Shown: in pieces, positions 1 to 64,000 of the stretch
Layout of the letters: every line of letters starts with the position of its first letter
Position numbering within the stretch: the stretch's first letter is position 1
From: a virus
Lineage: Duplodnaviria > Heunggongvirae > Uroviricota > Caudoviricetes
Direction: 5' to 3' (one strand)
DNA: 64,000 nucleotides
IMG/VR virus record: IMGVR_UViG_3300025916_000008
Location: 40,845-104,844 of that record
Program-made: the position numbers and the translations under genes
The notes under the pieces: model-generated
Told to the model about the DNA's origin: nothing
The model's database searches: none
Seen by the model: the letters and a program-made list of their open reading frames with translations, nothing else

Positions 1-78
1 GCCTCTTCCCGGGCCTCACGCGCCTCGCTCAGCACGGGAGAGCCCGGGAAGTACTTCGTGCGCCACCAGAACCGCATG

Positions 79-393
79 TCACCCAAGCTCCTTGACGTCC
101 CGGCCTGCTCCCGGGAACTCGTCGTGCAGGGCGCGGAGGACGTCCCTGGCCGTCTGCCCGGCCAGGACGCCGGCCTCGGCACGAGCGCCGTTGAGTTCTG
201 CCGTCCGCTTCCAGTCATCTCGCTCTGCCTTCACCTCGTCAAGCCTTCCCTTGGGAACGAGCTGCTCGGTCACCAGCAGGACGATGAAGACGATGATCGC
301 CCCGCCGTTCTCCAGCAGCGTGATGAGGTCGCCTGTCGTCACTCGCCTTTCCCCCGTCCCATCGCTCCCGGATAAGGCCGGCGTCTGTCTCAC
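79..393 (-). CDS. hypothetical protein with one hydrophobic segment
   Basis: 104-aa ORF with protein-like composition (IIVFIVLLV segment); overlaps ORF 239-586 in another frame, so boundaries are uncertain. Confidence 0.3.
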   Translation of the reverse strand: MRQTPALSGSDGTGERRVTTGDLITLLENGGAIIVFIVLLVTEQLVPKGRLDEVKAERDDWKRTAELNGARAEAGVLAGQTARDVLRALHDEFPGAGRDVKELG

Positions 394-586
394 TGCTTCC
401 GGGGTCGACCCAGACGCCTATGCCGCTCCAGGTAACGGCGGGCATCACCTTCCCCATCAGGAGGGCGAGGGTCCTGAGGATCTCGTCCCCTGGAACCCCG
501 TGAGCCTCAAGGAACACCCCCCGCCCCTGGAACGGGTCCTCGGCGGCCATCTCCTCCCGGGAGCGCTCCGTCCACCACGCGGTCAT
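239..586 (-). CDS. hypothetical protein (3' part doubtful)
   Basis: ATG overlaps the stop of the 583-4320 gene (ATGA coupling). The N-terminal ~70 aa are protein-like; the C-terminal Arg/Pro/His-rich tail looks like a wrong frame and overlaps 79-393. Confidence 0.3.
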   Translation of the reverse strand: MTAWWTERSREEMAAEDPFQGRGVFLEAHGVPGDEILRTLALLMGKVMPAVTWSGIGVWVDPGSSETDAGLIRERWDGGKASDDRRPHHAAGERRGDHRLHRPAGDRAARSQGKA

Positions 587-3500
587 GCGAACATCACGTC
601 GTCGTCGTAGTCGTCCAGGCTGATGCCCCGCTTGCCCAGGTCCTCGTCGGCGTCCTCGTAGTGGGTGCCCTCCAGGCGCAGCAGGTCCAGGTTCCGGGCG
701 CGGCTGCCCGCGCCCTCCCGGATCAGCTCCTCTGCCTCGGCCTGGGGCAGCACGTCAGCGGTCTTGGACAGGTGCGCCCGCGCCGCCGCCGCGATGTCCC
801 CGTCGGCTACCGCAGGCCGGGAGTCCCCGGCGTAGCCCCTCGCCGCCGCCGACCGCTGGAAGGCGGCCACGATGTCGTCGATCTGCCCCTGCGGCTGGCC
901 TGCCGGGACGGCCGTCTCGTCAGAGTCGGCCCCGCCGCCGGACCACTGCTGGTTGCCGACCGTCTGGATCGAGGGGTCACCCGGGCTCAGGTACTCGTCC
1001 CCCGACCCCATGCCCGGCTCCTGCCCGACCGGGGACGGCTGCTGCGCCTGCGGCCACGTCTCCCGCGCCAGGTCGCCCATCGGGGTGCCCGCCAGGTGGT
1101 GCAGGTACATCCGGCGCGCCGCGCCGAACTCGCCGAGTGCGGCGATGTCCTCCGCCGCCCCCTGGCCCTGCCCGGTCGCGGCGCTCCCGCCGCCGATCGT
1201 CCCGTCGGCCGCCGCCGTCGCCTCGATCTCCTCGTCCCCGGTCGTCGAGGGGAGGGCGGGCTCCGGCTCGTCGCGCAGCTCGGCGAGCGCGCCGTCAAGC
1301 TGCGGCACGGTGTCCCGGAACGGGTACGGGGTGCCCGAGGCCAGGGCCTCCTCCATCCGGATGCCCTCCGGGTCACGGGGGGTGATAGAGGTCGACGGGC
1401 CGGACGTGTTCGCCCGGTCGGTGTAGCCGAACGAGCCCTGGTCCTCCGGCTGCCATCCCTCCACGGCAGGCCAGTGCAGGTCCCCGGGCACCGGCCTGGG
1501 CGCGCCCGGCACCAGCACCTGGTGGGCGGCTGTGTTGGTCAGCGGCATCTGCATGGCGCTGTCGTCCTGGATGCCGCCCCAGTTGTCCGGGTCCGGCCCG
1601 GACAGGAAGCCGTAAGAGCCTGGGTCCATGTCCCAGTTGCGGGGGGACGTCGCCCCGTACGGCTTCTGGGTGGGGTGCTCTGACACGTTCTGGCTGCCCC
1701 AGGAGGAGTTCGCCTGGTCGGCGGTGGCGCGCAGCCCGGCCATCACCCGGAGCGCGCCGACCGCGCCAGGGTCCGCGCCGGCGCGCAGCAGCGCCACGGT
1801 GGCGCGGTCGGCCGGCGCGAGGCTGCTCCAGTGCGGCGGCAGCGGCTCAAGCGACACGCTGCGCTCCGCGCCAGGGAAGTCCCGGTGCGGCGTGCCTCCG
1901 TACGGGTCGACGGAGAACCCCTGCTCCGGGCGGAAGGCGGCGGGCCAGCGTGTCTCCCCTGCCAGCCCGGACGGCGCGTCGTGCTGGTGGTTGAAGGCGT
2001 GCTCCGTCTTGTTGCGGTGCTCCGCGTCGTGCCAGGCCCGCGCCCAGATGTCTCCCTTGGCCGGGTCGCCCATCCGGGTCAGGGCACGCGCCACCGATCC
2101 GGCGTCCAGCCCGTGATGGCCGATGATGTGCTGCGCCAGGTCCCGTGGCGCGACCGGCGGCACGTACGGCCACCCCTCGCGGTGCGCCAGGTGCGCCAGC
2201 GGGGCGCGCCACTGCTCGCGCCACTGGCCCGCGTGCGGGTCCCCCTCGTACGGCGGGTAGGACTTCACCACCACGGTCTGCGGCGACCAGGCCGGGGCCT
2301 CGGCGTCCGCGCCGAAGGAGCGGCCGAACATGCCCCGGCTCTGCGCCTCGAACTGGAGGGCCATCACGTGGGAGCACGGCCGGCCGGCGTACCGGGCCGC
2401 CGCCGCCTTGTCCTGGTGGAAGCTCGCCCAGGGGCAGCCGCAGGCCCAGTACTGGATCGTCATCCTCTTGCCGACCGGGCGCTGGATGCCGCTCTCGTAG
2501 GTGTCGTGGTCGCCCCGCACCTCGCCGATCACCATCCCCGCCGAGGCATGGGTGATCCGGACGTGGCCCTCGGCCCTGATCCGCTTCGCCTTCGCCACCA
2601 CGTCGTGCCAGGCGGCGGTGAACTCGAACCGGAAGGCGGGGCTCCCGGCGGCGGCGGTGAACATCGCCAGCGCGGCGTCCTTGGAGAACGGGGTGTCGTC
2701 GTCGTCCGGCTGGTCCCCGTCGTCCGGGTCGTCCCCCTGGTCCCCGCCCCCGCCGCTGTCCCCGTCGCCGGGAGAGAACGGGCCGGGTGCGGGAGCGCCG
2801 CGCTTCACCTTGCCGTCGTCCGACCCCTGGGTGTAGGCGCGGCCCGTCTCGCTGACGTCGGCCCCGGCCTGCGGCCAGTTGTCCGGGTGTCCGGGATCGT
2901 CCGGGGACAGTCCGGGATCGTCCGGATTCTTCCGGCCGTCCGGCGGAGTGACCGGCGGAGTGACCGGCAGCCCGCCCCCGCTGGCCTGGCCAGACGTGAT
3001 TTCCGGGCCGTTCTTGTCCGCCGGGTTGTCCGGCGCGTTGTCCGGAGTTGTCCGGGAATTGTCCAGCGAGTTGTCCGGGTCATCGTGCTCGTGCTGCTGC
3101 GGCTGCGGGTCCGGGCCGTCGTCGTCGTGGTCGTGCTTCAGCTCCTGGCCGTCGATCCGCACGTGCACGTTGAGCGCGGCGTCCCGGTGCACGCGCGGGA
3201 AGCCGTCATCGCCCTCGACCCCGCCCTGGTCGATCTCGCTGTCGTCGTCGTCATGCGGGTGAGGCAGGTCGAGCGCGGCCTCCGCCTCCCCCAGGCGCTC
3301 GCCCGGTTCCTCGTGGACGACGTGCTCTCCCGGCCCGAGCAGCGGGAAGTCGGCGGAGTTCACGAAGTCACCCCAGGTGCTGCTCGGCGGGCTCTCCTGC
3401 CAGGTGTGGAGGGTGCCGCGCTCCTTGTCGGTCCACGGCACCCGGGCTTCGTGGCGGGAGGCGATAAAGTCGTGATAGCCACCGTTACCCCCGTGGTCTT

Positions 3501-4320
3501 CCCAGTCGGGGTCAAACTCGTAGTCCTCCGGGTGATAGTGGTCGGCGCTGCCCTCGAAGTGCTCTTGCGAGTGCCGGTGGGGCAGCGAGATGCGCCAGAA
3601 GTCATTAGGAACGGAAGATCCGCTATACCCGTGCTCCTCCGCCATGTGATGGTGCAGCTCGGCGTAGTCCTCATCGCTTATCGCAGCAGTGAACGCCCCG
3701 ATCGGCAGTCCCGGCCCGTTGCCGCTGGAGATCCCCTCGGGGTACATCCCGACGGTGGCGGCGTTCTCGTTCTCCTTGTCGCCGCCCTGGTCCTTCGGGA
3801 GGGCCTGGTTCCACCTGTCGTCGCCCTGGCCCTCCTGCGACTCGTCATCGTAGGCGTTCGGGTCCTCGGCTCGGGGGACGGTGCCGTGCTCGGGGGCGTC
3901 GCCGGCGTCGTCCACGTGCGTGCCGTTGATGTCGGTGGCGTGGTGGAGCATGCCGAAGAAGCCCTGCGCCTCCTCGATGGCCGCCAGGCGGGCCAGGACG
4001 GGGCTCTGGCCCATCAGCGGGGGCGGTGCCTCCTCCTGGGGGCCGAGGTTGTCGCGTGCCCACTGCTGCTCTCCCGGCTCCGCCCAGTACATGCCGGTGT
4101 CGCCCTCGCCGCCGTTGTAGTCCCCGTTGCGGGCGTCGTGCTCCGCGTCGTACGCCTCGGCGGCCCGCCGCATCCCGATGACCGTGATCTGGCTGCCGGG
4201 GTCAGGCCGGTCGGTCAGGATGTCGCCCAGCTCGGGGTAGTCGGCGGAGGCAGTGCGGTGCTGCTCCTCCGGGTCCTCGTCGTGCTCCTGGGACAGCCGG
4301 GTTGAGTGCCTCGGGGTCAT
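583..4320 (-). CDS. large (1245 aa) acidic/His-rich protein with SWIM-type zinc finger (CxCx19CxH); possible virion or injected protein
   Basis: Long ORF with an AGGAGG SD upstream of the ATG at 4320. CGC...CSH motif at residues 627-651 (nt ~2368-2442). PDN-type low-complexity repeats at residues 413-440. The antisense ORF 1831-4305 is Arg/Val/Leu-rich, typical of a shadow frame. Confidence 0.6.
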   Translation of the reverse strand: MTPRHSTRLSQEHDEDPEEQHRTASADYPELGDILTDRPDPGSQITVIGMRRAAEAYDAEHDARNGDYNGGEGDTGMYWAEPGEQQWARDNLGPQEEAPPPLMGQSPVLARLAAIEEAQGFFGMLHHATDINGTHVDDAGDAPEHGTVPRAEDPNAYDDESQEGQGDDRWNQALPKDQGGDKENENAATVGMYPEGISSGNGPGLPIGAFTAAISDEDYAELHHHMAEEHGYSGSSVPNDFWRISLPHRHSQEHFEGSADHYHPEDYEFDPDWEDHGGNGGYHDFIASRHEARVPWTDKERGTLHTWQESPPSSTWGDFVNSADFPLLGPGEHVVHEEPGERLGEAEAALDLPHPHDDDDSEIDQGGVEGDDGFPRVHRDAALNVHVRIDGQELKHDHDDDGPDPQPQQHEHDDPDNSLDNSRTTPDNAPDNPADKNGPEITSGQASGGGLPVTPPVTPPDGRKNPDDPGLSPDDPGHPDNWPQAGADVSETGRAYTQGSDDGKVKRGAPAPGPFSPGDGDSGGGGDQGDDPDDGDQPDDDDTPFSKDAALAMFTAAAGSPAFRFEFTAAWHDVVAKAKRIRAEGHVRITHASAGMVIGEVRGDHDTYESGIQRPVGKRMTIQYWACGCPWASFHQDKAAAARYAGRPCSHVMALQFEAQSRGMFGRSFGADAEAPAWSPQTVVVKSYPPYEGDPHAGQWREQWRAPLAHLAHREGWPYVPPVAPRDLAQHIIGHHGLDAGSVARALTRMGDPAKGDIWARAWHDAEHRNKTEHAFNHQHDAPSGLAGETRWPAAFRPEQGFSVDPYGGTPHRDFPGAERSVSLEPLPPHWSSLAPADRATVALLRAGADPGAVGALRVMAGLRATADQANSSWGSQNVSEHPTQKPYGATSPRNWDMDPGSYGFLSGPDPDNWGGIQDDSAMQMPLTNTAAHQVLVPGAPRPVPGDLHWPAVEGWQPEDQGSFGYTDRANTSGPSTSITPRDPEGIRMEEALASGTPYPFRDTVPQLDGALAELRDEPEPALPSTTGDEEIEATAAADGTIGGGSAATGQGQGAAEDIAALGEFGAARRMYLHHLAGTPMGDLARETWPQAQQPSPVGQEPGMGSGDEYLSPGDPSIQTVGNQQWSGGGADSDETAVPAGQPQGQIDDIVAAFQRSAAARGYAGDSRPAVADGDIAAAARAHLSKTADVLPQAEAEELIREGAGSRARNLDLLRLEGTHYEDADEDLGKRGISLDDYDDDVMFA
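3000..3084 (-). repeat. short periodic repeat (ttgtccgg every ~11 nt) inside the 1245-aa gene
   Basis: Encodes a PDN/DNS low-complexity segment; an adjacent direct repeat of ggcggagtgaccggc encodes PVTPPVTPP. Confidence 0.5.
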
Positions 4321-4366
4321 GACGCCTCCTCAACCCTTCCCCGGTTCCCCAGGAAAGCATTGCTTA

Positions 4367-4385
4367 AATACAGGATTTCTTGATA
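4367..4385 (+). promoter_or_regulatory. 19-bp motif copy (aatacaggatttcttgata)
   Basis: 15 of 19 match to the consensus AATACAGCTTTTCTTGATA; 50 nt upstream of the 4435 ATG. Confidence 0.6.
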
Positions 4386-4434
4386 TTGTCTTGGCACGAA
4401 GACTTGCCTGTAACCCCGAGCCAGACGAGGAGCA

Positions 4435-4695
4435 GTGATCATGCCGCACCTGATGGGCCAGGTCCTGCCGCGCGACCTGAAGCCGGGCGACGAGATCATC
4501 CGCCCCTACGGCTCCAGCCCGGAGCGCGTGAGGCTGGTGGTCAAGCGCACCCAGAGGACGCACGGCGTTATCCGGGCCGGCCACGTCACCCGGTACAAGG
4601 TGATCACCGACCGCGCCGAGCACAACCGCTTCTGGGTCGCCCCGCACGTAAGGATCGATATCTGCCTCACCCACAAGAGGCCGGAGGAGTCATGA
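4435..4695 (+). CDS. hypothetical protein
   Basis: 86-aa ORF with a GAGGAG SD; its stop overlaps the ATG of the next gene (ATGA). Confidence 0.5.
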   Translation: MIMPHLMGQVLPRDLKPGDEIIRPYGSSPERVRLVVKRTQRTHGVIRAGHVTRYKVITDRAEHNRFWVAPHVRIDICLTHKRPEES

Positions 4696-5021
4696 GCGAG
4701 CCGCTGAAGCTAAGGATCTACATCAGGTTGATCGGCACCGATGAGCACCGGCTGCTCCGGGATGCCATCGCCGAGGCCCCCGCCGGCCACGTCACCTACG
4801 TTGACTCGCCAGAGGGCCAGGCAGCGATCGTCCCCGTGCAGGCCGCCCAGTGGTGGGAGGCATACCTCGCGGGGCTGTGCGCCATGTGCGGCCAGGGATC
4901 GCACGCTCACTGCTCCCGGTATTCCGGCACCGAGTGCAACTGCCTGAACACCGACGTCCACCATGAGATCGAGATGGAGCGGGCGGCCCGTGCCGGGCTG
5001 CTGAGCAGGAGGCATCGGTGA
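4692..5021 (+). CDS. hypothetical Cys/His-rich protein
   Basis: ATG at 4692 (residue 105 of ORF 4380-5021) coupled to the upstream stop; CAMCGQGSHAHCSRYSGTECNC cluster. Confidence 0.5.
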   Translation: MSEPLKLRIYIRLIGTDEHRLLRDAIAEAPAGHVTYVDSPEGQAAIVPVQAAQWWEAYLAGLCAMCGQGSHAHCSRYSGTECNCLNTDVHHEIEMERAARAGLLSRRHR

Positions 5022-5251
5022 CCCGGCAGTTTGAGTGGCCGCCTCTCACGGAGGAGGGCGACCGGGTGCGCAAGCACCTGATCACCGAGCACGGCGAGCT
5101 TGAGGCGGACGAGCTGAGCGATGTCCTGGCCTTCGCCGAGCACTACTCCCAGCATTTCTCCCCGGACGGGGGGATCACCCCGGCGAAGGGGACGCAGGAG
5201 CACTCATTCGCCGACCTGTCCTACAACGCGGACCTGGACGAGGAGGCGTAG
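5018..5251 (+). CDS. hypothetical acidic protein
   Basis: 77-aa ORF; its GTG start overlaps the previous stop (GTGA). Confidence 0.45.
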   Translation: MTRQFEWPPLTEEGDRVRKHLITEHGELEADELSDVLAFAEHYSQHFSPDGGITPAKGTQEHSFADLSYNADLDEEA

Positions 5252-5255
5252 GCCG

Positions 5256-5672
5256 GTGCCTTACGCGATTGCCGGCGTGGTCGTCTTCGTCCTGCTCGTG
5301 GCCGGGGGCGTCGAGCTTGACGACCTTATGCACGAGTACCCCGGCCAGTTCTACATGGGCGTCTTCGCCACACTGTTCATCGCCGTGGGCTGCGGCACCG
5401 CGCTGCTGCGCAGGGCCGCCAGGGGCGGGCACCAGGTGCCGCTCGTACGGGAGCTGCCTCCCCTGCCGAAGGCGATCCAGGCGGTGCCGGTCATGACCGC
5501 CGCCGCCGTGACGGCGGGGCCGCAGGAAGAGGTGGAGTGCGAGCGCCAGGACTGCGACCACAGGGTGGTCCCCAAGGCAGCCTGGGGCGTCCGGCTGGAG
5601 GGCGAGGCGAGGGAGCACCTGTTCTGCTCGGAGTGGTGCGCCCAGGCGTGGGACTCCGCCAGGGTGTCCTAG
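5256..5672 (+). CDS. membrane protein with C-terminal Cys cluster
   Basis: GTG at 5256 (residue 46 of ORF 5121-5672) 8 nt after a GGAGG; two hydrophobic helices; C-terminal ECERQDCDH...CSEWC. Its stop overlaps the stop of the convergent fibre gene. Confidence 0.5.
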   Translation: MPYAIAGVVVFVLLVAGGVELDDLMHEYPGQFYMGVFATLFIAVGCGTALLRRAARGGHQVPLVRELPPLPKAIQAVPVMTAAAVTAGPQEEVECERQDCDHRVVPKAAWGVRLEGEAREHLFCSEWCAQAWDSARVS

Positions 5673-8600
5673 CCGGGCGCTCCCGCGTAGACGCGGCGCT
5701 GTGCCTCCTGGAAGGCGGTGTAGGCGAGGTCGGCGTCGCGCTCGGCGTCGTAGGCCTGGGCGTAGAGGAAGCCCGCCGACCCGTCGGTGCCGCCGGCCTG
5801 CCGCATCATCTTGTAGTTCGACAGCTTCTGGTCGGCGATGATCTTCAGTGCCAGGTAGGAGGACCAGAGAGCCTCAAGGTCCGGGCCGGCCGTCGCCGAC
5901 GCGGCGAGCAGCGGCGTGCCGGACAGCGCGGCCTGGCCGAACCGGGTGAACGCGGTGGCGTACAGCACCGGGAGCGCGTGCAGGGAGGCCGCCCCCTGGA
6001 TGGGGATTTCCCCGGCGGCCGTCATCGTGCCCGGCGCGGCCAGGTGAGCTGTCCCGTTCTTCCCACGGGTCCCCTGGGCGTGCAGGATCGCGGCGGCAAG
6101 CAGCCCGGCAGTGAAGTGGAGGACACGGTGGCCGGCGGGGTGAAGCGCCCCCGAGCCGGACAGCGCGGCCGTGCCGGGCACCGTCCGGACGTGCCCGGCG
6201 AAGATCGTCCCGGACCCGGAGAGCGGCGCGACGGGGTTCTTGGCGACGGAGGGGGTGCCGCCGAAGGTCCCGATCCCCGACAGGGAGGCACCGGACGGGA
6301 TGTTCTTCCGGGAGACGGCGGCCAGGGTGCCCGACCCTGACAGCGGGGCGTGGCCCTCGTGCCCGATGACGGCGGCGGAAGCAAGGGAGCCGGGTGCCGA
6401 CATGGCGGCGGACGCGGCGTGCCCGTGGACCGGCGGGGCGGTCAGGGTCCCGGACCCGGAGAAGGCGACGACGCCCGGGACGAACTTCCTGCCGGCGGCG
6501 GTGAAGGTGCCGGACCCCGACAGCGGGGCGAACCCCGCGAAGGTCATGATGAAGACGGCCGTGAGGGAGCCCGAGCCCGACAGCGCCGCTGCACCGGGCG
6601 AGATGACCAGCGCAGCGCCCCCGATGGACCCCGAGCCCGACATCGCTGCGGTACCCGGGACCAGCTTCTGGCCGGTGCCGGAGGCGGTGCCCGAGCCGGA
6701 CAGGGAGACGGCGGCCTGGACCAGCACCAGGGCCTGGCCGCTGAGGGTCCCTGAGCCGTCCAGGGCGATGACGCGCGAGAAGGCGACCAGGGCGGCTGCG
6801 GTGATGGTGCCCTGGCCGTCGAGGGGAGCGGCCCCGGGGACCAGCTTCTGGCCCGCTGCGGTGAACGTGCCGGAGCCGTTAAGTGCCGCCGCGCCTGATA
6901 TGAACCCGCCCTCGACTGCCGTGATGCTGCCGGAGCCGTCCAGGGCTGCGGCACCGGGAACCGTCTTCTGCCCTGTGGCGGTGAAGCTCCCGGACCCCGA
7001 CAGGACGGCGGTGCCGCCCGGGATGATGATCGTCGGCGGTGCCGTCAGGGTGCCCGAGCCGGACATCGCCGACGCGCCCGGGACCTGCTTCTGCCCGGTC
7101 GCGGTGACCGTCCCCTGGCCGTCGAGGGCCGCCGCGCCGGGGACGCTCTTCTGGCCCGTTGAGGTGATGACGCCCGAGCCCGACATGGAGGACGCGCCGG
7201 GCACCTGCTTCTGCCCGGTCGCGGTGAAAGTGCCCGAGCCGGACATCGAGGACGCAGCCGGGACGATGACCGTCGGGGGTGCCGTGACGGTTCCGGAGCC
7301 GGAGAGGGCGGCTGCTCCGGGAACCTGCTTCTGGGCGGTGGCCGCGATGGTCCCCGAGCCCGACAGGGAGGCGGCCCCGGCGAGCACCCCGGCGGCGGTG
7401 AGCGTCCCCGAGCCCGACATCGCTGCGGTACCCGGGACCAGCTTCTGGCCGGTCGCGGTGAACGTCCCCGAGCCGGACAGGGCGGCCGAGCCGAAGGCGA
7501 AGATGGCGAAGGACCCGGTGAATGTCCCGATACCCGACAGGGAGGACGAGCCGGGAACCTGCTTCTGGGCGGTGGCAGTGATCGTGCCGGAGCCCGTGAG
7601 GGCTGCCGATCCCGCCAGGACCCCGGCAGCGGTGAAAGTGCCCGAGCCGGACATCGCCGACGCGCCGGGGACAGTCTTCTGGCCCGTAGCCGTGAAGGTG
7701 CCGGACCCTGCCAGGGCGGCGCTGCCCGCGAAGACCCCGGCCGCCGTGATAGTCCCTGACCCGGTGAGGGCGGCAGCACCGGGCACCGTCTTCTGGCCGG
7801 CGGCGGTGATAGCACCCGAGCCTGACAGGGAGGCCGTGCCGGCGTGCGTGACGGTTGCCTTGAACGTCGCGGCGACGGCAGTGTAGTCGGCGGCCGTCGT
7901 CTGCGTCCCGGAGTAGGTGACAGCCCCCGTGCTGGTCAGCACCTGGTAGCCGGCGACCAGGCCCATGACCCCGCCGGGCGAGTTCTGCTGCGCCAGGTTG
8001 AACCACGGGCTCGACGGCCCGCTGATCGTGCCGATGGACGGGCTGGCGAAGGCCCCCACCGCCCCGATGGCGACCTCGGAGGCCTGGGTGGTCGCCGCCG
8101 TCGCCCCGGAGGACCAGGAGGTAACCGTGGTGTCGCTGATCCCGCTGGAGGTCTTGTCGGGGGTAGCGGTGTTGGCCAAGCCGAACCACTCCATGACCGT
8201 GACCATGAGGGCGGCCCCGGTGCCCGAGGACGTGAAGGTAATGGAGAGCGCCGTCTGGCCGCCGGCGCAGTTGGGGTCAGCCCAGATCGCCGTCGTCATG
8301 AAATCAGAGGAGACGTTCCCGGCGGTGAGCGACTGCGCGAAGTTGTCGGCGCTGCCGCCGAGGGTGATCCCGGTGACGCTCGGGTTGTTGGTGCCCGCGT
8401 CCCCGGTGACGCACACGATCAGGCAGTTGCCGGAGGTCGTCGTCCAGGGCAGGGTTATGGATACCGGCGATGCAGCGCCGTTGCCCGTCACCGACTGGAC
8501 GAGCGACGGCTTCCCCTGGATGCCCCCGGTCGCCCTGATCGTGCCGGAGCCCGACAGGGAGGCGGTACCGCTGTGAGTGGTGCCCACGGCTTTGAACGTG

Positions 8601-9241
8601 GCGATGAGGGCCGCACCGTCAGATGACGAGGCGAACGTTCCCGCGTAGGACGGCGTGCCCGTCGCGGAAAGCACGTTGTAGCCGACGAGCAGGCCCACGT
8701 GCGTGCTGGCGCTGGTGACCTGGGTGAGGTTGGTCCACGGGGACGACGGCCCGGTGATGGTCCCGACGCCGCTGCCGTTGAAGGTGCCGACCGCGCCGAT
8801 CGCGACCTCGGACGCCTGGGTGGTCGTTGCCGTGGTACCCGACGACCAGGAGGTGATAGCCGATGCGACGTTCCCGGCTGTCTTATCCACGGGCGTCGTG
8901 GTGGCGATCCCCGACCATTCCATGACGATCACGTCGACCGACCCGGAGGCGGCGCTGACCGTGACCACGACGGAGGTCTGCCCGCCGGCGCAGTTCGGGT
9001 CGGACCAGAGGTACACCGACTCGCTGTCAACGGACGGGTTCCCGGCCGTGGCCGACTGCGCGAAGTTGCCGGCCGAGCCGCCGAGGGTGATCCCGCTGAC
9101 CGTGGGGTTCGTCGGAGACGACGAGGTGACGACGGCAACGACCAGGCAGTTACCTGCCGTCGTGCTCGACGTCAGGGTAACGGTCACCGTTGTCACGGAG
9201 GCCGCTGTCGCTGACTTCGACTGGACAAGCGACGGGGCCAC
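5669..9241 (-). CDS. tail-fibre-like repeat protein (structural, putative receptor-binding)
   Basis: 1190 aa with AGGAGGGAGG SD before the GTG at 9241. Two similar ~230-aa N-terminal domains. About 25 tandem 19-aa repeats (GSGTxTAxGQKxVPGxAAL). The internal + ORF 6171-7886 is the antisense shadow of the repeats, with third codon positions coinciding. Confidence 0.55.
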   Translation of the reverse strand: MAPSLVQSKSATAASVTTVTVTLTSSTTAGNCLVVAVVTSSSPTNPTVSGITLGGSAGNFAQSATAGNPSVDSESVYLWSDPNCAGGQTSVVVTVSAASGSVDVIVMEWSGIATTTPVDKTAGNVASAITSWSSGTTATTTQASEVAIGAVGTFNGSGVGTITGPSSPWTNLTQVTSASTHVGLLVGYNVLSATGTPSYAGTFASSSDGAALIATFKAVGTTHSGTASLSGSGTIRATGGIQGKPSLVQSVTGNGAASPVSITLPWTTTSGNCLIVCVTGDAGTNNPSVTGITLGGSADNFAQSLTAGNVSSDFMTTAIWADPNCAGGQTALSITFTSSGTGAALMVTVMEWFGLANTATPDKTSSGISDTTVTSWSSGATAATTQASEVAIGAVGAFASPSIGTISGPSSPWFNLAQQNSPGGVMGLVAGYQVLTSTGAVTYSGTQTTAADYTAVAATFKATVTHAGTASLSGSGAITAAGQKTVPGAAALTGSGTITAAGVFAGSAALAGSGTFTATGQKTVPGASAMSGSGTFTAAGVLAGSAALTGSGTITATAQKQVPGSSSLSGIGTFTGSFAIFAFGSAALSGSGTFTATGQKLVPGTAAMSGSGTLTAAGVLAGAASLSGSGTIAATAQKQVPGAAALSGSGTVTAPPTVIVPAASSMSGSGTFTATGQKQVPGASSMSGSGVITSTGQKSVPGAAALDGQGTVTATGQKQVPGASAMSGSGTLTAPPTIIIPGGTAVLSGSGSFTATGQKTVPGAAALDGSGSITAVEGGFISGAAALNGSGTFTAAGQKLVPGAAPLDGQGTITAAALVAFSRVIALDGSGTLSGQALVLVQAAVSLSGSGTASGTGQKLVPGTAAMSGSGSIGGAALVISPGAAALSGSGSLTAVFIMTFAGFAPLSGSGTFTAAGRKFVPGVVAFSGSGTLTAPPVHGHAASAAMSAPGSLASAAVIGHEGHAPLSGSGTLAAVSRKNIPSGASLSGIGTFGGTPSVAKNPVAPLSGSGTIFAGHVRTVPGTAALSGSGALHPAGHRVLHFTAGLLAAAILHAQGTRGKNGTAHLAAPGTMTAAGEIPIQGAASLHALPVLYATAFTRFGQAALSGTPLLAASATAGPDLEALWSSYLALKIIADQKLSNYKMMRQAGGTDGSAGFLYAQAYDAERDADLAYTAFQEAQRRVYAGAPG
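6100..7830 (-). repeat. in-frame tandem 57-bp repeat array inside fibre gene (~25 units)
   Basis: Protein-level 19-aa repeats; exact DNA duplicates of at least 45 bp, e.g. cgagcccgacatcgctgcggtacccgggaccagcttctggccggt, occur near 6640 and 7420. Confidence 0.6.
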
Positions 9242-9317
9242 GGGCGCGCCTCCCTCCTATGAGGCCCGCGTGCGGCCGGGCGGTCCTAGCGCCGCGCCGC
9301 GTTCCTGGGCGACGCGG

Positions 9318-9731
9318 TTACCAGACGCTTGCGTCGCAGGTCACGGCCCCGGAGGCGAACTGAACCGTGTCACCGTTCGCGACCCCGGTGATATTGGCGG
9401 TCAGAGCGCCCTGGAACCAGCGGAGCGGGGTGCCTGCGGTGTCCCAGATCTCGACTGAGGTGATGGTCGTCCAGGAGCCGGTCGCCGTCCACGACGGGGT
9501 GTTAGACGAGGTGGACACGCCGGAGGAGTTCGCGCCAAAGGTGATCGCTACGCCGCCGGCGGTGTAGCCGGGGCAGTTACCTGAGGTGGCCTCGGTGCCG
9601 TTGGAGGTGTTGGACCCCTGGGCGGTCATCAGCCGCAGGTGCAGGGCGGTCGGGTAGGTCGGGGCGGACCCGCCGTGCAGGATCGCGTCCATGATGGACG
9701 CGGCGCGGGTCCGGTCGGTCATCGATGCCAT
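9318..9731 (-). CDS. small Thr/Ser/Gly-rich structural-module protein
   Basis: 137-aa ORF immediately upstream of the fibre gene on the same strand. Confidence 0.45.
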   Translation of the reverse strand: MASMTDRTRAASIMDAILHGGSAPTYPTALHLRLMTAQGSNTSNGTEATSGNCPGYTAGGVAITFGANSSGVSTSSNTPSWTATGSWTTITSVEIWDTAGTPLRWFQGALTANITGVANGDTVQFASGAVTCDASVW

Positions 9732-9732
9732 G

Positions 9733-9939
9733 TCAGGAAACCTCCGCGCTGAAGCCGGCCAGGATGATGGTCACGGGGCGGCAGGGGATTCCGGTTTCCC
9801 TGTTCGCCTGCCCGTGGTTGTGGGGCTGCGTGCAGCACTTGCAGCCCGCCGCGTCCAGCGCGTCGTGGATGTCCACGTCATCGGAGGTGACGGCGGCGAC
9901 CGCCGTGCACTCCTTGTTCACGCACTGCACCAGGTGCAT
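9733..9939 (-). CDS. small Cys-rich protein
   Basis: 68 aa (residue 283 onward of ORF 9733-10785); ATG at 9939 preceded by GAGGAGGA; C..C...CKCC..H.H. Confidence 0.4.
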   Translation of the reverse strand: MHLVQCVNKECTAVAAVTSDDVDIHDALDAAGCKCCTQPHNHGQANRETGIPCRPVTIILAGFSAEVS

Positions 9940-9950
9940 GCCGGTCCTCC

Positions 9951-12227
9951 TCACCCCCGCGCGGGGGCGTAGCTCTCGTAATCCACCAGGTCGCCGTCGT
10001 CCTCGGTCACGCCGAGGCGCGAGCGGATTCCGACGTGCGGCGGGTCCTGGTAGCCCCGGATCGACGGGCCGGAGAACCAGGTGCCCTGTCCCTTCTGGGC
10101 CTGCGCCTCGCTTTCTGCCTGGTGCGCCGCGAGGACGGGCAGGCCGTCGCTCCCGGAGGCGGCGATATCCCCCTCCAGGGCGGCCTCGTTGACGGCACGG
10201 GCCAGGGCTGCCATGCGGCGCACCCGGTCGGAGCGGCGCATCAGCGCCCCCTGCTTCGGCATGCCGCGCTTGCCGGCCTTCGGCATCGGGCCGCGCTGCT
10301 CGGAGGACTCCGGCGGTACCTGCGGCATGCCGCCCGCGTCCTCTCCGGCGATCTCGCCCTCGCTCGGGGCGTTGACCGGGCCGCCCGCCTGGGCCTCCAT
10401 CTCCTCGGCCATCTGCTGGTCCTCGGGGGTGGGCGCGAGGTCCGGCAGGGGCAGCGGCTGGACGCCCATCCGGTCGATCATCATCTGCTGGGCGGCCAGG
10501 GCCGGGGGAACGCCCTCCACCTGGGCGACGGGGGAGAAGTCGGCCATGAGGTCCGGCGGGACGGGCAGGCCCTGGTTGCGCAGCTCGACGAACGCCTGGC
10601 GGCGGGTGCGGGCCTGGGCGATGATGTCGGCGACCGCCTCGTCCTGGCTCTGCTCGCGCTCCTCGTCCAGGTCGACCCCGAGCCCCCGCGTGCGCGTGCG
10701 AGCGGAGATCGGGATGCCGGAGGCGCGCAGCGCCTCGGTGAACTGGCGGGTGATGTCCTCGTCCCGGAAGTTGAGGACCTGGCACTTGAGGTCGGGCACC
10801 AGGAGCTTGGGCTGCTCGGTGATCCGCTTCTCGCCGGTCTCCTCGTCGGTCTCCAGGACCTCCTCCATGATCACGAAGCGGCGGCCGGAGCGCTCCTCGT
10901 AGTCATAGTGTTCCTGCGCTTCAGCAACAATGAGCATCCGCTTGCGCATGTGCCTCATGAGCATCTGCTGGTAGGTGGTCATGAGCTGCTCGACGAGCTG
11001 CTTGTTGAGCGCGTCGGCGGCGTACGTCTGCCCCTCGCCCGCCCCGGTGAGGAACGTCCTGGACAGGCCGAACACCTGGAGAACCCGGTCCTCGATCCGC
11101 TCGAAGTCCATGCTCAGGTCAGGCATGTTCTCCCGGCCGAACACCGGCTCGATCTCCACCGCGAAGTTGTGGATCAGCGCCCGGAAGTCGCCCGCGAGGG
11201 CGGCGTCCAGCGCCATCTCGAAGTTCTCCAGGTCATCGTCGGTGGGAATCCACGGGACGCTGGTGCCGAGGTCGGTGGCGGACGCGCCGAGCTTGCACAG
11301 GATCAGCGGGGTGTAGAGCCGGTCGGCGATCGAGTCGAGCGCGGTGTTGAGCATCTCCTGCTGGAGCATGGAGCGCATCGCCCGGGTGAGCAGCGGCAGG
11401 CCCCGCAGGCTGAAGGTGTCGCCCTTGAACCGGAGCTGGCGCAGCAGGATGTTGCTGACCGGCATGAATGCGTTCTCGGCGGTGTAGGCGGCCAGCTCCG
11501 GGTACTCCTGGACCAGCCGGTTGTACTCCCAGGCCGGCTGGCGGGTGGTGAGGATCTGCCGGATCGTCCACGGCAGCCGGGTGAAGTACCGGGGCTCCTT
11601 CAGGAACGGGCTGCGCTCCACCTTGATGTCGTCGGCGTTGAGCAGCTCCTCGTCGTCCCAGATGCCCAGGTCCTCGTTGAACGTGGCGAACGGCCACGCC
11701 TCCCCGGTGATGTAGTACTCGCGGCCGATGTCGACGAGGAACTCGCCGTAGTCAAGGCCGTCGTCGCCGAAGAACAGGTCCTGGTAGAAGTCGGTGAGCC
11801 GCTGGTCCTTGCACTCCAGGTGCGCCCCGACGACAGGGAACTTGCTGAAGATGTCGACGCAGGAGCCGACGATCGGGTCGGTCTGGTAGAGCAGCCGGCA
11901 GAACGCCCGGACCTTCGCCAGCTCCTCGTTCTGGGAGAAGTCGTAGGGGAGGTTGTTCTGCCGCCAGTAGAACAGCGGGTCCCTGGGCCGTCCGGTGGCG
12001 AACTGGATGTCGGAGAAGCCAGACCCCCCGGCTCCCCCGGCCGTGTAGGCGGTGCGGCGGCCGACGGACGCCTGCCGGGCGTTGATCCGCCGGTTCTTGC
12101 GGGCCTCGGCGACCTCGGGGCTCATCTGCTCGGAGCTGAGCGCACCGACGCCCATCGTCCGGCCGAGCTGCCTGGCTACTGACGCCTGCCGGGCGGTGCC
12201 CGACCCCGGCCTGTACGCGACTCGCAT
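9951..12227 (-). CDS. large (758 aa) structural-module protein, function unassigned (portal or connector-like or tail component candidate)
   Basis: Long ORF with an AGGAGGT SD; globular N-terminal 550 aa then an acidic Pro/Gln/Ala-rich C-terminal tail; position next to the fibre genes. Confidence 0.5.
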   Translation of the reverse strand: MRVAYRPGSGTARQASVARQLGRTMGVGALSSEQMSPEVAEARKNRRINARQASVGRRTAYTAGGAGGSGFSDIQFATGRPRDPLFYWRQNNLPYDFSQNEELAKVRAFCRLLYQTDPIVGSCVDIFSKFPVVGAHLECKDQRLTDFYQDLFFGDDGLDYGEFLVDIGREYYITGEAWPFATFNEDLGIWDDEELLNADDIKVERSPFLKEPRYFTRLPWTIRQILTTRQPAWEYNRLVQEYPELAAYTAENAFMPVSNILLRQLRFKGDTFSLRGLPLLTRAMRSMLQQEMLNTALDSIADRLYTPLILCKLGASATDLGTSVPWIPTDDDLENFEMALDAALAGDFRALIHNFAVEIEPVFGRENMPDLSMDFERIEDRVLQVFGLSRTFLTGAGEGQTYAADALNKQLVEQLMTTYQQMLMRHMRKRMLIVAEAQEHYDYEERSGRRFVIMEEVLETDEETGEKRITEQPKLLVPDLKCQVLNFRDEDITRQFTEALRASGIPISARTRTRGLGVDLDEEREQSQDEAVADIIAQARTRRQAFVELRNQGLPVPPDLMADFSPVAQVEGVPPALAAQQMMIDRMGVQPLPLPDLAPTPEDQQMAEEMEAQAGGPVNAPSEGEIAGEDAGGMPQVPPESSEQRGPMPKAGKRGMPKQGALMRRSDRVRRMAALARAVNEAALEGDIAASGSDGLPVLAAHQAESEAQAQKGQGTWFSGPSIRGYQDPPHVGIRSRLGVTEDDGDLVDYESYAPARG

Positions 12228-12279
12228 CTGACCTCCTACCCCTTCCGGGGAGGAGGTCAGGAGGTCAGGTCAACTGCCT

Positions 12280-12741
12280 CTACTCGTAGTGGCTGAAGCG
12301 GGCGTCGTACGGGTTGTCCGCGATCCACCGCTTCGCCGTCCCTGCGGTGCCCTCCGGGTCGCCCGCCGCAGCCGCGCGCTGCCACTGCTCGCCCATCGCC
12401 CGCACCACGTGCGGGTGCCGCAGCTCCCTGAAGGCGTTAGCGGCGACGCTGTGGTCATGGGGGCCGAGGTCGGACCAGACAGCCCCGCCCGTCGGGTCAC
12501 CGGGGTGGAGGGCCATCATGTGCCACCTGTTGCTCTCGGCGTCCAGGTGGAAGCCGATCTTGTGCCCGGTTTCCAGGCGCAGGTTGTCATCGGGCCAGTA
12601 CTCCCTGCCCGGGTGCAGGCCGTGCGCCTGGAGCTGCTCCTCCACCCGGTTGGTGCGCTCCTGCAACTCGCCGAACGGGATAGCCCACGTCCCCCGGTGC
12701 CCCCGGTAGTGGTACGGGTAAGCGTTCTCGCCGTAAATCAT
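12280..12741 (-). CDS. member 1 of tandem paralog family (RLETGHK ... LRHPHVVRAMGEQWQRA)
   Basis: ATG at 12741 (residue 50 of ORF 12280-12888) with a GGAGGA SD. Shares N- and C-terminal motifs with genes 12915-13367, 13367-13777 and 13777-14427. Confidence 0.5.
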   Translation of the reverse strand: MIYGENAYPYHYRGHRGTWAIPFGELQERTNRVEEQLQAHGLHPGREYWPDDNLRLETGHKIGFHLDAESNRWHMMALHPGDPTGGAVWSDLGPHDHSVAANAFRELRHPHVVRAMGEQWQRAAAAGDPEGTAGTAKRWIADNPYDARFSHYE

Positions 12742-12914
12742 CAGGGTCCTCCGCGTCGAGGATCGCCTGCGCCAGCTCGCGCCACCCGGCCCAGGTGCGA
12801 GCGGGGTGGAGGATGATCCACTGGCCGTCGCAGTGGCTGGTGAACTCGGGGATGCCGTCAGCGCCGAGGAGGCGGCGGCCGGAATCACCGGATGGCTGGA
12901 GGCTGCTCACGCTG

Positions 12915-13367
12915 TCATCCTTCCGGTTCCTGCTCGGGGTAGTGGGCGAAGACGTGGGAGGTGACCTGCGGGTAGGGCCGCCTCTGGTCACTGATCCCGT
13001 GCGGGGTGCCGTTGGCGTAGGCGCGCTGCATCTGCTCGCCCATCGCCCGCACCACATCCCGGTGGTGCAGCTCCTGAATCGCCCGGTGCTGGACCAGGTG
13101 ATCGGTCATGCCCAGGTCCGACTCGATCATCGTGTTGTCCGGGTCACCGTGGTGGTGGACCTCCATCCTCCAGCGGCCCGTTTGCGGGCTCAACTGGAAG
13201 TGGGCGAAGTGCCCGGTCTCCATCGGCATGACGAAGGGCCAGTCCTTGTCGGTCATCCCGGAGTCCTGCATGCCGCCGAGCACTGTCCCGTTGCGCCGCT
13301 TCAGCTCCCCGTGGGAGAGGTTCTCGCCTGGGCGCACGTAGTCGTCGGGGGGTTCCTGCCAGGGCAT
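12915..13367 (-). CDS. member 2 of tandem paralog family
   Basis: ATG at 13367 overlaps the upstream stop (TGATG); motifs ETGHF...LHHRDVVRAMGEQMQRA. Confidence 0.5.
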   Translation of the reverse strand: MPWQEPPDDYVRPGENLSHGELKRRNGTVLGGMQDSGMTDKDWPFVMPMETGHFAHFQLSPQTGRWRMEVHHHGDPDNTMIESDLGMTDHLVQHRAIQELHHRDVVRAMGEQMQRAYANGTPHGISDQRRPYPQVTSHVFAHYPEQEPEG

Positions 13368-13777
13368 CAGACCTCGAACTTCCTGTACCAGCGGGGCTCC
13401 GGCTGGCCACGGTGCTGCATCATCTCGCGCATCGAGGCCATGACCCCCGGGTGGCGCAGCATGGCGTGGACGGACTCGCCGAGCCGGGAGTGGTCGCCGC
13501 CGAGGTCGCCGTGCTCGACCTGGAGGATGCGCGAGAGGGCGGGCCGGTCGTCCTCGTGGGTGACGTACGACGTCCACTGGCCGTCCTCGCCGCCGAGCAG
13601 CGTCTCGACGTGGTGGCCGGTGTCGTAGGTGGCCCCGGGCTGCTCGTTCTCGGGGTGGCTGCGGGGGAGCAGGCCGTGCGCCTTCATTGAGCGCACGCCC
13701 TCGGCGATGCCCTGCACGTGCTCGTCCTCGCCCATCCACCGGCCGGCAGCGCGCCGTACCGCCTCGAAGGCTCCCAT
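13367..13777 (-). CDS. member 3 of tandem paralog family
   Basis: 136 aa; LRHPGVMASMREMMQHRG C-terminal motif; start overlaps the upstream stop. Confidence 0.5.
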   Translation of the reverse strand: MGAFEAVRRAAGRWMGEDEHVQGIAEGVRSMKAHGLLPRSHPENEQPGATYDTGHHVETLLGGEDGQWTSYVTHEDDRPALSRILQVEHGDLGGDHSRLGESVHAMLRHPGVMASMREMMQHRGQPEPRWYRKFEV

Positions 13778-14427
13778 CAGCGCCCCCGCGTCATGTCGAG
13801 GAGCAGCCGGTTCCCCGTCTGGGCCGGGCCGCGCCCCTGCGCCCGGTCCATCTGGTCGCGCATGTGGCCCAGGACGTCCGGCCGCCTGAACATGCCGTGC
13901 AGCAGCGGGCCGACGTGCTCAGGAACCTCGCCGAGGTGCGCCTCCACGACGTGGCCCTGGTCCCCTTGCGGGTGCCAAACCTGGACGTGGAAGCCAGGCC
14001 GGGGGTCCGCGCCGAACAGCCCCTCGTTCTCCTCGCGGCCTCGTGGCCCCACGTGGTACAGCCACATCTTGTGCCCGGTGTCGAGTCGCATCTGGGAGTC
14101 GGGGAAGCCGTGCTCGGCGAGCGAGTCCTTCATCCGGTCCCAGTCCCCACCGTCGCCGAAGACGTCCCTCGGGTCGTCTATGTTCCTCACTGCGGTGAAC
14201 CTGGGGCTGCGGGAAGCGTCTGGCGAACCGCGCCATTCTGGCTCATGGTCACGGTGGTCCTCCTCGTGCATGTGCATCAGCACGTGCAGCGGGAGCATCC
14301 CCGCCACCCCGAGCTGGTGGGTGCCGTCCATGTGGGCGCGCAGCTCCGCCAGGTCCCGCAGGGGCTCGTGCCCCTCGGGGACCGCCGTGCGGATGAACGC
14401 CTCCGCCAGGCGAAGGCTAGTAGTCAT
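13777..14427 (-). CDS. member 4 of tandem paralog family
   Basis: 216 aa; RLDTGHKMWLYH and GMFRRPDVLGHMRDQMDRAQ motifs. Confidence 0.5.
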   Translation of the reverse strand: MTTSLRLAEAFIRTAVPEGHEPLRDLAELRAHMDGTHQLGVAGMLPLHVLMHMHEEDHRDHEPEWRGSPDASRSPRFTAVRNIDDPRDVFGDGGDWDRMKDSLAEHGFPDSQMRLDTGHKMWLYHVGPRGREENEGLFGADPRPGFHVQVWHPQGDQGHVVEAHLGEVPEHVGPLLHGMFRRPDVLGHMRDQMDRAQGRGPAQTGNRLLLDMTRGR

Positions 14428-15592
14428 CGCCGATCCCGTGCTGGCGCAGCCAGTCCTGGTCGCCGAGGTGGATGTCCTCGCCGTACTCGCCCTCCAGGTC
14501 GGGGTGCACGTGCTCCAGGCGGGCGTCGGCGTGCTCGTTGCGGTGCGTGTCGTCGATCACCCAGTCCGGGTCGTCAGGCGTATCGACGAACCCGTGCCGG
14601 TCCCTCATGTGCCGCCGCAGCTCGCCCTCGCTCATTTCATCGTGGCTGGGATCTACGCGCACGGCGGCCCTACCGAAAGGGCGGCGGCCCCTGGAAGCCT
14701 GGCGGGACGGGGTGCCCTGAAGGCGCTGCGGGGCAGCGTTCCACCACTCGCCGGGAGCATCCTGGGGCATGCCCGGCTGGCCGCCCGCGTGGCCCGGGGT
14801 GGTGGAGTCGATGAACGACCTGGCGAGGCCGGTGCCGAGCTGGCGCTCCGCCTCGGCGTGCGGGTCGCTGCCCTGGCCGAGGTGCATGTAGTGGACCTGC
14901 TGGTAGGCAGGGTGGCGGATGACGCCGTACCAGTCGCCGCCCATGCGCCCGACCGACACCTGGTGCCCGGTGGGCAGGGTGCGGTAAACGGCCTCCCCGG
15001 TCGCCGCAGCGCGCCGGGTGCCCCCCTCGGCGCGCAGCCGGGCCATGACCCGGGGGTCAGCGCCGGACAGCCGGACGGCCAGGTGGCGGACAAGCTGCGC
15101 TTCGGTGAGAGACTGCCCCTCAAGGCCACGGAAACGAGCAGATTCCTTCTTGTTCTTCCCCTTACCGGACTTCTCGTCCTTCTTCGGGGGAAACGGCGTA
15201 TCGTCGTCACCGCCATCATCGCCAGGCGGAAGTTCCTCACCGTCCGGCGGGATACCCTCAGGCCCGCCTTCCGCTGCGGCATCACCGGGAGGCGGGCCTT
15301 CCCCGTCTGCGGGCATGCCGTCAGGCCCGACCATGGCGGGGTCGAGCAGCCCGCCGTCCGGGCCGGTGTCGGAGGGGGCTCCGGGACCCATCGGCATCTG
15401 GGGCATCCCGGGGAACGCCGGCTGGACGCGGACGATGTAGTTCTGCCCGCAGAAGTCGCAGCCGATCGTGCCGTCGGAGCGGCCGACCACCTGGCCAGAG
15501 CCGCAGAACGGGCAGTGGCTGGTGACCAGCGGGTCGCCGGGGTCATGGGCTGTCCTGCGGCCGACGCCGCGCGGCCGGGTGCTCGTGTTCAT
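14417..15592 (-). CDS. Zn-ribbon protein with Pro/Gly/Asp low-complexity linker and paralog-family-like C-terminal region
   Basis: 391 aa; N-terminal CPFCGSG...CDFCGQ; C-terminal ELRRHMRDRHGF resembles the family motif. Confidence 0.5.
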   Translation of the reverse strand: MNTSTRPRGVGRRTAHDPGDPLVTSHCPFCGSGQVVGRSDGTIGCDFCGQNYIVRVQPAFPGMPQMPMGPGAPSDTGPDGGLLDPAMVGPDGMPADGEGPPPGDAAAEGGPEGIPPDGEELPPGDDGGDDDTPFPPKKDEKSGKGKNKKESARFRGLEGQSLTEAQLVRHLAVRLSGADPRVMARLRAEGGTRRAAATGEAVYRTLPTGHQVSVGRMGGDWYGVIRHPAYQQVHYMHLGQGSDPHAEAERQLGTGLARSFIDSTTPGHAGGQPGMPQDAPGEWWNAAPQRLQGTPSRQASRGRRPFGRAAVRVDPSHDEMSEGELRRHMRDRHGFVDTPDDPDWVIDDTHRNEHADARLEHVHPDLEGEYGEDIHLGDQDWLRQHGIGDDY

Positions 15593-15616
15593 GGGGCCTC
15601 CTGCCCCTTCCGAGCG

Positions 15617-15832
15617 TCACAGCGCGACCTCCCCGCCGGCCATGTCCGAAAGGCGGAGCCCCTTGGCGTTGCGGTACCCCTCGGCCCACGTCATCGCCTC
15701 CTGGCCGAGGTGGTCAGCGAGCGCCTTCCTCGCCCCGGCGAACGTGCCGAAGACGCGCTCGCCGTCTACCGGGTCCTCGGTTTCCGCGATCCCGCCCGTG
15801 GCATTCGACCCGGACCACCACCTGTAGTTCAT
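15617..15832 (-). CDS. hypothetical protein (first gene of leftward block)
   Basis: 71-aa ORF just left of the divergent control region. Confidence 0.4.
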   Translation of the reverse strand: MNYRWWSGSNATGGIAETEDPVDGERVFGTFAGARKALADHLGQEAMTWAEGYRNAKGLRLSDMAGGEVAL

Positions 15833-15861
15833 GCCCCGATTCTATGCTGCTCTCTTGGAAA

Positions 15862-15880
15862 TATACAGCTTTTCTTGATA
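15862..15880 (+). promoter_or_regulatory. 19-bp motif copy (tatacagcttttcttgata) in divergent control region
   Basis: 18 of 19 match; between leftward gene 15617-15832 and rightward gene 15891. Confidence 0.7.
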
Positions 15881-15890
15881 AGCTGCGGGA

Positions 15891-16274
15891 ATGAGCGTGA
15901 AGAGCAGGAACGGCTCATGGAAGGGGCCTACGAGCATGAGTGAGACTAGCCAGGAGCCGGGCGGGTTCAGCGTCGCGGTGGTCACCGGCTTCAGCCCGGT
16001 CGAGATCTCGATCCAGCACCTCGTCCTGGACATCGACCCGGACGACTTCTTCACCACCGACAACATGCCGCGCGGACGGGACTACGGGTTCGACGCGGTA
16101 GACGTCGGCTACGCCATCGAGGACGCCGGGTACGAGCCGACCTCCGACCTCCAGTGGACAGGCACCCACTGGGCCTACGTCGTGCAGCCGAAGACAGACC
16201 CGGCCGGTGACCCGCGCTACCACCCCGGGAAGCTCCCGCCGCTCAGGGCGTGGGAGCAGGGCGGCTACGAGTGA
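15891..16274 (+). CDS. hypothetical acidic protein (first gene of rightward block)
   Basis: 127-aa ORF; an alternative ATG at 15936 would give the usual ~55-nt spacing from the motif copy. Confidence 0.45.
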   Translation: MSVKSRNGSWKGPTSMSETSQEPGGFSVAVVTGFSPVEISIQHLVLDIDPDDFFTTDNMPRGRDYGFDAVDVGYAIEDAGYEPTSDLQWTGTHWAYVVQPKTDPAGDPRYHPGKLPPLRAWEQGGYE

Positions 16275-16558
16275 CTAGCCGGCAGCCGGAGCGCACGCTC
16301 GTCTTCAGGTACGACGGTGACGGGCGCTGCTGGTTCTCCGCCCCTCAGGCGGACGTGACGGGCATGCGGTACCCGGCCCGCTGCACCCGGTGCGGGCACG
16401 TCTACGACCTGGCCGCGCTGCGGAACGTCCTGCGGTACGCCGAGTGCGACGTCTGGAGCTGCCCAGGCTGCCGGGTCACCGTCAGCGACCGCACCGGGTC
16501 GCCCGATCATCACTACACCGAACTCGGTGCCGACGGTTACGAGAAGAGGCCATCATGA
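16271..16558 (+). CDS. Zn-ribbon protein
   Basis: GTG at 16271 overlapping the upstream stop (GTGA); CTRCGH...CPGCRV. Confidence 0.45.
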   Translation: MTSRQPERTLVFRYDGDGRCWFSAPQADVTGMRYPARCTRCGHVYDLAALRNVLRYAECDVWSCPGCRVTVSDRTGSPDHHYTELGADGYEKRPS

Positions 16559-17181
16559 AGCCCAGGACCGTGCAGGAGAGGCTGGACGCGGCGGGCGGCC
16601 TGCCGGCGCTCGAAGAGGCCGTCGGCATCCCGGCGGCGCAGTGGGGCGGCAACTGCCACGGGATCTCCCTGGCGGTGCTGAAGAGCGGTCTGCTCGGCTC
16701 GGGGCGGGTAGCGCGCGGCACAGCGCGCGGGGTGACCAGCCAGCACTCGTGGATCATCCTCGGGGACGAGCCGCTGCCCAGCGTTTACAGCGAGGAGTCG
16801 GTGATCGCCGACCCGACGATCTTCAGCTACGAGCGACGGGACCCGTACGTCCTGGTCAAGCAGAACCTGATGCACACCCACTGGCCGCACGGGGCCGGGG
16901 ACATCTGGACGCAGGGCGGCCCGCCTCCCGAGCCGACGGGGAAGCTGATCGAGCTGGAAGGCTACGAGGGCCTGTCCGAGCTGGCCAGGTCCTTCCTGGA
17001 GCTGTGCGGCTACCCGCTGGACTACCGGGGCTGGGCGCACCTCGTGCACGGCCCGGCCGAGGGGTGGCCCTGCGGGGAGATCGTCACCGCCATGTGCGCC
17101 ACGAAGGAGCTGGCCGTCGTCACGCCGATCGACGTCATCGGCATGACCACCGAACTCAACCCGAAGGGGCTGTACTGGTGA
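16555..17181 (+). CDS. hypothetical protein, possible papain-like cysteine peptidase (QWGGNCHG ... H)
   Basis: ATG at 16555 (residue 56 of ORF 16390-17181) after a GAGAAGAGG; Gln 5 residues before Cys as in papain-like folds. Weak. Confidence 0.45.
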   Translation: MKPRTVQERLDAAGGLPALEEAVGIPAAQWGGNCHGISLAVLKSGLLGSGRVARGTARGVTSQHSWIILGDEPLPSVYSEESVIADPTIFSYERRDPYVLVKQNLMHTHWPHGAGDIWTQGGPPPEPTGKLIELEGYEGLSELARSFLELCGYPLDYRGWAHLVHGPAEGWPCGEIVTAMCATKELAVVTPIDVIGMTTELNPKGLYW

Positions 17182-17321
17182 CCCGGTGGGACTCGGCGGT
17201 CAGCGCCGAGGCGTGGAACGACCTGGTGAAGCGCTACCGGGAAGCCGGGGGAGCGAACGCCAGCGACTTCGACCTGGCGGAGATAGTGCGGCAGAAGGTG
17301 GAGGAGGTGGAAGGCGAGTGA
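17178..17321 (+). CDS. small hypothetical protein
   Basis: 47 aa; GTGA-coupled start. Confidence 0.35.
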   Translation: MTRWDSAVSAEAWNDLVKRYREAGGANASDFDLAEIVRQKVEEVEGE

Positions 17322-17704
17322 GCGGGACCGAGGACGAGCTGAAGGGCCTCGTCGAGGAGGCCATGCACCTGTGCGTCAACGGGGAGCGCGCCCCCGGGGG
17401 GAACGAGACCTGGGCGGCATGGCACCTGAAGGCCGAGCGGCTCCTGCGCAGCCTCCAGCCGCTGGCGCGCGAGGAGCAGCGGCTGCTGACTGTCGACGAG
17501 CGCCTGATGGCCCGGCACTACCTCCAGGAGCTGAAGGAAGGCGTGCCCGGGGTACGCGACGCCATGGAGCCGTACACCGGGGTCGTGAGGATCACCGACG
17601 AGGCCTGGTACGGCCAGTGGGCGGCCCTGACCAGGAACCTCGACTACTTCACTGAGGAGGTCGTCCGGAAGAGGCGGCCCGCAACCCCCTACGGGAGGAT
17701 CTGA
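17318..17704 (+). CDS. hypothetical protein
   Basis: GTG at 17318 (residue 45 of ORF 17186-17704); GTGA coupling. Confidence 0.45.
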   Translation: MSGTEDELKGLVEEAMHLCVNGERAPGGNETWAAWHLKAERLLRSLQPLAREEQRLLTVDERLMARHYLQELKEGVPGVRDAMEPYTGVVRITDEAWYGQWAALTRNLDYFTEEVVRKRRPATPYGRI

Positions 17705-18003
17705 TGCCCAAGGTAATTCCCCCGTGCCCGGCGGCCGAGGACGCCCTGTGCCAGGCGATGGTCCGGGCGGTGGAGACGCTGGGCGAGCCCGGGGTACTCA
17801 CCGGGGCCTCGTTCGGCCGGTTCACCGACCCGGCCGAGGGCTGGCACTGGGAGCTGGAGGTCAGCCGCCGGATCACCTCCGACCACCCGCACCTGAGGCG
17901 CGACAGCGACAACCTGGACCGCCGCACCAGGATGATCATCACGGCGTGGCAGCGTGACGTGGCCCGGTACCGGCAGGACTTCACGCCGGCCGAGGCAGGG
18001 TAA
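17704..18003 (+). CDS. hypothetical protein
   Basis: 99-aa ORF; TGATG coupling. Confidence 0.45.
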   Translation: MPKVIPPCPAAEDALCQAMVRAVETLGEPGVLTGASFGRFTDPAEGWHWELEVSRRITSDHPHLRRDSDNLDRRTRMIITAWQRDVARYRQDFTPAEAG

Positions 18004-18816
18004 ATGACCCGCAGGAGGATTATCGCCGGGTGCGAGTGCTCCGGGATGGTGGCGAACGCCTTCGCCGAGCTGCTCGGCTGGGAGGCATACTCCTGGGACA
18101 CCGAGCCGGGCGAGATGCCGGACCGGGACTACCCGAATGGCGGAACCTACCGGCATGTCCAGGGCAACATCCTCGACGACCCGGAGGCGGGCACGCTCGG
18201 GGCGTTCAACTGGTATCACCCGGTGAACCGCCAGCGGGCGCAGGAGGCTGACGAGGCCGAGAGCGCACGCGGCGAGAGCATCCCGCTGTGGGACTTCGGG
18301 GCATTCTTCCCGCCGTGCACCCACCTGAGCCAGGCGGGCGCGGTGTGGTGGAAGCACAAGGACGCCACCCGGGGCGGCGACGGCCGGATGCAGGAGGGCG
18401 CGGCGTTCTTCATGCAGATGGTGAAGCTGGGCCGCGCCACGTGCACGTACTCCGCCGTGGAGAACCCGGTCGGGGTGATGGGCCTGCCCAGCCAGTCGTG
18501 CTACTACCGGCGGCCCGACCAGGTGGTGCAGCCGCACATGTTCGGCGACCCGCTGATCAAGGCGACGTGCTTCTGGCTGGAAGGGCTGCCCCTCCTGACC
18601 GCCGACAGGCCGGTCGAGCCGACCGGACGGGTGGCGACCGGCGGCGGGAGCTGGCGCACCGACCAGCGTCACGGGCGCGGGGCGAACAACGGCCACGAGG
18701 ACGCCAAGGGCCGCAGGTTCCGGCAGCGCGAGCGCAACCGGACCCTGCCCGGCCTGGCCAGGGTGATGGCCGAGCAGTGGGGCACGTGGATCGAGTCGCA
18801 GGAGCGCGCCGCGTGA
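18004..18816 (+). CDS. DNA cytosine-5 methyltransferase-like protein (degenerate motifs)
   Basis: FPPCTHLSQAG resembles motif IV (PCQxFSxAG) but with Thr in place of Gln; AVENPVGV resembles the ENV motif; N-terminal IAGCECSGMV resembles motif I. Confidence 0.5.
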   Translation: MTRRRIIAGCECSGMVANAFAELLGWEAYSWDTEPGEMPDRDYPNGGTYRHVQGNILDDPEAGTLGAFNWYHPVNRQRAQEADEAESARGESIPLWDFGAFFPPCTHLSQAGAVWWKHKDATRGGDGRMQEGAAFFMQMVKLGRATCTYSAVENPVGVMGLPSQSCYYRRPDQVVQPHMFGDPLIKATCFWLEGLPLLTADRPVEPTGRVATGGGSWRTDQRHGRGANNGHEDAKGRRFRQRERNRTLPGLARVMAEQWGTWIESQERAA

Positions 18817-19052
18817 GCGCCGGGGTGTTCAAGGACTGCCATCTCACCTGCGACAGGTGCGGCCGGAGGGTATTCGGCTCTCAGGTCGGGCTCGGCGACG
18901 GGATGACCGTGACCGACCTGCGCAAGGTCCTGAAGCGGTCAGGGTGGCTGACCGGGGTGGAGAACGCCGAGCCTCAGGAGGACGGGTCGGTGCTGCGCGG
19001 CCCGCGCCTCGACTACTGCGGCCCGTGCAAGCAAGAGGAGGCAAGGACGTGA
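18813..19052 (+). CDS. small Zn-ribbon protein
   Basis: GTG at 18813 (GTGA coupling); CHLTCDRCG...CGPC. Confidence 0.4.
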   Translation: MSAGVFKDCHLTCDRCGRRVFGSQVGLGDGMTVTDLRKVLKRSGWLTGVENAEPQEDGSVLRGPRLDYCGPCKQEEART

Positions 19053-19054
19053 CG

Positions 19055-19588
19055 ATGCAGGACAACCCACGGAAGCCGAGCCGGCTGCTGATGCTGGCGG
19101 GGCACTACACCCCGGTGGCGTTCATCGCGCTGGCTGCGATGGCGCTCGCGGACGAGGCGACGGGCAGGCACCCCGGGCTGCTGCGCGACATCACCTACGT
19201 GGCGGGGGCCGCGTGGCTGCTCTCGTTCTACGCAGACGAGGGGTACCACTCGCGCGGGCTGTGCTGGCGGTGCGCGAGGCACGCCCCCGCTAACCCGGAT
19301 GCGTCGGTGGCCAGGTGGCGGCGTGCCCTGTGGCTGCACCACAAGCCGGGGCTGGTTCTCCTGGCCGGGGCGCTCCCGGTGGCCGTCCTCCTGCTGGGCA
19401 GTCACTTCCCCCGGTGGCTGAGCGTAGCGTCCGACGTCTGCATCCTCGTCGTGGCGGGCTCGGCGTTCTGGTCGGGCATCATGCACCGCCGGCTGCGGCC
19501 GTGGTGCCCGTGGTGCAAGCCGTGGGACGAGGGCGGCGACAGCGAGGCCGTGCCGGACCCGGAGCCTGACCCGGCGGTGGCGCGGTGA
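19055..19588 (+). CDS. membrane protein
   Basis: ATG at 19055 after an AGGAGG; four hydrophobic segments; CWRCARH and CPWCKPW. Confidence 0.45.
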   Translation: MQDNPRKPSRLLMLAGHYTPVAFIALAAMALADEATGRHPGLLRDITYVAGAAWLLSFYADEGYHSRGLCWRCARHAPANPDASVARWRRALWLHHKPGLVLLAGALPVAVLLLGSHFPRWLSVASDVCILVVAGSAFWSGIMHRRLRPWCPWCKPWDEGGDSEAVPDPEPDPAVAR

Positions 19589-19893
19589 GGGCCTGGGCGC
19601 TGCTGCGCTACGACAGGACCCAGGCGCAGATGGACCTCTCCGGGACGTACCTGGGTCCCGGCGAGGCGGCCGACGCGGCGGACGGGTTCGGCGCGAAGGC
19701 GAAGTGGGGCTCCTGGCGCGAGCGCGAGGAGACCGACCTGGTGACAGCCGACTGGGTACTGGACCGCGAGGGCGTCACCTGGTACATCGTCCCCACCGAG
19801 GTGCACCCCGCTCGCGGCTGGTGGGCGGTGCAGCGCGCCATGAACCTGGCACGGGACTGCCTGCGGGCCATCGTGAAGGGCGGTACGCGGTGA
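19585..19893 (+). CDS. hypothetical protein
   Basis: 102 aa; coupled start. Confidence 0.4.
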   Translation: MRAWALLRYDRTQAQMDLSGTYLGPGEAADAADGFGAKAKWGSWREREETDLVTADWVLDREGVTWYIVPTEVHPARGWWAVQRAMNLARDCLRAIVKGGTR

Positions 19894-20231
19894 GGAGGAG
19901 GGACCTGAAGGGCGAGCGCGGGAAGCGCGACCCGGCCGTGGAGACGGCGGTGGGGCTCCTCGGCCACGTGGCCGACCTTCCGGCAGGCGAGCAGCTCAGG
20001 GCCGCAGTCGAGCTGCTCCAGATGATGGGGTTCGTCCCGACGCCGGAGGCGGAGGCCAGGAAGCGGGTGCCCGCTCCCCAGGTGGTGCCGGGCAAGCGGA
20101 CGACCATGCTCCGGGGGCTCAGGGAGCCGGTGTCGGCCTGCTGCGGCGCGGAGATGGAGACGGCGGGGACCGTGACCCGGTACTACGTGTGCACCCGGTG
20201 CGACATGCCCTGTGACGCAAAGGCTTCCTAA
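19890..20231 (+). CDS. hypothetical protein with C-terminal Cys cluster
   Basis: GTG at 19890 (residue 63 of ORF 19704-20231). Confidence 0.4.
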   Translation: MRRRDLKGERGKRDPAVETAVGLLGHVADLPAGEQLRAAVELLQMMGFVPTPEAEARKRVPAPQVVPGKRTTMLRGLREPVSACCGAEMETAGTVTRYYVCTRCDMPCDAKAS

Positions 20232-20250
20232 AATACAGCTTTCCTTGATA
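20232..20250 (+). promoter_or_regulatory. 19-bp motif copy (aatacagctttccttgata) followed by inverted 9-mer agctgtatt
   Basis: 18 of 19 match; 20251-20259 is the reverse complement of motif positions 2-10. Confidence 0.7.
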
Positions 20251-20284
20251 AGCTGTATTCAGCAACCCCAGGGAGGGCCAGGAC

Positions 20285-20617
20285 GTGAACGCGAAGATGC
20301 GGGAGCTGGTGCACCGGGCGGTGGTCGACGCGCTCATCGCGGGCGGCTCCCCGGTCGACCAGGGCAGGCACTCCTACGGCTGGATCGACGGCCGGTACGC
20401 GGAGCTGCGCATCCACATGGCCCACTGCCCCCCGGTCTACGAGGCGTGCACCTGGTACGACTCCTCGTGGAGCGAGTTCCAGGGCACCTTCGACCCGCCC
20501 GCCGACATGAAGGGCATCGACCTGAAGCTGGCCTGCCGGTGCGGGCTGCTGACCGGGCGGACATGGCGGTACTCCGGCGGCTACGCGGACCTGATCCGCG
20601 CGATCACGGGAGAGTGA
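20285..20617 (+). CDS. hypothetical protein
   Basis: 110-aa ORF 35 nt downstream of the motif copy at 20232-20250. Confidence 0.45.
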   Translation: MNAKMRELVHRAVVDALIAGGSPVDQGRHSYGWIDGRYAELRIHMAHCPPVYEACTWYDSSWSEFQGTFDPPADMKGIDLKLACRCGLLTGRTWRYSGGYADLIRAITGE

Positions 20618-20618
20618 C

Positions 20619-20873
20619 GTGCCTGGCTCCCGGGCGGACCGCGAGGTCCCGTGGCACCGCTGGTCCTACGAGGAGGAGCCGCGCCGGGCGACTGAGCGGT
20701 ACTGCCTGTTCTGCGGTATCGAGTGCCGCCGGGGGTCAGCCGCCGCTTCGTGGAAGAAGGACGTCGAGGTGAGGCCGCGCGGCGGGGAGTGGACCCAGGT
20801 CCCGTCCCTGCCGCCGTGCACGTCGCAGGGGGAGTCCATCCGGTACTACCGATGGGAGGAGAGGGCACAGTGA
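20619..20873 (+). CDS. hypothetical Cys-containing protein
   Basis: 84-aa ORF. Confidence 0.4.
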   Translation: MPGSRADREVPWHRWSYEEEPRRATERYCLFCGIECRRGSAAASWKKDVEVRPRGGEWTQVPSLPPCTSQGESIRYYRWEERAQ

Positions 20874-21067
20874 ACGACCGGCTGGCGAGGGTGATCGAGG
20901 AGAACGCGGAGCGGGTCCGCAGGCTGGTGCCACCGCCTTACCGGGCGGGGCGCACGCGCGTCGTCTACGACACCGCCCGGTACATGCACGAGCAGGACAG
21001 CGGCCTGACCGACGAGCAGATCGTGCTCGTCTTCACGGCGCTGGCCTGGGCGTCAGAGCAGCAGTAA
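20870..21067 (+). CDS. small hypothetical protein
   Basis: GTG at 20870; GTGA coupling. Confidence 0.35.
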   Translation: MNDRLARVIEENAERVRRLVPPPYRAGRTRVVYDTARYMHEQDSGLTDEQIVLVFTALAWASEQQ

Positions 21068-21108
21068 GCCGCCCGTCCGGGCGGGACGATCAATCACAGG
21101 AGGACGCA

Positions 21109-21405
21109 GTGAGCAGGTTCTACGGGACGATGACGAACAGCCGGGGCCGTGACGTGACGGCCATGAGCCCGGACTTCGCCCATCTCTGCGGGTGGAACGC
21201 CGGGGTCAAGGTCATGCCGTTCGAGGCGGGCGACAAGAAGCACCCGGTCGACGGGTTCCAGGTCTGGATGACCTACGGCAGCAACGGCAACGGGTCAGCG
21301 AAGCTGCTCGGCGTCGTCTACGACACCGCCGACGGGCCGCAGTTCGTGGCCGCCGGCGACGAGATGACGGAGGACGCCTACGACAGCGCCGAGGTGCCCG
21401 GGTGA
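21109..21405 (+). CDS. hypothetical protein
   Basis: 98 aa; GGAGGA SD. Confidence 0.45.
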   Translation: MSRFYGTMTNSRGRDVTAMSPDFAHLCGWNAGVKVMPFEAGDKKHPVDGFQVWMTYGSNGNGSAKLLGVVYDTADGPQFVAAGDEMTEDAYDSAEVPG

Positions 21406-21725
21406 CCAGGCTGGTCCGGGCTGTCGACGACTCCGACGAGTCCGAGACCGTGATGGTCCTCGGCGGGGAGCACGGCGTGGTCACCCTGCACGTCTCGCTG
21501 TGCGGGATACCGCAGGCCATGGTGCTGCACTCGCCCCGGGAGTTCCGGGGGTGGACGAAGGCGGTGCGGTGCCTGCGCATGGAGGTGCCCTGCTGGTCGC
21601 TGTCCAGCGTCACGGGCGGGGAGATGACCGAGCTGCTGGCGCAGTACTCGATCTCAGGCGAGGAGGCGCTGTGGCGGCTGATGGAGAACGACTACAGCCT
21701 CTACCTGAGGGGTGGGCAGCGGTGA
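21402..21725 (+). CDS. hypothetical protein
   Basis: GTG at 21402; coupled. Confidence 0.4.
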   Translation: MTRLVRAVDDSDESETVMVLGGEHGVVTLHVSLCGIPQAMVLHSPREFRGWTKAVRCLRMEVPCWSLSSVTGGEMTELLAQYSISGEEALWRLMENDYSLYLRGGQR

Positions 21726-21934
21726 GCGGAGACATCGGCCAGGAGGACCCGCAGGGCCTGTACGACGCCGGCTGGGCGGAAGACGGCCAGGTGACGCACG
21801 TCTGGATCGAGGAGGAGCACGAGGCGATCGTCATCGACCTCAAGTCCGAAGAAGGACAGGCGCTCCTGGCGGAGCAGCGCAGGGCGATGCTGGAGCGGGT
21901 GCGGCAGATCCTGATCGGCGGGCGCTATGGGTAG
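21722..21934 (+). CDS. small acidic hypothetical protein
   Basis: GTG at 21722; coupled. Confidence 0.35.
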   Translation: MSGDIGQEDPQGLYDAGWAEDGQVTHVWIEEEHEAIVIDLKSEEGQALLAEQRRAMLERVRQILIGGRYG

Positions 21935-22196
21935 GACCTTCCGGGGACGGCCGCCGGGGGAGCCGGGTTCGGGAGACGGGACGAGGGCCGCCTGGCGGGA
22001 CGCCTCCTGGTACAGGAAGCCCGGGACGGCATCGAAGTACCACGTGGTGGGCGATGACAGCGGGTCGGCGTGCTCGGGGATGCCGCTGGTCCTGGAGAGC
22101 GTGAGCATCCCCGTCCGGGACCAGACGGTCTCAGCGGGGTCGGTGGAGGAGCGCCTGCGGTGCAGGCGGCCCGGGTGCAGGGAGAGGTGGCCGTGA
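21927..22196 (+). CDS. hypothetical protein
   Basis: 89-aa ORF. Confidence 0.35.
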   Translation: MGRTFRGRPPGEPGSGDGTRAAWRDASWYRKPGTASKYHVVGDDSGSACSGMPLVLESVSIPVRDQTVSAGSVEERLRCRRPGCRERWP

Positions 22197-22543
22197 GCAG
22201 GCTGGTCCGGGGCGAGATGCGCGATGGCGAGGGCCGGGGCTTTGTCGTCGCCGGGGAGCGCGGGGCGGTCGAGATGCGGGAGTACCCGGGGTACTACTGG
22301 CGCTTCTACGTGCACTCGCCGGTCAACCGGCCTGAGGTGGCACTACGGTGCGTGCAGGCCACCTGGCGGGGCGGCAGGGAACTGCCGGGGCTGTCCCCGC
22401 ACCGCTGCCGCATCCTGGAGGGCGACTGCTGGACCGGGCTGACCTACTGCGGGACCTACGACTTCGAGCGGCCCGACGTGGAGGAGGTCGTCCAGTGGGA
22501 AGCGCTGGAGGACCTCTACCGGAAGAGGCTGGAGGCCCGGTGA
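22193..22543 (+). CDS. hypothetical protein
   Basis: GTG at 22193; coupled. Confidence 0.4.
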   Translation: MSRLVRGEMRDGEGRGFVVAGERGAVEMREYPGYYWRFYVHSPVNRPEVALRCVQATWRGGRELPGLSPHRCRILEGDCWTGLTYCGTYDFERPDVEEVVQWEALEDLYRKRLEAR

Positions 22544-22941
22544 GCAGCGACCCGGCGGTGCTGCTGGACGTGGACGGGGTGTTCAACCTTGCCCGGTTCC
22601 GGTCGTCGAGGAACAGGGACCGGCTGATCCGGGAGGGCTGGTTCCACCGCAGGCCCTCCGACCCGTTCGCGGGCGACCGGCTGCTGATGAACCTGCCCCG
22701 GGCGCGGGCGGCGGCGCGGGCCCTCGTGGAGACGGGAGCGGAGCTGATCTGGGGGACCACCTGGGGCGCTGCGGCCAACGACTACTTCGTGCCGCTGCTC
22801 GGGCTGCCTAAGGTGCTGCGGGTGGCCCCGGTGAACTTCGAGCTGAGCCGCAAGGCGTACACGGTGATCCCGTGGCTGGAGGGCAGGCCCTGGGCATGGC
22901 TGGAGACCAGGAGGGCGAGCTGGCGGCGGCGCACGCGATGA
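22540..22941 (+). CDS. small protein with HAD-like motif I (LLDVDGVFN), possible phosphatase
   Basis: GTG at 22540; the DxDG[TV] signature sits at the N-terminus as in HAD phosphatases and PNK phosphatase domains; the rest is weak. Confidence 0.4.
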   Translation: MSSDPAVLLDVDGVFNLARFRSSRNRDRLIREGWFHRRPSDPFAGDRLLMNLPRARAAARALVETGAELIWGTTWGAAANDYFVPLLGLPKVLRVAPVNFELSRKAYTVIPWLEGRPWAWLETRRASWRRRTR

Positions 22942-23041
22942 CGGGGCACGGGGTGCCGCACTGCCCTGTCCTGGTCAGCCCGGAGACCGGGGCGGGCGAG
23001 GAGCACGTCGCGGTGGTGGCGCAGTGGCTGGGGAGCCTGTG

Positions 23042-23224
23042 ATGCAGAGGGTGCTGCTGGCGGTCGAGGCGTTCGCGCCTGACGGCATGAGCGAGGGCGA
23101 GGCCTCGCAGGACGTGTACCTGGCGCTGCGGGCGGCGTTCGCTTCCAGGGACATGCTGGTCGAGGTCAGTCACGTCAAGACAATGATGATTGCTTCCGAT
23201 TTATCAAGAAAAGCTGTATCCTGA
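23042..23224 (+). CDS. small hypothetical protein (doubtful)
   Basis: 60-aa ORF whose last codons run through the reverse-oriented motif copy. Confidence 0.25.
   Translation: MQRVLLAVEAFAPDGMSEGEASQDVYLALRAAFASRDMLVEVSHVKTMMIASDLSRKAVS
23202..23220 (-). promoter_or_regulatory. 19-bp motif copy in reverse orientation (tatcaagaaaagctgtatc)
   Basis: 18 of 19 match to the reverse complement; 10 nt upstream of the 23230 ATG. Confidence 0.65.
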
Positions 23225-23229
23225 CTGAC

Positions 23230-23490
23230 ATGAATACCGAAGAGGCGCAGGCGGTCCTCGACGCGAGGGCCGACGCCGAGAAGCACTTGCTGGAGCACGA
23301 CGAGACACCGGAGATGTACCTCTCTAGCTCCCGTCTGGCGAGCATGGCGTCTTACGCGCGCAAGCAGACCGGGACCCCCGAGCCGGCAAAGCCGCAGAAC
23401 GAGCGGGAGGCCGTGGACGACATCCTGGAGGCCATGTTCCCGCAGACCGGCGAGGCCCTTGAGGTCCTTGCTCGGGCGGAGCTGGGATGA
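23230..23490 (+). CDS. hypothetical protein
   Basis: 86 aa. Confidence 0.45.
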   Translation: MNTEEAQAVLDARADAEKHLLEHDETPEMYLSSSRLASMASYARKQTGTPEPAKPQNEREAVDDILEAMFPQTGEALEVLARAELG

Positions 23491-23834
23491 CCTCCGTCAG
23501 GTTCGGGAAGAACGGCACCTCCGTGCCCGCCATGCTCGACTGCTGGGACAACGTGATCATCGCCCAGGTGGTCACCTGCGACACCGGGGCCGAGCTAATG
23601 GCCCTCGCCGAGAGCCGCGTGGGCGGGAAGATCTGGCTGCTGACCGGGGACGAGCGCGACGCCGAGGCCATCCTGGTCAAGGTCGACGCCGGCCTCTGGG
23701 AGCTGACCTGCGTGCTGCCCGACGGGAACTGCCCCTGGTGCGGCACCCCGCTTAACGCCGACGACCAGCACGAGAACGCCGTCATCGGCTCAGCGTGCGA
23801 CAGGAACCACCCGAAGCCGCAGGAGGACGAGTGA
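23487..23834 (+). CDS. hypothetical protein with CPWCG motif
   Basis: 115 aa; coupled. Confidence 0.45.
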   Translation: MTSVRFGKNGTSVPAMLDCWDNVIIAQVVTCDTGAELMALAESRVGGKIWLLTGDERDAEAILVKVDAGLWELTCVLPDGNCPWCGTPLNADDQHENAVIGSACDRNHPKPQEDE

Positions 23835-24064
23835 AGCTCGCAGTCAGCTCCGCCGAGGCGGCGGTCGCCGTCATCGACTGGGAAGGCCCGCTCCCCCGCA
23901 AGGGCGATTACATCGAGGTGCCGGGGTCCGACGGGCACGACCCGCTGGTCCCCGGTCACCTGCGCGCCGTGCTGTACGTCGTGTGGCACTTCCTGGGCGA
24001 GAAGCCGGAGGGCGGGCTCTACGGCCCGGCCCAGGAGCCGTACGCCGAGGTGATGATCTCGTGA
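23831..24064 (+). CDS. small protein, tandem paralog A
   Basis: GTG at 23831; similar to the next gene (I/VDxxxGPxPRxGDxI..P...G..L.G......V.W....EPYAEV). Confidence 0.4.
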   Translation: MKLAVSSAEAAVAVIDWEGPLPRKGDYIEVPGSDGHDPLVPGHLRAVLYVVWHFLGEKPEGGLYGPAQEPYAEVMIS

Positions 24065-24309
24065 GGCTGATCATCAGCACAGGCAACGGGGAGCACCCCG
24101 TCGCGGTGGTCGACGACTACCAGGGGCCGGTGCCCCGCGCCGGCGACTCGATCCACTACCCGCAGGACGGCGAACCCTCTCCGGGCGTGTGCCTCGACGG
24201 CTTCATGACGGTGCGCGCCGTGATGTGGGGAATCGTCGCGCGGGACCCGTGCAGGGTGCGGGGCTGGATGGTCGGGGCCGAGGAGCCGTTCGTCGAGGTG
24301 ATCGTGTGA
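24061..24309 (+). CDS. small protein, tandem paralog B
   Basis: GTG at 24061; paralog of 23831-24064. Confidence 0.4.
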   Translation: MRLIISTGNGEHPVAVVDDYQGPVPRAGDSIHYPQDGEPSPGVCLDGFMTVRAVMWGIVARDPCRVRGWMVGAEEPFVEVIV

Positions 24310-24548
24310 GCAAGTGGCACGAGGGCCAGAAGGTCCGGGTGGTCGAGTGCGTGGACGCCACCAGGAAGCCGAAGGAAGGCGGGGAAGCGTACCCGGCCGA
24401 GGTGCTGCGGGTCGTCGGCCCGTACGTGATCGCCGACATCCCCGCCCTCGGCGAGGTCGCCTCGTTCTGGGTGCAGTCCGGGTGGACCGCCTGGGACGCG
24501 ATGTTCAGGTGGCGGCTCATGCCGCTTGAGGAGAAGGGGCAGGGATAA
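24306..24548 (+). CDS. hypothetical protein
   Basis: GTG at 24306; coupled. Confidence 0.4.
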   Translation: MSKWHEGQKVRVVECVDATRKPKEGGEAYPAEVLRVVGPYVIADIPALGEVASFWVQSGWTAWDAMFRWRLMPLEEKGQG

Positions 24549-24796
24549 TGGGCATCTTCAGGCAGGAGTACCCGGCGGGTCACCCCAACGGGAAGGTCTA
24601 CTCGCTGGTCTACGAGGACGGCGAGCCTTACACCTTCCGGCAGGCAGGCCAGGACCCGATCCGGGAGTGGAACCTGGCCTCGGCCGTCATGTGGGCCAAC
24701 CACGTGACGAGCGACGGCGGGGGAACGCTCAGCGTCGTCGACCCCGACACCCGGGCAGTGCTGTGGGTCGGCGAGATGAGCACGAGGTCCCGATGA
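24548..24796 (+). CDS. hypothetical protein
   Basis: 82 aa. Confidence 0.4.
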   Translation: MGIFRQEYPAGHPNGKVYSLVYEDGEPYTFRQAGQDPIREWNLASAVMWANHVTSDGGGTLSVVDPDTRAVLWVGEMSTRSR

Positions 24797-25122
24797 CCCT
24801 CCCGGCGATGGCAGGCGACAGGTGCCTGGTGGTGCAGACGGACCCTGGCAGCGGCGAGCCCGTGGAGGGCGGCCACGTGATCGAGGCGACGTGCGCCCGG
24901 TTCCTACTCAACGGCGACGTCGAGGTCACCCACGGCCACATGGACGAGGCGCTGCGAGGCACCTGGATTCCGATGCGCTTCGACGGGTCGGACGGCTACA
25001 ACACGGCCGGCTGGGAGCGCTCCTGGCGGCTGATGATCCCCGGGGACCCCGGGGCATGGCGGCCGGGCGACCCGGTGCCGGACGCGCCGGGGCACGGCTA
25101 CTGGGAGAAGGGGGACTACTGA
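24793..25122 (+). CDS. hypothetical protein
   Basis: ATG at 24793 (residue 90 of ORF 24526-25122). Confidence 0.4.
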   Translation: MTLPAMAGDRCLVVQTDPGSGEPVEGGHVIEATCARFLLNGDVEVTHGHMDEALRGTWIPMRFDGSDGYNTAGWERSWRLMIPGDPGAWRPGDPVPDAPGHGYWEKGDY

Positions 25123-25460
25123 TGATGACGCTGCTCGTCATCGCGGCTTCGTGGATCGCCGCAGACCTCGTTCACAGCGTGGCCACCCTCGGGAAGACCG
25201 TGAGGATCACCCGGAGGTACGCGGTCGTCAGCGTGACGGAGGACCTCGGCCTGGCCGCCGTCTACGCCGTCACGGCCCAAGCCGCGCACCAGTGGTGGCT
25301 GTACCTGGCCACCGGGCTCCTCGCGGTATCCGCCCCGGTCATGATCCTCGGTTACGGCAAGGCGTTCACGAGGACGCGCCTCCTGGTTGCAAGTCAGGTG
25401 GCCCTCGACGTCGTGCTGATCGCCCTGCTGGCCGGCGCGGCTGACCACCTGGGGCACTAA
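25122..25460 (+). CDS. membrane protein (3-4 TM)
   Basis: ATG at 25122; hydrophobic helices. Confidence 0.45.
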   Translation: MMTLLVIAASWIAADLVHSVATLGKTVRITRRYAVVSVTEDLGLAAVYAVTAQAAHQWWLYLATGLLAVSAPVMILGYGKAFTRTRLLVASQVALDVVLIALLAGAADHLGH

Positions 25461-25714
25461 TGGACGCCACCGAGTTCAGCGCCCAGATGCGGCGGGGCTA
25501 CTCCTCCAAGGCGGACGCCTGCCGGGACAAGACCCACCGCTCGTCGTGGGGCGTCATGGTCCGCCTCGGCAACTACAGCGCGTTCAACGGCTACCACTTC
25601 ACCCCCAGCGATTACTCGCTGGTCAGGTGCGGGCACCCAGGATGCGGGCGGATGTGGCGGACGAAGGCGTCCTATGTGAGCGAGCTGCCGGACCTGACCA
25701 GGGAGAGAGGGTGA
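25460..25714 (+). CDS. hypothetical protein
   Basis: 84 aa. Confidence 0.4.
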   Translation: MDATEFSAQMRRGYSSKADACRDKTHRSSWGVMVRLGNYSAFNGYHFTPSDYSLVRCGHPGCGRMWRTKASYVSELPDLTRERG

Positions 25715-26088
25715 GCGGCATGACGGACACTGAGGCCCGGACCGTGCTGCGCGCCGTCGCCGGGTACGAGTGGCCGGTCACCGCAGCCGAGACCGCGCGG
25801 ATGACCGGGCTGTCCCGGCAGACGACAGCCGGGATGATGGCCGAGCTGGCGCGCCAGGGGCTGCTGAGCAGGGCCAGGCAGGAGTCGCGCTCCTCCTACA
25901 CCGTCACCGAGACGGGGCGGGCCGAGCTGGAGCAGAACAAGACGACGGTCCTGGCGGTGGAGGTGGACGACCGGCTGGCCGCTGAGGTCATGGCCTACCT
26001 CCAGTCCGTCAACGGGGTGGAGATGGTCTACGAGCACGGCAACGGCTGCTGCTGCAAGAACTGCCCCTGGCGGGGGAACCACGGGTGA
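25711..26088 (+). CDS. winged helix-turn-helix transcriptional regulator (MarR/PadR-like)
   Basis: ETARMTGLSRQTTAGMMAELARQGLLSR...YTVTETGRAEL helix-turn-helix plus wing; C-terminal Cys cluster. Confidence 0.5.
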   Translation: MSGMTDTEARTVLRAVAGYEWPVTAAETARMTGLSRQTTAGMMAELARQGLLSRARQESRSSYTVTETGRAELEQNKTTVLAVEVDDRLAAEVMAYLQSVNGVEMVYEHGNGCCCKNCPWRGNHG

Positions 26089-26303
26089 GCACCGCCGACC
26101 TGGCCAGGGAGAAGGCCCTCAGCGCGCTCAGGCTCAACCGGGAGGCGGAAGACCTGATCGCCATGGCCCGCAGGCTGCCCTGGTGGCGGCCGGGCACCCG
26201 GCTGGCCCTTGTCAACGAGGCTGAGGACCTCCTCCTGGAGGCCGACTCGCTGACCGCCGAGAGCTTCCTGCTGACCGCCATCGCCCTGCGAGGCCAGCGG
26301 TAA
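26085..26303 (+). CDS. small hypothetical protein
   Basis: 72 aa; coupled. Confidence 0.35.
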   Translation: MSTADLAREKALSALRLNREAEDLIAMARRLPWWRPGTRLALVNEAEDLLLEADSLTAESFLLTAIALRGQR

Positions 26304-26524
26304 TGGCGGGCGGCGTGGCGAGGAACGTCACCCCCGGCGACGTGCGCGAGCAGGTGCGCCGGATCGGGGCGTACTCGGCGCACGCCGGGGCGACGGCGCA
26401 CGCCATGGAGGACCAGCTCTACCTGGCGGTGCTCGCCGCCATCGCCCAGGGAGCGCCGCAGGCGGCGGAGCTGGCCCAGGCGGCGCTGATGACCAGGGGC
26501 TACGAGTTCGAGAGGTACACGTAA
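26303..26524 (+). CDS. small hypothetical protein
   Basis: 73 aa. Confidence 0.35.
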   Translation: MAGGVARNVTPGDVREQVRRIGAYSAHAGATAHAMEDQLYLAVLAAIAQGAPQAAELAQAALMTRGYEFERYT

Positions 26525-26526
26525 CG

Positions 26527-26709
26527 ATGGACAGGTGCCAGGGATGCGGGGCCGGGGACCCGGAGTTCTCGCTGGAGCCCGATGACGGCGCGGAGGTCCT
26601 ATCATGCGCGGGGTGCCTCGCCGCGATCGTCACCAGGCTGTTCGACGACGGCTCCGTCATCGCTCCCGCCTGGGGGATGAAGGTCTACGACGTCAGGCCG
26701 CACACGTGA
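26527..26709 (+). CDS. small Cys-containing protein
   Basis: 60 aa; CQGCG...CAGC. Confidence 0.3.
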   Translation: MDRCQGCGAGDPEFSLEPDDGAEVLSCAGCLAAIVTRLFDDGSVIAPAWGMKVYDVRPHT

Positions 26710-26900
26710 TGACGGGCGAGGACGGCGCGCAGGAGACTGCGGAGGCGGACCCGGCCGCGAAGCGCCGCGAGATCAACCGGCGCTACAACACCAGCCGCAA
26801 GGGGCAGAAGCGCAACAAGCGCTACGAGGACAAGCACCCTGAGCGGGCGCTTCGGTGGGAGAAGGCGCGCAACGCAATGAGGCCGGGAGGAGCGCCGTGA
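26706..26900 (+). CDS. small basic protein
   Basis: GTG at 26706; Lys/Arg-rich. Confidence 0.35.
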   Translation: MMTGEDGAQETAEADPAAKRREINRRYNTSRKGQKRNKRYEDKHPERALRWEKARNAMRPGGAP

Positions 26901-27106
26901 GCGCAGTAGAGTCAGCGACCGCCGGGGACGGCTACGAGGTCCGGGCGGGCACCGAGGTGGTGGCCGACGGCCCGGACCACTACGGGGTCGTCGCCGGCCT
27001 GGCGGAGGAGGACGGCCGCGTCGTGGCGGCGGTCATGTGCGAGGACGACGTGCTGCGCGGCTACGACGTGGAGGACCTGAGCGTCTTCACTGTGCAGCAC
27101 GGCTGA
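26897..27106 (+). CDS. small acidic protein
   Basis: GTG at 26897. Confidence 0.35.
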   Translation: MSAVESATAGDGYEVRAGTEVVADGPDHYGVVAGLAEEDGRVVAAVMCEDDVLRGYDVEDLSVFTVQHG

Positions 27107-27280
27107 CGGGGTGCTCCGTTACCTGGTTTCATTGGCAACGTGAAGCCGAGCGAGGACCTCCGGGAGTGCGGCCGGGCCGGGTGCGGCCACCAGCGCCGCG
27201 TCCATGACCACTACACGCACTCGACCTATTGCAGCACGACCGGGTGCCTGTGCCGGAAATGGCACCGGCCCCGTAGAGGA

Positions 27281-27299
27281 AATACAGGCTTTGTTGATA
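27281..27299 (+). promoter_or_regulatory. 19-bp motif copy (aatacaggctttgttgata)
   Basis: 16 of 19 match; 42 nt upstream of the 27341 ATG. Confidence 0.6.
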
Positions 27300-27340
27300 T
27301 CCTCTTGCTGATATCGGGGCACGAGGAAGGGAGCCTGAGC

Positions 27341-27580
27341 ATGACGAGGAAGTGGCGGGTCATCATCGCGGGATGGGCCAGGGGGCCGGGAATCAACGCG
27401 ATGTACGAGCTGTGGCTCGGCCTGACGTACGAGCCGTGGCGGCTGGTGCCGCACCTGCGGAGCCCGAGGAGGATTCCGGCAGGCGACGGGTACGAGTGCT
27501 CCTTCTGCGGGTCGCGCTCGGCGCGGGTCCAGGCCAAGGGACAGCGCAAGGCCGAGGCGATCCGGAGGCAGTTCGCATGA
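27341..27580 (+). CDS. hypothetical protein with C-terminal CSFCG Zn-ribbon half
   Basis: ATG at 27341, 42 nt after the motif copy with GAGGAAGGGAG SD. The longer ORF 27140-27580 would read through the motif and adds an N-terminal C/H-rich 67 aa; structure ambiguous. Confidence 0.4.
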   Translation: MTRKWRVIIAGWARGPGINAMYELWLGLTYEPWRLVPHLRSPRRIPAGDGYECSFCGSRSARVQAKGQRKAEAIRRQFA

Positions 27581-28509
27581 GCGAGGAACCAGGCAGGTAC
27601 GCGGCACCCCAGGTGCAGGCGTCCCTGAGGGAAGACCCCGACCGGGGCGGCCTGGTCGTCGGGGTGCACACCGAGTACCCGAACAGCAAGGGCATGCCGT
27701 ACGAGCGGCACGTGCCGAACCTGGAGGCGGCCCTCGGCTACATCGGGACGTTCTGGCGCAACTCGGCCCCCGGCCGGGACGCGGCCGTGCCGCCCGCCGA
27801 GGGCATCGAGTGGGGCTACAGGTACAAGGCCCCCAGGACGCGCCAGGTCAGGGAGTACCAGTCGGACAACAGGGCCGAGGCCGAGCGCACCGTCCGCGAG
27901 TTCGCCGAGGACGGCGAGAAGAACCGCTGCGACTGGGAGGCCGGGGTCATCTGGCGAACGGCGGCGGTGAAGCCCGGCGAGTGGCACAGCCTGAAGCTGA
28001 CGGTCACCGACACCCTGGAGAAGGTCGCGGAGGCCGGGGAGGACGGCGAGGCCGTCACCCCGCAGGTGCTGTCCGACCTGATGTCCCTGGCCGGCGGCAC
28101 GGTCATCCCGCCGGAGGTGATCGCCACCTGGACGGACGGGGAGCGCGAGCAGGCGGCCCAGTGGGCTGCGGCCGAGCACCTGAGCGCCTCCGACAACCCG
28201 GTGATCCGGGTGCCGCAGCCGGAGGTGGTGCGGCGCGCCGCCGAGATCTGCGCCAGCCCGGCCCTCGCCCAGCTCGCCGTCGAGTCGTGGCGCGATGCGG
28301 GACGGCGGCTGGAGGAGTCCGGGTTCACGTTCGACGACGAGAGCGCGCACGCCCTGGCGGTAGCCGGGCAGGACGCCATCACCGGGCTGCTGGTGCTGCT
28401 GAGGACCGCAGGGGGACCGGGGCAGTTCACCAGCGAGCAGATGGCGGCCACCTACCGCGCCGGGTACGTCAAGGCCCGCCAGGACGCGGTGACCGAGGAG
28501 CCGCTGTGA
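27577..28509 (+). CDS. hypothetical protein (310 aa)
   Basis: ATG at 27577 (residue 76 of ORF 27352-28509) with ATGA coupling. Confidence 0.5.
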   Translation: MSEEPGRYAAPQVQASLREDPDRGGLVVGVHTEYPNSKGMPYERHVPNLEAALGYIGTFWRNSAPGRDAAVPPAEGIEWGYRYKAPRTRQVREYQSDNRAEAERTVREFAEDGEKNRCDWEAGVIWRTAAVKPGEWHSLKLTVTDTLEKVAEAGEDGEAVTPQVLSDLMSLAGGTVIPPEVIATWTDGEREQAAQWAAAEHLSASDNPVIRVPQPEVVRRAAEICASPALAQLAVESWRDAGRRLEESGFTFDDESAHALAVAGQDAITGLLVLLRTAGGPGQFTSEQMAATYRAGYVKARQDAVTEEPL

Positions 28510-28868
28510 GCACGATGACCCTGGAGGAGATCCTCGACGTGATCGTCCTGATGGACGCGCACCTGGACAGCGCCGCCAGCCCGGACTATCAGGCGCAGCC
28601 GCTCGCCCAGGACTGGGCGCGGGTCACCAAGCCGTGCGAGGAGGCCGGGGAGGCGTGGCAGGCGTTCAGCCGGCTCACCGGGGAGAACCCCCGCAAGGGG
28701 AAGTGCGGCACCCTGGACGAGGTGCTCGGCGAGCTGGGCGACACGGCCGCGTCCGCGCTGATGGCGGTCCAGCACCTGGTGAAGGACCGGCAGCGGGTAC
28801 TGGAGGTCCTGTCCGCCGCGATGGAGAAGGCGCGTGCACGCGCCCTGGCCGGCGGGATAGCGCCGTGA
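28506..28868 (+). CDS. MazG-like nucleotide pyrophosphohydrolase (all-alpha NTP-PPase) candidate
   Basis: EEAGEAWQAF and DEVLGELGDTAASALMAVQHL match the EExxE/ExxD helix motifs of MazG/HisE-like proteins. Confidence 0.45.
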   Translation: MSTMTLEEILDVIVLMDAHLDSAASPDYQAQPLAQDWARVTKPCEEAGEAWQAFSRLTGENPRKGKCGTLDEVLGELGDTAASALMAVQHLVKDRQRVLEVLSAAMEKARARALAGGIAP

Positions 28869-29080
28869 TCAGCCGGGCGGCGCTGTGGTACACCGCCCCC
28901 GTGCTGCTGACCGGCATGGCGGCGGCCCTGGCCTCGGAGCTGTTCGCAGGCTGGCTGGGGGACACGCTGCTGATCGCCGGGTGCGCCCTGCTGCTTCCCT
29001 GCTGCGCCGCGATGGCGGTGGCGTGCGGCCTGGACGCCGTGACCGGGTGGCGCAGGGAGCGCGAGAGGAGCAGGCAGTGA
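28865..29080 (+). CDS. small membrane protein
   Basis: GTG at 28865; two hydrophobic helices. Confidence 0.4.
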   Translation: MISRAALWYTAPVLLTGMAAALASELFAGWLGDTLLIAGCALLLPCCAAMAVACGLDAVTGWRRERERSRQ

Positions 29081-29283
29081 AGACAACAGCCACGCACAAG
29101 TGCCCCGGGCCGGGGTGCGAGGAGCAGATCGCCGTCGGCAAGCTGATGTGCGGGCCGCACTGGGACGAGGTGCCTGCCCCCTTGCAGGCGGAGGTGTACG
29201 CGGCCTGGGACCGGGGACGGGGCCGGGGCTCGCTGCGGCACCTGCAAGCTGTCCGGGCGGCGATCGAGGCGGTGCGTCCCTGA
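29077..29283 (+). CDS. small Zn-ribbon-like protein
   Basis: GTG at 29077 (GTGA); CPGPGCEE...CGPHW. Confidence 0.4.
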   Translation: MKTTATHKCPGPGCEEQIAVGKLMCGPHWDEVPAPLQAEVYAAWDRGRGRGSLRHLQAVRAAIEAVRP

Positions 29284-30071
29284 TGCGCGGCCGGGCGATG
29301 GTGAAGCCGGCCCTCAAAGGGCTCGCGGTGTCGGCGGCGACCATCCCGCCGCTGATGCTGCCCGAGCCAGGCTGGGCGATCTGGGCGCTGAACTTCATCG
29401 GGGCCGGGGCGTTCTACATGAGCGCCGTCACCCTGGCGGTGCTGTTCCTGTGGAACGTCCTGCACCCCGACACCGAGGAGCGCGACGCGCGGCTGGAGGC
29501 GGCGCGGGAGCACCAGCGGATGATCATGGAGCACGCCAGTCCCCGGGCGGCCAGGACGCAGTGGGAGCGCGCGGTCCTGGAGGCGCGGCGGGCCGGGACG
29601 TTCAGCCTCAACGGGGTGCGGCAGCCGGGGACGACGCTGCGCTATCCCGGGCGCGACGTGACCTGGACCTACGATGAGATCGTCACGGCGGCGGGACGGG
29701 AGTGGGAGGCCAGGCACTACGGGCCGCAGCCGCCGGGGTCGGTGCTGCGCTACCCCGGGCCGCCTCCCGTCTACACGCCGCCCGGCGGGTTCGAGGTGGT
29801 GATCCACGTCGAGCTGCGGGCCGAGCCGAAGATGATCCACGGCAGGGGCGGGCCGCTGAGCCCGGACCACGGCTGGACCTGCGAGGAGTGCGGCGAGCCG
29901 GTCACCGAGGGCCGTCGCTTCTGCCGGCCGTGTCTCACTCACGGGATGCCCGGGTACAACGCGCCCGAGCCGCACTCCGGGACCTGCGACCGCTGCGGGA
30001 AGCAGACCGGCATGTGCATGCGGGCCGGGGAGGGCCACCTGCACTACTGCTACGGCTGCGCGTACGGCTGA
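29283..30071 (+). CDS. membrane protein with C-terminal tandem zinc ribbons
   Basis: ATG at 29283; two TM helices; CEECGE...CRPC, CDRCGK, YCYGC. Confidence 0.5.
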   Translation: MRGRAMVKPALKGLAVSAATIPPLMLPEPGWAIWALNFIGAGAFYMSAVTLAVLFLWNVLHPDTEERDARLEAAREHQRMIMEHASPRAARTQWERAVLEARRAGTFSLNGVRQPGTTLRYPGRDVTWTYDEIVTAAGREWEARHYGPQPPGSVLRYPGPPPVYTPPGGFEVVIHVELRAEPKMIHGRGGPLSPDHGWTCEECGEPVTEGRRFCRPCLTHGMPGYNAPEPHSGTCDRCGKQTGMCMRAGEGHLHYCYGCAYG

Positions 30072-30164
30072 CCGCAGGATCTTCACTTCACCTTCGAACC
30101 ACCTCAACACTTCATCCTGCTCAATCCGCTTTAAACAGGAAAACCTTCACTGGAGGAGAGAGAA

Positions 30165-30431
30165 ATGACCGCAGTCGCCGACGAGATCACCGTCCCCGAG
30201 GGCCACGGGCTCATGCACGAGCTGGACAAGACCGGGGACACCCGCGTCATGTGGGACCGGGGCAACAGCGACGAGGTGGCCGCCGCCCGCAGGCAGTTCG
30301 ACGACCTGACCGGCAAGGGGTACCTCGCTTACAAGGCCGAGGGCAAGGACGGCCACCAGGGGAGGCAGATCCGCAGGTTCGACCCCGAGGCCGAGCGGAT
30401 CATCCTGGTCAAGCAGCTCGTCGGCGGCTGA
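30165..30431 (+). CDS. hypothetical protein
   Basis: 88 aa; GGAGGAGAGAGAA SD; preceded by an unusually AT-rich 90-nt spacer. Confidence 0.5.
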   Translation: MTAVADEITVPEGHGLMHELDKTGDTRVMWDRGNSDEVAAARRQFDDLTGKGYLAYKAEGKDGHQGRQIRRFDPEAERIILVKQLVGG

Positions 30432-30432
30432 C

Positions 30433-31224
30433 GTGCCAGCCGCGATGGCAGCGCTGACCAGTGACGAGGTGGTCAGCGCCATCGAGCGGGCCAGGACGCT
30501 GGCGCATGCACGGGAGCTGGCCCTAGCCGAGTCGCCCACGGCCGAGGAGATGGCGGCGCACCTCAGCATCCTGCCGTTCAAGGAGCAGGCGTTCCAAGCT
30601 TGGTCACCGGGCCAGACCTGGTTCGCCTGGTGCTCGACGACGAGCACCACCGTGACGATGAGCGACAGCACGTGGACGGCGTGGAACAACGGCGTTACCA
30701 CCACCAGCGGCTCGCTGGCGCTCAACTACACCAGCGGCACCGCCTACGTCAGCACCGGCACGCAGTGGGTCTCGTGGAACACCAGCTACGCGGAGATGAC
30801 CGAGGAGCAGCAGGCGGCCGTCGCCGAGGCGCACCGGGCCGCTGAGGAGCGCAGGGCCGCCCAGGAGGCCGAGTGGGCGGTCGAGCGGGCCGAGCGCGAG
30901 AAGGCGTCCGAGCGGGCCGCAGGGCTGCTCCTGAGCCTGCTGAGCCCCGGGCAGGCCGCGACGTACCGCGAGCACGGCTGGTTCGAGGTACGGGGCTCCT
31001 CGGGCCGCAGGTGGCGCATCAGGAACCGTGGCCAGTCCGGCAACGTCGACCTGATGCCGGAGATCGGCGAGGAGCGCGACGCCAGCTTCTGCGCGCACCC
31101 GCCGGGCCACCTGCCGGACGCCGACGCGCACGTGGCGCAGATGCTCGCCCTGGTCACCGACGACGAGGCGTTCGAGCGGACGGCGAACGTGCACTACCGC
31201 AGGCCCGCCTTGCGGGCGGCTTAG
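30433..31224 (+). CDS. hypothetical protein (263 aa) with Thr/Ser/Trp-rich central segment
   Basis: ORF; start GTG at 30433 or ATG at 30445. Confidence 0.5.
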   Translation: MPAAMAALTSDEVVSAIERARTLAHARELALAESPTAEEMAAHLSILPFKEQAFQAWSPGQTWFAWCSTTSTTVTMSDSTWTAWNNGVTTTSGSLALNYTSGTAYVSTGTQWVSWNTSYAEMTEEQQAAVAEAHRAAEERRAAQEAEWAVERAEREKASERAAGLLLSLLSPGQAATYREHGWFEVRGSSGRRWRIRNRGQSGNVDLMPEIGEERDASFCAHPPGHLPDADAHVAQMLALVTDDEAFERTANVHYRRPALRAA

Positions 31225-31240
31225 CAAGAAAAGCTGTAAG
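31222..31240 (-). promoter_or_regulatory. degenerate reverse-oriented half of a palindromic motif pair (tagcaagaaaagctgtaag)
   Basis: 15 of 19 match to the reverse complement; paired with the forward copy 12 nt downstream. Confidence 0.45.
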
Positions 31241-31251
31241 GATCTTCCACC

Positions 31252-31270
31252 GATACAGCCTTTATTGATA
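31252..31270 (+). promoter_or_regulatory. 19-bp motif copy (gatacagcctttattgata)
   Basis: 16 of 19 match; 37 nt upstream of the 31307 ATG. Confidence 0.6.
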
Positions 31271-31306
31271 AGCTCCGAGGAGCAGTAACTCGGAAGGGAG
31301 GCCGGG

Positions 31307-31534
31307 ATGGCATCGGACATACCGCTGCTGTTCGTCGCAGCTTTCATCGCCGCCGCCGGGATAGGAGCGCTGATCCTGATGGTCCCGGCCGCCCGCCGGA
31401 GGCAGGCCCTCCGCTCCGAGGCCAGGGACCGGCGGCTCATGAAGAGCCCCGCTGACCTGGAGGACTACCTCGCGCGGCTCGACCAGGCTGAGACCGACGC
31501 GGACATCGACAGCCTGGGAGGGGAAGGAAAGTAG
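31307..31534 (+). CDS. small single-pass membrane protein (possible SPFH partner)
   Basis: 75 aa; one TM helix then a charged tail; immediately upstream of the SPFH-like gene. Confidence 0.45.
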   Translation: MASDIPLLFVAAFIAAAGIGALILMVPAARRRQALRSEARDRRLMKSPADLEDYLARLDQAETDADIDSLGGEGK

Positions 31535-31540
31535 ACCTCA

Positions 31541-32470
31541 GTGACTCAGTTCATCTTCGCGGTCATCTTCTGGGTGATCATGATCATCTGCGGCTTCGTC
31601 GGCGTGTTCCTCGCGCAGAACCGCAAGGACCGGGCGGGGGCCATCACGGCAGCCGTGCTCCTCGGGGCCATCGGCTTCGGGCTGTTCGCATGGGGCGGGG
31701 TCAAGAACATCCCGCTCAAGAACATCGGCGTCCCCACGGCCCTCGGCAACGTGAACGGCACCGTCTACCAGAGCGGCACCTACGAGACGTGGACGCCGTG
31801 GCAGAGCTTCACCAACATCGACGAGACCGTCCAGTCCGTCACCTGGGAGGCCGGGCCGAAGAACAACGGCATCAACTGCGACGGCGGCCTCGCGATCCGC
31901 ATCGGCGGCCAGCAGAGTGCCTGCGCGAACGTCACCATCCAGTTCCAGGTCCGGCCGTCGGCCGCGATCAGCCTCCTGGAGGACTACGCCAACCACGGGC
32001 CGCTGATCCCCGAGATCAAGCAGGCCGTGGTCATCCGCGAGTTCGAGACCGTCGTCAACCAGGTGCTGGGCGACTACGACCCGATCACCGACCAGCAGAA
32101 CGTCAGCGACGCCAAGGTCACCACCAGCCAGTTCACGAAGTTCGCGCCGACCATCCTGGCCGACATGCGCAGCGACATCGGCGACAAGATCATCGTCCAG
32201 GCGGTCTACCTGCCGAAGGTGATCTTCGACCCGACCATCGAGGGCGCGCTCAACGCGATCCAGAAGGCGCACGCCGACTTCGCGGTCCAGACCGAGAACG
32301 AGCTGGTCAACTCCGCCCACAAGCAGGCGCTGACCAACCTCGGCAACCCGACCCTCAACCAGCTAATCGCCCAGTGCCTCGCCAACGCGGGCACCAGCAA
32401 CCCGGGGTCCTGCATCCCGGGTGCCAGCACCAAGCTCCAGCTCAGCGGAAGTGCGAACGCTGCGGGCTAG
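31541..32470 (+). CDS. SPFH/band-7 (stomatin/HflC-like) domain membrane protein candidate
   Basis: N-terminal TM helix followed by a ~250-aa domain whose alternating beta/alpha pattern and VQAVYLPKVIFDP...AIQKAHAD segment resemble SPFH domains. Confidence 0.45.
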   Translation: MTQFIFAVIFWVIMIICGFVGVFLAQNRKDRAGAITAAVLLGAIGFGLFAWGGVKNIPLKNIGVPTALGNVNGTVYQSGTYETWTPWQSFTNIDETVQSVTWEAGPKNNGINCDGGLAIRIGGQQSACANVTIQFQVRPSAAISLLEDYANHGPLIPEIKQAVVIREFETVVNQVLGDYDPITDQQNVSDAKVTTSQFTKFAPTILADMRSDIGDKIIVQAVYLPKVIFDPTIEGALNAIQKAHADFAVQTENELVNSAHKQALTNLGNPTLNQLIAQCLANAGTSNPGSCIPGASTKLQLSGSANAAG

Positions 32471-32543
32471 CCCAAGCCAGTCCCGGCCGGGTCGACTCCA
32501 CATCCCCGGCCGGGGCTGCACCGCAAGGAAAGGTACCCGGCAG

Positions 32544-32738
32544 ATGGCCCCCGTAGTCGCAGTCCACAGGTCAGCCTCGGCGATGGCCGTGGTGATGATC
32601 GCCCTGTGGACGCTCAGGGAGGACCCGGAGATGCTGGCCGTGCTCATGATGGTCTGCCAGGCCCCGGAGCTGATCGCCATGGCGCTGCTGATGATCGCGC
32701 TGGCCATGCCTGACCACACCGAGAGGACGACGACATGA
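32544..32738 (+). CDS. small membrane protein
   Basis: ATG at 32544 (residue 42 of ORF 32421-32738) after an AAGGAAAGG. Confidence 0.4.
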   Translation: MAPVVAVHRSASAMAVVMIALWTLREDPEMLAVLMMVCQAPELIAMALLMIALAMPDHTERTTT

Positions 32739-32905
32739 GCTGCCTGAACTGCGGCACCCATACCCCCGGCACGTACTGCCCCAACTGCACCGCCTACGCG
32801 CGGCAGGAGGGCGTGCTGCCGGTGGTGGACGACCCGGAGAGCCCCGACGCCAGGGAGCCCGGCACCGGGCTGTGGATCTTCAACTGGCGGAGCCGGGCGC
32901 GTTAG
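32735..32905 (+). CDS. small Zn-ribbon protein (56 aa)
   Basis: ATGA-coupled ATG at 32735; CLNCGTH...CPNC. Confidence 0.35.
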   Translation: MSCLNCGTHTPGTYCPNCTAYARQEGVLPVVDDPESPDAREPGTGLWIFNWRSRAR

Positions 32906-33036
32906 ACGTCCCGCGTGACCTGGTTTCCCAGGGACAAACCGCGCTTCATGGGACGAACCTCAGGAAAGCACCACTCAAGGACATAAGAAGGCATAAGGGC
33001 GTTGCGCACGCGCAACGGGAGCGAGCGGGAGACAGG

Positions 33037-33468
33037 ATGGCTGACTACGTGGGGTTCATACCGGCCGTAGGCTGGCGGGCTGCGGTGACCATGAAGGACG
33101 GCAGGTACCAGGACACCCCCCTGGTCGCCTGGGCGTTCGGGCAGCACGACCTGGGGGTCGCGTTCATCCCCGACCCGGACGGCGGCGGCACCGCCGTGGA
33201 ACTCTGCAAGGCGACCGCCCCCGGCCTCGGCATCGAGGAGTTCCGGGTGTACCACCCCGGCGCGAGGAAGACCAGGACCCGCAGGGAGCCGGCACCGGAC
33301 GCCCCCGTCGTGCACCTGATGCTGACCGACCCGGACGACCTGCCGTACAGCGACATCTTCACCGCCTGCTGCGGGATCAACTGGAGGTCGGTCTCCGGGG
33401 TCATCGCCAGGGACCGGACCCTGGCCACCTGCCCGGGACGGCCGAAGGGCACCGGGGACGCCCCGTGA
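33037..33468 (+). CDS. hypothetical protein
   Basis: ATG at 33037 after a GGGAGA; 143 aa. Confidence 0.45.
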   Translation: MADYVGFIPAVGWRAAVTMKDGRYQDTPLVAWAFGQHDLGVAFIPDPDGGGTAVELCKATAPGLGIEEFRVYHPGARKTRTRREPAPDAPVVHLMLTDPDDLPYSDIFTACCGINWRSVSGVIARDRTLATCPGRPKGTGDAP

Positions 33469-33692
33469 TCGCCATGAAGCCTCCCCGGGCAGGCAGGAAG
33501 ATCCTCCTCGCCTGGGCAGCGGCGATCACCGCCTACGCCGGGCTCTGGGCCTACCACGCCGCCGCCTACGGGCTCTGGTACAGCGGCCCGGTGTCCCCCT
33601 GGCTCCGCATCGGGCTGTCAGCGAGCCTCGCGGCGGCCCTGGCGCTCACCGTCCCCTACTGGCTGCGCGCCAGGAAGAAGGCCAGGAGGTGA
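33465..33692 (+). CDS. small membrane protein
   Basis: 75 aa; two hydrophobic helices. Confidence 0.4.
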   Translation: MIAMKPPRAGRKILLAWAAAITAYAGLWAYHAAAYGLWYSGPVSPWLRIGLSASLAAALALTVPYWLRARKKARR

Positions 33693-33910
33693 CCCTGTGG
33701 CCGTTCGACCCGCCGACCGAGCCCATCCGGGTACCGACGCTCCCCCTGGAGCCCGTCACCCGGGGCAGCGAGCCGCCGCACTGCCCCAGGTGCGGCCTGG
33801 CGACGGAGTTCCTGTCGGCCGGCCACTACCAGAACGGGTGCCTGCGCACCATGCAGGAGTCCGAGTACCACTTCTGCTGCCCTGGCCGGTGCGAGCTGGC
33901 CGCAGCGTGA
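33689..33910 (+). CDS. small Cys-rich protein
   Basis: CPRCG...CCPGRC. Confidence 0.4.
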   Translation: MTLWPFDPPTEPIRVPTLPLEPVTRGSEPPHCPRCGLATEFLSAGHYQNGCLRTMQESEYHFCCPGRCELAAA

Positions 33911-33914
33911 GACA

Positions 33915-33942
33915 GGCGGGTGCCTGCCGAAAGGCACCCGCC
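33915..33942 (+). terminator. terminator-like hairpin
   Basis: Perfect 11-bp stem ggcgggtgcct / aggcacccgcc with loop gccgaa; between gene 33689-33910 and the ParB-like gene. Confidence 0.5.
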
Positions 33943-33977
33943 CGGGAATCCCAACCAACCAGAAGGAGGCGAGCGCG

Positions 33978-34838
33978 ATGCGCAGCCAGTGGGAAATTAT
34001 CACAGTAGAGCAGGCGATGACGGTCCTTGAGACCGCCGACTGCGGCCGGAACCTGACCAAGGTCAGGGTGGAGAGGTACAAGCGCGACATGCTCGCGGGG
34101 TGCTGGTTCGAGATCCCCCAGGGCCTCGTGTACGACACCCGCGACGTCCTGCGCGACGGGCAGCACCGCCTCGCCGCGATGATCGCCGCAGCCCAGGAGA
34201 TGGAAGAGGCCGGGAAGATCGCCGACGCCTTCGAGTTCTCCATGCGGATGTGGGTCACCAGGGACTGGGAGGGCAGCCCCGAGGCGTTCCGGGTGATGGA
34301 CACCGGGGACAGCCGCAGCTACATCGACCTGCTGGTCATGGGCGGGTACGTCAACGCCGACCAGCTCCGCGCGGTGCTGCGGCGCATCGCCTCCTGGGAG
34401 GCGGGCAAGTCCTACACCCACAAGATGTCCCCCACCCACACCGAGCTGGACAAGATCCTCACCGCCCACCCCGAGGCGGTGGAGGCGGCCCGGTTCGGCA
34501 AGGCGTGGCGCGCCCCCGTGGTGCCCAAGAGCATCGCCGGCTTCTGCTGGTGGCTGTTCTCCTCGATCGACGCCGACGCCGCCCAGTTCTTCATGGACGG
34601 GCTCCGCACCGACATGGGCTTCGAGAGCAGCCCGGAGAGCCCGCACCCCATCCACGTGCTGCGCGAGCGGCTGATCCGCGACCAGAAGGTCAACCAGGGG
34701 CGCGGCAGCTTCACCCGGCCCGAGGTCGTCCTCTGGATGATCATCCGGGCCTGGAACATGTACCGGACCGGGGAGTGCAAGAAGAAGATCCAGCTCCCCG
34801 AGGAACTCAGCGACGAGGGCTTCATCAAGCCGGTCTAG
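33978..34838 (+). CDS. ParB-like nuclease domain protein
   Basis: N-terminal region with LRDGQHRLAAM matching the ParB/Srx-fold DGxHR motif; strong AGAAGGAGG SD; preceded by a terminator hairpin. Confidence 0.55.
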   Translation: MRSQWEIITVEQAMTVLETADCGRNLTKVRVERYKRDMLAGCWFEIPQGLVYDTRDVLRDGQHRLAAMIAAAQEMEEAGKIADAFEFSMRMWVTRDWEGSPEAFRVMDTGDSRSYIDLLVMGGYVNADQLRAVLRRIASWEAGKSYTHKMSPTHTELDKILTAHPEAVEAARFGKAWRAPVVPKSIAGFCWWLFSSIDADAAQFFMDGLRTDMGFESSPESPHPIHVLRERLIRDQKVNQGRGSFTRPEVVLWMIIRAWNMYRTGECKKKIQLPEELSDEGFIKPV

Positions 34839-34960
34839 GATGCCGGCAGGCGCGTCCCTCACGTGAGGGGAGGAGGCGCGCTGCGGGGCCTCGCGTACAC
34901 CGTGACCGAGGCCCCGCCCTATGCCCAGGACCTACCAGGACAGGAGAGGACTGCCCCGCC

Positions 34961-35248
34961 ATGGGACAGGAGAGCGGCGCGCCAGGGCGCGCCAGGACCG
35001 AGCCGGCACGCGCCGTGCCAGGGTACGGGCTGCGCTGGCGCGCCAGGGACTGGTGGCGCGCGGCGCGCTGGCGCGCCACCGAGAGGCCGCTGTGGGTCAT
35101 GGGGACGATCTGGTGCGCCGTCGGCGCGCTGATGATCCTGTCGTCCTTCACCGTGCCCGGCGCAGGGCCTGTGCCCGCGATCTTCGGGGCCGTGGTCCTT
35201 GTCCTCGGCGCGCTCGCCATGCAGGTCAAGGGGCGGTGGCGCAGGTGA
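34961..35248 (+). CDS. small membrane protein
   Basis: ATG at 34961; Arg/Trp-rich N-terminus then two TM helices. Confidence 0.4.
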   Translation: MGQESGAPGRARTEPARAVPGYGLRWRARDWWRAARWRATERPLWVMGTIWCAVGALMILSSFTVPGAGPVPAIFGAVVLVLGALAMQVKGRWRR

Positions 35249-35610
35249 GCGCGCCAGCAAGGGCAAAGCGGCCCGGCGCGGCGGTGCAGCGCAAGGCCCC
35301 CGTGCCGATGTGGCGCGCCCCTGACACGGTGGCGTGCCGCGACCAGGACACCAGCCTGTTCTACCCGGTGGAGGGACTGCGCGCCGACGAGCAGGAGGCG
35401 CGCTACTGGCGTGCCAAGGCGATGTGCGCCAGGTGCCCGTTCCAGGACGAGTGCCTGGAGCGCGCCATGGCCGAGGAGAAGACCGGCGGCCGGTACGGCA
35501 TCCGTGGAGGGATGACCCCCGAGGACCGCAAGCTCCTCGCCAGGAAGCAGTCCCGTAAGCCGAAGGGGAGACCAGGGCGGCCGAGGCGCACGCAGACCGT
35601 GGCCGCGTAG
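35245..35610 (+). CDS. whiB: WhiB-like (Wbl) iron-sulfur transcription factor
   Basis: Four Cys in C-x(n)-C-x2-C-x5-C spacing (CRDQ...CARCPFQDEC) plus the GIRGG turn and basic tail. GTG at 35245 is GTGA-coupled; an alternative ATG lies at 35308. Confidence 0.8.
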   Translation: MSAPARAKRPGAAVQRKAPVPMWRAPDTVACRDQDTSLFYPVEGLRADEQEARYWRAKAMCARCPFQDECLERAMAEEKTGGRYGIRGGMTPEDRKLLARKQSRKPKGRPGRPRRTQTVAA

Positions 35611-35620
35611 CCCTTTCCTC

Positions 35621-35639
35621 AATACGGCTTTTCTTGATA
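35621..35639 (+). promoter_or_regulatory. 19-bp motif copy (aatacggcttttcttgata)
   Basis: 18 of 19 match; 11 nt after the whiB-like stop and 58 nt upstream of the 35697 ATG. Confidence 0.7.
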
Positions 35640-35646
35640 ACCTCGG

Positions 35647-35671
35647 AGGGCGGCTCAGAACGGGCCGCCCT
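35647..35671 (+). other. stem-loop inside 5' leader (between motif copy and SD)
   Basis: agggcggc ... gccgccct, 8 bp with a 9-nt loop; unusual position downstream of the motif. Confidence 0.4.
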
Positions 35672-35696
35672 TCAGCCTCAGCAAGGAGGGGCAAGC

Positions 35697-36518
35697 ATGC
35701 CAGGACAGGACATCAGCACCAGGGACGGGCGCACGCTCCACGCCCGCAACACGGCCGGGAGCGGCGGCGAGGCGGCTGACGGCCCGGTCGCCGTGCTCGT
35801 CAAGGCCCCGGTGCTCGAAGCCGTCGTCATCATCAGCGACGGGGTGCGCAGTGCCTCCGCCGTCATCGGCGGGGACAAGGCCGATGAGGTACGCGCCCGG
35901 TGGGAGGGCGGCATCTGGCGGCTGGAGTGGCCGGAGGATGCCGGGGTCACCGTCATCAGCGGCGGGGTCCAGTTCGGGAACGGCAACGTCCAGTTCAACA
36001 GCTTCGGCGGCTCCGTCTTCGCCGGGCGCAACGTCACCGTCAACGGGGTACGTGTGGGCAGCGGCAGCATGCCGGCCGTCGAGACTCCCACCCTCCAGCT
36101 CTACCTGCCGTCCGGTTGCACCCTGATGATGGACACCCAGAGCGGCGACCTGCGCGTGCCCGCTCCCGTCAACGAGCGGCACGGCCTGACCGCGCTCAAC
36201 TTCAGCAGCCAGTCCGGGAGCGTCTCCTCTGACTGCGCCGTCGGCAGCCTGAGCGCGCAGACGGCAAGCGGCGACGTCACGGCCAGCGGGGTCACCGGGC
36301 AGGTCAGCGCCAGCTCGATGTCCGGGGACGTCACCATCAGGCAGGCAGCCGGCACTGTCCAGGCAAAGGCCATGAGCGGTGACGTCAAGGTGCACGCCAT
36401 CGAGGGCGTGATGGTCACCGCCTCCTCGATGTCCGGTGATGTCCGGGTCACCCAGGCACAGGGCGTCCGCGCGATGGTGAGCGCGTCCTCGATGTCGGGG
36501 CGCGTCAGCAAGCCCTAG
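35697..36518 (+). CDS. beta-helix repeat protein (DUF4097/adhesin-like SGDV repeats)
   Basis: ATG at 35697 after an AAGGAGGGG; repeated MSGDV(T/K/R)V motifs every ~20 aa. Confidence 0.45.
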   Translation: MPGQDISTRDGRTLHARNTAGSGGEAADGPVAVLVKAPVLEAVVIISDGVRSASAVIGGDKADEVRARWEGGIWRLEWPEDAGVTVISGGVQFGNGNVQFNSFGGSVFAGRNVTVNGVRVGSGSMPAVETPTLQLYLPSGCTLMMDTQSGDLRVPAPVNERHGLTALNFSSQSGSVSSDCAVGSLSAQTASGDVTASGVTGQVSASSMSGDVTIRQAAGTVQAKAMSGDVKVHAIEGVMVTASSMSGDVRVTQAQGVRAMVSASSMSGRVSKP

Positions 36519-36539
36519 CAGCAGGTGACCCTAACCGAG

Positions 36540-36566
36540 GAGGCCGGGAGAAGTTTTCCCGGCCTC
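36540..36566 (+). terminator. terminator hairpin preceding motif copy
   Basis: 9-bp stem gaggccggg / cccggcctc; loop rich in T. Confidence 0.5.
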
Positions 36567-36573
36567 TTCCGCT

Positions 36574-36592
36574 AATACAGCTTTTCTTGATA
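36574..36592 (+). promoter_or_regulatory. 19-bp motif copy, perfect consensus
   Basis: aatacagcttttcttgata; terminator hairpin upstream, conserved leader downstream. Confidence 0.75.
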
Positions 36593-36633
36593 TGTTGGCA
36601 GTGCAAGGGACGAGCAGCGAGGAGGAGCGCCAG

Positions 36634-37047
36634 ATGGGCAGCTACGACCAGCTTCCAGAGGACTACGACGGGCCTGCCCCCGAGCACGCGATCTTGTGCA
36701 ACTCCAGGTGGAGCCACAAGGGCCTGCGTCACGCGCACCCCAGCGTCGAGCTGGTAAGGCTGTGCTACGCCGCTGCCGCCGACGAGGCGAAGGGCATGGA
36801 GGTCTGGCCCTGCTCCTGGGGGATGCTGGCTTACAACGAGGACGGCGCTTACACCGTCGAGTGCGGGCTCCCCACCCGCTACACCGACCAGCGCGGCTCC
36901 TACGAGTGCGCAGGGGGACACGATCACGTCCCTGCCGACCTGCTCTACGAGCGGGGCCAGGCCTATACCGATGACCCGCTGGAGGCCGAGGGCCTGGCGC
37001 GCAACGGCGTCTTCCCGCTCCAGCCGAACGGGCAGGCGTGGTCCTGA
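36634..37047 (+). CDS. hypothetical protein
   Basis: ATG at 36634 after a conserved leader with a GAGGAGGAG SD. Confidence 0.5.
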   Translation: MGSYDQLPEDYDGPAPEHAILCNSRWSHKGLRHAHPSVELVRLCYAAAADEAKGMEVWPCSWGMLAYNEDGAYTVECGLPTRYTDQRGSYECAGGHDHVPADLLYERGQAYTDDPLEAEGLARNGVFPLQPNGQAWS

Positions 37048-37367
37048 TGCCCGCGTACAGGCTGATAGCCGTCAAGGCGGACGGGACAGGACTCGACCAC
37101 TCGTGGGGCGACTCCTACGAGGTTGAGCACGCCACCTACCCGGAGGCCGAGGCAGACGTCCTCGGCCGCGAGGGAGCAGACGGCGCGAAGCCCTACGACA
37201 GGATCGTGAAGGGCTGGGTGAAGGACGGCTGGCGCTGGGACCCGATCCCCGCCTGCCAGGGGTGCGGGAGCTTTCCCGCCGAAACCCAGTGGGCCGGGAC
37301 CGGCGAGCTGATCTGCTGGACGTGCTGCGAGGCCAGGCAGATGCCTGATGAAGGGAGAGAGCAGTGA
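37047..37367 (+). CDS. hypothetical protein with C-terminal CQGCG...CWTCC
   Basis: ATG at 37047 (or GTG at 37038). Confidence 0.45.
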   Translation: MPAYRLIAVKADGTGLDHSWGDSYEVEHATYPEAEADVLGREGADGAKPYDRIVKGWVKDGWRWDPIPACQGCGSFPAETQWAGTGELICWTCCEARQMPDEGREQ

Positions 37368-37543
37368 GCCAGGAAGAGCGGGCACTGACCCAGGAGGAGC
37401 GGGCGCTCAAGCGGTGCTGCCGCGCCTGCCGGGCAGGCGTCGGCGAGAAGTGCTTCGACCTGCGGCCCGGCTACAAGGGGCTGCGGAAGAAGCACCTCTG
37501 CTCCACGCGCGTCGTGGACGCGAGGCCGGGGGCGAGGCGGTGA
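37364..37543 (+). CDS. small Zn-ribbon protein
   Basis: GTG at 37364 (GTGA); CCRACRAG...CFDLRPGY, paralogous to the C-terminus of the next gene. Confidence 0.35.
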   Translation: MSQEERALTQEERALKRCCRACRAGVGEKCFDLRPGYKGLRKKHLCSTRVVDARPGARR

Positions 37544-37974
37544 CCGACGGGATTCTCAGGGAGCACGGCGTCACCCCCAGCGCCGAGAGCATCTTCGCCA
37601 GGTGGGGCATGTGGCCCAGCTCCCCGGCGGTCAGCGAGATCGCCCGTCGCGAGCAGGCTAAGCGGCTGCTCGTGTACCTCGCCCTCAAGGGCTACGGCGT
37701 GCCCGCCTGGGACCGCCTCACCAAGGGCGAGCAGGACGCCCTGTCCGAGGAGCTGGCCAGGGTGTTCCGGGACACCGAGGCCGAGGTGCGCAAGCTGGCC
37801 CTCGCTGAGCTGGCCGAGTACGAGCGCAGGGCGCTGGCCCTCCAGTGCGAGAAGTGCCGTGCCCAGGAGGGCACCCAGTGCTGGGACATGCGTCCGGGCT
37901 TCCAGAGGAGGCACGTCAGCCACCCGCACAAGGAGCGGATGGAAGCGCTGGCAGAGGCGGAGGCGGAAGCGTGA
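37540..37974 (+). CDS. hypothetical protein with C-terminal Zn ribbon
   Basis: GTG at 37540 (GTGA); CEKCRAQEGTQCWDMRPGF. Confidence 0.45.
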   Translation: MTDGILREHGVTPSAESIFARWGMWPSSPAVSEIARREQAKRLLVYLALKGYGVPAWDRLTKGEQDALSEELARVFRDTEAEVRKLALAELAEYERRALALQCEKCRAQEGTQCWDMRPGFQRRHVSHPHKERMEALAEAEAEA

Positions 37975-38498
37975 GGTTCTTCGAGGAGTACAGGGTGAGG
38001 CTCGCCGACCCGGTGTTCGACTGGGATGCCCTGTCGTGGCTGCGCGCCGCCGTCGAGGCGCGCCTGGTGGACATGCACGAGCGGGCGGGCGAGGTGCTGC
38101 CCACCGACCTGGCGCGGGGCCTGGACCGGATGGCCGGCTACGCGGGCCGCGACCAGATGTACCTGGTGCTGCACGGCCAGAACCTGATCGCCTGCCACGC
38201 GCTCACCCCCGACGGCGACCCTGTGTTCTGGACGCCCGGGGAGCTGCGCCAGGAGGCGCTGTACCTCGACAACGCGATGGTGCACCCGACCAAGGCCCAC
38301 ATGGGGCTCGGCGCGCTGATCACCAGGCACGCCCTCGAAGAGGCCAGGGAGCGGCGCATGGACTTCGTGCGCCTGGACTGCCAGCGCTCCAACCCGAGGC
38401 TGCGCTCCCACTGGGAGAACCTCGGCTTCACCCACCTGCGCGACGTGGAGGTACCCGGCCGCGCGTCCGGCACCCTGATGGAGGCGAAGGTCTCGTAA
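37971..38498 (+). CDS. GNAT family N-acetyltransferase
   Basis: Motif A-like segment VHPTKAHMGLGALITRHALEEARERRMDFVRLDCQRSNPRLRSHWENLGF. Confidence 0.55.
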   Translation: MRFFEEYRVRLADPVFDWDALSWLRAAVEARLVDMHERAGEVLPTDLARGLDRMAGYAGRDQMYLVLHGQNLIACHALTPDGDPVFWTPGELRQEALYLDNAMVHPTKAHMGLGALITRHALEEARERRMDFVRLDCQRSNPRLRSHWENLGFTHLRDVEVPGRASGTLMEAKVS

Positions 38499-39025
38499 TG
38501 GCACAACAGGACAAGTACGGCAACTGGTGGCCCGATTACTTCTTCACCAACCCGTCGCCGGAAGAGCAGGAACGACTCGACAACCTCGCCCGGGGAGCGT
38601 TCGCCGCAGGCAATGCCTCGGTCGCCGCCAACCCGTCCGATCCCGCGTTCTGGATGCTCCTCGACAAGCACGTCAGCATCCCTGTGGTGCACCGGGACGG
38701 CTGCTACATCTGCGAGGACCCCGAGTTCGCCGCGATGGGGCTGCCGCTGTGCTCCCCCTGCCCGAACTGCGTGCGGCAGATGGAGATCTGCCCGACGTGC
38801 GGCGGGCGCGGCGGGATGGCCGACAACACCCCCTGCACCGACTGCCTGAAGACCGGCATCATCGGCACCCTCGGCCACATCGCCGCCGACGACACCACGT
38901 GCGACGAGTGCGACTACGAGCACGGCCCCGACGACTACGGGGAGGACGGGCTGCTCACCGGGATGCCCAGGGAGAAGGCCGTGTTCGTCTACAACCTGAA
39001 GCACCCCCAGGACCCCAGGTCATGA
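38498..39025 (+). CDS. Cys-rich protein (multiple CxxC)
   Basis: ATG at 38498; CYIC, CSPCPNC, CPTCG, CTDC, CDEC. Confidence 0.5.
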   Translation: MAQQDKYGNWWPDYFFTNPSPEEQERLDNLARGAFAAGNASVAANPSDPAFWMLLDKHVSIPVVHRDGCYICEDPEFAAMGLPLCSPCPNCVRQMEICPTCGGRGGMADNTPCTDCLKTGIIGTLGHIAADDTTCDECDYEHGPDDYGEDGLLTGMPREKAVFVYNLKHPQDPRS

Positions 39026-39348
39026 CTCGCGACGAGCTGGTAGCGCGAGACGAGGCGTACCTGGAGGAGGCCAGGCAGGCGGCCGAGGCCGTGATCGACG
39101 GCATCATCCCTGCGGTCTACCTCCCCGCCTGGCCCCGGAACTACAACCCGTACCTCCTGCTGGGCAGCACCACCGACCCGGCCGTCTTCCGGCTCACCCT
39201 GGTCAACATCAGGCTGGCCATCCGGACGGAGGAGGCCTGGTCGAAGTGCGTCAACTGCGAGCGGCTGTACCTGTGCGGCGCTTACGGTAACACCTGCTCG
39301 GCCGAGTGCTTCGCCGCCCGCTCGAACTTCCTCGACAACCCGAAGTAA
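39022..39348 (+). CDS. hypothetical protein with C-terminal CVNC...CSAEC
   Basis: ATG at 39022; coupled. Confidence 0.45.
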   Translation: MTRDELVARDEAYLEEARQAAEAVIDGIIPAVYLPAWPRNYNPYLLLGSTTDPAVFRLTLVNIRLAIRTEEAWSKCVNCERLYLCGAYGNTCSAECFAARSNFLDNPK

Positions 39349-39369
39349 ATCCGTCACAGAAGGGAAATC

Positions 39370-39846
39370 ATGAACATCCCACGGTTCCTCGCCGTCGCCG
39401 CCGTCGCGGCAGGCGTCATCACGGTCGCCGCGTGCGGCCCGTCCAGCGGGAACGGGGCCGCGTCGCACGTCCCCACCGCGTTCACGCCCTCGGCTATCGC
39501 CAGCGCCACCCAGGCGCAGGCCGCCGAGTCCGCTGTCGCCCAGGTGGCCGACAAGTGCCTCCCCCAGGGCACCAGCGTCAACCTCTGGATCGTCGAGCTG
39601 CTCGCCAAGAAGAGCACCCGCCAGGCGTTCGTCACGTGCGAGAAGATCCCTCCGGGCGACGGCGACAAGGTGGCCGCGTGCATCCTCACCGCCGCCCAGG
39701 CCTACCACGCCAGCAGCGCGGACAAGGCCGCGAAGCAGGCGGCGTTCATCACGAGCGCCGGCACCTGCGTCAACAGCCTCGGCGCTACCCCCTCGGGCAG
39801 CCCGTCCGCCGCGTCGCTCGCCCCTAGCACCGCGAGCAGCACGTGA
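39370..39846 (+). CDS. secreted lipoprotein
   Basis: Signal peptide with lipobox VAAC at residues 19-22; Ala/Ser-rich mature part. Confidence 0.55.
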   Translation: MNIPRFLAVAAVAAGVITVAACGPSSGNGAASHVPTAFTPSAIASATQAQAAESAVAQVADKCLPQGTSVNLWIVELLAKKSTRQAFVTCEKIPPGDGDKVAACILTAAQAYHASSADKAAKQAAFITSAGTCVNSLGATPSGSPSAASLAPSTASST

Positions 39847-40868
39847 GCGTCATCTCGCACCTGCTCCCCCACCGCAAGCTCGCCGGGCAGGTGAACGCAG
39901 GCATCAGCGACGGCATCACCGCCCTCGGCCAGTCCCAGGGCACTCTGCTCACCGGGCAGAAGGTCAAGGCCCGCTTCATCCAGTCCGCGATCTGGGGCAT
40001 CGTCGCCGGCCTCTGCGGCGCGGCCGTCGTCGCCGGCTTCTACGACGGCCTGTTCCAGGTGAACTGGTACGTCCACGTCGGCGACGTCCACTTCGAGATC
40101 TTCTGGCTGAAGAGCTGGTGGGACAACCTGGTCGGCTACCCCTGGTGGACCTTGTACCGGCACGGGATACGCGACTATGGCGAGCCTGCCTTCGCCACCC
40201 TCGCGGTCAAGACCCTGATGGCGAACCGCAAGTACTGGGGCGTCCGGGTCAGTGGCGTGGAGGTGGCCGTGCGAGCGGCGGCGGTCATCGTCCTCACCAT
40301 CGTCCTGGCGGTCCTCGGGATCTGGCTGGTCGACTTCAGCCTCCCCTGGGCATGGGCGCACGTCGCGTCCTCCGTCGGCCACCCCGGCTACAAGGTGAGC
40401 GCTCACTTCCTCGGCAAGCTCAGCGTCCCGCAGCTCGCCTTCGGGCTGCTCGTCATGGGCCAGGTCATCCACCGCGTGTGGGCTCCGGCCGGGGCGACGC
40501 TCCAGGGCGCGCTGATGGACCGGGCGGTCGATCGCAAGCAGTCGGTCGTGCAGAAGGCCAGCGCGCACCTGGCAGCCAGCATCCCGGGCTACGGCAAGTC
40601 CATCTCGATGGACGAGGCCGTGGTGATCGACCACGCCGGGTGGCACATCATCCCTGCCTGGGTCCGGCTGCCGCTGTCGCCGCCCGTCATCCGGGAGCGC
40701 TTCTCCGAGATGTGGCGCGGCAACCAGGCGGTGAAGACCCGCAAGGGCCACCGCACGGCCATCATGATCCTGGCCTTCTTCCTGTTCCTGGTCATGTGCC
40801 TCGGCCTGGTGGGGGCGCACTGGGCGGCGCTGGGGCACACGGTGCCGTACCTGTTCCCGGGGCACTAG
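39843..40868 (+). CDS. polytopic membrane protein (341 aa)
   Basis: GTG at 39843 coupled to the lipoprotein gene; at least 6 hydrophobic helices. Confidence 0.5.
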   Translation: MSVISHLLPHRKLAGQVNAGISDGITALGQSQGTLLTGQKVKARFIQSAIWGIVAGLCGAAVVAGFYDGLFQVNWYVHVGDVHFEIFWLKSWWDNLVGYPWWTLYRHGIRDYGEPAFATLAVKTLMANRKYWGVRVSGVEVAVRAAAVIVLTIVLAVLGIWLVDFSLPWAWAHVASSVGHPGYKVSAHFLGKLSVPQLAFGLLVMGQVIHRVWAPAGATLQGALMDRAVDRKQSVVQKASAHLAASIPGYGKSISMDEAVVIDHAGWHIIPAWVRLPLSPPVIRERFSEMWRGNQAVKTRKGHRTAIMILAFFLFLVMCLGLVGAHWAALGHTVPYLFPGH

Positions 40869-40883
40869 CACCAGGGAACCCAG

Positions 40884-40918
40884 GGGGCCGCAGGAGTGAT
40901 AATCACCCCTGCGGCCCC
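40884..40918 (+). terminator. terminator hairpin preceding motif copy
   Basis: 11-bp perfect stem ggggccgcagg / cctgcggcccc extended by a partly palindromic loop. Confidence 0.55.
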
Positions 40919-40925
40919 TTCCATG

Positions 40926-40944
40926 AATACAGCTTTTCTTGATA
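40926..40944 (+). promoter_or_regulatory. 19-bp motif copy, perfect consensus
   Basis: Preceded by hairpin 40884-40918; ATG 10 nt downstream. Confidence 0.75.
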
Positions 40945-40954
40945 ATATTCTCTC

Positions 40955-41299
40955 ATGAGCCTCACCCAGTTGATGATCCGCCCGGAGATCCTCGCCGCCC
41001 ACAAGGCCACCTGGTTCGTGGTGGCCGGACGCCAGCGGATACGCCGCACCAGCAGGATGCGCGGCACCTGGGGCTACGACGTCACCTGCTCGTGCGGCTG
41101 GGACAGCAAGACCGGCGGCGCGACCAGGGGCAGCGTGGAGGACGCGCTGTTCGACCACCGCATGGACGCCCAGATCGACGCTGACGCGCTCGCCCAGGCC
41201 TGCCCCGACTGCAAGGCCGAGCCCGGCACCGGGTGCAGCGACTGGAGCCGCCTGGTCAGCTACATGCACGCCGGGCGTTACCAGGCCATCCCCGACTGA
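40955..41299 (+). CDS. hypothetical protein with CSCG...CPDC
   Basis: ATG 10 nt after the motif copy. Confidence 0.45.
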   Translation: MSLTQLMIRPEILAAHKATWFVVAGRQRIRRTSRMRGTWGYDVTCSCGWDSKTGGATRGSVEDALFDHRMDAQIDADALAQACPDCKAEPGTGCSDWSRLVSYMHAGRYQAIPD

Positions 41300-41341
41300 G
41301 GACTTTCTTCCCGCAAGGAACCAGCAACCGAAAGAGGGAAC

Positions 41342-42079
41342 ATGCCAGACAACAACGACCTGCTCGACCGGGTGCGCAAGCTGCTCGCCAAGGCCGAGGA
41401 CGAGGGCTGCCCGCCGACCGAGGCCGAGGCGCTGACCGCCAAGGCGGCCGAGCTGATGGCCCGCTACGGCATCGACCGGGCGCTGCTCGGCGCGCTGCGC
41501 CCGGAAACCGACAAGCCGACCAGCAGGGCGTTCACCCTCGACAACCCCTGGGGCGACGTGAAGCGTCACCTGCTGGCCGGCCTGGCGAGCGTGATGCGCT
41601 GCCAGTGCGTGCAGACCAAGAGCGGCCGGGGCGCGGCAGAGACCACCGTCCTGCGCGTCTTCGGTTACCAGTCGGACATCGACCGGGCCGAGCTGCTGTT
41701 CACCTCGCTGCTCGTGCAGCAGGCCAGGGCGCTCGCCAGCCAGGCGGTGCCCGGCTACGGCAGCGAGGCGCGGACGTGGCGGCGCTCCTGGATGCTCGGG
41801 TTCAACTCGGCCGTGGTAGCGCGGGTCCGCGCGGCCGAGGAAGCTGCCGCCAAGTCCTCGGAGGACTCCGGCGAGGAGGCCGGGGGGATGTCCTCCGCCC
41901 TGGTCCTGGCCGACCGATCGCTGGTTGTCCGGTCCCTGGTGAGCAGCCAGTACCCCCGGCTCCGCAAGGCGCGGGTCACCTACTCGGGCGACGGTTACGG
42001 CGACGGGTACCGCGAGGGGCAGAAGGCCGACATCGGCACCACCCGGATCGGCGGAGGGCAGCGGGCGCTCAGCCGCTAG
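41342..42079 (+). CDS. DUF2786-like protein
   Basis: N-terminal LLDRVRKLLAKAEDEGCPPTEAEALTAKAAELMARYGI matches the DUF2786 signature; GAAAGAGGGAA SD. Confidence 0.5.
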   Translation: MPDNNDLLDRVRKLLAKAEDEGCPPTEAEALTAKAAELMARYGIDRALLGALRPETDKPTSRAFTLDNPWGDVKRHLLAGLASVMRCQCVQTKSGRGAAETTVLRVFGYQSDIDRAELLFTSLLVQQARALASQAVPGYGSEARTWRRSWMLGFNSAVVARVRAAEEAAAKSSEDSGEEAGGMSSALVLADRSLVVRSLVSSQYPRLRKARVTYSGDGYGDGYREGQKADIGTTRIGGGQRALSR

Positions 42080-42095
42080 CCCGGTGCGGAGAGGG

Positions 42096-42122
42096 CGCAG
42101 GGGAAGCCCTGCGTCCTTTTCG
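42096..42122 (+). terminator. intrinsic terminator with T-tract
   Basis: 7-bp stem cgcaggg / ccctgcg with loop gaag, then tccttttcg. Confidence 0.55.
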
Positions 42123-42138
42123 CGTTCCCCATTGCGTC

Positions 42139-42157
42139 AATACAGCTTTTCTTGATA
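42139..42157 (+). promoter_or_regulatory. 19-bp motif copy, perfect consensus, start of 60-nt cassette
   Basis: Followed by leader atgttggtcttgcaagggacgagcggccaggaggacccc ATG. Confidence 0.75.
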
Positions 42158-42196
42158 ATGTTGGTCTTGCAAGGGACGAGCGGCCAGGAGGACCCC

Positions 42197-42502
42197 ATGG
42201 GATACCAGATGACCCCCACGACCAGGACGGCGATCCGGGCGCTGACGGCGGCCGGCCTCCGGCACCGTGGCCCCGACAAGGACTTCAAGGTCTGCAAGGA
42301 GACGAAGAACGGCGAGGTCCAGTACACCTACGTCGTCTTCCTCACCGAGCGCGGCGCGAAGCTCGCCCTCACCGAGGCCCGCTACATCGAGGCCGTCTGC
42401 CGCGACTACGGCTACCCGTTCCACGTGGTGCCGACCAGGAACCGCGCCGGCGGGGCGATCATGCACAACAGCACCGCGCCGAGCACGCAGGGGGAGCAGT
42501 GA
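42197..42502 (+). CDS. hypothetical protein
   Basis: ATG at 42197 after the conserved motif-leader cassette (CCAGGAGGA SD). Confidence 0.5.
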   Translation: MGYQMTPTTRTAIRALTAAGLRHRGPDKDFKVCKETKNGEVQYTYVVFLTERGAKLALTEARYIEAVCRDYGYPFHVVPTRNRAGGAIMHNSTAPSTQGEQ

Positions 42503-42939
42503 GCATCAGGTGGCACCGGATGACGATGACCGTGGACGGGCACGACAGCCCGCTCCTGGTCTACGTCAACGACGAGCGCGACTGGGCCGGCTGGACGATC
42601 GACCGGGTGCCCCAGGGCTCCCGGTTCGAGTACCAGGTGCGGTACCACAGCGACAAGATGGGCGGCCTCCAGCCCGGCCTCGCCGAGGCCAGGGCCGTCG
42701 TCGAGCGCGGCGGCCGGGACGCCTACGACCCGCCGCGCATGAGCGGCCGGGTGCAGGTCGAGTACGAGTACGCCGTCACCAGCGGGATCGTGAAGCAGGA
42801 CAACGGCGGCAGCCGCGTCCTGGTCCGCATGAAGACCCCGGACGGCCCCCAGGTCGGCCGCAACGTGGTGGCTTACCACGGGCACCCGTACGAGCGCTGG
42901 ATCGAGCGATCGAAGCTGAAGGAGTACAGGCGCTGGTAA
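42499..42939 (+). CDS. hypothetical protein
   Basis: GTG at 42499 (residue 423 of ORF 41233-42939). Confidence 0.45.
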   Translation: MSIRWHRMTMTVDGHDSPLLVYVNDERDWAGWTIDRVPQGSRFEYQVRYHSDKMGGLQPGLAEARAVVERGGRDAYDPPRMSGRVQVEYEYAVTSGIVKQDNGGSRVLVRMKTPDGPQVGRNVVAYHGHPYERWIERSKLKEYRRW

Positions 42940-42952
42940 TTCCTCCTTCCTA

Positions 42953-42971
42953 AATACAGCTTTTCTTGATA
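42953..42971 (+). promoter_or_regulatory. 19-bp motif copy, perfect consensus, second copy of 60-nt cassette
   Basis: Leader nearly identical to the 42158-42196 leader. Confidence 0.75.
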
Positions 42972-43010
42972 ATGTTGGTCTTGCAAGGGACAAGCGACCA
43001 GGAGGACCTG

Positions 43011-43991
43011 ATGACCCAGATGACCCGCCAGCAGATGACCGAGTTCGACGCCCGCGAGCTGGAGTACATCACCCGGCGCGACGAGGTAATGCTCCGCCTG
43101 GCCAGCTTCCAGGACCGCGTGCACCCCATGGTGCGCGACAAGCGCCAGCGCTTCGGCTCCAGGACCTGGGAACTCACCGACCAGCAGGCCGAGGAGCTGC
43201 TGGAGCAGCACGCGGCCGGGGACGACGCCTGGGACGCGCGCATCTCGATGCGGCCCTCGGAGATGATCATCCTCCTCGCTCAGACCCGCGACCTGATCAG
43301 CGTCCTGAACGGCTCCATCGAGGCGATGGAGAACGAGTACCGCAAGGCTCCCTGGCAGCGGTACTTTCCCTGCCTGAACGCCGACGGCCACATCCACGCC
43401 ACGCTGCGAGCCTGCCCTACCGTCCGCCTGGACACCTCGATGGGATGGGCCGTCCAGTACTCCGGCCTCACCGCCGACGAGGCCATCCATGGGGTACCCG
43501 GTGAGTTCGAGGGCCTCGGCGAGACGCTGTGCTCGGTCTGCTTCCCCGGTGCCCCCGCCGAGTGGTGCCGGACCCGCAGCGAGATCACCCGCGCCGAGCG
43601 CGAGGCGGCCAAGGCAGTGAAGGACGCCGAGCGGGATGCCGTCAAGGCCGCCAAGAACCTGGCCGAGCCGTTCAGGGCCTGGGACGGGGACCGCATCACC
43701 ACGGTGGCCGCCGCCAAGGCAGCCGTCCGCAGGCCGGCCGAGACCCAGGTCGAGCTGGAGTGGAACAAGACCCTGGAGGCCTCCAGCCGGTGGGAGGACC
43801 AGGAGAGCTACCAGGCGTTCATCGCCCGCATGGAGCGCCGCCTGGAGATGGAGCGGGCGGACGCGGTTCAGCTCAGCTACATCCTGATCGCCCGCGAGGC
43901 CGCTGCCCCCGGCACCGGCTGGAGCCGGGCCGACCAGGACAAGGCCTTCGCCGACGCGCTGAAGCGCAACCGCAGGGCCTGGTTCAAGTAA
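43011..43991 (+). CDS. hypothetical protein (326 aa)
   Basis: ATG at 43011 after the second copy of the motif-leader cassette. Confidence 0.5.
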   Translation: MTQMTRQQMTEFDARELEYITRRDEVMLRLASFQDRVHPMVRDKRQRFGSRTWELTDQQAEELLEQHAAGDDAWDARISMRPSEMIILLAQTRDLISVLNGSIEAMENEYRKAPWQRYFPCLNADGHIHATLRACPTVRLDTSMGWAVQYSGLTADEAIHGVPGEFEGLGETLCSVCFPGAPAEWCRTRSEITRAEREAAKAVKDAERDAVKAAKNLAEPFRAWDGDRITTVAAAKAAVRRPAETQVELEWNKTLEASSRWEDQESYQAFIARMERRLEMERADAVQLSYILIAREAAAPGTGWSRADQDKAFADALKRNRRAWFK

Positions 43992-43995
43992 GACC

Positions 43996-44031
43996 AGAGG
44001 CCCGGCCCCCGTCACTAGGGGCCGGGCCTCT
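43996..44031 (+). terminator. terminator hairpin
   Basis: 14-bp stem agaggcccggcccc / ggggccgggcctct with loop cgtcacta, then ttaac. Confidence 0.6.
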
Positions 44032-44043
44032 TTAACATCCGTA

Positions 44044-44062
44044 TATCAAGAAAACCTGTATC
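44044..44062 (-). promoter_or_regulatory. 19-bp motif copy in reverse orientation (tatcaagaaaacctgtatc)
   Basis: 17 of 19 match to the reverse complement; between terminator 43996-44031 and the 44074 ATG. Confidence 0.6.
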
Positions 44063-44073
44063 ATGGAGGAACT

Positions 44074-44382
44074 ATGAGCGACCACTACCATCACGTCGGC
44101 GACGTCCAGGGGGCAGCCCCAGAGGGGCACAGCCACACGCCCCGTGAGATCGGCGCGGCCGAGGAGCACGACCTGGAAATGCTCAGGCGCGACGTCCAGC
44201 GGCTCGAATCCCAGCTCACCGAGGCGCTGCGCCAGCATGCCGAGCTGGTGCGCCAGCACCAGGAGATGGCGAAGGACCAGACCGAGCTGGTGGAGCTGGT
44301 CCAGACACTCACCAGGGCTACCCAGTCAATCGGCCAGAGCGTGGCCGACCTGTCCTCAACGATCCAGGGAGTACTCTCATGA
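44074..44382 (+). CDS. hypothetical coiled-coil protein
   Basis: GGAGGAA SD; His-rich N-terminus then a Leu/Gln/Glu heptad-like segment. Confidence 0.45.
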   Translation: MSDHYHHVGDVQGAAPEGHSHTPREIGAAEEHDLEMLRRDVQRLESQLTEALRQHAELVRQHQEMAKDQTELVELVQTLTRATQSIGQSVADLSSTIQGVLS

Positions 44383-44555
44383 CCCTCTTCGGGTGGGAAC
44401 TGAGCCGCATCCTCAAGTGGCTCCTGATCCTCGCCGTCATCGTGTTCATCTTCAAGAACCCGGTCGGCGCGGCAGCGGAGTTCCACCGCTTCCTCGCCTT
44501 CCTCGACCACATCATGAACAGCATCATCACGTTCGTGAACTCGGCCGCCTCCTAG
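44379..44555 (+). CDS. small membrane protein (58 aa)
   Basis: ATGA-coupled ATG; two hydrophobic helices. Confidence 0.35.
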   Translation: MTLFGWELSRILKWLLILAVIVFIFKNPVGAAAEFHRFLAFLDHIMNSIITFVNSAAS

Positions 44556-44557
44556 CC

Positions 44558-45124
44558 ATGGCCAGGGGGAAGCGCCGCTACGGGCGCAAGCTGAGCCGCT
44601 GGGGCCTCCCGGCGGCTACAGTCTTCACCCTGTGGCTGGCCGACAACGACCCGTTCGGGCCGTCCGGCCTCCTGGCATTCCTCGGGCTGGCCCTGCTGCT
44701 GTCCGTCTTCTGGCCGGTCGCCCTGATCATGCTCGTGCAAGCCCCAGGCAGCCTTGTGCCGAACTCCTGGCGCATCTGGTGGCGCGGCGGTGACCCGGGC
44801 AGGCCGCACATCCCCAACTGGCTCAGGCGGGCCGTGTACGCCGCCGACGGGCGGCGCTGCTGCTACTGCGGCTACGCCGGCTCCCTCCAGCTCGACCACG
44901 TGCGCCCCTGGTCGCGCGGCGGGCGCTCCTCGCTGTGGAACCTGATGACGCTGTGCGAGCCGTGCAACCTGGTCAAGTCGAACTACTGGCAGGACCGGGA
45001 CTACCGCTGGTACCGGCCGTTTGCCGGGCACGACAACATCCGCACGGCGGCGGCCATCCTCTCGTTCGAGCGCAGGCACCGCTGGAGCCCTCTGCGTCTC
45101 ATTCGGGCAGCAATGGCACTTTAA
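44558..45124 (+). CDS. HNH endonuclease with N-terminal membrane-anchor region
   Basis: CCYCGYAGSLQLDHVRPWSRGG...NLMTLCEPCNLVKSN is a canonical HNH motif (C-x2-C...DH...N...C-x2-C-N). Confidence 0.75.
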   Translation: MARGKRRYGRKLSRWGLPAATVFTLWLADNDPFGPSGLLAFLGLALLLSVFWPVALIMLVQAPGSLVPNSWRIWWRGGDPGRPHIPNWLRRAVYAADGRRCCYCGYAGSLQLDHVRPWSRGGRSSLWNLMTLCEPCNLVKSNYWQDRDYRWYRPFAGHDNIRTAAAILSFERRHRWSPLRLIRAAMAL

Positions 45125-45191
45125 GGCTGCGGGGCAACGCGCTCCCGTACTATCTTTCCCTGGTAATCCTGACCCAGGAAGGAAGTTTGCC

Positions 45192-46184
45192 TTGAAGCTA
45201 AAGCCAAGGTTTGCCCTGCCGGCCGCGTTGCTGCTGGCCGTAGGGATCGGGGCGGGTGCCTTCGCGGCGACCAGCGCCCCGGTCGTTAACCCCAACGTCG
45301 ACACCGTGGGCATCGTGGGCTACTCAGCCCTCCAGAACGGCAACGACACCTACTTCACCCACATGGGCGGCCAGTTCGGGCTCGGTGACCCGCAGTACAA
45401 CGTGGACAACCCGCAGATCCCGTTCCACCCGTTCATCGGCTCGCTGGTGGACAGCCTGTCCGGTCACTCCTGGACCAGATTCACCAACCCGCTCGGGATC
45501 ACCGTCTCGGCGGCCCGCGAGCAGCTCTGCGGCGGCTTGCACTCCTTCGACCGTGGCAAGGCGATCGAGGAGGTGATCGTCCCCGACTCCGCCACCACGG
45601 TCGCGGTCGTGGCGATCGTCGGCCAGTACGCCCCCAACGGCGGCGACCCGTGCATGTCGGCCGTCCTCCCCTCCGGCGTGGCCGAGGCCGTCCTGAAGCA
45701 CATCCCTGACCGCGACACCATCAAGCTGGACCTGCTGTTCGACGGCGAGCACGCGCACAACGGCACCACGGCCGGGAACGCCTCGTTCATCGCCACCGAC
45801 CTGAGCCACCCCACGGCGAACCAGGTGAACACCGACACCCCGGTCTTCGGCGGCGAGAGCATGGACGCGACCAGCGAGTTCTACGAGGCCCAGAACGGGC
45901 TGATCGGCGTCAAGGGCGGCACCCCCACCGCCAGCCTCCCGTCGGAGATCGTGCCTGACGTGAACTTCCCGGGGCTGGTGGCCAAGGAGGCGCACGGCGC
46001 GCTCAACGGCAACAGCCTCAACGGCGAGGTCTTCGGGTCCTTCCAGTCTGGTCAGGCCTGGACCGTGACCCCGGACGTGACCGAGCAGGGCGGCAACGTC
46101 ATCACCGGGGCCGTCTCCCAGTACCGGAGCGACCACTTCTCGATGTATACGGCTCCGGGCGTTTTCCCGGCAGCCCTGAGCTAG
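45192..46184 (+). CDS. secreted protein (signal peptide, 330 aa)
   Basis: TTG start at 45192 after an AGGAAGG; KLKPRFALPAALLLAVGIGAGAFAA signal peptide; lower-GC upstream spacer. Confidence 0.5.
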   Translation: MKLKPRFALPAALLLAVGIGAGAFAATSAPVVNPNVDTVGIVGYSALQNGNDTYFTHMGGQFGLGDPQYNVDNPQIPFHPFIGSLVDSLSGHSWTRFTNPLGITVSAAREQLCGGLHSFDRGKAIEEVIVPDSATTVAVVAIVGQYAPNGGDPCMSAVLPSGVAEAVLKHIPDRDTIKLDLLFDGEHAHNGTTAGNASFIATDLSHPTANQVNTDTPVFGGESMDATSEFYEAQNGLIGVKGGTPTASLPSEIVPDVNFPGLVAKEAHGALNGNSLNGEVFGSFQSGQAWTVTPDVTEQGGNVITGAVSQYRSDHFSMYTAPGVFPAALS

Positions 46185-46221
46185 TTCCAGTAGGCTGGGC
46201 CTGCCGCAAATGGTCCGTTAA

Positions 46222-46253
46222 GAGGCCCCCTCCCACCGCCGGGAGGGGGCCTC
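46222..46253 (+). terminator. terminator hairpin
   Basis: Perfect 13-bp stem gaggccccctccc / gggagggggcctc with loop accgcc. Confidence 0.6.
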
Positions 46254-46277
46254 GCGGCTTCCCGGGGTCCTTGTGCG

Positions 46278-46296
46278 AATACAGCTTTTCTTGATA
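46278..46296 (+). promoter_or_regulatory. 19-bp motif copy, perfect consensus
   Basis: Terminator 46222-46253 upstream; leader with CCAGGAGGG SD downstream. Confidence 0.75.
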
Positions 46297-46339
46297 TCCT
46301 CCTGGTGCAGAGAACAAGACGCCGAGCCAGGAGGGCATC

Positions 46340-46819
46340 ATGAGGTACTTCGCGCTGGTAGGGACCGACGACAGCGTGGTCGCAGGCGAGGTCTGCGACC
46401 TGATCATCGTGGACGAGGACTCCCCCGGCGCGTCCGGGCTATCGCTTCCGCTGTTCGTCAAGGTCACCGACCCCGACAAGCTGGGCAAGGCCCAGGCCGC
46501 CGCCGAGGGCGTGCTCCGTGAGCTGGACTGGCGCGTCACCGGGCCATGGGAGATCGCCGACACGCACCTGCGCGCCCCGGTGGAGATGAGGGGGCCAGGT
46601 ACGGCCGGGGCAGCGCCGCGCGAGGCCGACGAGTGGCCCGCCGGGAAGTCCTTCGGCGAGCTGAGCCCGGGGCAGAAGGTCGTCCAGGCGAGGAAGGCCG
46701 GGCGGAGGCTGGAGGCGGAGCTGAACTCCCCTGCGGTGCAGGCCGCGATCAGCGCGCTCCTGGACTCGGACCTGGACGAGCAGGACGCGGCAGCCGTCGA
46801 GCGGCACCTCGGCCTGTAG
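46340..46819 (+). CDS. hypothetical protein
   Basis: ATG at 46340 after terminator + motif + leader. Confidence 0.5.
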   Translation: MRYFALVGTDDSVVAGEVCDLIIVDEDSPGASGLSLPLFVKVTDPDKLGKAQAAAEGVLRELDWRVTGPWEIADTHLRAPVEMRGPGTAGAAPREADEWPAGKSFGELSPGQKVVQARKAGRRLEAELNSPAVQAAISALLDSDLDEQDAAAVERHLGL

Positions 46820-46826
46820 CCGGAAG

Positions 46827-46862
46827 CAAGAGCCCGGACCGGACAGTCGGTCCGGGCTCTTG
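46827..46862 (+). terminator. terminator hairpin
   Basis: Perfect 15-bp stem caagagcccggaccg / cggtccgggctcttg with loop gacagt. Confidence 0.65.
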
Positions 46863-46866
46863 CGTG

Positions 46867-46885
46867 AATACAGCTTTTCTTGATA
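46867..46885 (+). promoter_or_regulatory. 19-bp motif copy, perfect consensus
   Basis: 15-bp-stem terminator 46827-46862 immediately upstream. Confidence 0.75.
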
Positions 46886-46924
46886 TTCTCCTAGTGCAAG
46901 GACACGAGCAGCCAGGAGGACGCC

Positions 46925-47443
46925 ATGAGCAGGACCAAGCGCCAGTTCGCCGCCTACGTGCGCTCAACCGGGGCCAGCCCCGAGATCGAGATCACCGTCG
47001 AGCACTCCAGCGAGAAGTACGACCTCGTGGGCGTCGTGCTCGACCAGCAGAACCAGATTCACCCCGTCGCCTACGGCGTCTCGCGCAACTCGGTCGTCTC
47101 GCGCACCCGGACCATCTGCCGCAAGCAGGGCTACTGGTACAGCACCCACGACGTGTTCATCAACACCTGCGTCGCCACCCTGTGGGAGGTCACCGCCCCC
47201 GTCGTGCGCGAGTACTTCGGCAGCCACAAGGTGGTCATCACCCAGGGCTTCCTCCCCGGCTCCGGCTGGGTCGACCTGAGGATCGGCGAGCACGGCCGCA
47301 AGGCAGGCAAGGGCCGCATCCGGGCGCTGCTCCGCGAGGGCTACACCGCGCTCGGCTTCAGCCAGGGCGGCCGGACCGCCGACTTCCAGGCAGACGAGCT
47401 GGTCAAGTCGATGAACCTCCGGCCGAAGGCCCAGCCGTGCTAG
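46925..47443 (+). CDS. hypothetical protein
   Basis: ATG at 46925 after terminator + motif + leader. Confidence 0.5.
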   Translation: MSRTKRQFAAYVRSTGASPEIEITVEHSSEKYDLVGVVLDQQNQIHPVAYGVSRNSVVSRTRTICRKQGYWYSTHDVFINTCVATLWEVTAPVVREYFGSHKVVITQGFLPGSGWVDLRIGEHGRKAGKGRIRALLREGYTALGFSQGGRTADFQADELVKSMNLRPKAQPC

Positions 47444-47763
47444 AGCGCCAGCGGTACAAGCGCGACAGCGGCATCTCCCTCGTCCTGCTGGGCGAGGGAG
47501 GCGCGGTCGCCCTGGAGTCCTGGACCGACCCGGACGGGGACCCTCACGGGGTCATCGTGCTCCACCAGAAGGCCGAGGCAGGCGACAGCCGACCGGCCGG
47601 AGCGTGCGAGTACATCCCCGGCGGCCGGTGCCTCCCTGACGAGTCCTACATCGCCGGCCACGAGCTGGCCCCCGACGTCCTGGCCGGCTACGAGGAGCGC
47701 GCCTGGGTCGAGCTGTACCAGTGGTTCACCAGCCGCCTCGGCGGCGGAGAGGAACAGGAGTGA
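47437..47763 (+). CDS. hypothetical protein
   Basis: GTG at 47437 (residue 298 of ORF 46546-47763). Confidence 0.4.
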   Translation: MLERQRYKRDSGISLVLLGEGGAVALESWTDPDGDPHGVIVLHQKAEAGDSRPAGACEYIPGGRCLPDESYIAGHELAPDVLAGYEERAWVELYQWFTSRLGGGEEQE

Positions 47764-48140
47764 GCACGGACGAAAACACGCTCCCCGGCGCGGACCCCGC
47801 ACCGGGTCCGGACGCGGTGTTCGAGTGGATGTCCGCAGTCATCGCGGTAGCCGCCCGCCGGCTCGGCGTCCCCGCCGTGCCGAGCGAGGTGACCAGCGAG
47901 GAGCGCCGCCACCATGCCTTCTGGGAGTGGCCCACGGCCGGGCGGAGCGTCACCCTCGTGGAGACGCTCCCCCACCGACGGCAGATCCTCGGCGTCCGCA
48001 GCAACGGCACGACCGCCTGGTACGAGGGGCGGGCGCTGCGGTGGTTCCCCGGCATGGAGAACATGATCCTGCGCGACCTGGGAGTGCCCGTGCTGCGACT
48101 GGGAAGCCCGGACACCCCGGGGTACCCGCCGCTACCATAA
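47760..48140 (+). CDS. hypothetical protein (last gene of rightward block)
   Basis: GTG at 47760 (GTGA); followed by a bidirectional terminator. Confidence 0.4.
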   Translation: MSTDENTLPGADPAPGPDAVFEWMSAVIAVAARRLGVPAVPSEVTSEERRHHAFWEWPTAGRSVTLVETLPHRRQILGVRSNGTTAWYEGRALRWFPGMENMILRDLGVPVLRLGSPDTPGYPPLP

Positions 48141-48187
48141 GGCGAGGGGCGCACTCCCCCCAGATCTTCCCGCGCCCCGGCAGCACG

Positions 48188-48220
48188 GAGCCCGTCACGA
48201 ACCACAGCCGTGACGGGCTC
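48188..48220. terminator. bidirectional rho-independent-type terminator at convergence of rightward and leftward blocks
   Basis: Perfect 12-bp stem gagcccgtcacg / cgtgacgggctc with a 9-nt loop; cgccgtttct follows on the plus strand. Confidence 0.6.
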
Positions 48221-48228
48221 CGCCGTTT

Positions 48229-49230
48229 CTACAGGGCCAGCAGCGGGGCCAGCTCAGCCAGCTCCCCCGCGCCCGCCGCGCCTCCCGTAGCCTCTCCCGC
48301 CCCGGCACCCGCGCCGCCCGGCAGCATCGAGCGCAGCCCCTGGCCCGCCAGCATGTCCTTGACGGCTCCCCCGTGCCCGCCGCCGCTGCCGCCGTCCCCG
48401 CCGGAGCCGCCGCCGCCCATCGGGGCGTTGCTGATCGCCGAGTCGGAGAGGTCAGCCTCGCGCAGGTAGCCCGACACCACCTTGCGGGCCACCCGCTCGC
48501 ACTCCTCGCGGGGCAGCCCCGGGTTGGCCTGGGCGATGGCCGCCGTCGCCTGGAGGACCCTGGAGCGCACCGGGTCGCGGCTGGAGGTGACCTGGCCGAC
48601 AGGGGCGGCCGACCCGCCCGGCATGCCGGCGGGGATGCTGGGGGTCATCCCGCCGCTGCCGGGGGAGGCCACGCCGATGTCCAGGGAGCCGTCCCCGGTG
48701 CCCAGGTCCGGCGGGGTGTACTGGTTCGTCATCATCCCCTGCGGGCTGGCGTCCGCCGTCCTGCGCAGCGACCCGGTGGCCTCCTGGACCGGGGCGGCGG
48801 CCTCCGGGCGGGGGCGGGTCACCTGCGGGCTGGGGCCGGACAGGGGACCGGGCGGCACCTCGGAGTAGGACCCGCTGAAGTCCGGCCCCTCGCTGTGCTG
48901 GTCGGGCTTCTCCCCACCGCCGCCCTCCCCGCCGTTCAGCAGCGGGATCAGCGACACCAGCGGGTCGGTGCCCTCCGCGAGCGCCTCCCGGTACAGGGCG
49001 TACCGCTGGGTGGCCACCTCGGTCATCGACCCGGCCTCAAGCCCGTGGCGGGCCTCCACCGTGGCGAGGGACTCCCCGGCCACTGCCAGGCGGTGGAAGA
49101 ACTCCTGGTCCGAGCGGGCCGCGTACAGGAACGGCAGGATGCCCTCCAGGTCGGCGTCCGCCCTGGCGAGCGCCGCCTGGCGGGCGATGCCCTCGTGGTC
49201 GTCCGAGGCGATCGTCCACAGGTCGTCCAT
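48229..49230 (-). CDS. Gly/Pro/Ser-rich hypothetical protein (333 aa)
   Basis: ORF; TGATG-coupled to the upstream 902-aa gene. Confidence 0.5.
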   Translation of the reverse strand: MDDLWTIASDDHEGIARQAALARADADLEGILPFLYAARSDQEFFHRLAVAGESLATVEARHGLEAGSMTEVATQRYALYREALAEGTDPLVSLIPLLNGGEGGGGEKPDQHSEGPDFSGSYSEVPPGPLSGPSPQVTRPRPEAAAPVQEATGSLRRTADASPQGMMTNQYTPPDLGTGDGSLDIGVASPGSGGMTPSIPAGMPGGSAAPVGQVTSSRDPVRSRVLQATAAIAQANPGLPREECERVARKVVSGYLREADLSDSAISNAPMGGGGSGGDGGSGGGHGGAVKDMLAGQGLRSMLPGGAGAGAGEATGGAAGAGELAELAPLLAL

Positions 49231-51938
49231 CAGTAACCCCCTGGCTCGTGGTGGTGCGGGACCGAGCGGGCCACCACGTCGGGGTGGTCGCGGTACTGGC
49301 CGTAGTGCATCTCGTTGTGCAGCCCCTGGAGGAAGGCGGAGCCCGGCTGCTTGGTGCTGTCCGGGCTGTGAGTCACGCCGTGGTGCATCATCATGTGCTC
49401 GTACAGCTCAGGGGCGCTGCGGGGCGGGTCGACGTACTCGGGCACGGACCCGGAGGCGTCCCCGGTGCGGGGGTCCTCCCAGTCGTCTTCGTCATCGTCG
49501 CCGTCGCCGGCGTACCACTCTGCGGTCACCCTTGCGAGGTTAGCCGCCACGCGGCCCCTGAAAGCCTCCAGGAGCGCCGTGCGCCCCTGGCCCGGCGGGT
49601 AGGCGTCCGTGTTGCTGTAGCCGCTAGAGTCGGCCTTGTTGGGCGCTACGGGGGCCAGCACGGCGTTCTCCGGGTGGTTGCCGGAGAAGGTGTTGGTGAA
49701 CGGACCGTCCGGCTGCGCGGGCTCCTGGGGCTTGCCCATCACGTCGTCGGGCACCACCGGCCCGCCGGGGAGCGGCGGGGCACCCTGGTACGGCGGCGCT
49801 CCCCCGGGCGCGGCGGGCATCGACAGGCCGCCCATCGGCGGCGGGGTGCCCGGCCCGTTCAGCGGCGTCGACCCCATCGGGTCGGCGGAGGACCCCGGCC
49901 CGTCGGTGATCAGGTCCGTGGAGACGCCCGCCTCGCGGGTCAGGTAGACGTTCCTCGACCCGTGCTTGCGGGTGAACGAGTGGTGCAGGCTGATACGCCG
50001 TCCCAGCGCAGGGTGGTCGCCGGACCTCAGCCAGTGGGCGGTGATCCACTCCCCGTGCATTTCGGGCCGGTCGGTGACGCCCGCGTACAGGCCGGCCTCG
50101 AACCTCGCCGACCCGGTGGAGACCAGCCGCTGGCCCGGCTGCCACTTGCTGGCGAACAGGTAGCCCTTGCGGAACTCCGGGTCGGCCATCAGGGAATCAG
50201 GGGCGAAAACCGCCGAAACCCGGCGAAGCCCGGCAACATGCCGCGAGGCACGCGCCACCTGGAAGGACTGCGCCGCCTGCTGGGCGTTCACCGCCTGGCC
50301 GGAGTCGCCGCCCATCGACAGGGGCACGTCCTGCTGCCCCTGCGGGCTCTGCGCCGCCCCGTAGCCCTCGGCATAGCCCTTCACGTACGGGCTGACCCCC
50401 GAGGAGTTGTCCGCGAACAGCGGGCGCTCCCCCGCCGATCGGTCGGACCGGCCCGCCGCCTGCCCGGCCGCGAAGTCGGAGGCCTCCGGGGAGGCGTTCT
50501 GCGACCACGGGTCCGGGGAGGTCTCCGCCGAGTTGTACGGCGGGTTGATGTCGTCGGTGCTCTGGTGCGGCTGGCTCCAGGTGTCGGCCTGCCGGGTGAT
50601 CGCGGCGGTGACCTGGCCCCCGTCGTCGGCGCGGGGCTGCGTGCGGCCCTGGGCGTACCCCTGGGCGTAGGCCGCCAGGTAGTGAGGGTGCAGGTCGGGC
50701 CGGCCGGTCGCCCTCGCGTACTCGGCCTTGCTCAGGGCAGGGCGGCCGGTCAGCCCGTGCGTCAGGCCGGCCAGGTTGTTCCACGCGCGCAGGTACTTGC
50801 CGTGCTGGATCTTGTTGGACCCGAAGTCGTCCTGGTGGCGGGCACCGCGCCCGTTGGCGGCGTCCGCCTCCCCCAGCGCCTCGGCGTGCCCACGGTCCAT
50901 CGCCAGCGCGATGCACCGGACCAGCGCGCCCTTGGTCACCCAGCCGAACACCGGGTCGTACTCGGTCTGCTCCTCCGGGGGACGGCCGCCGCGCGAGGGG
51001 TTGGTGAATCCCTCGCCGTAGGGGTCGTAGTGGGTGCCCTCGTCGCTGAGCCCTGACTCGGTGCCCGGGTCGAGGCCCCGGGCGAAGGAGGGAGCCTCCC
51101 GCCGGGGGGCGGACGGCTCGTAGCTGCGGGTCGGCCGGGGCTGCCGGGGGCGCTGCGGCCGTGCCTGGCCGGGCTCGTCACCGTGTACCCACTTGTGGAA
51201 GCGGTCGGAGTCGAAGTTGCGGTTGCCGTTGGGGGTGAAGCCCGCTCCGGCGTGCATCGTATCGGCGATGGCCGGGTAGACGTGGTGCTGGAAGTCCTCC
51301 TCCGACACCTCGCCCCGGTGCCGGACGTTGCGGAGCATGTCGGCGACTGCCTGGTAGTGACCGCGCGAGTAGCTGGTCTGCCGCCCACGGCTGCGCCAGG
51401 AGTAACCGGACGGGTCGGTGGCGGCGCGCTCGAACAGGTCCCGGTCCACCCCTCCCATGCCGCTGGTCGCCTGCGGCAGGTCACGGGCGAAGGAGCGGGC
51501 CACCGGGCCGCGCACGTGCTCGGGCATCCCGGAGATCGCCGAGGCGAGGTCCTCGTAGTGACGGCGGCCCCAGGCGACGGCCTCCACCTGGAAGGCCCCT
51601 GTGCGCGGCTGCGGGCCGCCCGGACCCGTCGACCACTGCTGCCCGAAGGTGGAGGACGGGGCGTTGTCGCCGAGCGGGAACGCCACTCCCTCGGGGAGGT
51701 CGTCGTCCTGGGGGACGGGCTGGTTGTTGGGGTCGACGACCTGCTGGATCTGCGGCAGGCCGGAGGCGGCGGTGCGCGCCATGCCCTCCACCTGGTGCTT
51801 GATCTCGCCGCAGTAGGCGTCGGGGTCGCGCTTGTCCGAGTTCTCGCTGGTGCAGTCGCTGAAGTCCTCGTACCCGGCGAAGGGCGCGCCCTTGCGCATC
51901 GCCAGGAAGTGGCCCGGCGGCAGGAAGCTGGTCGTCAC
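49230..51938 (-). CDS. large (902 aa) low-complexity His/Asp/Pro-rich protein, paralogous region with next gene
   Basis: Shares SGLPQIQQVVDPNNQPVP with SGLPQIDQTIDPNNAPAP of gene 51948-53510; possible virion internal protein. Confidence 0.55.
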   Translation of the reverse strand: MTTSFLPPGHFLAMRKGAPFAGYEDFSDCTSENSDKRDPDAYCGEIKHQVEGMARTAASGLPQIQQVVDPNNQPVPQDDDLPEGVAFPLGDNAPSSTFGQQWSTGPGGPQPRTGAFQVEAVAWGRRHYEDLASAISGMPEHVRGPVARSFARDLPQATSGMGGVDRDLFERAATDPSGYSWRSRGRQTSYSRGHYQAVADMLRNVRHRGEVSEEDFQHHVYPAIADTMHAGAGFTPNGNRNFDSDRFHKWVHGDEPGQARPQRPRQPRPTRSYEPSAPRREAPSFARGLDPGTESGLSDEGTHYDPYGEGFTNPSRGGRPPEEQTEYDPVFGWVTKGALVRCIALAMDRGHAEALGEADAANGRGARHQDDFGSNKIQHGKYLRAWNNLAGLTHGLTGRPALSKAEYARATGRPDLHPHYLAAYAQGYAQGRTQPRADDGGQVTAAITRQADTWSQPHQSTDDINPPYNSAETSPDPWSQNASPEASDFAAGQAAGRSDRSAGERPLFADNSSGVSPYVKGYAEGYGAAQSPQGQQDVPLSMGGDSGQAVNAQQAAQSFQVARASRHVAGLRRVSAVFAPDSLMADPEFRKGYLFASKWQPGQRLVSTGSARFEAGLYAGVTDRPEMHGEWITAHWLRSGDHPALGRRISLHHSFTRKHGSRNVYLTREAGVSTDLITDGPGSSADPMGSTPLNGPGTPPPMGGLSMPAAPGGAPPYQGAPPLPGGPVVPDDVMGKPQEPAQPDGPFTNTFSGNHPENAVLAPVAPNKADSSGYSNTDAYPPGQGRTALLEAFRGRVAANLARVTAEWYAGDGDDDEDDWEDPRTGDASGSVPEYVDPPRSAPELYEHMMMHHGVTHSPDSTKQPGSAFLQGLHNEMHYGQYRDHPDVVARSVPHHHEPGGY

Positions 51939-51947
51939 GTTCCCCTC

Positions 51948-53510
51948 CTACTTGCCGACGGGGGCGACGTGGTACTCCCTCGCCATCTCGTTGATGTAGT
52001 TGACCACCTTGTCGTGCGGCTCGTTCGTCCGGCCGATGTCGTGCTTGGCGTTCCTCACGTCGGCAGCGCTGCCGACCGGGAACTTGTCGCCGGGACCGGG
52101 CAGGTGGTGAGGCGCGCTCTCCCGCTCGTGCTCGGTGACGCCGCCCGCCGCCAGTCCCCTGGCCCCTGTCCGGGCGTGGCCCCTCGGGTGCTTGGCGCAC
52201 GCGCAGTCCGGGTTGGTGCAGTCACCGCAGGGAACCCCCTTGCAGGCGGTGCAGGACATCTCGGCGAGGACCGGGCGCACCACGGCCATGAACCCGTGCA
52301 GCACGGCGGTGTCGTCCAGGGTGCGGTCGCTGCTCCCCCAGGCGGCGGTGAAGCGGTTGTGCGCCTCGCCAAGCTCGGCGGCCGAGTGAGACGCGGTGAT
52401 CGCCCGCAGGCCCTCCCGGACGCCTACCGCCTCGCACTGGGCGGCGCGGCGCGCCTGGTCGATGTCCATCGTGTAGCCGACGGCCACCGAGGCGGTGTGG
52501 GAGAAGTCGCCGCACGCCTCGTCCGGCCAGTGGGCCGAGCCGCACTTCTGGTGGAACGGGTGCATCACCTCGGCGCTCGCCATCCCCCAGCGGTACCCGA
52601 ACGGGTCGGGGGCGGAGTAGCCGGCGACGGCCTGCCGGCGGTCGGCCCCGGCGTCCTGCATGGTGCCGGCCACCGGGTTGGGGTGGCTGGAGGCCATCGA
52701 GTCGGTCGCGGCCGGGGTGGTCGGCAGGGTGCCGGGCGGTCCCAGCGGCACCTCCGCGTAGCTGTCGGCCGTGTCGAACATGGTGGTGTGGCTGTCCGGG
52801 CGCTCCGGGCCGGTGCCGAAGCCGGAGCCGCCGTTCTGCTGCTGCATCACCTGCTGGATCAGCGGGGCTCGCTGGGAGGAGGCCTGCGAGTCGTGGTCGA
52901 ACCCCTCCACCTGGTTGAACGGGTCCTGGTCCGCGCCGAAGGTGGGGAACACCTCGGTGGGGTACGGCGTCGGCGCGGGGGCGTTGTTCGGGTCGATCGT
53001 CTGGTCGATCTGCGGCAGGCCGCTGGCTCCCTCGCGGGCGTCCAGGTAGGAGACCACCGAGATGAACTCGTCGGCCGCCTGGCCTGACCGGCTGCCGTAG
53101 GCGGAGGCGAGGGTGCGTGCCCGGCCGTACGCCTGGGCGGCCAGCTCCTCGCGGTCAGCGCGCAGCTCGGGGGGCAGGCCCCGGTACCAGGTGGACGCCT
53201 CGGCGATCATCGCGGTGCGGTAGTCCAGGGAAGGCTCCCGGACCTCGGCCAGCCAGTCGGTGGCGGCGGTGTGGTGCTCGTGGACGGGGACCGGGGTGAG
53301 GCGCTGGCCGGCGATGCGCGCCCCCAGGTCGGTCTCCCGGTCCAGGGCGGCCCGGTGGCGCTGGCTGCTGTCGAAGTCCTCCAGGGCGGCGATGGCCCGC
53401 GCCAGGGGCTGCCCTCCTGCGTCCGATGCCTCGCGGATCGTCCGCATGAGGTCGCTGCGGTCTGTCATGAGCCCTCCCGTGGGTTCCTGCCCCTTCTGCG
53501 GCCAGGTCAC
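51948..53510 (-). CDS. 520-aa protein with C-terminal Cys-rich region, N-terminal paralog of the 902-aa protein
   Basis: ORF; Cys cluster CTACKGVPCGDCTNPDCAC. Confidence 0.55.
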   Translation of the reverse strand: MTWPQKGQEPTGGLMTDRSDLMRTIREASDAGGQPLARAIAALEDFDSSQRHRAALDRETDLGARIAGQRLTPVPVHEHHTAATDWLAEVREPSLDYRTAMIAEASTWYRGLPPELRADREELAAQAYGRARTLASAYGSRSGQAADEFISVVSYLDAREGASGLPQIDQTIDPNNAPAPTPYPTEVFPTFGADQDPFNQVEGFDHDSQASSQRAPLIQQVMQQQNGGSGFGTGPERPDSHTTMFDTADSYAEVPLGPPGTLPTTPAATDSMASSHPNPVAGTMQDAGADRRQAVAGYSAPDPFGYRWGMASAEVMHPFHQKCGSAHWPDEACGDFSHTASVAVGYTMDIDQARRAAQCEAVGVREGLRAITASHSAAELGEAHNRFTAAWGSSDRTLDDTAVLHGFMAVVRPVLAEMSCTACKGVPCGDCTNPDCACAKHPRGHARTGARGLAAGGVTEHERESAPHHLPGPGDKFPVGSAADVRNAKHDIGRTNEPHDKVVNYINEMAREYHVAPVGK

Positions 53511-54007
53511 GGGATGGGGTCAAAGGGCGGTAACGGAGAGGTAACGATGCTGGCAGACGACTCGATAACGTCCATGATCACGGAAAGGTCACAGCCGCGA
53601 AGGGGCGGCATCCGCCCGGCGTCCACGAAGTCGAGCCACATGCCGGCCACCTCGGAGGCCGCCAGGCCGCCCTTCACCCGGTCAGCGGCCCAGCCGGGCA
53701 TACGCCCGTACCACTGCTTCCTGCCGGAGTCGGGCTTGCGCACCGGCTCCAGGCCCAGCTCGACCGCCCTGGCGACCAGGGCGCGGATCTGGGACCGGGT
53801 GAGGATCACCCGGGTGCCCGCGTCGAGGATCTCCCGGGCGACCGCCACCGGGTCGTTGCCGTCGTCGCGGCGGGCCGCCGCGTCCGCGCTGGCGCACCCC
53901 TGGTGCAGCTTGCGCCCGTAGAAGTAGAAGTACTCGTCCCCGAGGACGAACTCACCCTTGCACTCGTCGCAGGTGATCCCCGGTTCCCTTGCCGTCGCCG
54001 TCGCCAC
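53507..54007 (-). CDS. hypothetical protein with N-terminal Zn ribbon (CDEC...HQGC)
   Basis: 166 aa; its start overlaps the 3' end of the next gene by 56 nt. Confidence 0.45.
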   Translation of the reverse strand: MATATAREPGITCDECKGEFVLGDEYFYFYGRKLHQGCASADAAARRDDGNDPVAVAREILDAGTRVILTRSQIRALVARAVELGLEPVRKPDSGRKQWYGRMPGWAADRVKGGLAASEVAGMWLDFVDAGRMPPLRGCDLSVIMDVIESSASIVTSPLPPFDPIP

Positions 54008-54305
54008 TGAAGCCTCCCAAGGCTTCCGTGGCGAACTGGCCCTCCTCGTCCGGGTAGATCCCGTAAGCGGCCAGGATCGCGGCCGAGAGCTTGTCGGCGG
54101 CGGTGGCGGACAGCCGCCGCAGGAAGGCCCGCGCCTCGTCGAAGGCCGGGGACACGCCGTCCCGGGCCACCTTCCCGTCGAGCAGCTCCAGCATCGCGTC
54201 CGCCTGGCGCAGGTCCTCCGCGAGCGGCCAGATGTCTTCCCGGCCAGGCCACTTGCGCGGGTCCGGTCCCTCGTGGACCGGGACCTCCTCCGGGTTCGCG
54301 CTCAC
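53952..54305 (-). CDS. hypothetical protein
   Basis: GTG at 54305 is GTGA-coupled to the UDG stop; 117 aa. Confidence 0.4.
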   Translation of the reverse strand: MSANPEEVPVHEGPDPRKWPGREDIWPLAEDLRQADAMLELLDGKVARDGVSPAFDEARAFLRRLSATAADKLSAAILAAYGIYPDEEGQFATEALGGFSGDGDGKGTGDHLRRVQG

Positions 54306-54874
54306 GCGGCCGGGACCTTATATACCGAGGCGAGGGCTTCGATGGCCGCGTTCTTCCACTCGGGGACCTCGCGAGCTGAAAGCCGCATGATGTAGCTCGG
54401 GTGAGGCAGCGCCAGGAGCCTGCGGCCGTTCAGCTCGTGCCAGTGGAAGCGAGACTCCTCGAACCGGCCGATGGAGTCAGCGCCCAGGCCGCGCCAGGCG
54501 ACCGACCCGGCGGCGACGACCACGACGGGATTGACGGCATCCAGCTCGGCGGCGAGGCGCGGCTGCGACGCGGTGACCTCGAACGGGTAGGGAGTGCGGT
54601 TCCCGGGCGGACGCCACAGGACCACGTTGGTGACGTAGCACAGCTCCCAGGGGACCTCGGCCCTGGCGAAGATGTCCTGGAGGAGCTTCCCGGCGGGGCC
54701 GGTGAACGGCCTCCCGGTGCGTTCCTCCGTAGCGCCCGGGGCCTCGCCGACGACGGCGAGCGCGCCGTGCGGGCCGTGCCCGCGCACCATCTCCCGCCCC
54801 TCGGCCAGCCGGGCGAAGAGGGGATTGCCCGCGTACGCCTCGTACAGCGCGTCCAGTGACTGCTGCTCGCTCAT
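54302..54874 (-). CDS. udg: uracil-DNA glycosylase, family 4
   Basis: GEAPGATEERTGRPFTGPAGKLL (family-4 motif A) and LALPHPSYI (HPS motif B) at correct spacing. Confidence 0.85.
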   Translation of the reverse strand: MSEQQSLDALYEAYAGNPLFARLAEGREMVRGHGPHGALAVVGEAPGATEERTGRPFTGPAGKLLQDIFARAEVPWELCYVTNVVLWRPPGNRTPYPFEVTASQPRLAAELDAVNPVVVVAAGSVAWRGLGADSIGRFEESRFHWHELNGRRLLALPHPSYIMRLSAREVPEWKNAAIEALASVYKVPAA

Positions 54875-54896
54875 GTGTCTCCTCCCGGGAACCAGC

Positions 54897-55001
54897 GGGC
54901 CGGGCGGCTCGTGAGAGCGCCCGGCCCGGGGCGGCGGTCATCGGGACCGCCGCTGCAAGGAACAAGCAGCCGTCCCTCCCCGCGTACGCCCGTGGGGAGG
55001 G
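54897..55001. other. two GC-rich hairpins in 179-nt intergenic spacer upstream of udg
   Basis: 10-bp stem gggccgggcg / cgcccggccc (54897-54927) and 8-bp stem ccctcccc / ggggaggg (54974-55001). Confidence 0.45.
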
Positions 55002-55024
55002 GGGACTACCAGGAACTCCAGGAT

Positions 55025-55043
55025 AATACAGCTTTTCTTGACA
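55025..55043 (+). promoter_or_regulatory. 19-bp motif copy (aatacagcttttcttgaca) between two leftward genes
   Basis: 18 of 19 match; plus-strand orientation although both flanking genes are on the minus strand. Confidence 0.65.
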
Positions 55044-55053
55044 GCACAAGGGG

Positions 55054-55800
55054 TCAGGCGAGGCTCGTCAGTTCCTTGTAGCCCTCCTGCGGGAAGTCGC
55101 CCTCGCGCCGCGCGGTCCGGGCCGTCGGGTGACCCTTGGTGGCCTTGCGCCACTCCGGGTACCGCTCGCCCCACTGGCTGGTAACGGTGCCCCCGGTCAT
55201 CACGATGACGTAGCCGTCGGGCTGCACCTCGAATGGGGAGCTGAGCAGGTCCATGTGGTCGTACGGGGCTCCGGCGGCGTCCGGGTCGAACCAGGCCGGG
55301 AACACGAAGTCGGACACCGTGCCGGTCACCTCGGTGCCCTCCTCGGTCCGCACGGTCATCTGGTAGGAATCGCTCTCCACCGGGTCGCCCACCTCGCGGG
55401 CAACCAGGGAGCCGTCGGCCCGCTGCGCCCAGCCGTTGCAGGCGGCGTCGCCGAGCGTCTCCAGCACCTCGTGCGACAGCACCGAGCACACCGACAGCTT
55501 GCCGGCGAGGATGCCGCCGCCGTTCTCCAGCACCGGCTTGGCGAACACCCGTCCGTAGACGCTGGCGTCCGGTCCCTCGGTGTGCCAGCCGAGGTCCCCC
55601 GCCTGGTCGGCGTTGTCGAGGATGCCGATCATCGCGTCGTAGTGCAGCACCGAGGGCTGCTTCAGGAAAGTCACCATGGACGGCTGCACCCCCCACGCGG
55701 GAGCGAAGTGGTCGCGCGCCTGGCGGTCGACCAGGAGCGTCATGGCGTAAGCGTCCTGGTCGGTGACCGAGGTGCTCAGGTTCTGGACGGCGATGATCAA
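55054..55800 (-). CDS. hypothetical protein (248 aa)
   Basis: ORF; ATGA-coupled. Confidence 0.5.
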   Translation of the reverse strand: MIIAVQNLSTSVTDQDAYAMTLLVDRQARDHFAPAWGVQPSMVTFLKQPSVLHYDAMIGILDNADQAGDLGWHTEGPDASVYGRVFAKPVLENGGGILAGKLSVCSVLSHEVLETLGDAACNGWAQRADGSLVAREVGDPVESDSYQMTVRTEEGTEVTGTVSDFVFPAWFDPDAAGAPYDHMDLLSSPFEVQPDGYVIVMTGGTVTSQWGERYPEWRKATKGHPTARTARREGDFPQEGYKELTSLA

Positions 55801-56111
55801 GGCTCCTCCGTGACAACAGGGCGGTCGGGGGCGTTGCTCGCCCAGCGCCAGCGGTGCTCGTCCACCAGCCGGTGGTCCTCGGCGATCCTCGCCGGGTCGT
55901 TCGTCTTCACGTTCAGCAGCTCGATGATGACGTTGCCGCGCTCCAGGAACGTGCAGTCCTTCACCGGCTCGCTGGACCAGCCGTCGGCCAGCTCGATGAA
56001 GTCGCCGGGGCGCGGCACGGCGTGCACCGAGCGGGTGGTCTCCATGCAGTAGATCCCCGCAGGGGCGGGGGCGCTGACGTACAGGTGCCGCCGGACGGTG
56101 ACCGGGATCAC
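55797..56111 (-). CDS. hypothetical protein
   Basis: Val65 of ORF 55797-56303 lies exactly at the GTGA overlap with the upstream stop (GTG at 56111); alternatively ATG at 56045. Confidence 0.4.
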   Translation of the reverse strand: MIPVTVRRHLYVSAPAPAGIYCMETTRSVHAVPRPGDFIELADGWSSEPVKDCTFLERGNVIIELLNVKTNDPARIAEDHRLVDEHRWRWASNAPDRPVVTEEP

Positions 56112-56401
56112 CCGGCCGCCCTCCGCGCCTCGTCCTTCCAGTTGATGGAGTGGCCGCCGGCCCACTGCATCATGACGCCGACGAACCGCTTCGCGGCGTC
56201 GCTCCACCGGGACTCGTCGCCCTCGGCGATCAGGCGGCCGTCCTCCTCCCGGAGGATCAGCAGCATGGTGCTGCCGTCGGCGGAGGGGATCTCGATCCGC
56301 CACGGCGGCGGGGCCAGGTTCGCGGGGGCGATGTTGCCCTGCATGACCGGGCCGGACGGCGTGAGGCGCTTGCGCATCTCCTCGGGGTACTGGGAGGTCA
56401 C
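56108..56401 (-). CDS. hypothetical protein
   Basis: Val55 of ORF 56108-56563 falls on the GTGA overlap (GTG at 56401). Confidence 0.4.
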   Translation of the reverse strand: MTSQYPEEMRKRLTPSGPVMQGNIAPANLAPPPWRIEIPSADGSTMLLILREEDGRLIAEGDESRWSDAAKRFVGVMMQWAGGHSINWKDEARRAAG

Positions 56402-56655
56402 GGCGTCACTCCTGGGATCTTGGTGAAGTCGGCGAACGGGTCGGGGTCGCGGGCCATCTTCTCCCAGCCGGGGTTGTCCTTCTCCCACCGGGCTCGGCGG
56501 CGGATCGCCTCCGGGAGGGTCCTCGGGCAGTGCGGGCCGGGGTGCAGCTCGGCCAGGGAGCACCAGTGGTCGATGAGGCCGTCGGGGGTCTGCTGTTCCC
56601 GGCAGGTGCGCTGCGGGAACTCGGCGAACTTCACCTCGGGCAAGTCGTCGCTCAT
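56398..56655 (-). CDS. hypothetical Cys-containing protein
   Basis: Met111 of ORF 56398-56985 falls on the ATGA overlap with the giant gene stop; GGAGGG SD. Confidence 0.4.
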   Translation of the reverse strand: MSDDLPEVKFAEFPQRTCREQQTPDGLIDHWCSLAELHPGPHCPRTLPEAIRRRARWEKDNPGWEKMARDPDPFADFTKIPGVTP

Positions 56656-59600
56656 GCAGCCCTCCCTGTCAGCGGGAAACTTACCACGTCGTCCCCTCGC
56701 TTCACGTGCAGGTGAGTGAACCTCAGCGGCACCGCCGGGTGCGGCTCCGGCAGCTCGTCGCCCTCCTGCATGTAGGTCAGCGTGATGTGCGGCTTCCAGT
56801 CCTTGTGCTCGCTGGCGGAGAGGTCCTCCAGCAGGCGGCGCAGGCGGCCTACCCCGCCGATGTAGGCCGGGACGTAGGCGGGGACCTTGCCGTCGCTGCT
56901 CGCGCTGGGCGGGAAGATGCCGATCCCCCTCAGCACCCCCTCCAGCGGCGGGCACTGGGCGGCGGCGGCCCTGGCGCGCCTGCACGCCTCCTCGAACGCC
57001 TTGTCGCTGAGACCGGACCCGAGGTAGACGATGGTGACGTGGTGGTCGTCCACCCCGCCGGGCACCGGCCGCACAGTGCCCGGCGGGAGATCGAGGTAGA
57101 TCATCCCGCTGCGGGGCTTCAGGTCATAGCCTGCGGCGGCAGTCCGGCCAGGGCGCGCCTCCCGGCAGCCGGGGCACCCCAGCTCGTGCGCGAGGCCCAG
57201 GTCGTGCCGCTCGCGCACGACGCGCAGCGGGTGAGCTGAGCGCCTGTCCCCCTCGAACTCGCCCTGGGGGTCGTCCTCGTGCGGCCCGGTCGGCTCTACC
57301 TCGTACACGTGCGGGTAGGTCGTCCAGCCGGGAGAGTCCTCCTCGTTCAGGTACCTGGAGCCTTCCTCTGCCCACCTGGCCGCGTCATGCGGGGACCTGG
57401 TGAAGAAGACGTGCGGCAGCGGCCCGTCGTCCGCGTTCACCGGGTCATGGCCGGGCTCAATGAGGTCGTCCTCGGCGAGCCGGAACGGCGAGCCGTGGTA
57501 CCAGCGCTCCACGGCCCCGCCGCGCGCCCACGGCTTCAGGGTGGCCTCCTCGTTCCTGCGGAACTCGTCTTCGCGGTCGAGGCGCTCCTGCTCGAAACGC
57601 CTCTCCATGTCGGCCCGCTCGTGAGCCTTGCGCCGCTCGGGGTGCCGGGCGTACTCGGAAGCCTGCGTGGCGCGCTCGGCCGGGGACAGGCCGGTCAGCG
57701 GGAAGCTGTGCACCTCGTCGCCCCGGCGCACGTGCACGTGGGTGAACGACACCCCTACCTGCGGGTGCGGCCCCGGGTCGGGGTCGTTGCCGGTGAGCTG
57801 CGCCCTGGTGACGTGCGGGGTGTACTGCTCGTAGTGCGCCCGGTCGAACTCGCCGAACTCCTGCTGGAGCCGGTGCACGCCGGGGATGCGGGCCGGGACC
57901 ACCGCGACGCGGCGCTTGTCCGACGGAGCGCCCGGCGGGAACGTCAGGTGGCCGCCGAGCGTGCCCCGCAGCGGCGGGTACCGGGTGGCCGCCTCCCTGG
58001 CCCGGTCGACCACCTTGGCGAAGTCTTCATCGCCGATCGCCCTTGGCAGGTAGGCCAGCGCGATGTGGTGGCCGCCCTCCTGCCCCTGGTACGGCTCGAC
58101 CGTCCCGTGGGGAACGTCGAGGTACACCATCGCGTTGCCCGGGGTCCTCCTCGGGCGCTGCTGGCCGCCGGAGGGGGCTGCCGCCTCGCGGCGGATGCCG
58201 ACGTCGGAGTAGTCGGTGGCCCCGCTGCCCCGGTAGGCGACCGGGACGTGGCGGCCGACCGGGTGCCAGGTCCATCCCGGCCCGTTGCGCTCCGGGTGCA
58301 GCGGGGCGATGGCCCCGCGCTCGTCGGCGTCCGGCTCGCCTACCCAGGCTCCCTCCACGTGCACGGTCTTCCCAGGATGCAGCCGGACCTCCTTCTCCGA
58401 CGGCATCGACTCGTGCTTCCCGCTCCACATCGGGTGGGACCGGGGGATCGCCTGCGCCTGCGGGTGCTCGACGCGGGCCTGCCAGATCACCGGGTAGCGG
58501 CCCTCGTGCTGCTGGCCGGTGATCACCTGGTGCGGGACCACCGACCAGTGGATGCCCACCGAGTCAGGGTCGTGCGGCGAGTCGTCCTCGAAGTCGCGCC
58601 GCTCGCCGCGCCAGATCCGGGTGCCGGGCACCGGGTTCCTGGCCAGGTCGAGCTGCGGGTCCCGGTGGCGGCTGTACGGGGCGGCGACGGCCTCCTCCTG
58701 CTCGGGCGGCATCGGCGGCAGGTGCGACTGGTCCGGGGGCATGTGCGGGCTCCGGCCGCTCCCCGGAAAGTCGCGGGACAGCCCGGTGGCGTGGCGGTGG
58801 TGCGCCACCTGCGTCACCGCGTCGGGGTAGCGGTCGCGCATCTCCTGCGCCGCGTCCCCGTGGCCCGCGCCGTCCAGCATCAGCGCCTGGTGCCAGACGA
58901 AGCCCCCGCCGTGATCACGGTCGTCGGGGTCCATCTGCGCCGGGTCGGGGTCCCGGTGGCCGCCGGCCTGGCTGGCACGCGCCGCCGCCTGGAGGGCGTG
59001 CCGACGGATGGTGACGTGGTGCGCCGCCTCGTGCGCCAGGGTCAGCGCGTTGTCCTGCTCCGGGTGCAGCATGACGCCCAGGCTCCCGTCCTCGCCGGTC
59101 GCCGGCTGGGACACCCGCTGCTCCGGGTGCGGGTGCGGAGCCGCCCACGCCCGGCCGCCTTCCTCGTCGGGGATGATGAAGGACGCCCGGTGCAGCATCT
59201 GCCGCAGCACTGGGGTGCGCTCCTCCCCCAGCGGCCGGGTCAGGTCCGGGTAGGCGCTGCGGAGGTGATCCTGGAGGATGGACACCACGGCCCGGTTCGG
59301 CTCGCGCTCGGCCTGCTGCTGCCACTGCGGTGCGGCGGCGGCGGCGGTGCGGCGGCCGGACGGCGGCGTCTCGTCCGGTTCCTCGTAGTCCTCGTCCAGC
59401 GGGTGGCGGGCGAGGCGGTGCGGCTGCGCGCCGGGGATGAACAGGTGCCGGTGGTCAATCCAGTCGCCGACGCGCCGGACCTTTTGCAGCAGCGGCTCCC
59501 CGTCGTAGCCGACGCCGGACATCTCGCCTCGCACCAGGTGGCCGGTCTCCCCGGGCCGGTCGTTCCCCTGGCGGCGGTTCTTCTCGGCCTTCAGGACGCG

Positions 59601-62129
59601 CCCCCGCATCTCCTCCTGCGGGTCGTTGCCGTACTCTTCGGTAGGGATGTCGCAGTCCTCGTCGCAGCTCTCGTCGTGCTCGTGGTCCCGGTCCAGCCCG
59701 TGGCCGATCACCGGCTCCCCGTGCCGGTCCAGGTCGTAGGCGCTGACTCCCCACTCGTGGTAGCCCCCCGCCGGGCTGAACGACCGCTCGTTCTCCGGCC
59801 AGTGACCGAACCGCAGGTAGACACCGCTGGTTTCGGAGCCGCTGGTGTCGGGCTGCCAGGAGGCCGTCTTCGGCTCTGCGGCTGCTGTCGTACCGGGCAG
59901 CTCGCCGCCGTGCTGGCGGTGGTAGTCCAGCACCCGGTCGCGCACCTCGTCGGGCTCGTCGTGCTCGCTGGCGTCCTCCCAGGTGCGCTGGTGAGGCTCC
60001 GGCTCAGCCCGCCACGGGGCGATGTGCTCGACGTGGGTGACCTCGATGTCGTCGGGGTCGGCGATGGCCGAGATGCTCTTCGGCGCGCCCCTCGGCCAGT
60101 CCTGGTGCTTCTGGATGGCCTTCGTGGATGCCTCGCCGCCCCGGGTGGCGTCGGTGTCGTACGGTCCCTCCACGCCGTTGCCGTAGGTGATCCCGTGGTG
60201 CCCCTGCTCGCGCAGGTGCGCCTTGAAGCCCGCGAGGATCTCCGGCATGTGCGGGTGCCACTGGAGGAGCGACTGCGCCTTCTGCCCCAGTCGCCAGCGC
60301 TGTCCCGGGTCACCGGGAACCTGGGAGAAGTCGCGGTGCGTGCCCTCCTGGTCGGAGTAGTTCCACGCCATGGTCCCGTTGAGCTTGTCGTCGTGCCAGT
60401 GCGGGTAGTGCCCTGAGGCCCAGTCCGCCATCGCGATGTTGAGGTGGTCCTCGGTCGGGAAGTGAGCAGGGCTGCCGCCGCGCAGCCGGGCGTGCACGAT
60501 CGCGGCGGAGGTACTGGAGATGCCGCCCCCGGCGAACTTGTGGCCCACCTCGTGCAGAGGGCTGAAGTGGACGCCCAGGTGCTGGTTCGGCTGCGTCCAC
60601 CCGGAGTTCATCACCCGCTGGTCCGGCGGGAGGGCCGCCCGCTGCGCCTCGTCGGAGTACTTGCGACGGCCGCTGAAGTCCGGCTCGCCCCGGGTCCCGT
60701 GGAACCAGATGTACGCCCAGTCGTCCCGCCCGCCGAACTGCGGGTCTCCGTGGTAGGGGTTGCGCAGGTACCCCTGGGCCGCCGTCCTGGTCAGCGCCAG
60801 CTCCCTGATGTGGTCCAGGACGTGGCGCGGGGCGTAGGCCAGCCACTTCTCGGTCAGGTTGGCAGGGTCGTCCCAGCCGGTGCCCTCCGGGGAGAACGCC
60901 TGCGAGCGCCCGGCGTGCAGCCGGTCCCACAGCGCCCTGGCCTCGCGGGTGCGGGCCGGCTCGGGCATCCGCAGGATCGCGCGGGCCTCGGCCGCGACTG
61001 CCCTCGCCTGGGCGAGGAAGGCCGGGTCGAAGTCGGCGATCGTGTGCCCCGGCAGGTGCGGCGGCTGCACCGACCAGCGGCCGTGCGTCAGGTCGTAGGC
61101 GGCGTACGGGCGGATCTGGGTGACGTCCCAGGCCCGCTGGTTGCAGAACCCGGTCAGCGCCCACGTGCCGCCGAACGACGGCCGCCAGTGGTCGTCGTTG
61201 AAGTGCCGGTGGAACGCCGCGTTCAGCACTGAGGCCGCCGTCCCGGCGTCCGTCCCCTCGAAGGCGCTGTGCCGCTGCGCCTCGCGCAGGTCGATCGCGA
61301 CGATGACGTCCAGGTCGCGGGCGGTGCCGTTCGGCCGGGGGCCGGCCCACTCCGACACCGCGCCGCCGAGCAGGTACACCCGCGTCCAGTCCTGCCAGTC
61401 GCTTCCGGCCAGGCCGGAGTCGGTCCGGATGCACTGGTCGAGGCGCGTCATCACGCAGTGACGCACGTCCGGCCGGAGACGGCCGTGCTCGTCGAACAGG
61501 TCCTGGTCCAGCCCGGTGGTCGGGCCGAAGATGCCCGAGCTGGGCTGCCACCGCACGGCCTCCCTCGGCGGGTGCACCCGCTCCAGGTGGGCGGCCGACG
61601 GGACGACGGCGGAGATCGAGCCGTAGTCCTCCCCGTCGTTCCGGTAGAAGTAGCCGCGCCGGGCCTGCCCCCGGGTGATCTGGGCGCGCATCCGGCCGTT
61701 GGCGTGCGCGTCGTCCATCGGGATGGCGGGGTGGTTGGTCATCGGGCCGGTGATCCGCACCGGGAAGATGCCCGGCCGCGCGTCCATCGGCACCTGGTGT
61801 CCGGTCGAGTACGTCGCCCGGCCCGACGGGTAGCGCGGTGCCTCCAGCTCCCGCTCGGCCCCGGTGACGGTGTAAGGCTTCAGGAGGGTCTTGCCGTACT
61901 CGCGGGTGCCGTCCCAGTCGCCTTCCAGGGGGGTCCCGATGCGGGCGTTCAGCGCCTGCCGGGCGGACTCCTCGGTGCCGACGTGAAGGCCGTAAGCCTG
62001 CCTACTCTGCTGGTCCCAGGTTCGCTCGTCCGGTGTCCCGTGGTAGAAGATCCAGTCGCTCTGCCCGGCCGTCACCGCCCTGGCGGCAGGGCGGGACGGC
62101 GCTAGCGATTTGGGCGGTGATCCTCGCAC
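56652..62129 (-). CDS. giant (1825 aa) polyvalent protein: ART-fold-like modules, HExxH zincin motif, two 2H phosphoesterase domains
   Basis: Three [FWY]HG[ST] modules at residues ~28, ~476 and ~1544. HEAAH at residues 1033-1037 (nt 59019-59033). Two tandem domains each with two H-x-T/S-x motifs at residues 1334-1480 and 1676-1825. Possible GG..S-x13-DLDV NTase motif at residues 253-275. Confidence 0.65.
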   Translation of the reverse strand: MRGSPPKSLAPSRPAARAVTAGQSDWIFYHGTPDERTWDQQSRQAYGLHVGTEESARQALNARIGTPLEGDWDGTREYGKTLLKPYTVTGAERELEAPRYPSGRATYSTGHQVPMDARPGIFPVRITGPMTNHPAIPMDDAHANGRMRAQITRGQARRGYFYRNDGEDYGSISAVVPSAAHLERVHPPREAVRWQPSSGIFGPTTGLDQDLFDEHGRLRPDVRHCVMTRLDQCIRTDSGLAGSDWQDWTRVYLLGGAVSEWAGPRPNGTARDLDVIVAIDLREAQRHSAFEGTDAGTAASVLNAAFHRHFNDDHWRPSFGGTWALTGFCNQRAWDVTQIRPYAAYDLTHGRWSVQPPHLPGHTIADFDPAFLAQARAVAAEARAILRMPEPARTREARALWDRLHAGRSQAFSPEGTGWDDPANLTEKWLAYAPRHVLDHIRELALTRTAAQGYLRNPYHGDPQFGGRDDWAYIWFHGTRGEPDFSGRRKYSDEAQRAALPPDQRVMNSGWTQPNQHLGVHFSPLHEVGHKFAGGGISSTSAAIVHARLRGGSPAHFPTEDHLNIAMADWASGHYPHWHDDKLNGTMAWNYSDQEGTHRDFSQVPGDPGQRWRLGQKAQSLLQWHPHMPEILAGFKAHLREQGHHGITYGNGVEGPYDTDATRGGEASTKAIQKHQDWPRGAPKSISAIADPDDIEVTHVEHIAPWRAEPEPHQRTWEDASEHDEPDEVRDRVLDYHRQHGGELPGTTAAAEPKTASWQPDTSGSETSGVYLRFGHWPENERSFSPAGGYHEWGVSAYDLDRHGEPVIGHGLDRDHEHDESCDEDCDIPTEEYGNDPQEEMRGRVLKAEKNRRQGNDRPGETGHLVRGEMSGVGYDGEPLLQKVRRVGDWIDHRHLFIPGAQPHRLARHPLDEDYEEPDETPPSGRRTAAAAAPQWQQQAEREPNRAVVSILQDHLRSAYPDLTRPLGEERTPVLRQMLHRASFIIPDEEGGRAWAAPHPHPEQRVSQPATGEDGSLGVMLHPEQDNALTLAHEAAHHVTIRRHALQAAARASQAGGHRDPDPAQMDPDDRDHGGGFVWHQALMLDGAGHGDAAQEMRDRYPDAVTQVAHHRHATGLSRDFPGSGRSPHMPPDQSHLPPMPPEQEEAVAAPYSRHRDPQLDLARNPVPGTRIWRGERRDFEDDSPHDPDSVGIHWSVVPHQVITGQQHEGRYPVIWQARVEHPQAQAIPRSHPMWSGKHESMPSEKEVRLHPGKTVHVEGAWVGEPDADERGAIAPLHPERNGPGWTWHPVGRHVPVAYRGSGATDYSDVGIRREAAAPSGGQQRPRRTPGNAMVYLDVPHGTVEPYQGQEGGHHIALAYLPRAIGDEDFAKVVDRAREAATRYPPLRGTLGGHLTFPPGAPSDKRRVAVVPARIPGVHRLQQEFGEFDRAHYEQYTPHVTRAQLTGNDPDPGPHPQVGVSFTHVHVRRGDEVHSFPLTGLSPAERATQASEYARHPERRKAHERADMERRFEQERLDREDEFRRNEEATLKPWARGGAVERWYHGSPFRLAEDDLIEPGHDPVNADDGPLPHVFFTRSPHDAARWAEEGSRYLNEEDSPGWTTYPHVYEVEPTGPHEDDPQGEFEGDRRSAHPLRVVRERHDLGLAHELGCPGCREARPGRTAAAGYDLKPRSGMIYLDLPPGTVRPVPGGVDDHHVTIVYLGSGLSDKAFEEACRRARAAAAQCPPLEGVLRGIGIFPPSASSDGKVPAYVPAYIGGVGRLRRLLEDLSASEHKDWKPHITLTYMQEGDELPEPHPAVPLRFTHLHVKRGDDVVSFPLTGRAA

Positions 62130-63994
62130 GATGCTTCCGGGGGCAGCCGCCTCACCAGGTCCTCTGCGTCCTGCGCGGCCCTGGACGCCTGGGCTGCCAG
62201 GTCGTGCACCGCGTCGCGCACCGCCGGGTGCAGCGGCATCTCCGACAGCATCTCCGACATGGCCGCCAGGCCGTCGCGGAGGGCCAGGAACAGGTAGGGC
62301 AGCGCCCGTGCCATGCCGGCCGCGTCCCCGGGCTCCTCAGGCTCCCAGGCGGCCAGCAGGTCGCGCACGTCGGCCGCCGCGCCCAGGGCAGGCGGCGGGG
62401 CCACGTCGTAGACCGGGATCAGGGCGGCCCTGGGCGCGGCGAAGTGGGAGACCACCGGGTGGGAGCCGAACACCGGGTCGTGCCCCTCGGGGTAGTCGTG
62501 CTGGTGCTCTGCCCACTCGCTGTCGTGCATGCTGGCGTGCAGCTCGCTCGGGCTGCCGCCGTACCCGGCCGAGGATGACCCGTGCTGGGTCCTGATGTGC
62601 TCCTCCAGCTCCTCGCGGGAGCGCGGCGGGGCGGCGTAGGGGACGTGCTGCCAGGTGGCGGCGGTGCCGGCGTCCACGCCGTGCTCGTTGGGCGGCTGCT
62701 GGAAGCCCATCTGCGGCTCCCACTGCGGGTGCCCGGCGGGCATCGTGTACTGGCGGCGCGGCGGCACGACGGGAGCCCGGTTCACCCCGTGGACCTCCTC
62801 GTCGGGGTGCTCCTCCTCGTGCATGTCCTGCGCGTGGTCCTCGTCCTCGGCGTGGTAGACGCGGGTGTGCTGGCCCCCTTCGTCGTCGTGCGAGTGCACC
62901 TCGAAGTGGTGCTCCGGGTCGCCCTCCCGCAGCTCCTCCGCGTCGGGTCCCTGGTAGCCCTGGTGGCCGGGCAGGTGGCCCTCCGGGTCCATCACCGTGT
63001 AGAGGTGATGGTCGAGGTACCGGCGGTTCTGCTCGTGGTCGCGCTCGTGCTCCGCCTCCAGGTCGGGCTCGTCGTGCCGCAGCTCGTTGATGTCGTACCC
63101 GTGGTGCTCCACCAGGTGGTGCTCGGCGTCGAAGTCGGTTCGCGGCCCCCAGTGCATCGTGACGTACTGGCCGTGCGGGGTGTGGCGGTAGCTGCCTGTG
63201 TCGGGGAGGGTGTGCTCCCCGTGGTGCTGCTCGTGCGCCTCCTCCAGGGCCTGGGCGTAGGGGTCGTGTCCGTGGGTGTACGTCGGCAGCTCGTACTCCG
63301 GCATCGCGTGCTGGGGGAAGCCGTGGTCCTCCCGCAGGTGGCGCTCGGCGTCGGCGAAGTCGACGCTCCTCCCGTGGAAGTGCGCCGAGCCGTTCTCCCG
63401 GTGCTCGGCTACCGCGTCGTCGTGCGCCTGCCGCTCCTCGTTCTCCGCCTGCCACTCGGGGTGGTGGGCGGTGTCGGACAGCATCCGCTTGTGGTCGGCC
63501 CACCCGGCGGGAGCGCCGTGCTGCTCGGCCGAGCGGGCGCGCTCGTCCTCCTGCTCGTGCACCCGGCGGTGCAGTGCGTCCATGCCAGCGTAGAGCTGCC
63601 GGTCATGGTGCGGGTGGTCCCACGGCACTGAGTCGCGCACCTCCTGGAGGCCGCGCCGTACCCCGCCGCTGCCGGCGTGGAACCCGGTGAGGTGCTCCTC
63701 CAGCGAGTTCAGGCGCGGCTGGGTGTTTTCCCGGTCCAGGCCCCGGTAGAAGTCGAAGTGCCCCGGCGGCTGGTGCTCCCCGCGTTCCTCGAAGTGCGCG
63801 ACCACGGCTGCTGTCACCTGGGTTCCCTCCTCGTCGTCCGGCACGCGGCGGATGACCCGCAGCGGATGCTCCGACTTCCACTCGTCGCCGTTGTAGCCCA
63901 TCGTCACGTCGCCGGTCGGCTCTACCTCGTACACGTGCCCCCCGGCGTCACGGGCGTACGTCCGTGCACCTGCCAGGCTCGTCGTGAAGTGCAC
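62102..63994 (-). CDS. His/Asp/Glu-rich large protein, 5' end beyond window (partial)
   Basis: ORF open to the window edge; its N-terminal HVYEVEPTGD...HPLRV matches the end of the third ART-like module of the giant protein. Confidence 0.5.
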   Translation of the reverse strand: MHFTTSLAGARTYARDAGGHVYEVEPTGDVTMGYNGDEWKSEHPLRVIRRVPDDEEGTQVTAAVVAHFEERGEHQPPGHFDFYRGLDRENTQPRLNSLEEHLTGFHAGSGGVRRGLQEVRDSVPWDHPHHDRQLYAGMDALHRRVHEQEDERARSAEQHGAPAGWADHKRMLSDTAHHPEWQAENEERQAHDDAVAEHRENGSAHFHGRSVDFADAERHLREDHGFPQHAMPEYELPTYTHGHDPYAQALEEAHEQHHGEHTLPDTGSYRHTPHGQYVTMHWGPRTDFDAEHHLVEHHGYDINELRHDEPDLEAEHERDHEQNRRYLDHHLYTVMDPEGHLPGHQGYQGPDAEELREGDPEHHFEVHSHDDEGGQHTRVYHAEDEDHAQDMHEEEHPDEEVHGVNRAPVVPPRRQYTMPAGHPQWEPQMGFQQPPNEHGVDAGTAATWQHVPYAAPPRSREELEEHIRTQHGSSSAGYGGSPSELHASMHDSEWAEHQHDYPEGHDPVFGSHPVVSHFAAPRAALIPVYDVAPPPALGAAADVRDLLAAWEPEEPGDAAGMARALPYLFLALRDGLAAMSEMLSEMPLHPAVRDAVHDLAAQASRAAQDAEDLVRRLPPEASCEDHRPNR

Positions 63995-64000
63995 CCGCTG

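What the first reader, a model, noticed from the sequence alone, without database searches (positions are those of the whole stretch)
56652..62129. 1825-aa polyvalent giant protein combining ART-fold-like, zincin, NTase-like and two 2H phosphoesterase modules
Reading the translation I see an HEAAH zincin motif in the context TLAHEAAHHV at residues 1033-1037. There are two tandem ~150-aa domains, each with two H-x-[TS]-x motifs (HHIALAYL/HVHVRRG; HHVTIVYL/HITLTY) as in the LigT/CPDase 2H superfamily. Three modules begin [FWY]HG[ST] (WIFYHGT, IWFHGTRG, WYHGSPF); the third is followed by LPHVFFTRSPHDAARWA, which resembles the HG[TS] ... HV.L[ST] layout of Tpt1/KptA-type ART-fold enzymes. Multi-domain giants of this kind match the described class of phage polyvalent proteins that are packaged and injected. 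An ART/Tpt1-like domain together with 2H domains is mechanistically coherent: Tpt1 produces ADP-ribose 1'',2''-cyclic phosphate, and 2H cyclic phosphodiesterases hydrolyse it. This suggests an RNA-repair or NAD-dependent nucleic-acid modification activity.
Basis: partly seen in the sequence, partly recalled or inferred. Interest (0 to 1): 0.85.

Follow-up and report, generated by a model that had tools for sequence, protein, structure and literature searches.

The report
Giant multi-enzyme phage polyvalent protein
This 1825-residue gene of a large high-GC (Streptomyces-type) phage encodes a "polyvalent" protein that strings together four ADP-ribosyltransferase-fold modules, two 2H phosphoesterases, a zincin protease-like module and two unidentified modules. 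It is a rich new example of a class of phage effector already described, not a new kind of system.

Summary
The ORF is real: 56652..62129 on the minus strand, 1825 aa, GC3 0.93, with an identical protein in a JGI metagenome.

Supported:
- Two 2H domains (Pfam PF13563/PF02834).
- An ART domain at aa 1543-1645. It belongs to the Arr (rifampin-ART) family, not Tpt1/KptA.

New here:
- A fourth ART, D6 (aa 1138-1320), looks pertussis/cholera-toxin-like, with invariant R and ExE.
- The motif [KR]-T-A-[AS] marks six of the eight module junctions.

Not confirmed: the "NTase-like" module D2 rests on a motif with non-canonical spacing only.

More than 100 giant homologues shuffle the same modules and add NUDIX, GNAT and ParB. 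They lie on ~160-kb viral contigs in conserved synteny. This is the hallmark of Iyer and Aravind's polyvalent proteins.

Virion packaging, injection and proteolytic processing are inferred, not shown. The Tpt1-plus-CPDase RNA-repair reading is not supported as stated, although Arr followed by 2H is the commonest adjacent module pair.

Verdict: new member of a known kind, moderate interest.

The parts
56652..62129 (-). Whole ORF, 1825 aa, polyvalent protein. Module order: D1-D2-D3-D4-D5-D6-2H-Arr-2H.
61554..62066 (-). D1, aa 22-192. ART-fold module with no Pfam family. Conserved motifs are YHGT (H30), LHVGT (aa 48-52) and YxN..ED (E167/D168).
60774..61553 (-). D2, aa 193-452. The most widespread module, fold unknown. 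It has invariant G255, S259, D272 and D274 (LLGGAVSEW...ARDLDVIV), which is NTase-like at motif level only.
   Evidence: No Pfam hit. No PDB hit with the profile. 532 cluster representatives, many of them standalone proteins of 275-480 aa without any Pfam domain.
59880..60767 (-). D3, aa 455-750. A divergent relative of the ART-PolyVal (PF18760) ART domain. Conserved motifs are WFHGT (H477), VHFSP and YGNGVEG (E654).
   Evidence: In homologue P0076, PF18760 at 1207-1418 overlaps the BLAST match to aa 515-676. hhalign of genuine PF18760 copies against the D3 alignment gives 94.2% probability, E 1.1e-7. The query itself has no direct Pfam hit.
59334..59873 (-). D4, aa 753-932. Conserved module of unknown function, with a weak DUF6098 resemblance.
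   Evidence: PF19593 E 0.0011, 19 bits, below the cut-off of 27. No PDB hit. Present in 29 homologues.
58755..59324 (-). D5, aa 936-1125. Zincin-like metallopeptidase fold, with HEAAH at aa 1033-1037 (window 59019-59033) on the long helix that follows a three-stranded sheet.
58170..58718 (-). D6, aa 1138-1320. Invariant R1174 lies in strand 1, HW[ST] (S1196) in strand 2, and E1245-x-E1247 before strand 5.
57684..58142 (-). 2H phosphoesterase 1, aa 1330-1482. Variant subfamily with HH[IV]ALAYLP plus PHVTRAQL, conserved in 11 orthologues.
   Evidence: PF13563 E 1.1e-5 for the segment alone, 26 bits against a cut-off of 27. phrog_2659 E 3e-10. Motif conservation.
57186..57503 (-). Arr-like ART module, aa 1543-1648. 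Motifs are WYHGS, HVFFT (Phe where Arr-2 and most homologues have Tyr) and VEPTGPHEDDP.
   Evidence: PF12120 E 1.5e-8, 35 bits against a cut-off of 25. NF033144 scores 32 bits against a cut-off of 130. ARR-2 (9iba) E 3e-6, with alignment. Homologue columns.
56655..57137 (-). 2H phosphoesterase 2, aa 1665-1825. Canonical motifs H1697-V-T-I and H1781-I-T-L.
   Evidence: PF02834 E 3.7e-7 and PF13563 E 4.3e-7, both above cut-off. Acb1 PF23474 scores only 18.5 bits against a cut-off of 27.
62102..64000 (-). C-terminal 632 aa of an upstream giant gene, cut by the window end. It overlaps the start of the target ORF by 28 nt and begins inside another Arr-like module.
   Evidence: ARR HMM E 1e-14. Syntenic contigs carry a 2147-2484 aa protein at this position.

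Best explanation
The gene encodes a polyvalent effector protein, in the sense of Iyer, Burroughs, Anand, de Souza and Aravind 2017, of a large (~160 kb) actinobacterial (Streptomyces-type) phage or phage-plasmid.

Shown:
- It is a chain of nine independently shuffling modules.
- Four of them have the ADP-ribosyltransferase fold: D1 (a new family), D3 (ART-PolyVal-like), D6 (R-S-E, pertussis-toxin-like) and an Arr-family module.
- Two are 2H phosphoesterases and one has a zincin-like fold with an intact HEAAH.
- Two, D2 and D4, remain unidentified.

Inferred from the established biochemistry of these superfamilies:
- The protein is an NAD+/ADP-ribose-centred toolkit used early in infection.
- The ART modules consume NAD+ to ADP-ribosylate host proteins, nucleic acids or small molecules.
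- The 2H modules hydrolyse 2',3'- or 1'',2''-cyclic phosphates, 2'-5' oligoadenylates or cyclic-oligonucleotide immune signals. They probably act together with the adjacent Arr-like module, because Arr followed by 2H is the commonest adjacent pair in the family.
- The zincin module, or a phage protease acting in trans, may cut the chain at the conserved [KR]-T-A-[AS] junctions to release the modules.
- Delivery inside the virion with the DNA is the model proposed for this class. It is not shown here.
For: Phage origin:
- Portal phrog_2833, E 1e-143, at 9951..12227, and several other PHROG hits.
- Relatives lie on IMG/VR contigs of 155-166 kb.

Class membership:
- 105 homologues of 1000-3100 aa share 9-61% of the query in different orders. 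They add NUDIX, GNAT, ParB, ART-PolyVal, InPase and LPD domains.
- Synteny giant1 -> giant2 -> small genes -> UDG is conserved on 160-kb contigs.

Modules:
- 2H and Arr by Pfam, NCBIfam and PDB sequence.
- D3 by transitive Pfam and hhalign, 94%.

Coupling and junctions:
- Arr->2H is adjacent 21 times and 2H->Arr 14 times.
- The junction motif sits at 6 of 8 junctions (four strict [KR]TA[AS], two REA[AV] variants), is 14-fold above the composition expectation, and is 9-fold enriched at module N-boundaries.

Literature model: ARTs, 2H, MPTase and NTase are the listed components of polyvalent proteins, which are predicted to be packaged and injected (PMC5512222; PMC9503650).
Against: - No direct evidence for packaging. 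The gene is about 44 kb from the portal gene, next to a UDG-family gene and unknown genes, and no MuF or portal fusion was detected.
- The catalytic Glu of HExxH is lost in 8 of 27 aligned D5 copies, including most of the closest D5-D6 homologues. Peptidase activity is therefore not a conserved requirement.
- The Arr-like module has Phe at the Tyr of Arr's HIYFS motif. The first 2H has H-x-A in place of H-x-[TS].
- The junction motif is still about 9-fold above expectation in homologues without D5. If it is a cleavage site, the protease need not be D5.
- No enzymatic activity was tested.
Confidence: 0.7

Rival explanations
1. RNA-repair enzyme. [quoted passage not shown] The two 2H cyclic phosphodiesterases open RNA 2',3'-cyclic ends and hydrolyse Appr>p. 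This would counter host tRNA or anticodon nucleases.
For: - ART and 2H modules co-occur, and Arr->2H is the commonest adjacent pair.
- The KptA-2H logic is established for phages (PMC9503650).
Against: - The module next to the 2H domains is Arr-family, not Tpt1. No Tpt1/KptA family was reported for any segment.
- No RNA ligase or polynucleotide kinase module appears in the protein or among the listed domains of its homologues.
- Iyer et al. noted that the 2H versions found in polyvalent proteins never associate with RNA ligases.
Confidence: 0.12
2. A multi-enzyme protein, or polyprotein, made in the infected cell and not packaged. It acts in the cytoplasm after early transcription, like ModA/ModB rather than Alt.
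For: The gene lies far from the portal gene, in a block with a UDG-family gene and small unknown genes. No MuF, portal or capsid fusion was detected.
Against: - The class as a whole is contextually linked to virion genes (PMC5512222).
- One homologue, P0084, carries a prohead-protease domain, PF04586.
Confidence: 0.25
3. A host-benefit or antibiotic-resistance cargo. The Arr-like module ADP-ribosylates rifamycin-type antibiotics, as bona fide Arr does, and so protects a Streptomyces lysogen.
For: - Arr-family match.
- Standalone Arr genes in actinophages have been read this way (PMC9503650).
- Relatives sit on ~155-kb plasmid-like contigs of Streptomyces.
Against: - The NCBIfam Arr equivalog scores 32 bits against a cut-off of 130.
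- The module carries Tyr->Phe at the position of the Tyr in Arr's HIYFS motif.
- Homologues carry up to five or six Arr-like copies embedded in giants, which does not fit a simple resistance enzyme.
Confidence: 0.05

Closest known systems
Polyvalent proteins of phages and conjugative elements (Iyer, Burroughs, Anand, de Souza, Aravind 2017, J Bacteriol; PMC5512222)
   Same: - A giant single polypeptide with many unrelated catalytic modules.
- Module shuffling between homologues.
- Encoded by a portal-bearing phage.
- The module repertoire (ART, 2H, metallopeptidase, plus NUDIX, GNAT and ParB in homologues) is the one listed for the class.
   Different: - No MuF or portal fusion and no virion-gene neighbourhood in the window.
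- Several modules (D1, D2, D4, D6) are not matched by the Pfam families derived from that work.
- It carries an R-S-E-type ART. [quoted passage not shown]
- Arr-family ARTs occur in multiple copies in the homologues.
Arr, NAD+-rifampin ADP-ribosyltransferase (Pfam PF12120; ARR-2 structure 9iba)
   Same: About 100-aa minimal ART with the motifs YHG[ST], H-[IV]-x-F-[ST], VEPTGP.EDDP and PLR[VI]. The sequence match is significant.
   Different: - Embedded in a giant protein rather than standalone.
- Far below the NCBIfam equivalog cut-off.
- Phe replaces the Tyr of HIYFS.
- The target is unlikely to be rifamycin.
2H phosphoesterases (LigT / 2'-5' RNA ligase superfamily; viral relatives include Acb1 and the 2',5'-phosphodiesterases of RNA viruses)
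   Same: Two H-x-[TS]-x motifs in a duplicated fold, with Pfam hits above cut-off for the C-terminal copy.
   Different: - The first copy has a conserved H-x-A variant.
- No associated RNA ligase.
- The Acb1 model is matched only below its threshold.
ART-PolyVal (Pfam PF18760; Tox-ART-HYD2 clade) and phage T4 Alt
   Same: - D3 is related by profile-profile comparison.
- D1's closest viral structural analogues are ART-PolyVal proteins.
- Alt is the precedent for a head-packaged, injected ART.
   Different: - Neither D1 nor D3 reaches the Pfam threshold.
- D3 has F and E where the family description gives Y and D.
- D1 is a separate, highly conserved family.
Pertussis/cholera-toxin-like R-S-E ARTs (ArtA, PtxS1, LT, pierisin)
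   Different: No sequence-level match to any Pfam or PDB entry. It is usually fused C-terminal to the zincin-like D5.
Zincin metallopeptidases in polyvalent proteins (MPTase of ArdC, N4 vRNAP, P1 DdrB), minigluzincins, SprT/Spartan
   Same: D5 has HExxH on the helix after a small sheet, and its fold-level matches are to zincins. A role in autoprocessing has been proposed for the class.
   Different: - No Pfam match.
- The third metal ligand is not identified.
- The catalytic Glu is missing in about 30% of aligned D5 copies.

Membership tests
Polyvalent proteins (Iyer et al. 2017) | One polypeptide with multiple (2-15) unrelated effector or catalytic domains. | tested here: met
   Nine modules. 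Seven are assigned to four superfamilies.
Polyvalent proteins (Iyer et al. 2017) | Homologues show the same domains in many different architectures. | tested here: met
   Architectures of 105 homologues.
Polyvalent proteins (Iyer et al. 2017) | Encoded by a phage with a portal-terminase system, or by a conjugative element. | tested here: met
   Portal at 9951..12227, E 1e-143. Relatives are in IMG/VR. The terminase was not located.
Polyvalent proteins (Iyer et al. 2017) | Genomic link to virion genes, or fusion to MuF or portal. | tested here: not met
   The gene is about 44 kb from the portal gene. Its neighbours are a UDG-family gene and unknown genes. No MuF or portal family was reported for the protein.
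Polyvalent proteins (Iyer et al. 2017) | Packaged in the virion and delivered with the DNA. | not testable with these tools
   Needs virion proteomics.
2H phosphoesterase superfamily | Profile match to a 2H family. | tested here: met
   PF13563 scores 44.6 bits over two stretches for the whole protein. PF02834 scores 30.7 bits and PF13563 30.5 bits for the C-terminal copy alone. The first copy alone scores 26 bits against a cut-off of 27.
2H phosphoesterase superfamily | Two H-x-[TS]-x motifs per domain. | tested here: met
   Copy 2 has HVTI (1697) and HITL (1781). Copy 1 has HIAL (1355, Ala variant conserved in 11 orthologues) and HVTR (1439).
Arr (rifampin ADP-ribosyltransferase) | Pfam PF12120 domain match. 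| tested here: met
   35.1 bits against a cut-off of 25, E 1.5e-8. ARR-2 (9iba) E 3e-6.
Arr (rifampin ADP-ribosyltransferase) | Orthology to the resistance enzyme (NCBIfam equivalog NF033144). | tested here: not met
   32.2 bits against a cut-off of 130.
Arr (rifampin ADP-ribosyltransferase) | Conserved His (YHG), Tyr (H-I-Y-F-S) and Asp (EDDP). That these three are the active-site residues rests on my own recollection of Baysarowich et al. 2008, a paper that could not be retrieved here. | tested here: inconclusive
   His and the EDDP motif are present. Tyr is replaced by Phe in the query but is present in most homologous copies.
Tpt1/KptA RNA 2'-phosphotransferase | Profile match to the family for the third [FWY]HG[ST] module. 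| tested here: not met
   The only Pfam and NCBIfam hits of aa 1490-1680 are Arr families.
ART-PolyVal (PF18760) | Profile match. | tested here: inconclusive
   No direct Pfam hit for D1 or D3. D3 is linked by hhalign at 94% probability, E 1e-7, and through homologues P0076 and P0058. D1 reaches only 34%.
ART superfamily (fold) | Split beta-sheet ART fold with a strand-1 H or R and an acidic residue at strand 5. | tested here: met
   D1 and D6 were tested on predicted models only.
Zincin metallopeptidases | HExxH on the active-site helix, packed against a mixed sheet. | tested here: met
Zincin metallopeptidases | Third metal ligand and peptidase activity. | not testable with these tools
   No ligand was assigned. 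The Glu is absent in 8 of 27 aligned D5 copies.
Pol-beta-fold nucleotidyltransferases | hG[GS]-x9-13-Dh[DE]h motif, a third carboxylate, and a profile or fold match. | tested here: inconclusive
   Invariant G255, S259, D272 and D274, but the spacing is 14-15 residues and no third carboxylate was assigned. There is no Pfam or PDB profile hit.
Acb1 (anti-CBASS 2H) | Pfam PF23474 above threshold. | tested here: not met
   18.5 bits against a cut-off of 27.

The most novel reading that the evidence does not exclude
The protein is a true polyprotein. The conserved [KR]-T-A-[AS] junction peptides are cleavage sites for the embedded zincin or for the head protease. Cleavage would release a battery of four different ADP-ribosyltransferases and two 2H enzymes into the host. 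D1 and D2, both widespread and absent from Pfam, would be new enzyme families. The conserved Arr-2H cassette would be a new two-step activity: ADP-ribosylation followed by phosphodiester processing of a nucleotide immune signal or a nucleic-acid end.
Probability: 0.2. Interest if true: 0.7.

Novelty: new member of a known kind. Interest (0 to 1): 0.5.

Why it matters
The protein is a compact catalogue of candidate anti-defence enzymes from a poorly known group of ~160-kb Streptomyces-type phages. None of the ten largest other proteins of the window has a Pfam match.

It also offers testable leads:
- Two large module families without annotation. D1 is ART-fold. D2 has 532 cluster representatives.
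- An R-S-E ART inside a polyvalent protein.
- A recurrent Arr-2H cassette.
- A candidate processing motif at the module junctions.

If confirmed, each would extend the known repertoire of NAD+/ADP-ribose-based phage counter-defence. The overall concept, however, is already in the literature.

Tried and rejected
- Megablast of 24 kb of the window against phages and plasmids gave no match.
- tblastn of the giant found only the D2 region, in BRock-like Streptomyces phages and in one 154-kb Streptomyces plasmid.
- Pfam on the ten largest neighbouring proteins found nothing.
- NCBIfam on the segments found only weak Arr and 2H hits.
- A combined fragment alignment of D1+D2+D3 (A2), intended for one structure job, was misaligned by global MAFFT. 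I used it only as a container for per-member Pfam scans.
- All-against-all hhalign of my module alignments showed no significant relation between D1, D3, D6 and Arr. Only 2H-1 and 2H-2 were related.
- PDB sequence and profile searches for D1, D2, D5-D6, D3 and D4 found nothing significant.
- The search of 1.84 billion representatives with the D2 profile listed only close relatives, the top 150 all below E 1e-69. It gave no bridge to a known family.
- The afdb50 fold library was not available.
- I rejected the Tpt1/KptA reading of the third module.
- I rejected HVHVRRG as a 2H catalytic motif.
- The Arr structure paper (PMC2290778) could not be retrieved. Residue roles in Arr therefore rest on my own knowledge.

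Full report
**1. The observation**

The window is uniformly high in G+C, about 0.70. The ORF 56652..62129 on the minus strand is present and encodes 1825 aa from a GTG. Codon-position GC is 0.74/0.52/0.93, the signature of a real gene in a high-GC genome. A 100% identical protein, P0001, exists in a JGI metagenome.

[FWY]HG[ST] occurs three times against 0.07 expected from shuffles. HExxH (two against 0.48) and H-x-[TS] (13 against 11) are not significant as bare motifs. Those claims therefore had to be tested at the domain level.

**2. What the element is**

A portal protein (phrog_2833, E 1e-143) lies at 9951..12227. Other ORFs hit PHROG families, including a DNA methyltransferase. There is no nucleotide-level relative among deposited phages or plasmids. 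None of the ten largest other proteins has a Pfam match.

Homologues of the giant lie on metagenomic and IMG/VR contigs of about 155-167 kb. D2-encoding loci also lie on 152-157 kb contigs of Streptomyces assemblies and on a 154,158-bp Streptomyces 'plasmid'.

Two syntenic contigs have the same order as the window. An upstream giant of 2147-2484 aa overlaps the polyvalent giant by about 30 nt. Small genes, a UDG-family gene and proteins of about 505, 573-604 and 333-337 aa follow (window genes).

**3. Anatomy**

BLAST coverage of the query by 105 homologues defines nine modules. Each appears alone or in other orders elsewhere. HMMs built from these modules give the query the architecture D1-D2-D3-D4-D5-D6-2H-Arr-2H.

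*C-terminal third.* This part is recognised directly.
- PF13563 and PF02834 match aa 1697-1800.
- PF13563 matches aa ~1355-1448.
- PF12120 (Arr-ms) matches aa 1543-1644 at 35 bits against a cut-off of 25.
- The Arr-like module aligns to ARR-2 (9iba) with E 3e-6 through YHG[ST], H-[VI]-x-F-[ST], VEPTGP.EDDP and PLRV.
- It is far below the NCBIfam equivalog threshold for the resistance enzyme.
- It has Phe where Arr-2 and most homologous copies have Tyr.
- No Tpt1/KptA family was reported for it.

*2H copies.*
- The first 2H copy belongs to a conserved sub-type with HH[IV]ALAYLP and PHVTRAQL, seen in 11 orthologues.
- The second copy is canonical.
- HVHVRRG is a conserved C-terminal strand, not a catalytic motif.

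*D1 (aa 22-192).*
- It has no Pfam, NCBIfam or PDB sequence match, even when 23 members are scanned individually.
- It is 42-69% identical across very different giants.
- An AF2 model built with 23 sequences has pLDDT 91.3.
- Against predicted viral structures the matches are weak but enriched in ART-PolyVal proteins.

*D3 (aa 455-750).*
- The query itself has no Pfam hit.
- One D3 homologue hits PF18760 at E 1.2e-4.
- In P0076 a PF18760 match above threshold overlaps the segment that BLAST aligns to aa 515-676.
- hhalign of five genuine PF18760 copies against the D3 alignment gives 94.2% probability, E 1.1e-7.

HExxH is intact in the query and in 19 of 27 aligned D5 copies. It is replaced by HHAAH and similar sequences in most of the closest D5-D6 homologues.

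*D2 (aa 193-452).*
- It is the most widespread module: 69 of 105 homologues and 532 cluster representatives. Many are standalone proteins of 275-480 aa with no Pfam domain.
- It has invariant G255, S259, D272 and D274 in a G-[GS]...D-x-D arrangement.
- The spacing is 14-15 residues rather than 9-13.
'NTase-like' remains unverified.

*D4 (aa 753-932).* It shows only a sub-threshold DUF6098 resemblance.

**4. Family-wide features**

- Homologues add NUDIX, GNAT, ParB, ART-PolyVal, InPase, LPD, PolyA-polymerase-type NTase and, in one case, a prohead-protease domain.
- Arr-like modules occur up to five or six times per protein. Arr->2H (21 times) and 2H->Arr (14 times) are among the commonest adjacent pairs, and D5->D6 occurs 12 times.
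- The motif [KR]-T-A-[AS] or a close variant lies at six of the eight module junctions of the query, at aa 189, 448, 754, 927, 1314 and 1662.
- In 104 homologues the motif occurs at 1.12 per 1000 aa against 0.079 expected from composition. It occurs at 6.8 per 1000 aa near module N-boundaries against 0.76 elsewhere. A Pro often precedes it.
- The motif is twice as dense in proteins that carry D5, but it remains enriched without D5.

**5. How it most likely works**

Shown: this is a chain of shuffling modules with four ART folds, two 2H domains and a zincin-like fold, encoded by a large actinobacterial phage.

Inferred: it acts as a polyvalent effector centred on NAD+ and ADP-ribose. ARTs modify host targets. 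2H modules remove cyclic-phosphate or 2'-5'-linked nucleotide products or signals, as Iyer et al. proposed for the 2H versions of polyvalent proteins. The zincin or a phage protease may separate the modules at the junction motif, by analogy with P1 DdrB.

Delivery with the virion is the model for the class. It is not supported by gene context here, because the gene is about 44 kb from the portal gene.

**6. Comparison and novelty**

The protein meets the structural definition of polyvalent proteins, and most of its module types are listed for that class. Four things differ:
- Module families that Pfam does not cover (D1, D2, D4, D6).
- An R-S-E-type ART. [quoted passage not shown]
- Multiple Arr-family modules coupled to 2H. 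Arr in actinophages had been noted only as standalone genes read as antibiotic modifiers.
- The junction motif.

I rate it a new member of a known kind.

**7. Verdict**

Interest is moderate. It is a good example with several testable leads, but it is not conceptually new.

Noticed in passing
window 62102-64000 (-): The upstream ORF runs off the window end and starts inside another Arr-like module (my ARR HMM, E 1e-14). Its end overlaps the start of the target ORF by 28 nt. Much of the rest is an unusually His/Asp/Glu-rich region. Syntenic contigs carry a 2147-2484 aa giant at this position with no Pfam hit, so the locus encodes two tandem giants.
   Followed up: partly
giant protein aa 189, 448, 754, 927, 1314, 1662 (window about 61551-61565, 60774-60788, 59856-59870, 59337-59351, 58176-58190, 57132-57146): The short motif [KR]-T-A-[AS] (variants REAV and REAA), often preceded by Pro, marks six of eight module junctions. 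It is 14-fold over-represented in 104 homologues and 9-fold enriched at module N-boundaries. It may be a protease processing site.
   Followed up: partly
L004-L006 (Streptomyces sp. NPDC021080, MH60, A0642 contigs of 152-157 kb); NZ_CP041653.1 (154,158 bp): Genes encoding D2 lie on ~155-kb contigs of Streptomyces isolates. One is deposited as a non-mobilizable plasmid. Two of these records, including that plasmid, match IMG/VR viral-contig entries in length and hit coordinates. This suggests extrachromosomal phage-plasmids related to the window's element.
   Followed up: no
window 54302-54874 (-): A UDG-superfamily gene (PF03167, E 7.5e-28) lies shortly downstream of the giant. It holds the same position in both syntenic contigs examined.
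   Followed up: partly
window 583-4320 (-) and 9951-12227 (-): A 1245-aa protein matches only PHROGs of unknown function (phrog_30974, phrog_2940). It lies near the portal gene (phrog_2833). None of my module HMMs matches it.
   Followed up: no
window 1-54000: None of the ten largest other proteins of the window has a Pfam match, and most have no PHROG match. The element is largely uncharacterised. A DNA methyltransferase (phrog_757) lies at 18004-18816 (+).
   Followed up: partly
giant protein aa 1483-1540 (window 57510-57683): An Arg/Glu-rich linker (ERRKAHERADMERRFEQERLDREDEFRRNEEATLK) lies between the first 2H and the Arr-like module. It may be a charged single helix or a coiled coil. This is one of the two junctions without the [KR]TA[AS] motif.
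   Followed up: no
homologue P0084 (1643 aa): One D1-bearing homologue also carries a prohead-protease domain (PF04586, Peptidase_S78) and a NUDIX domain. This is an indirect hint that some family members are tied to head maturation.
   Followed up: no
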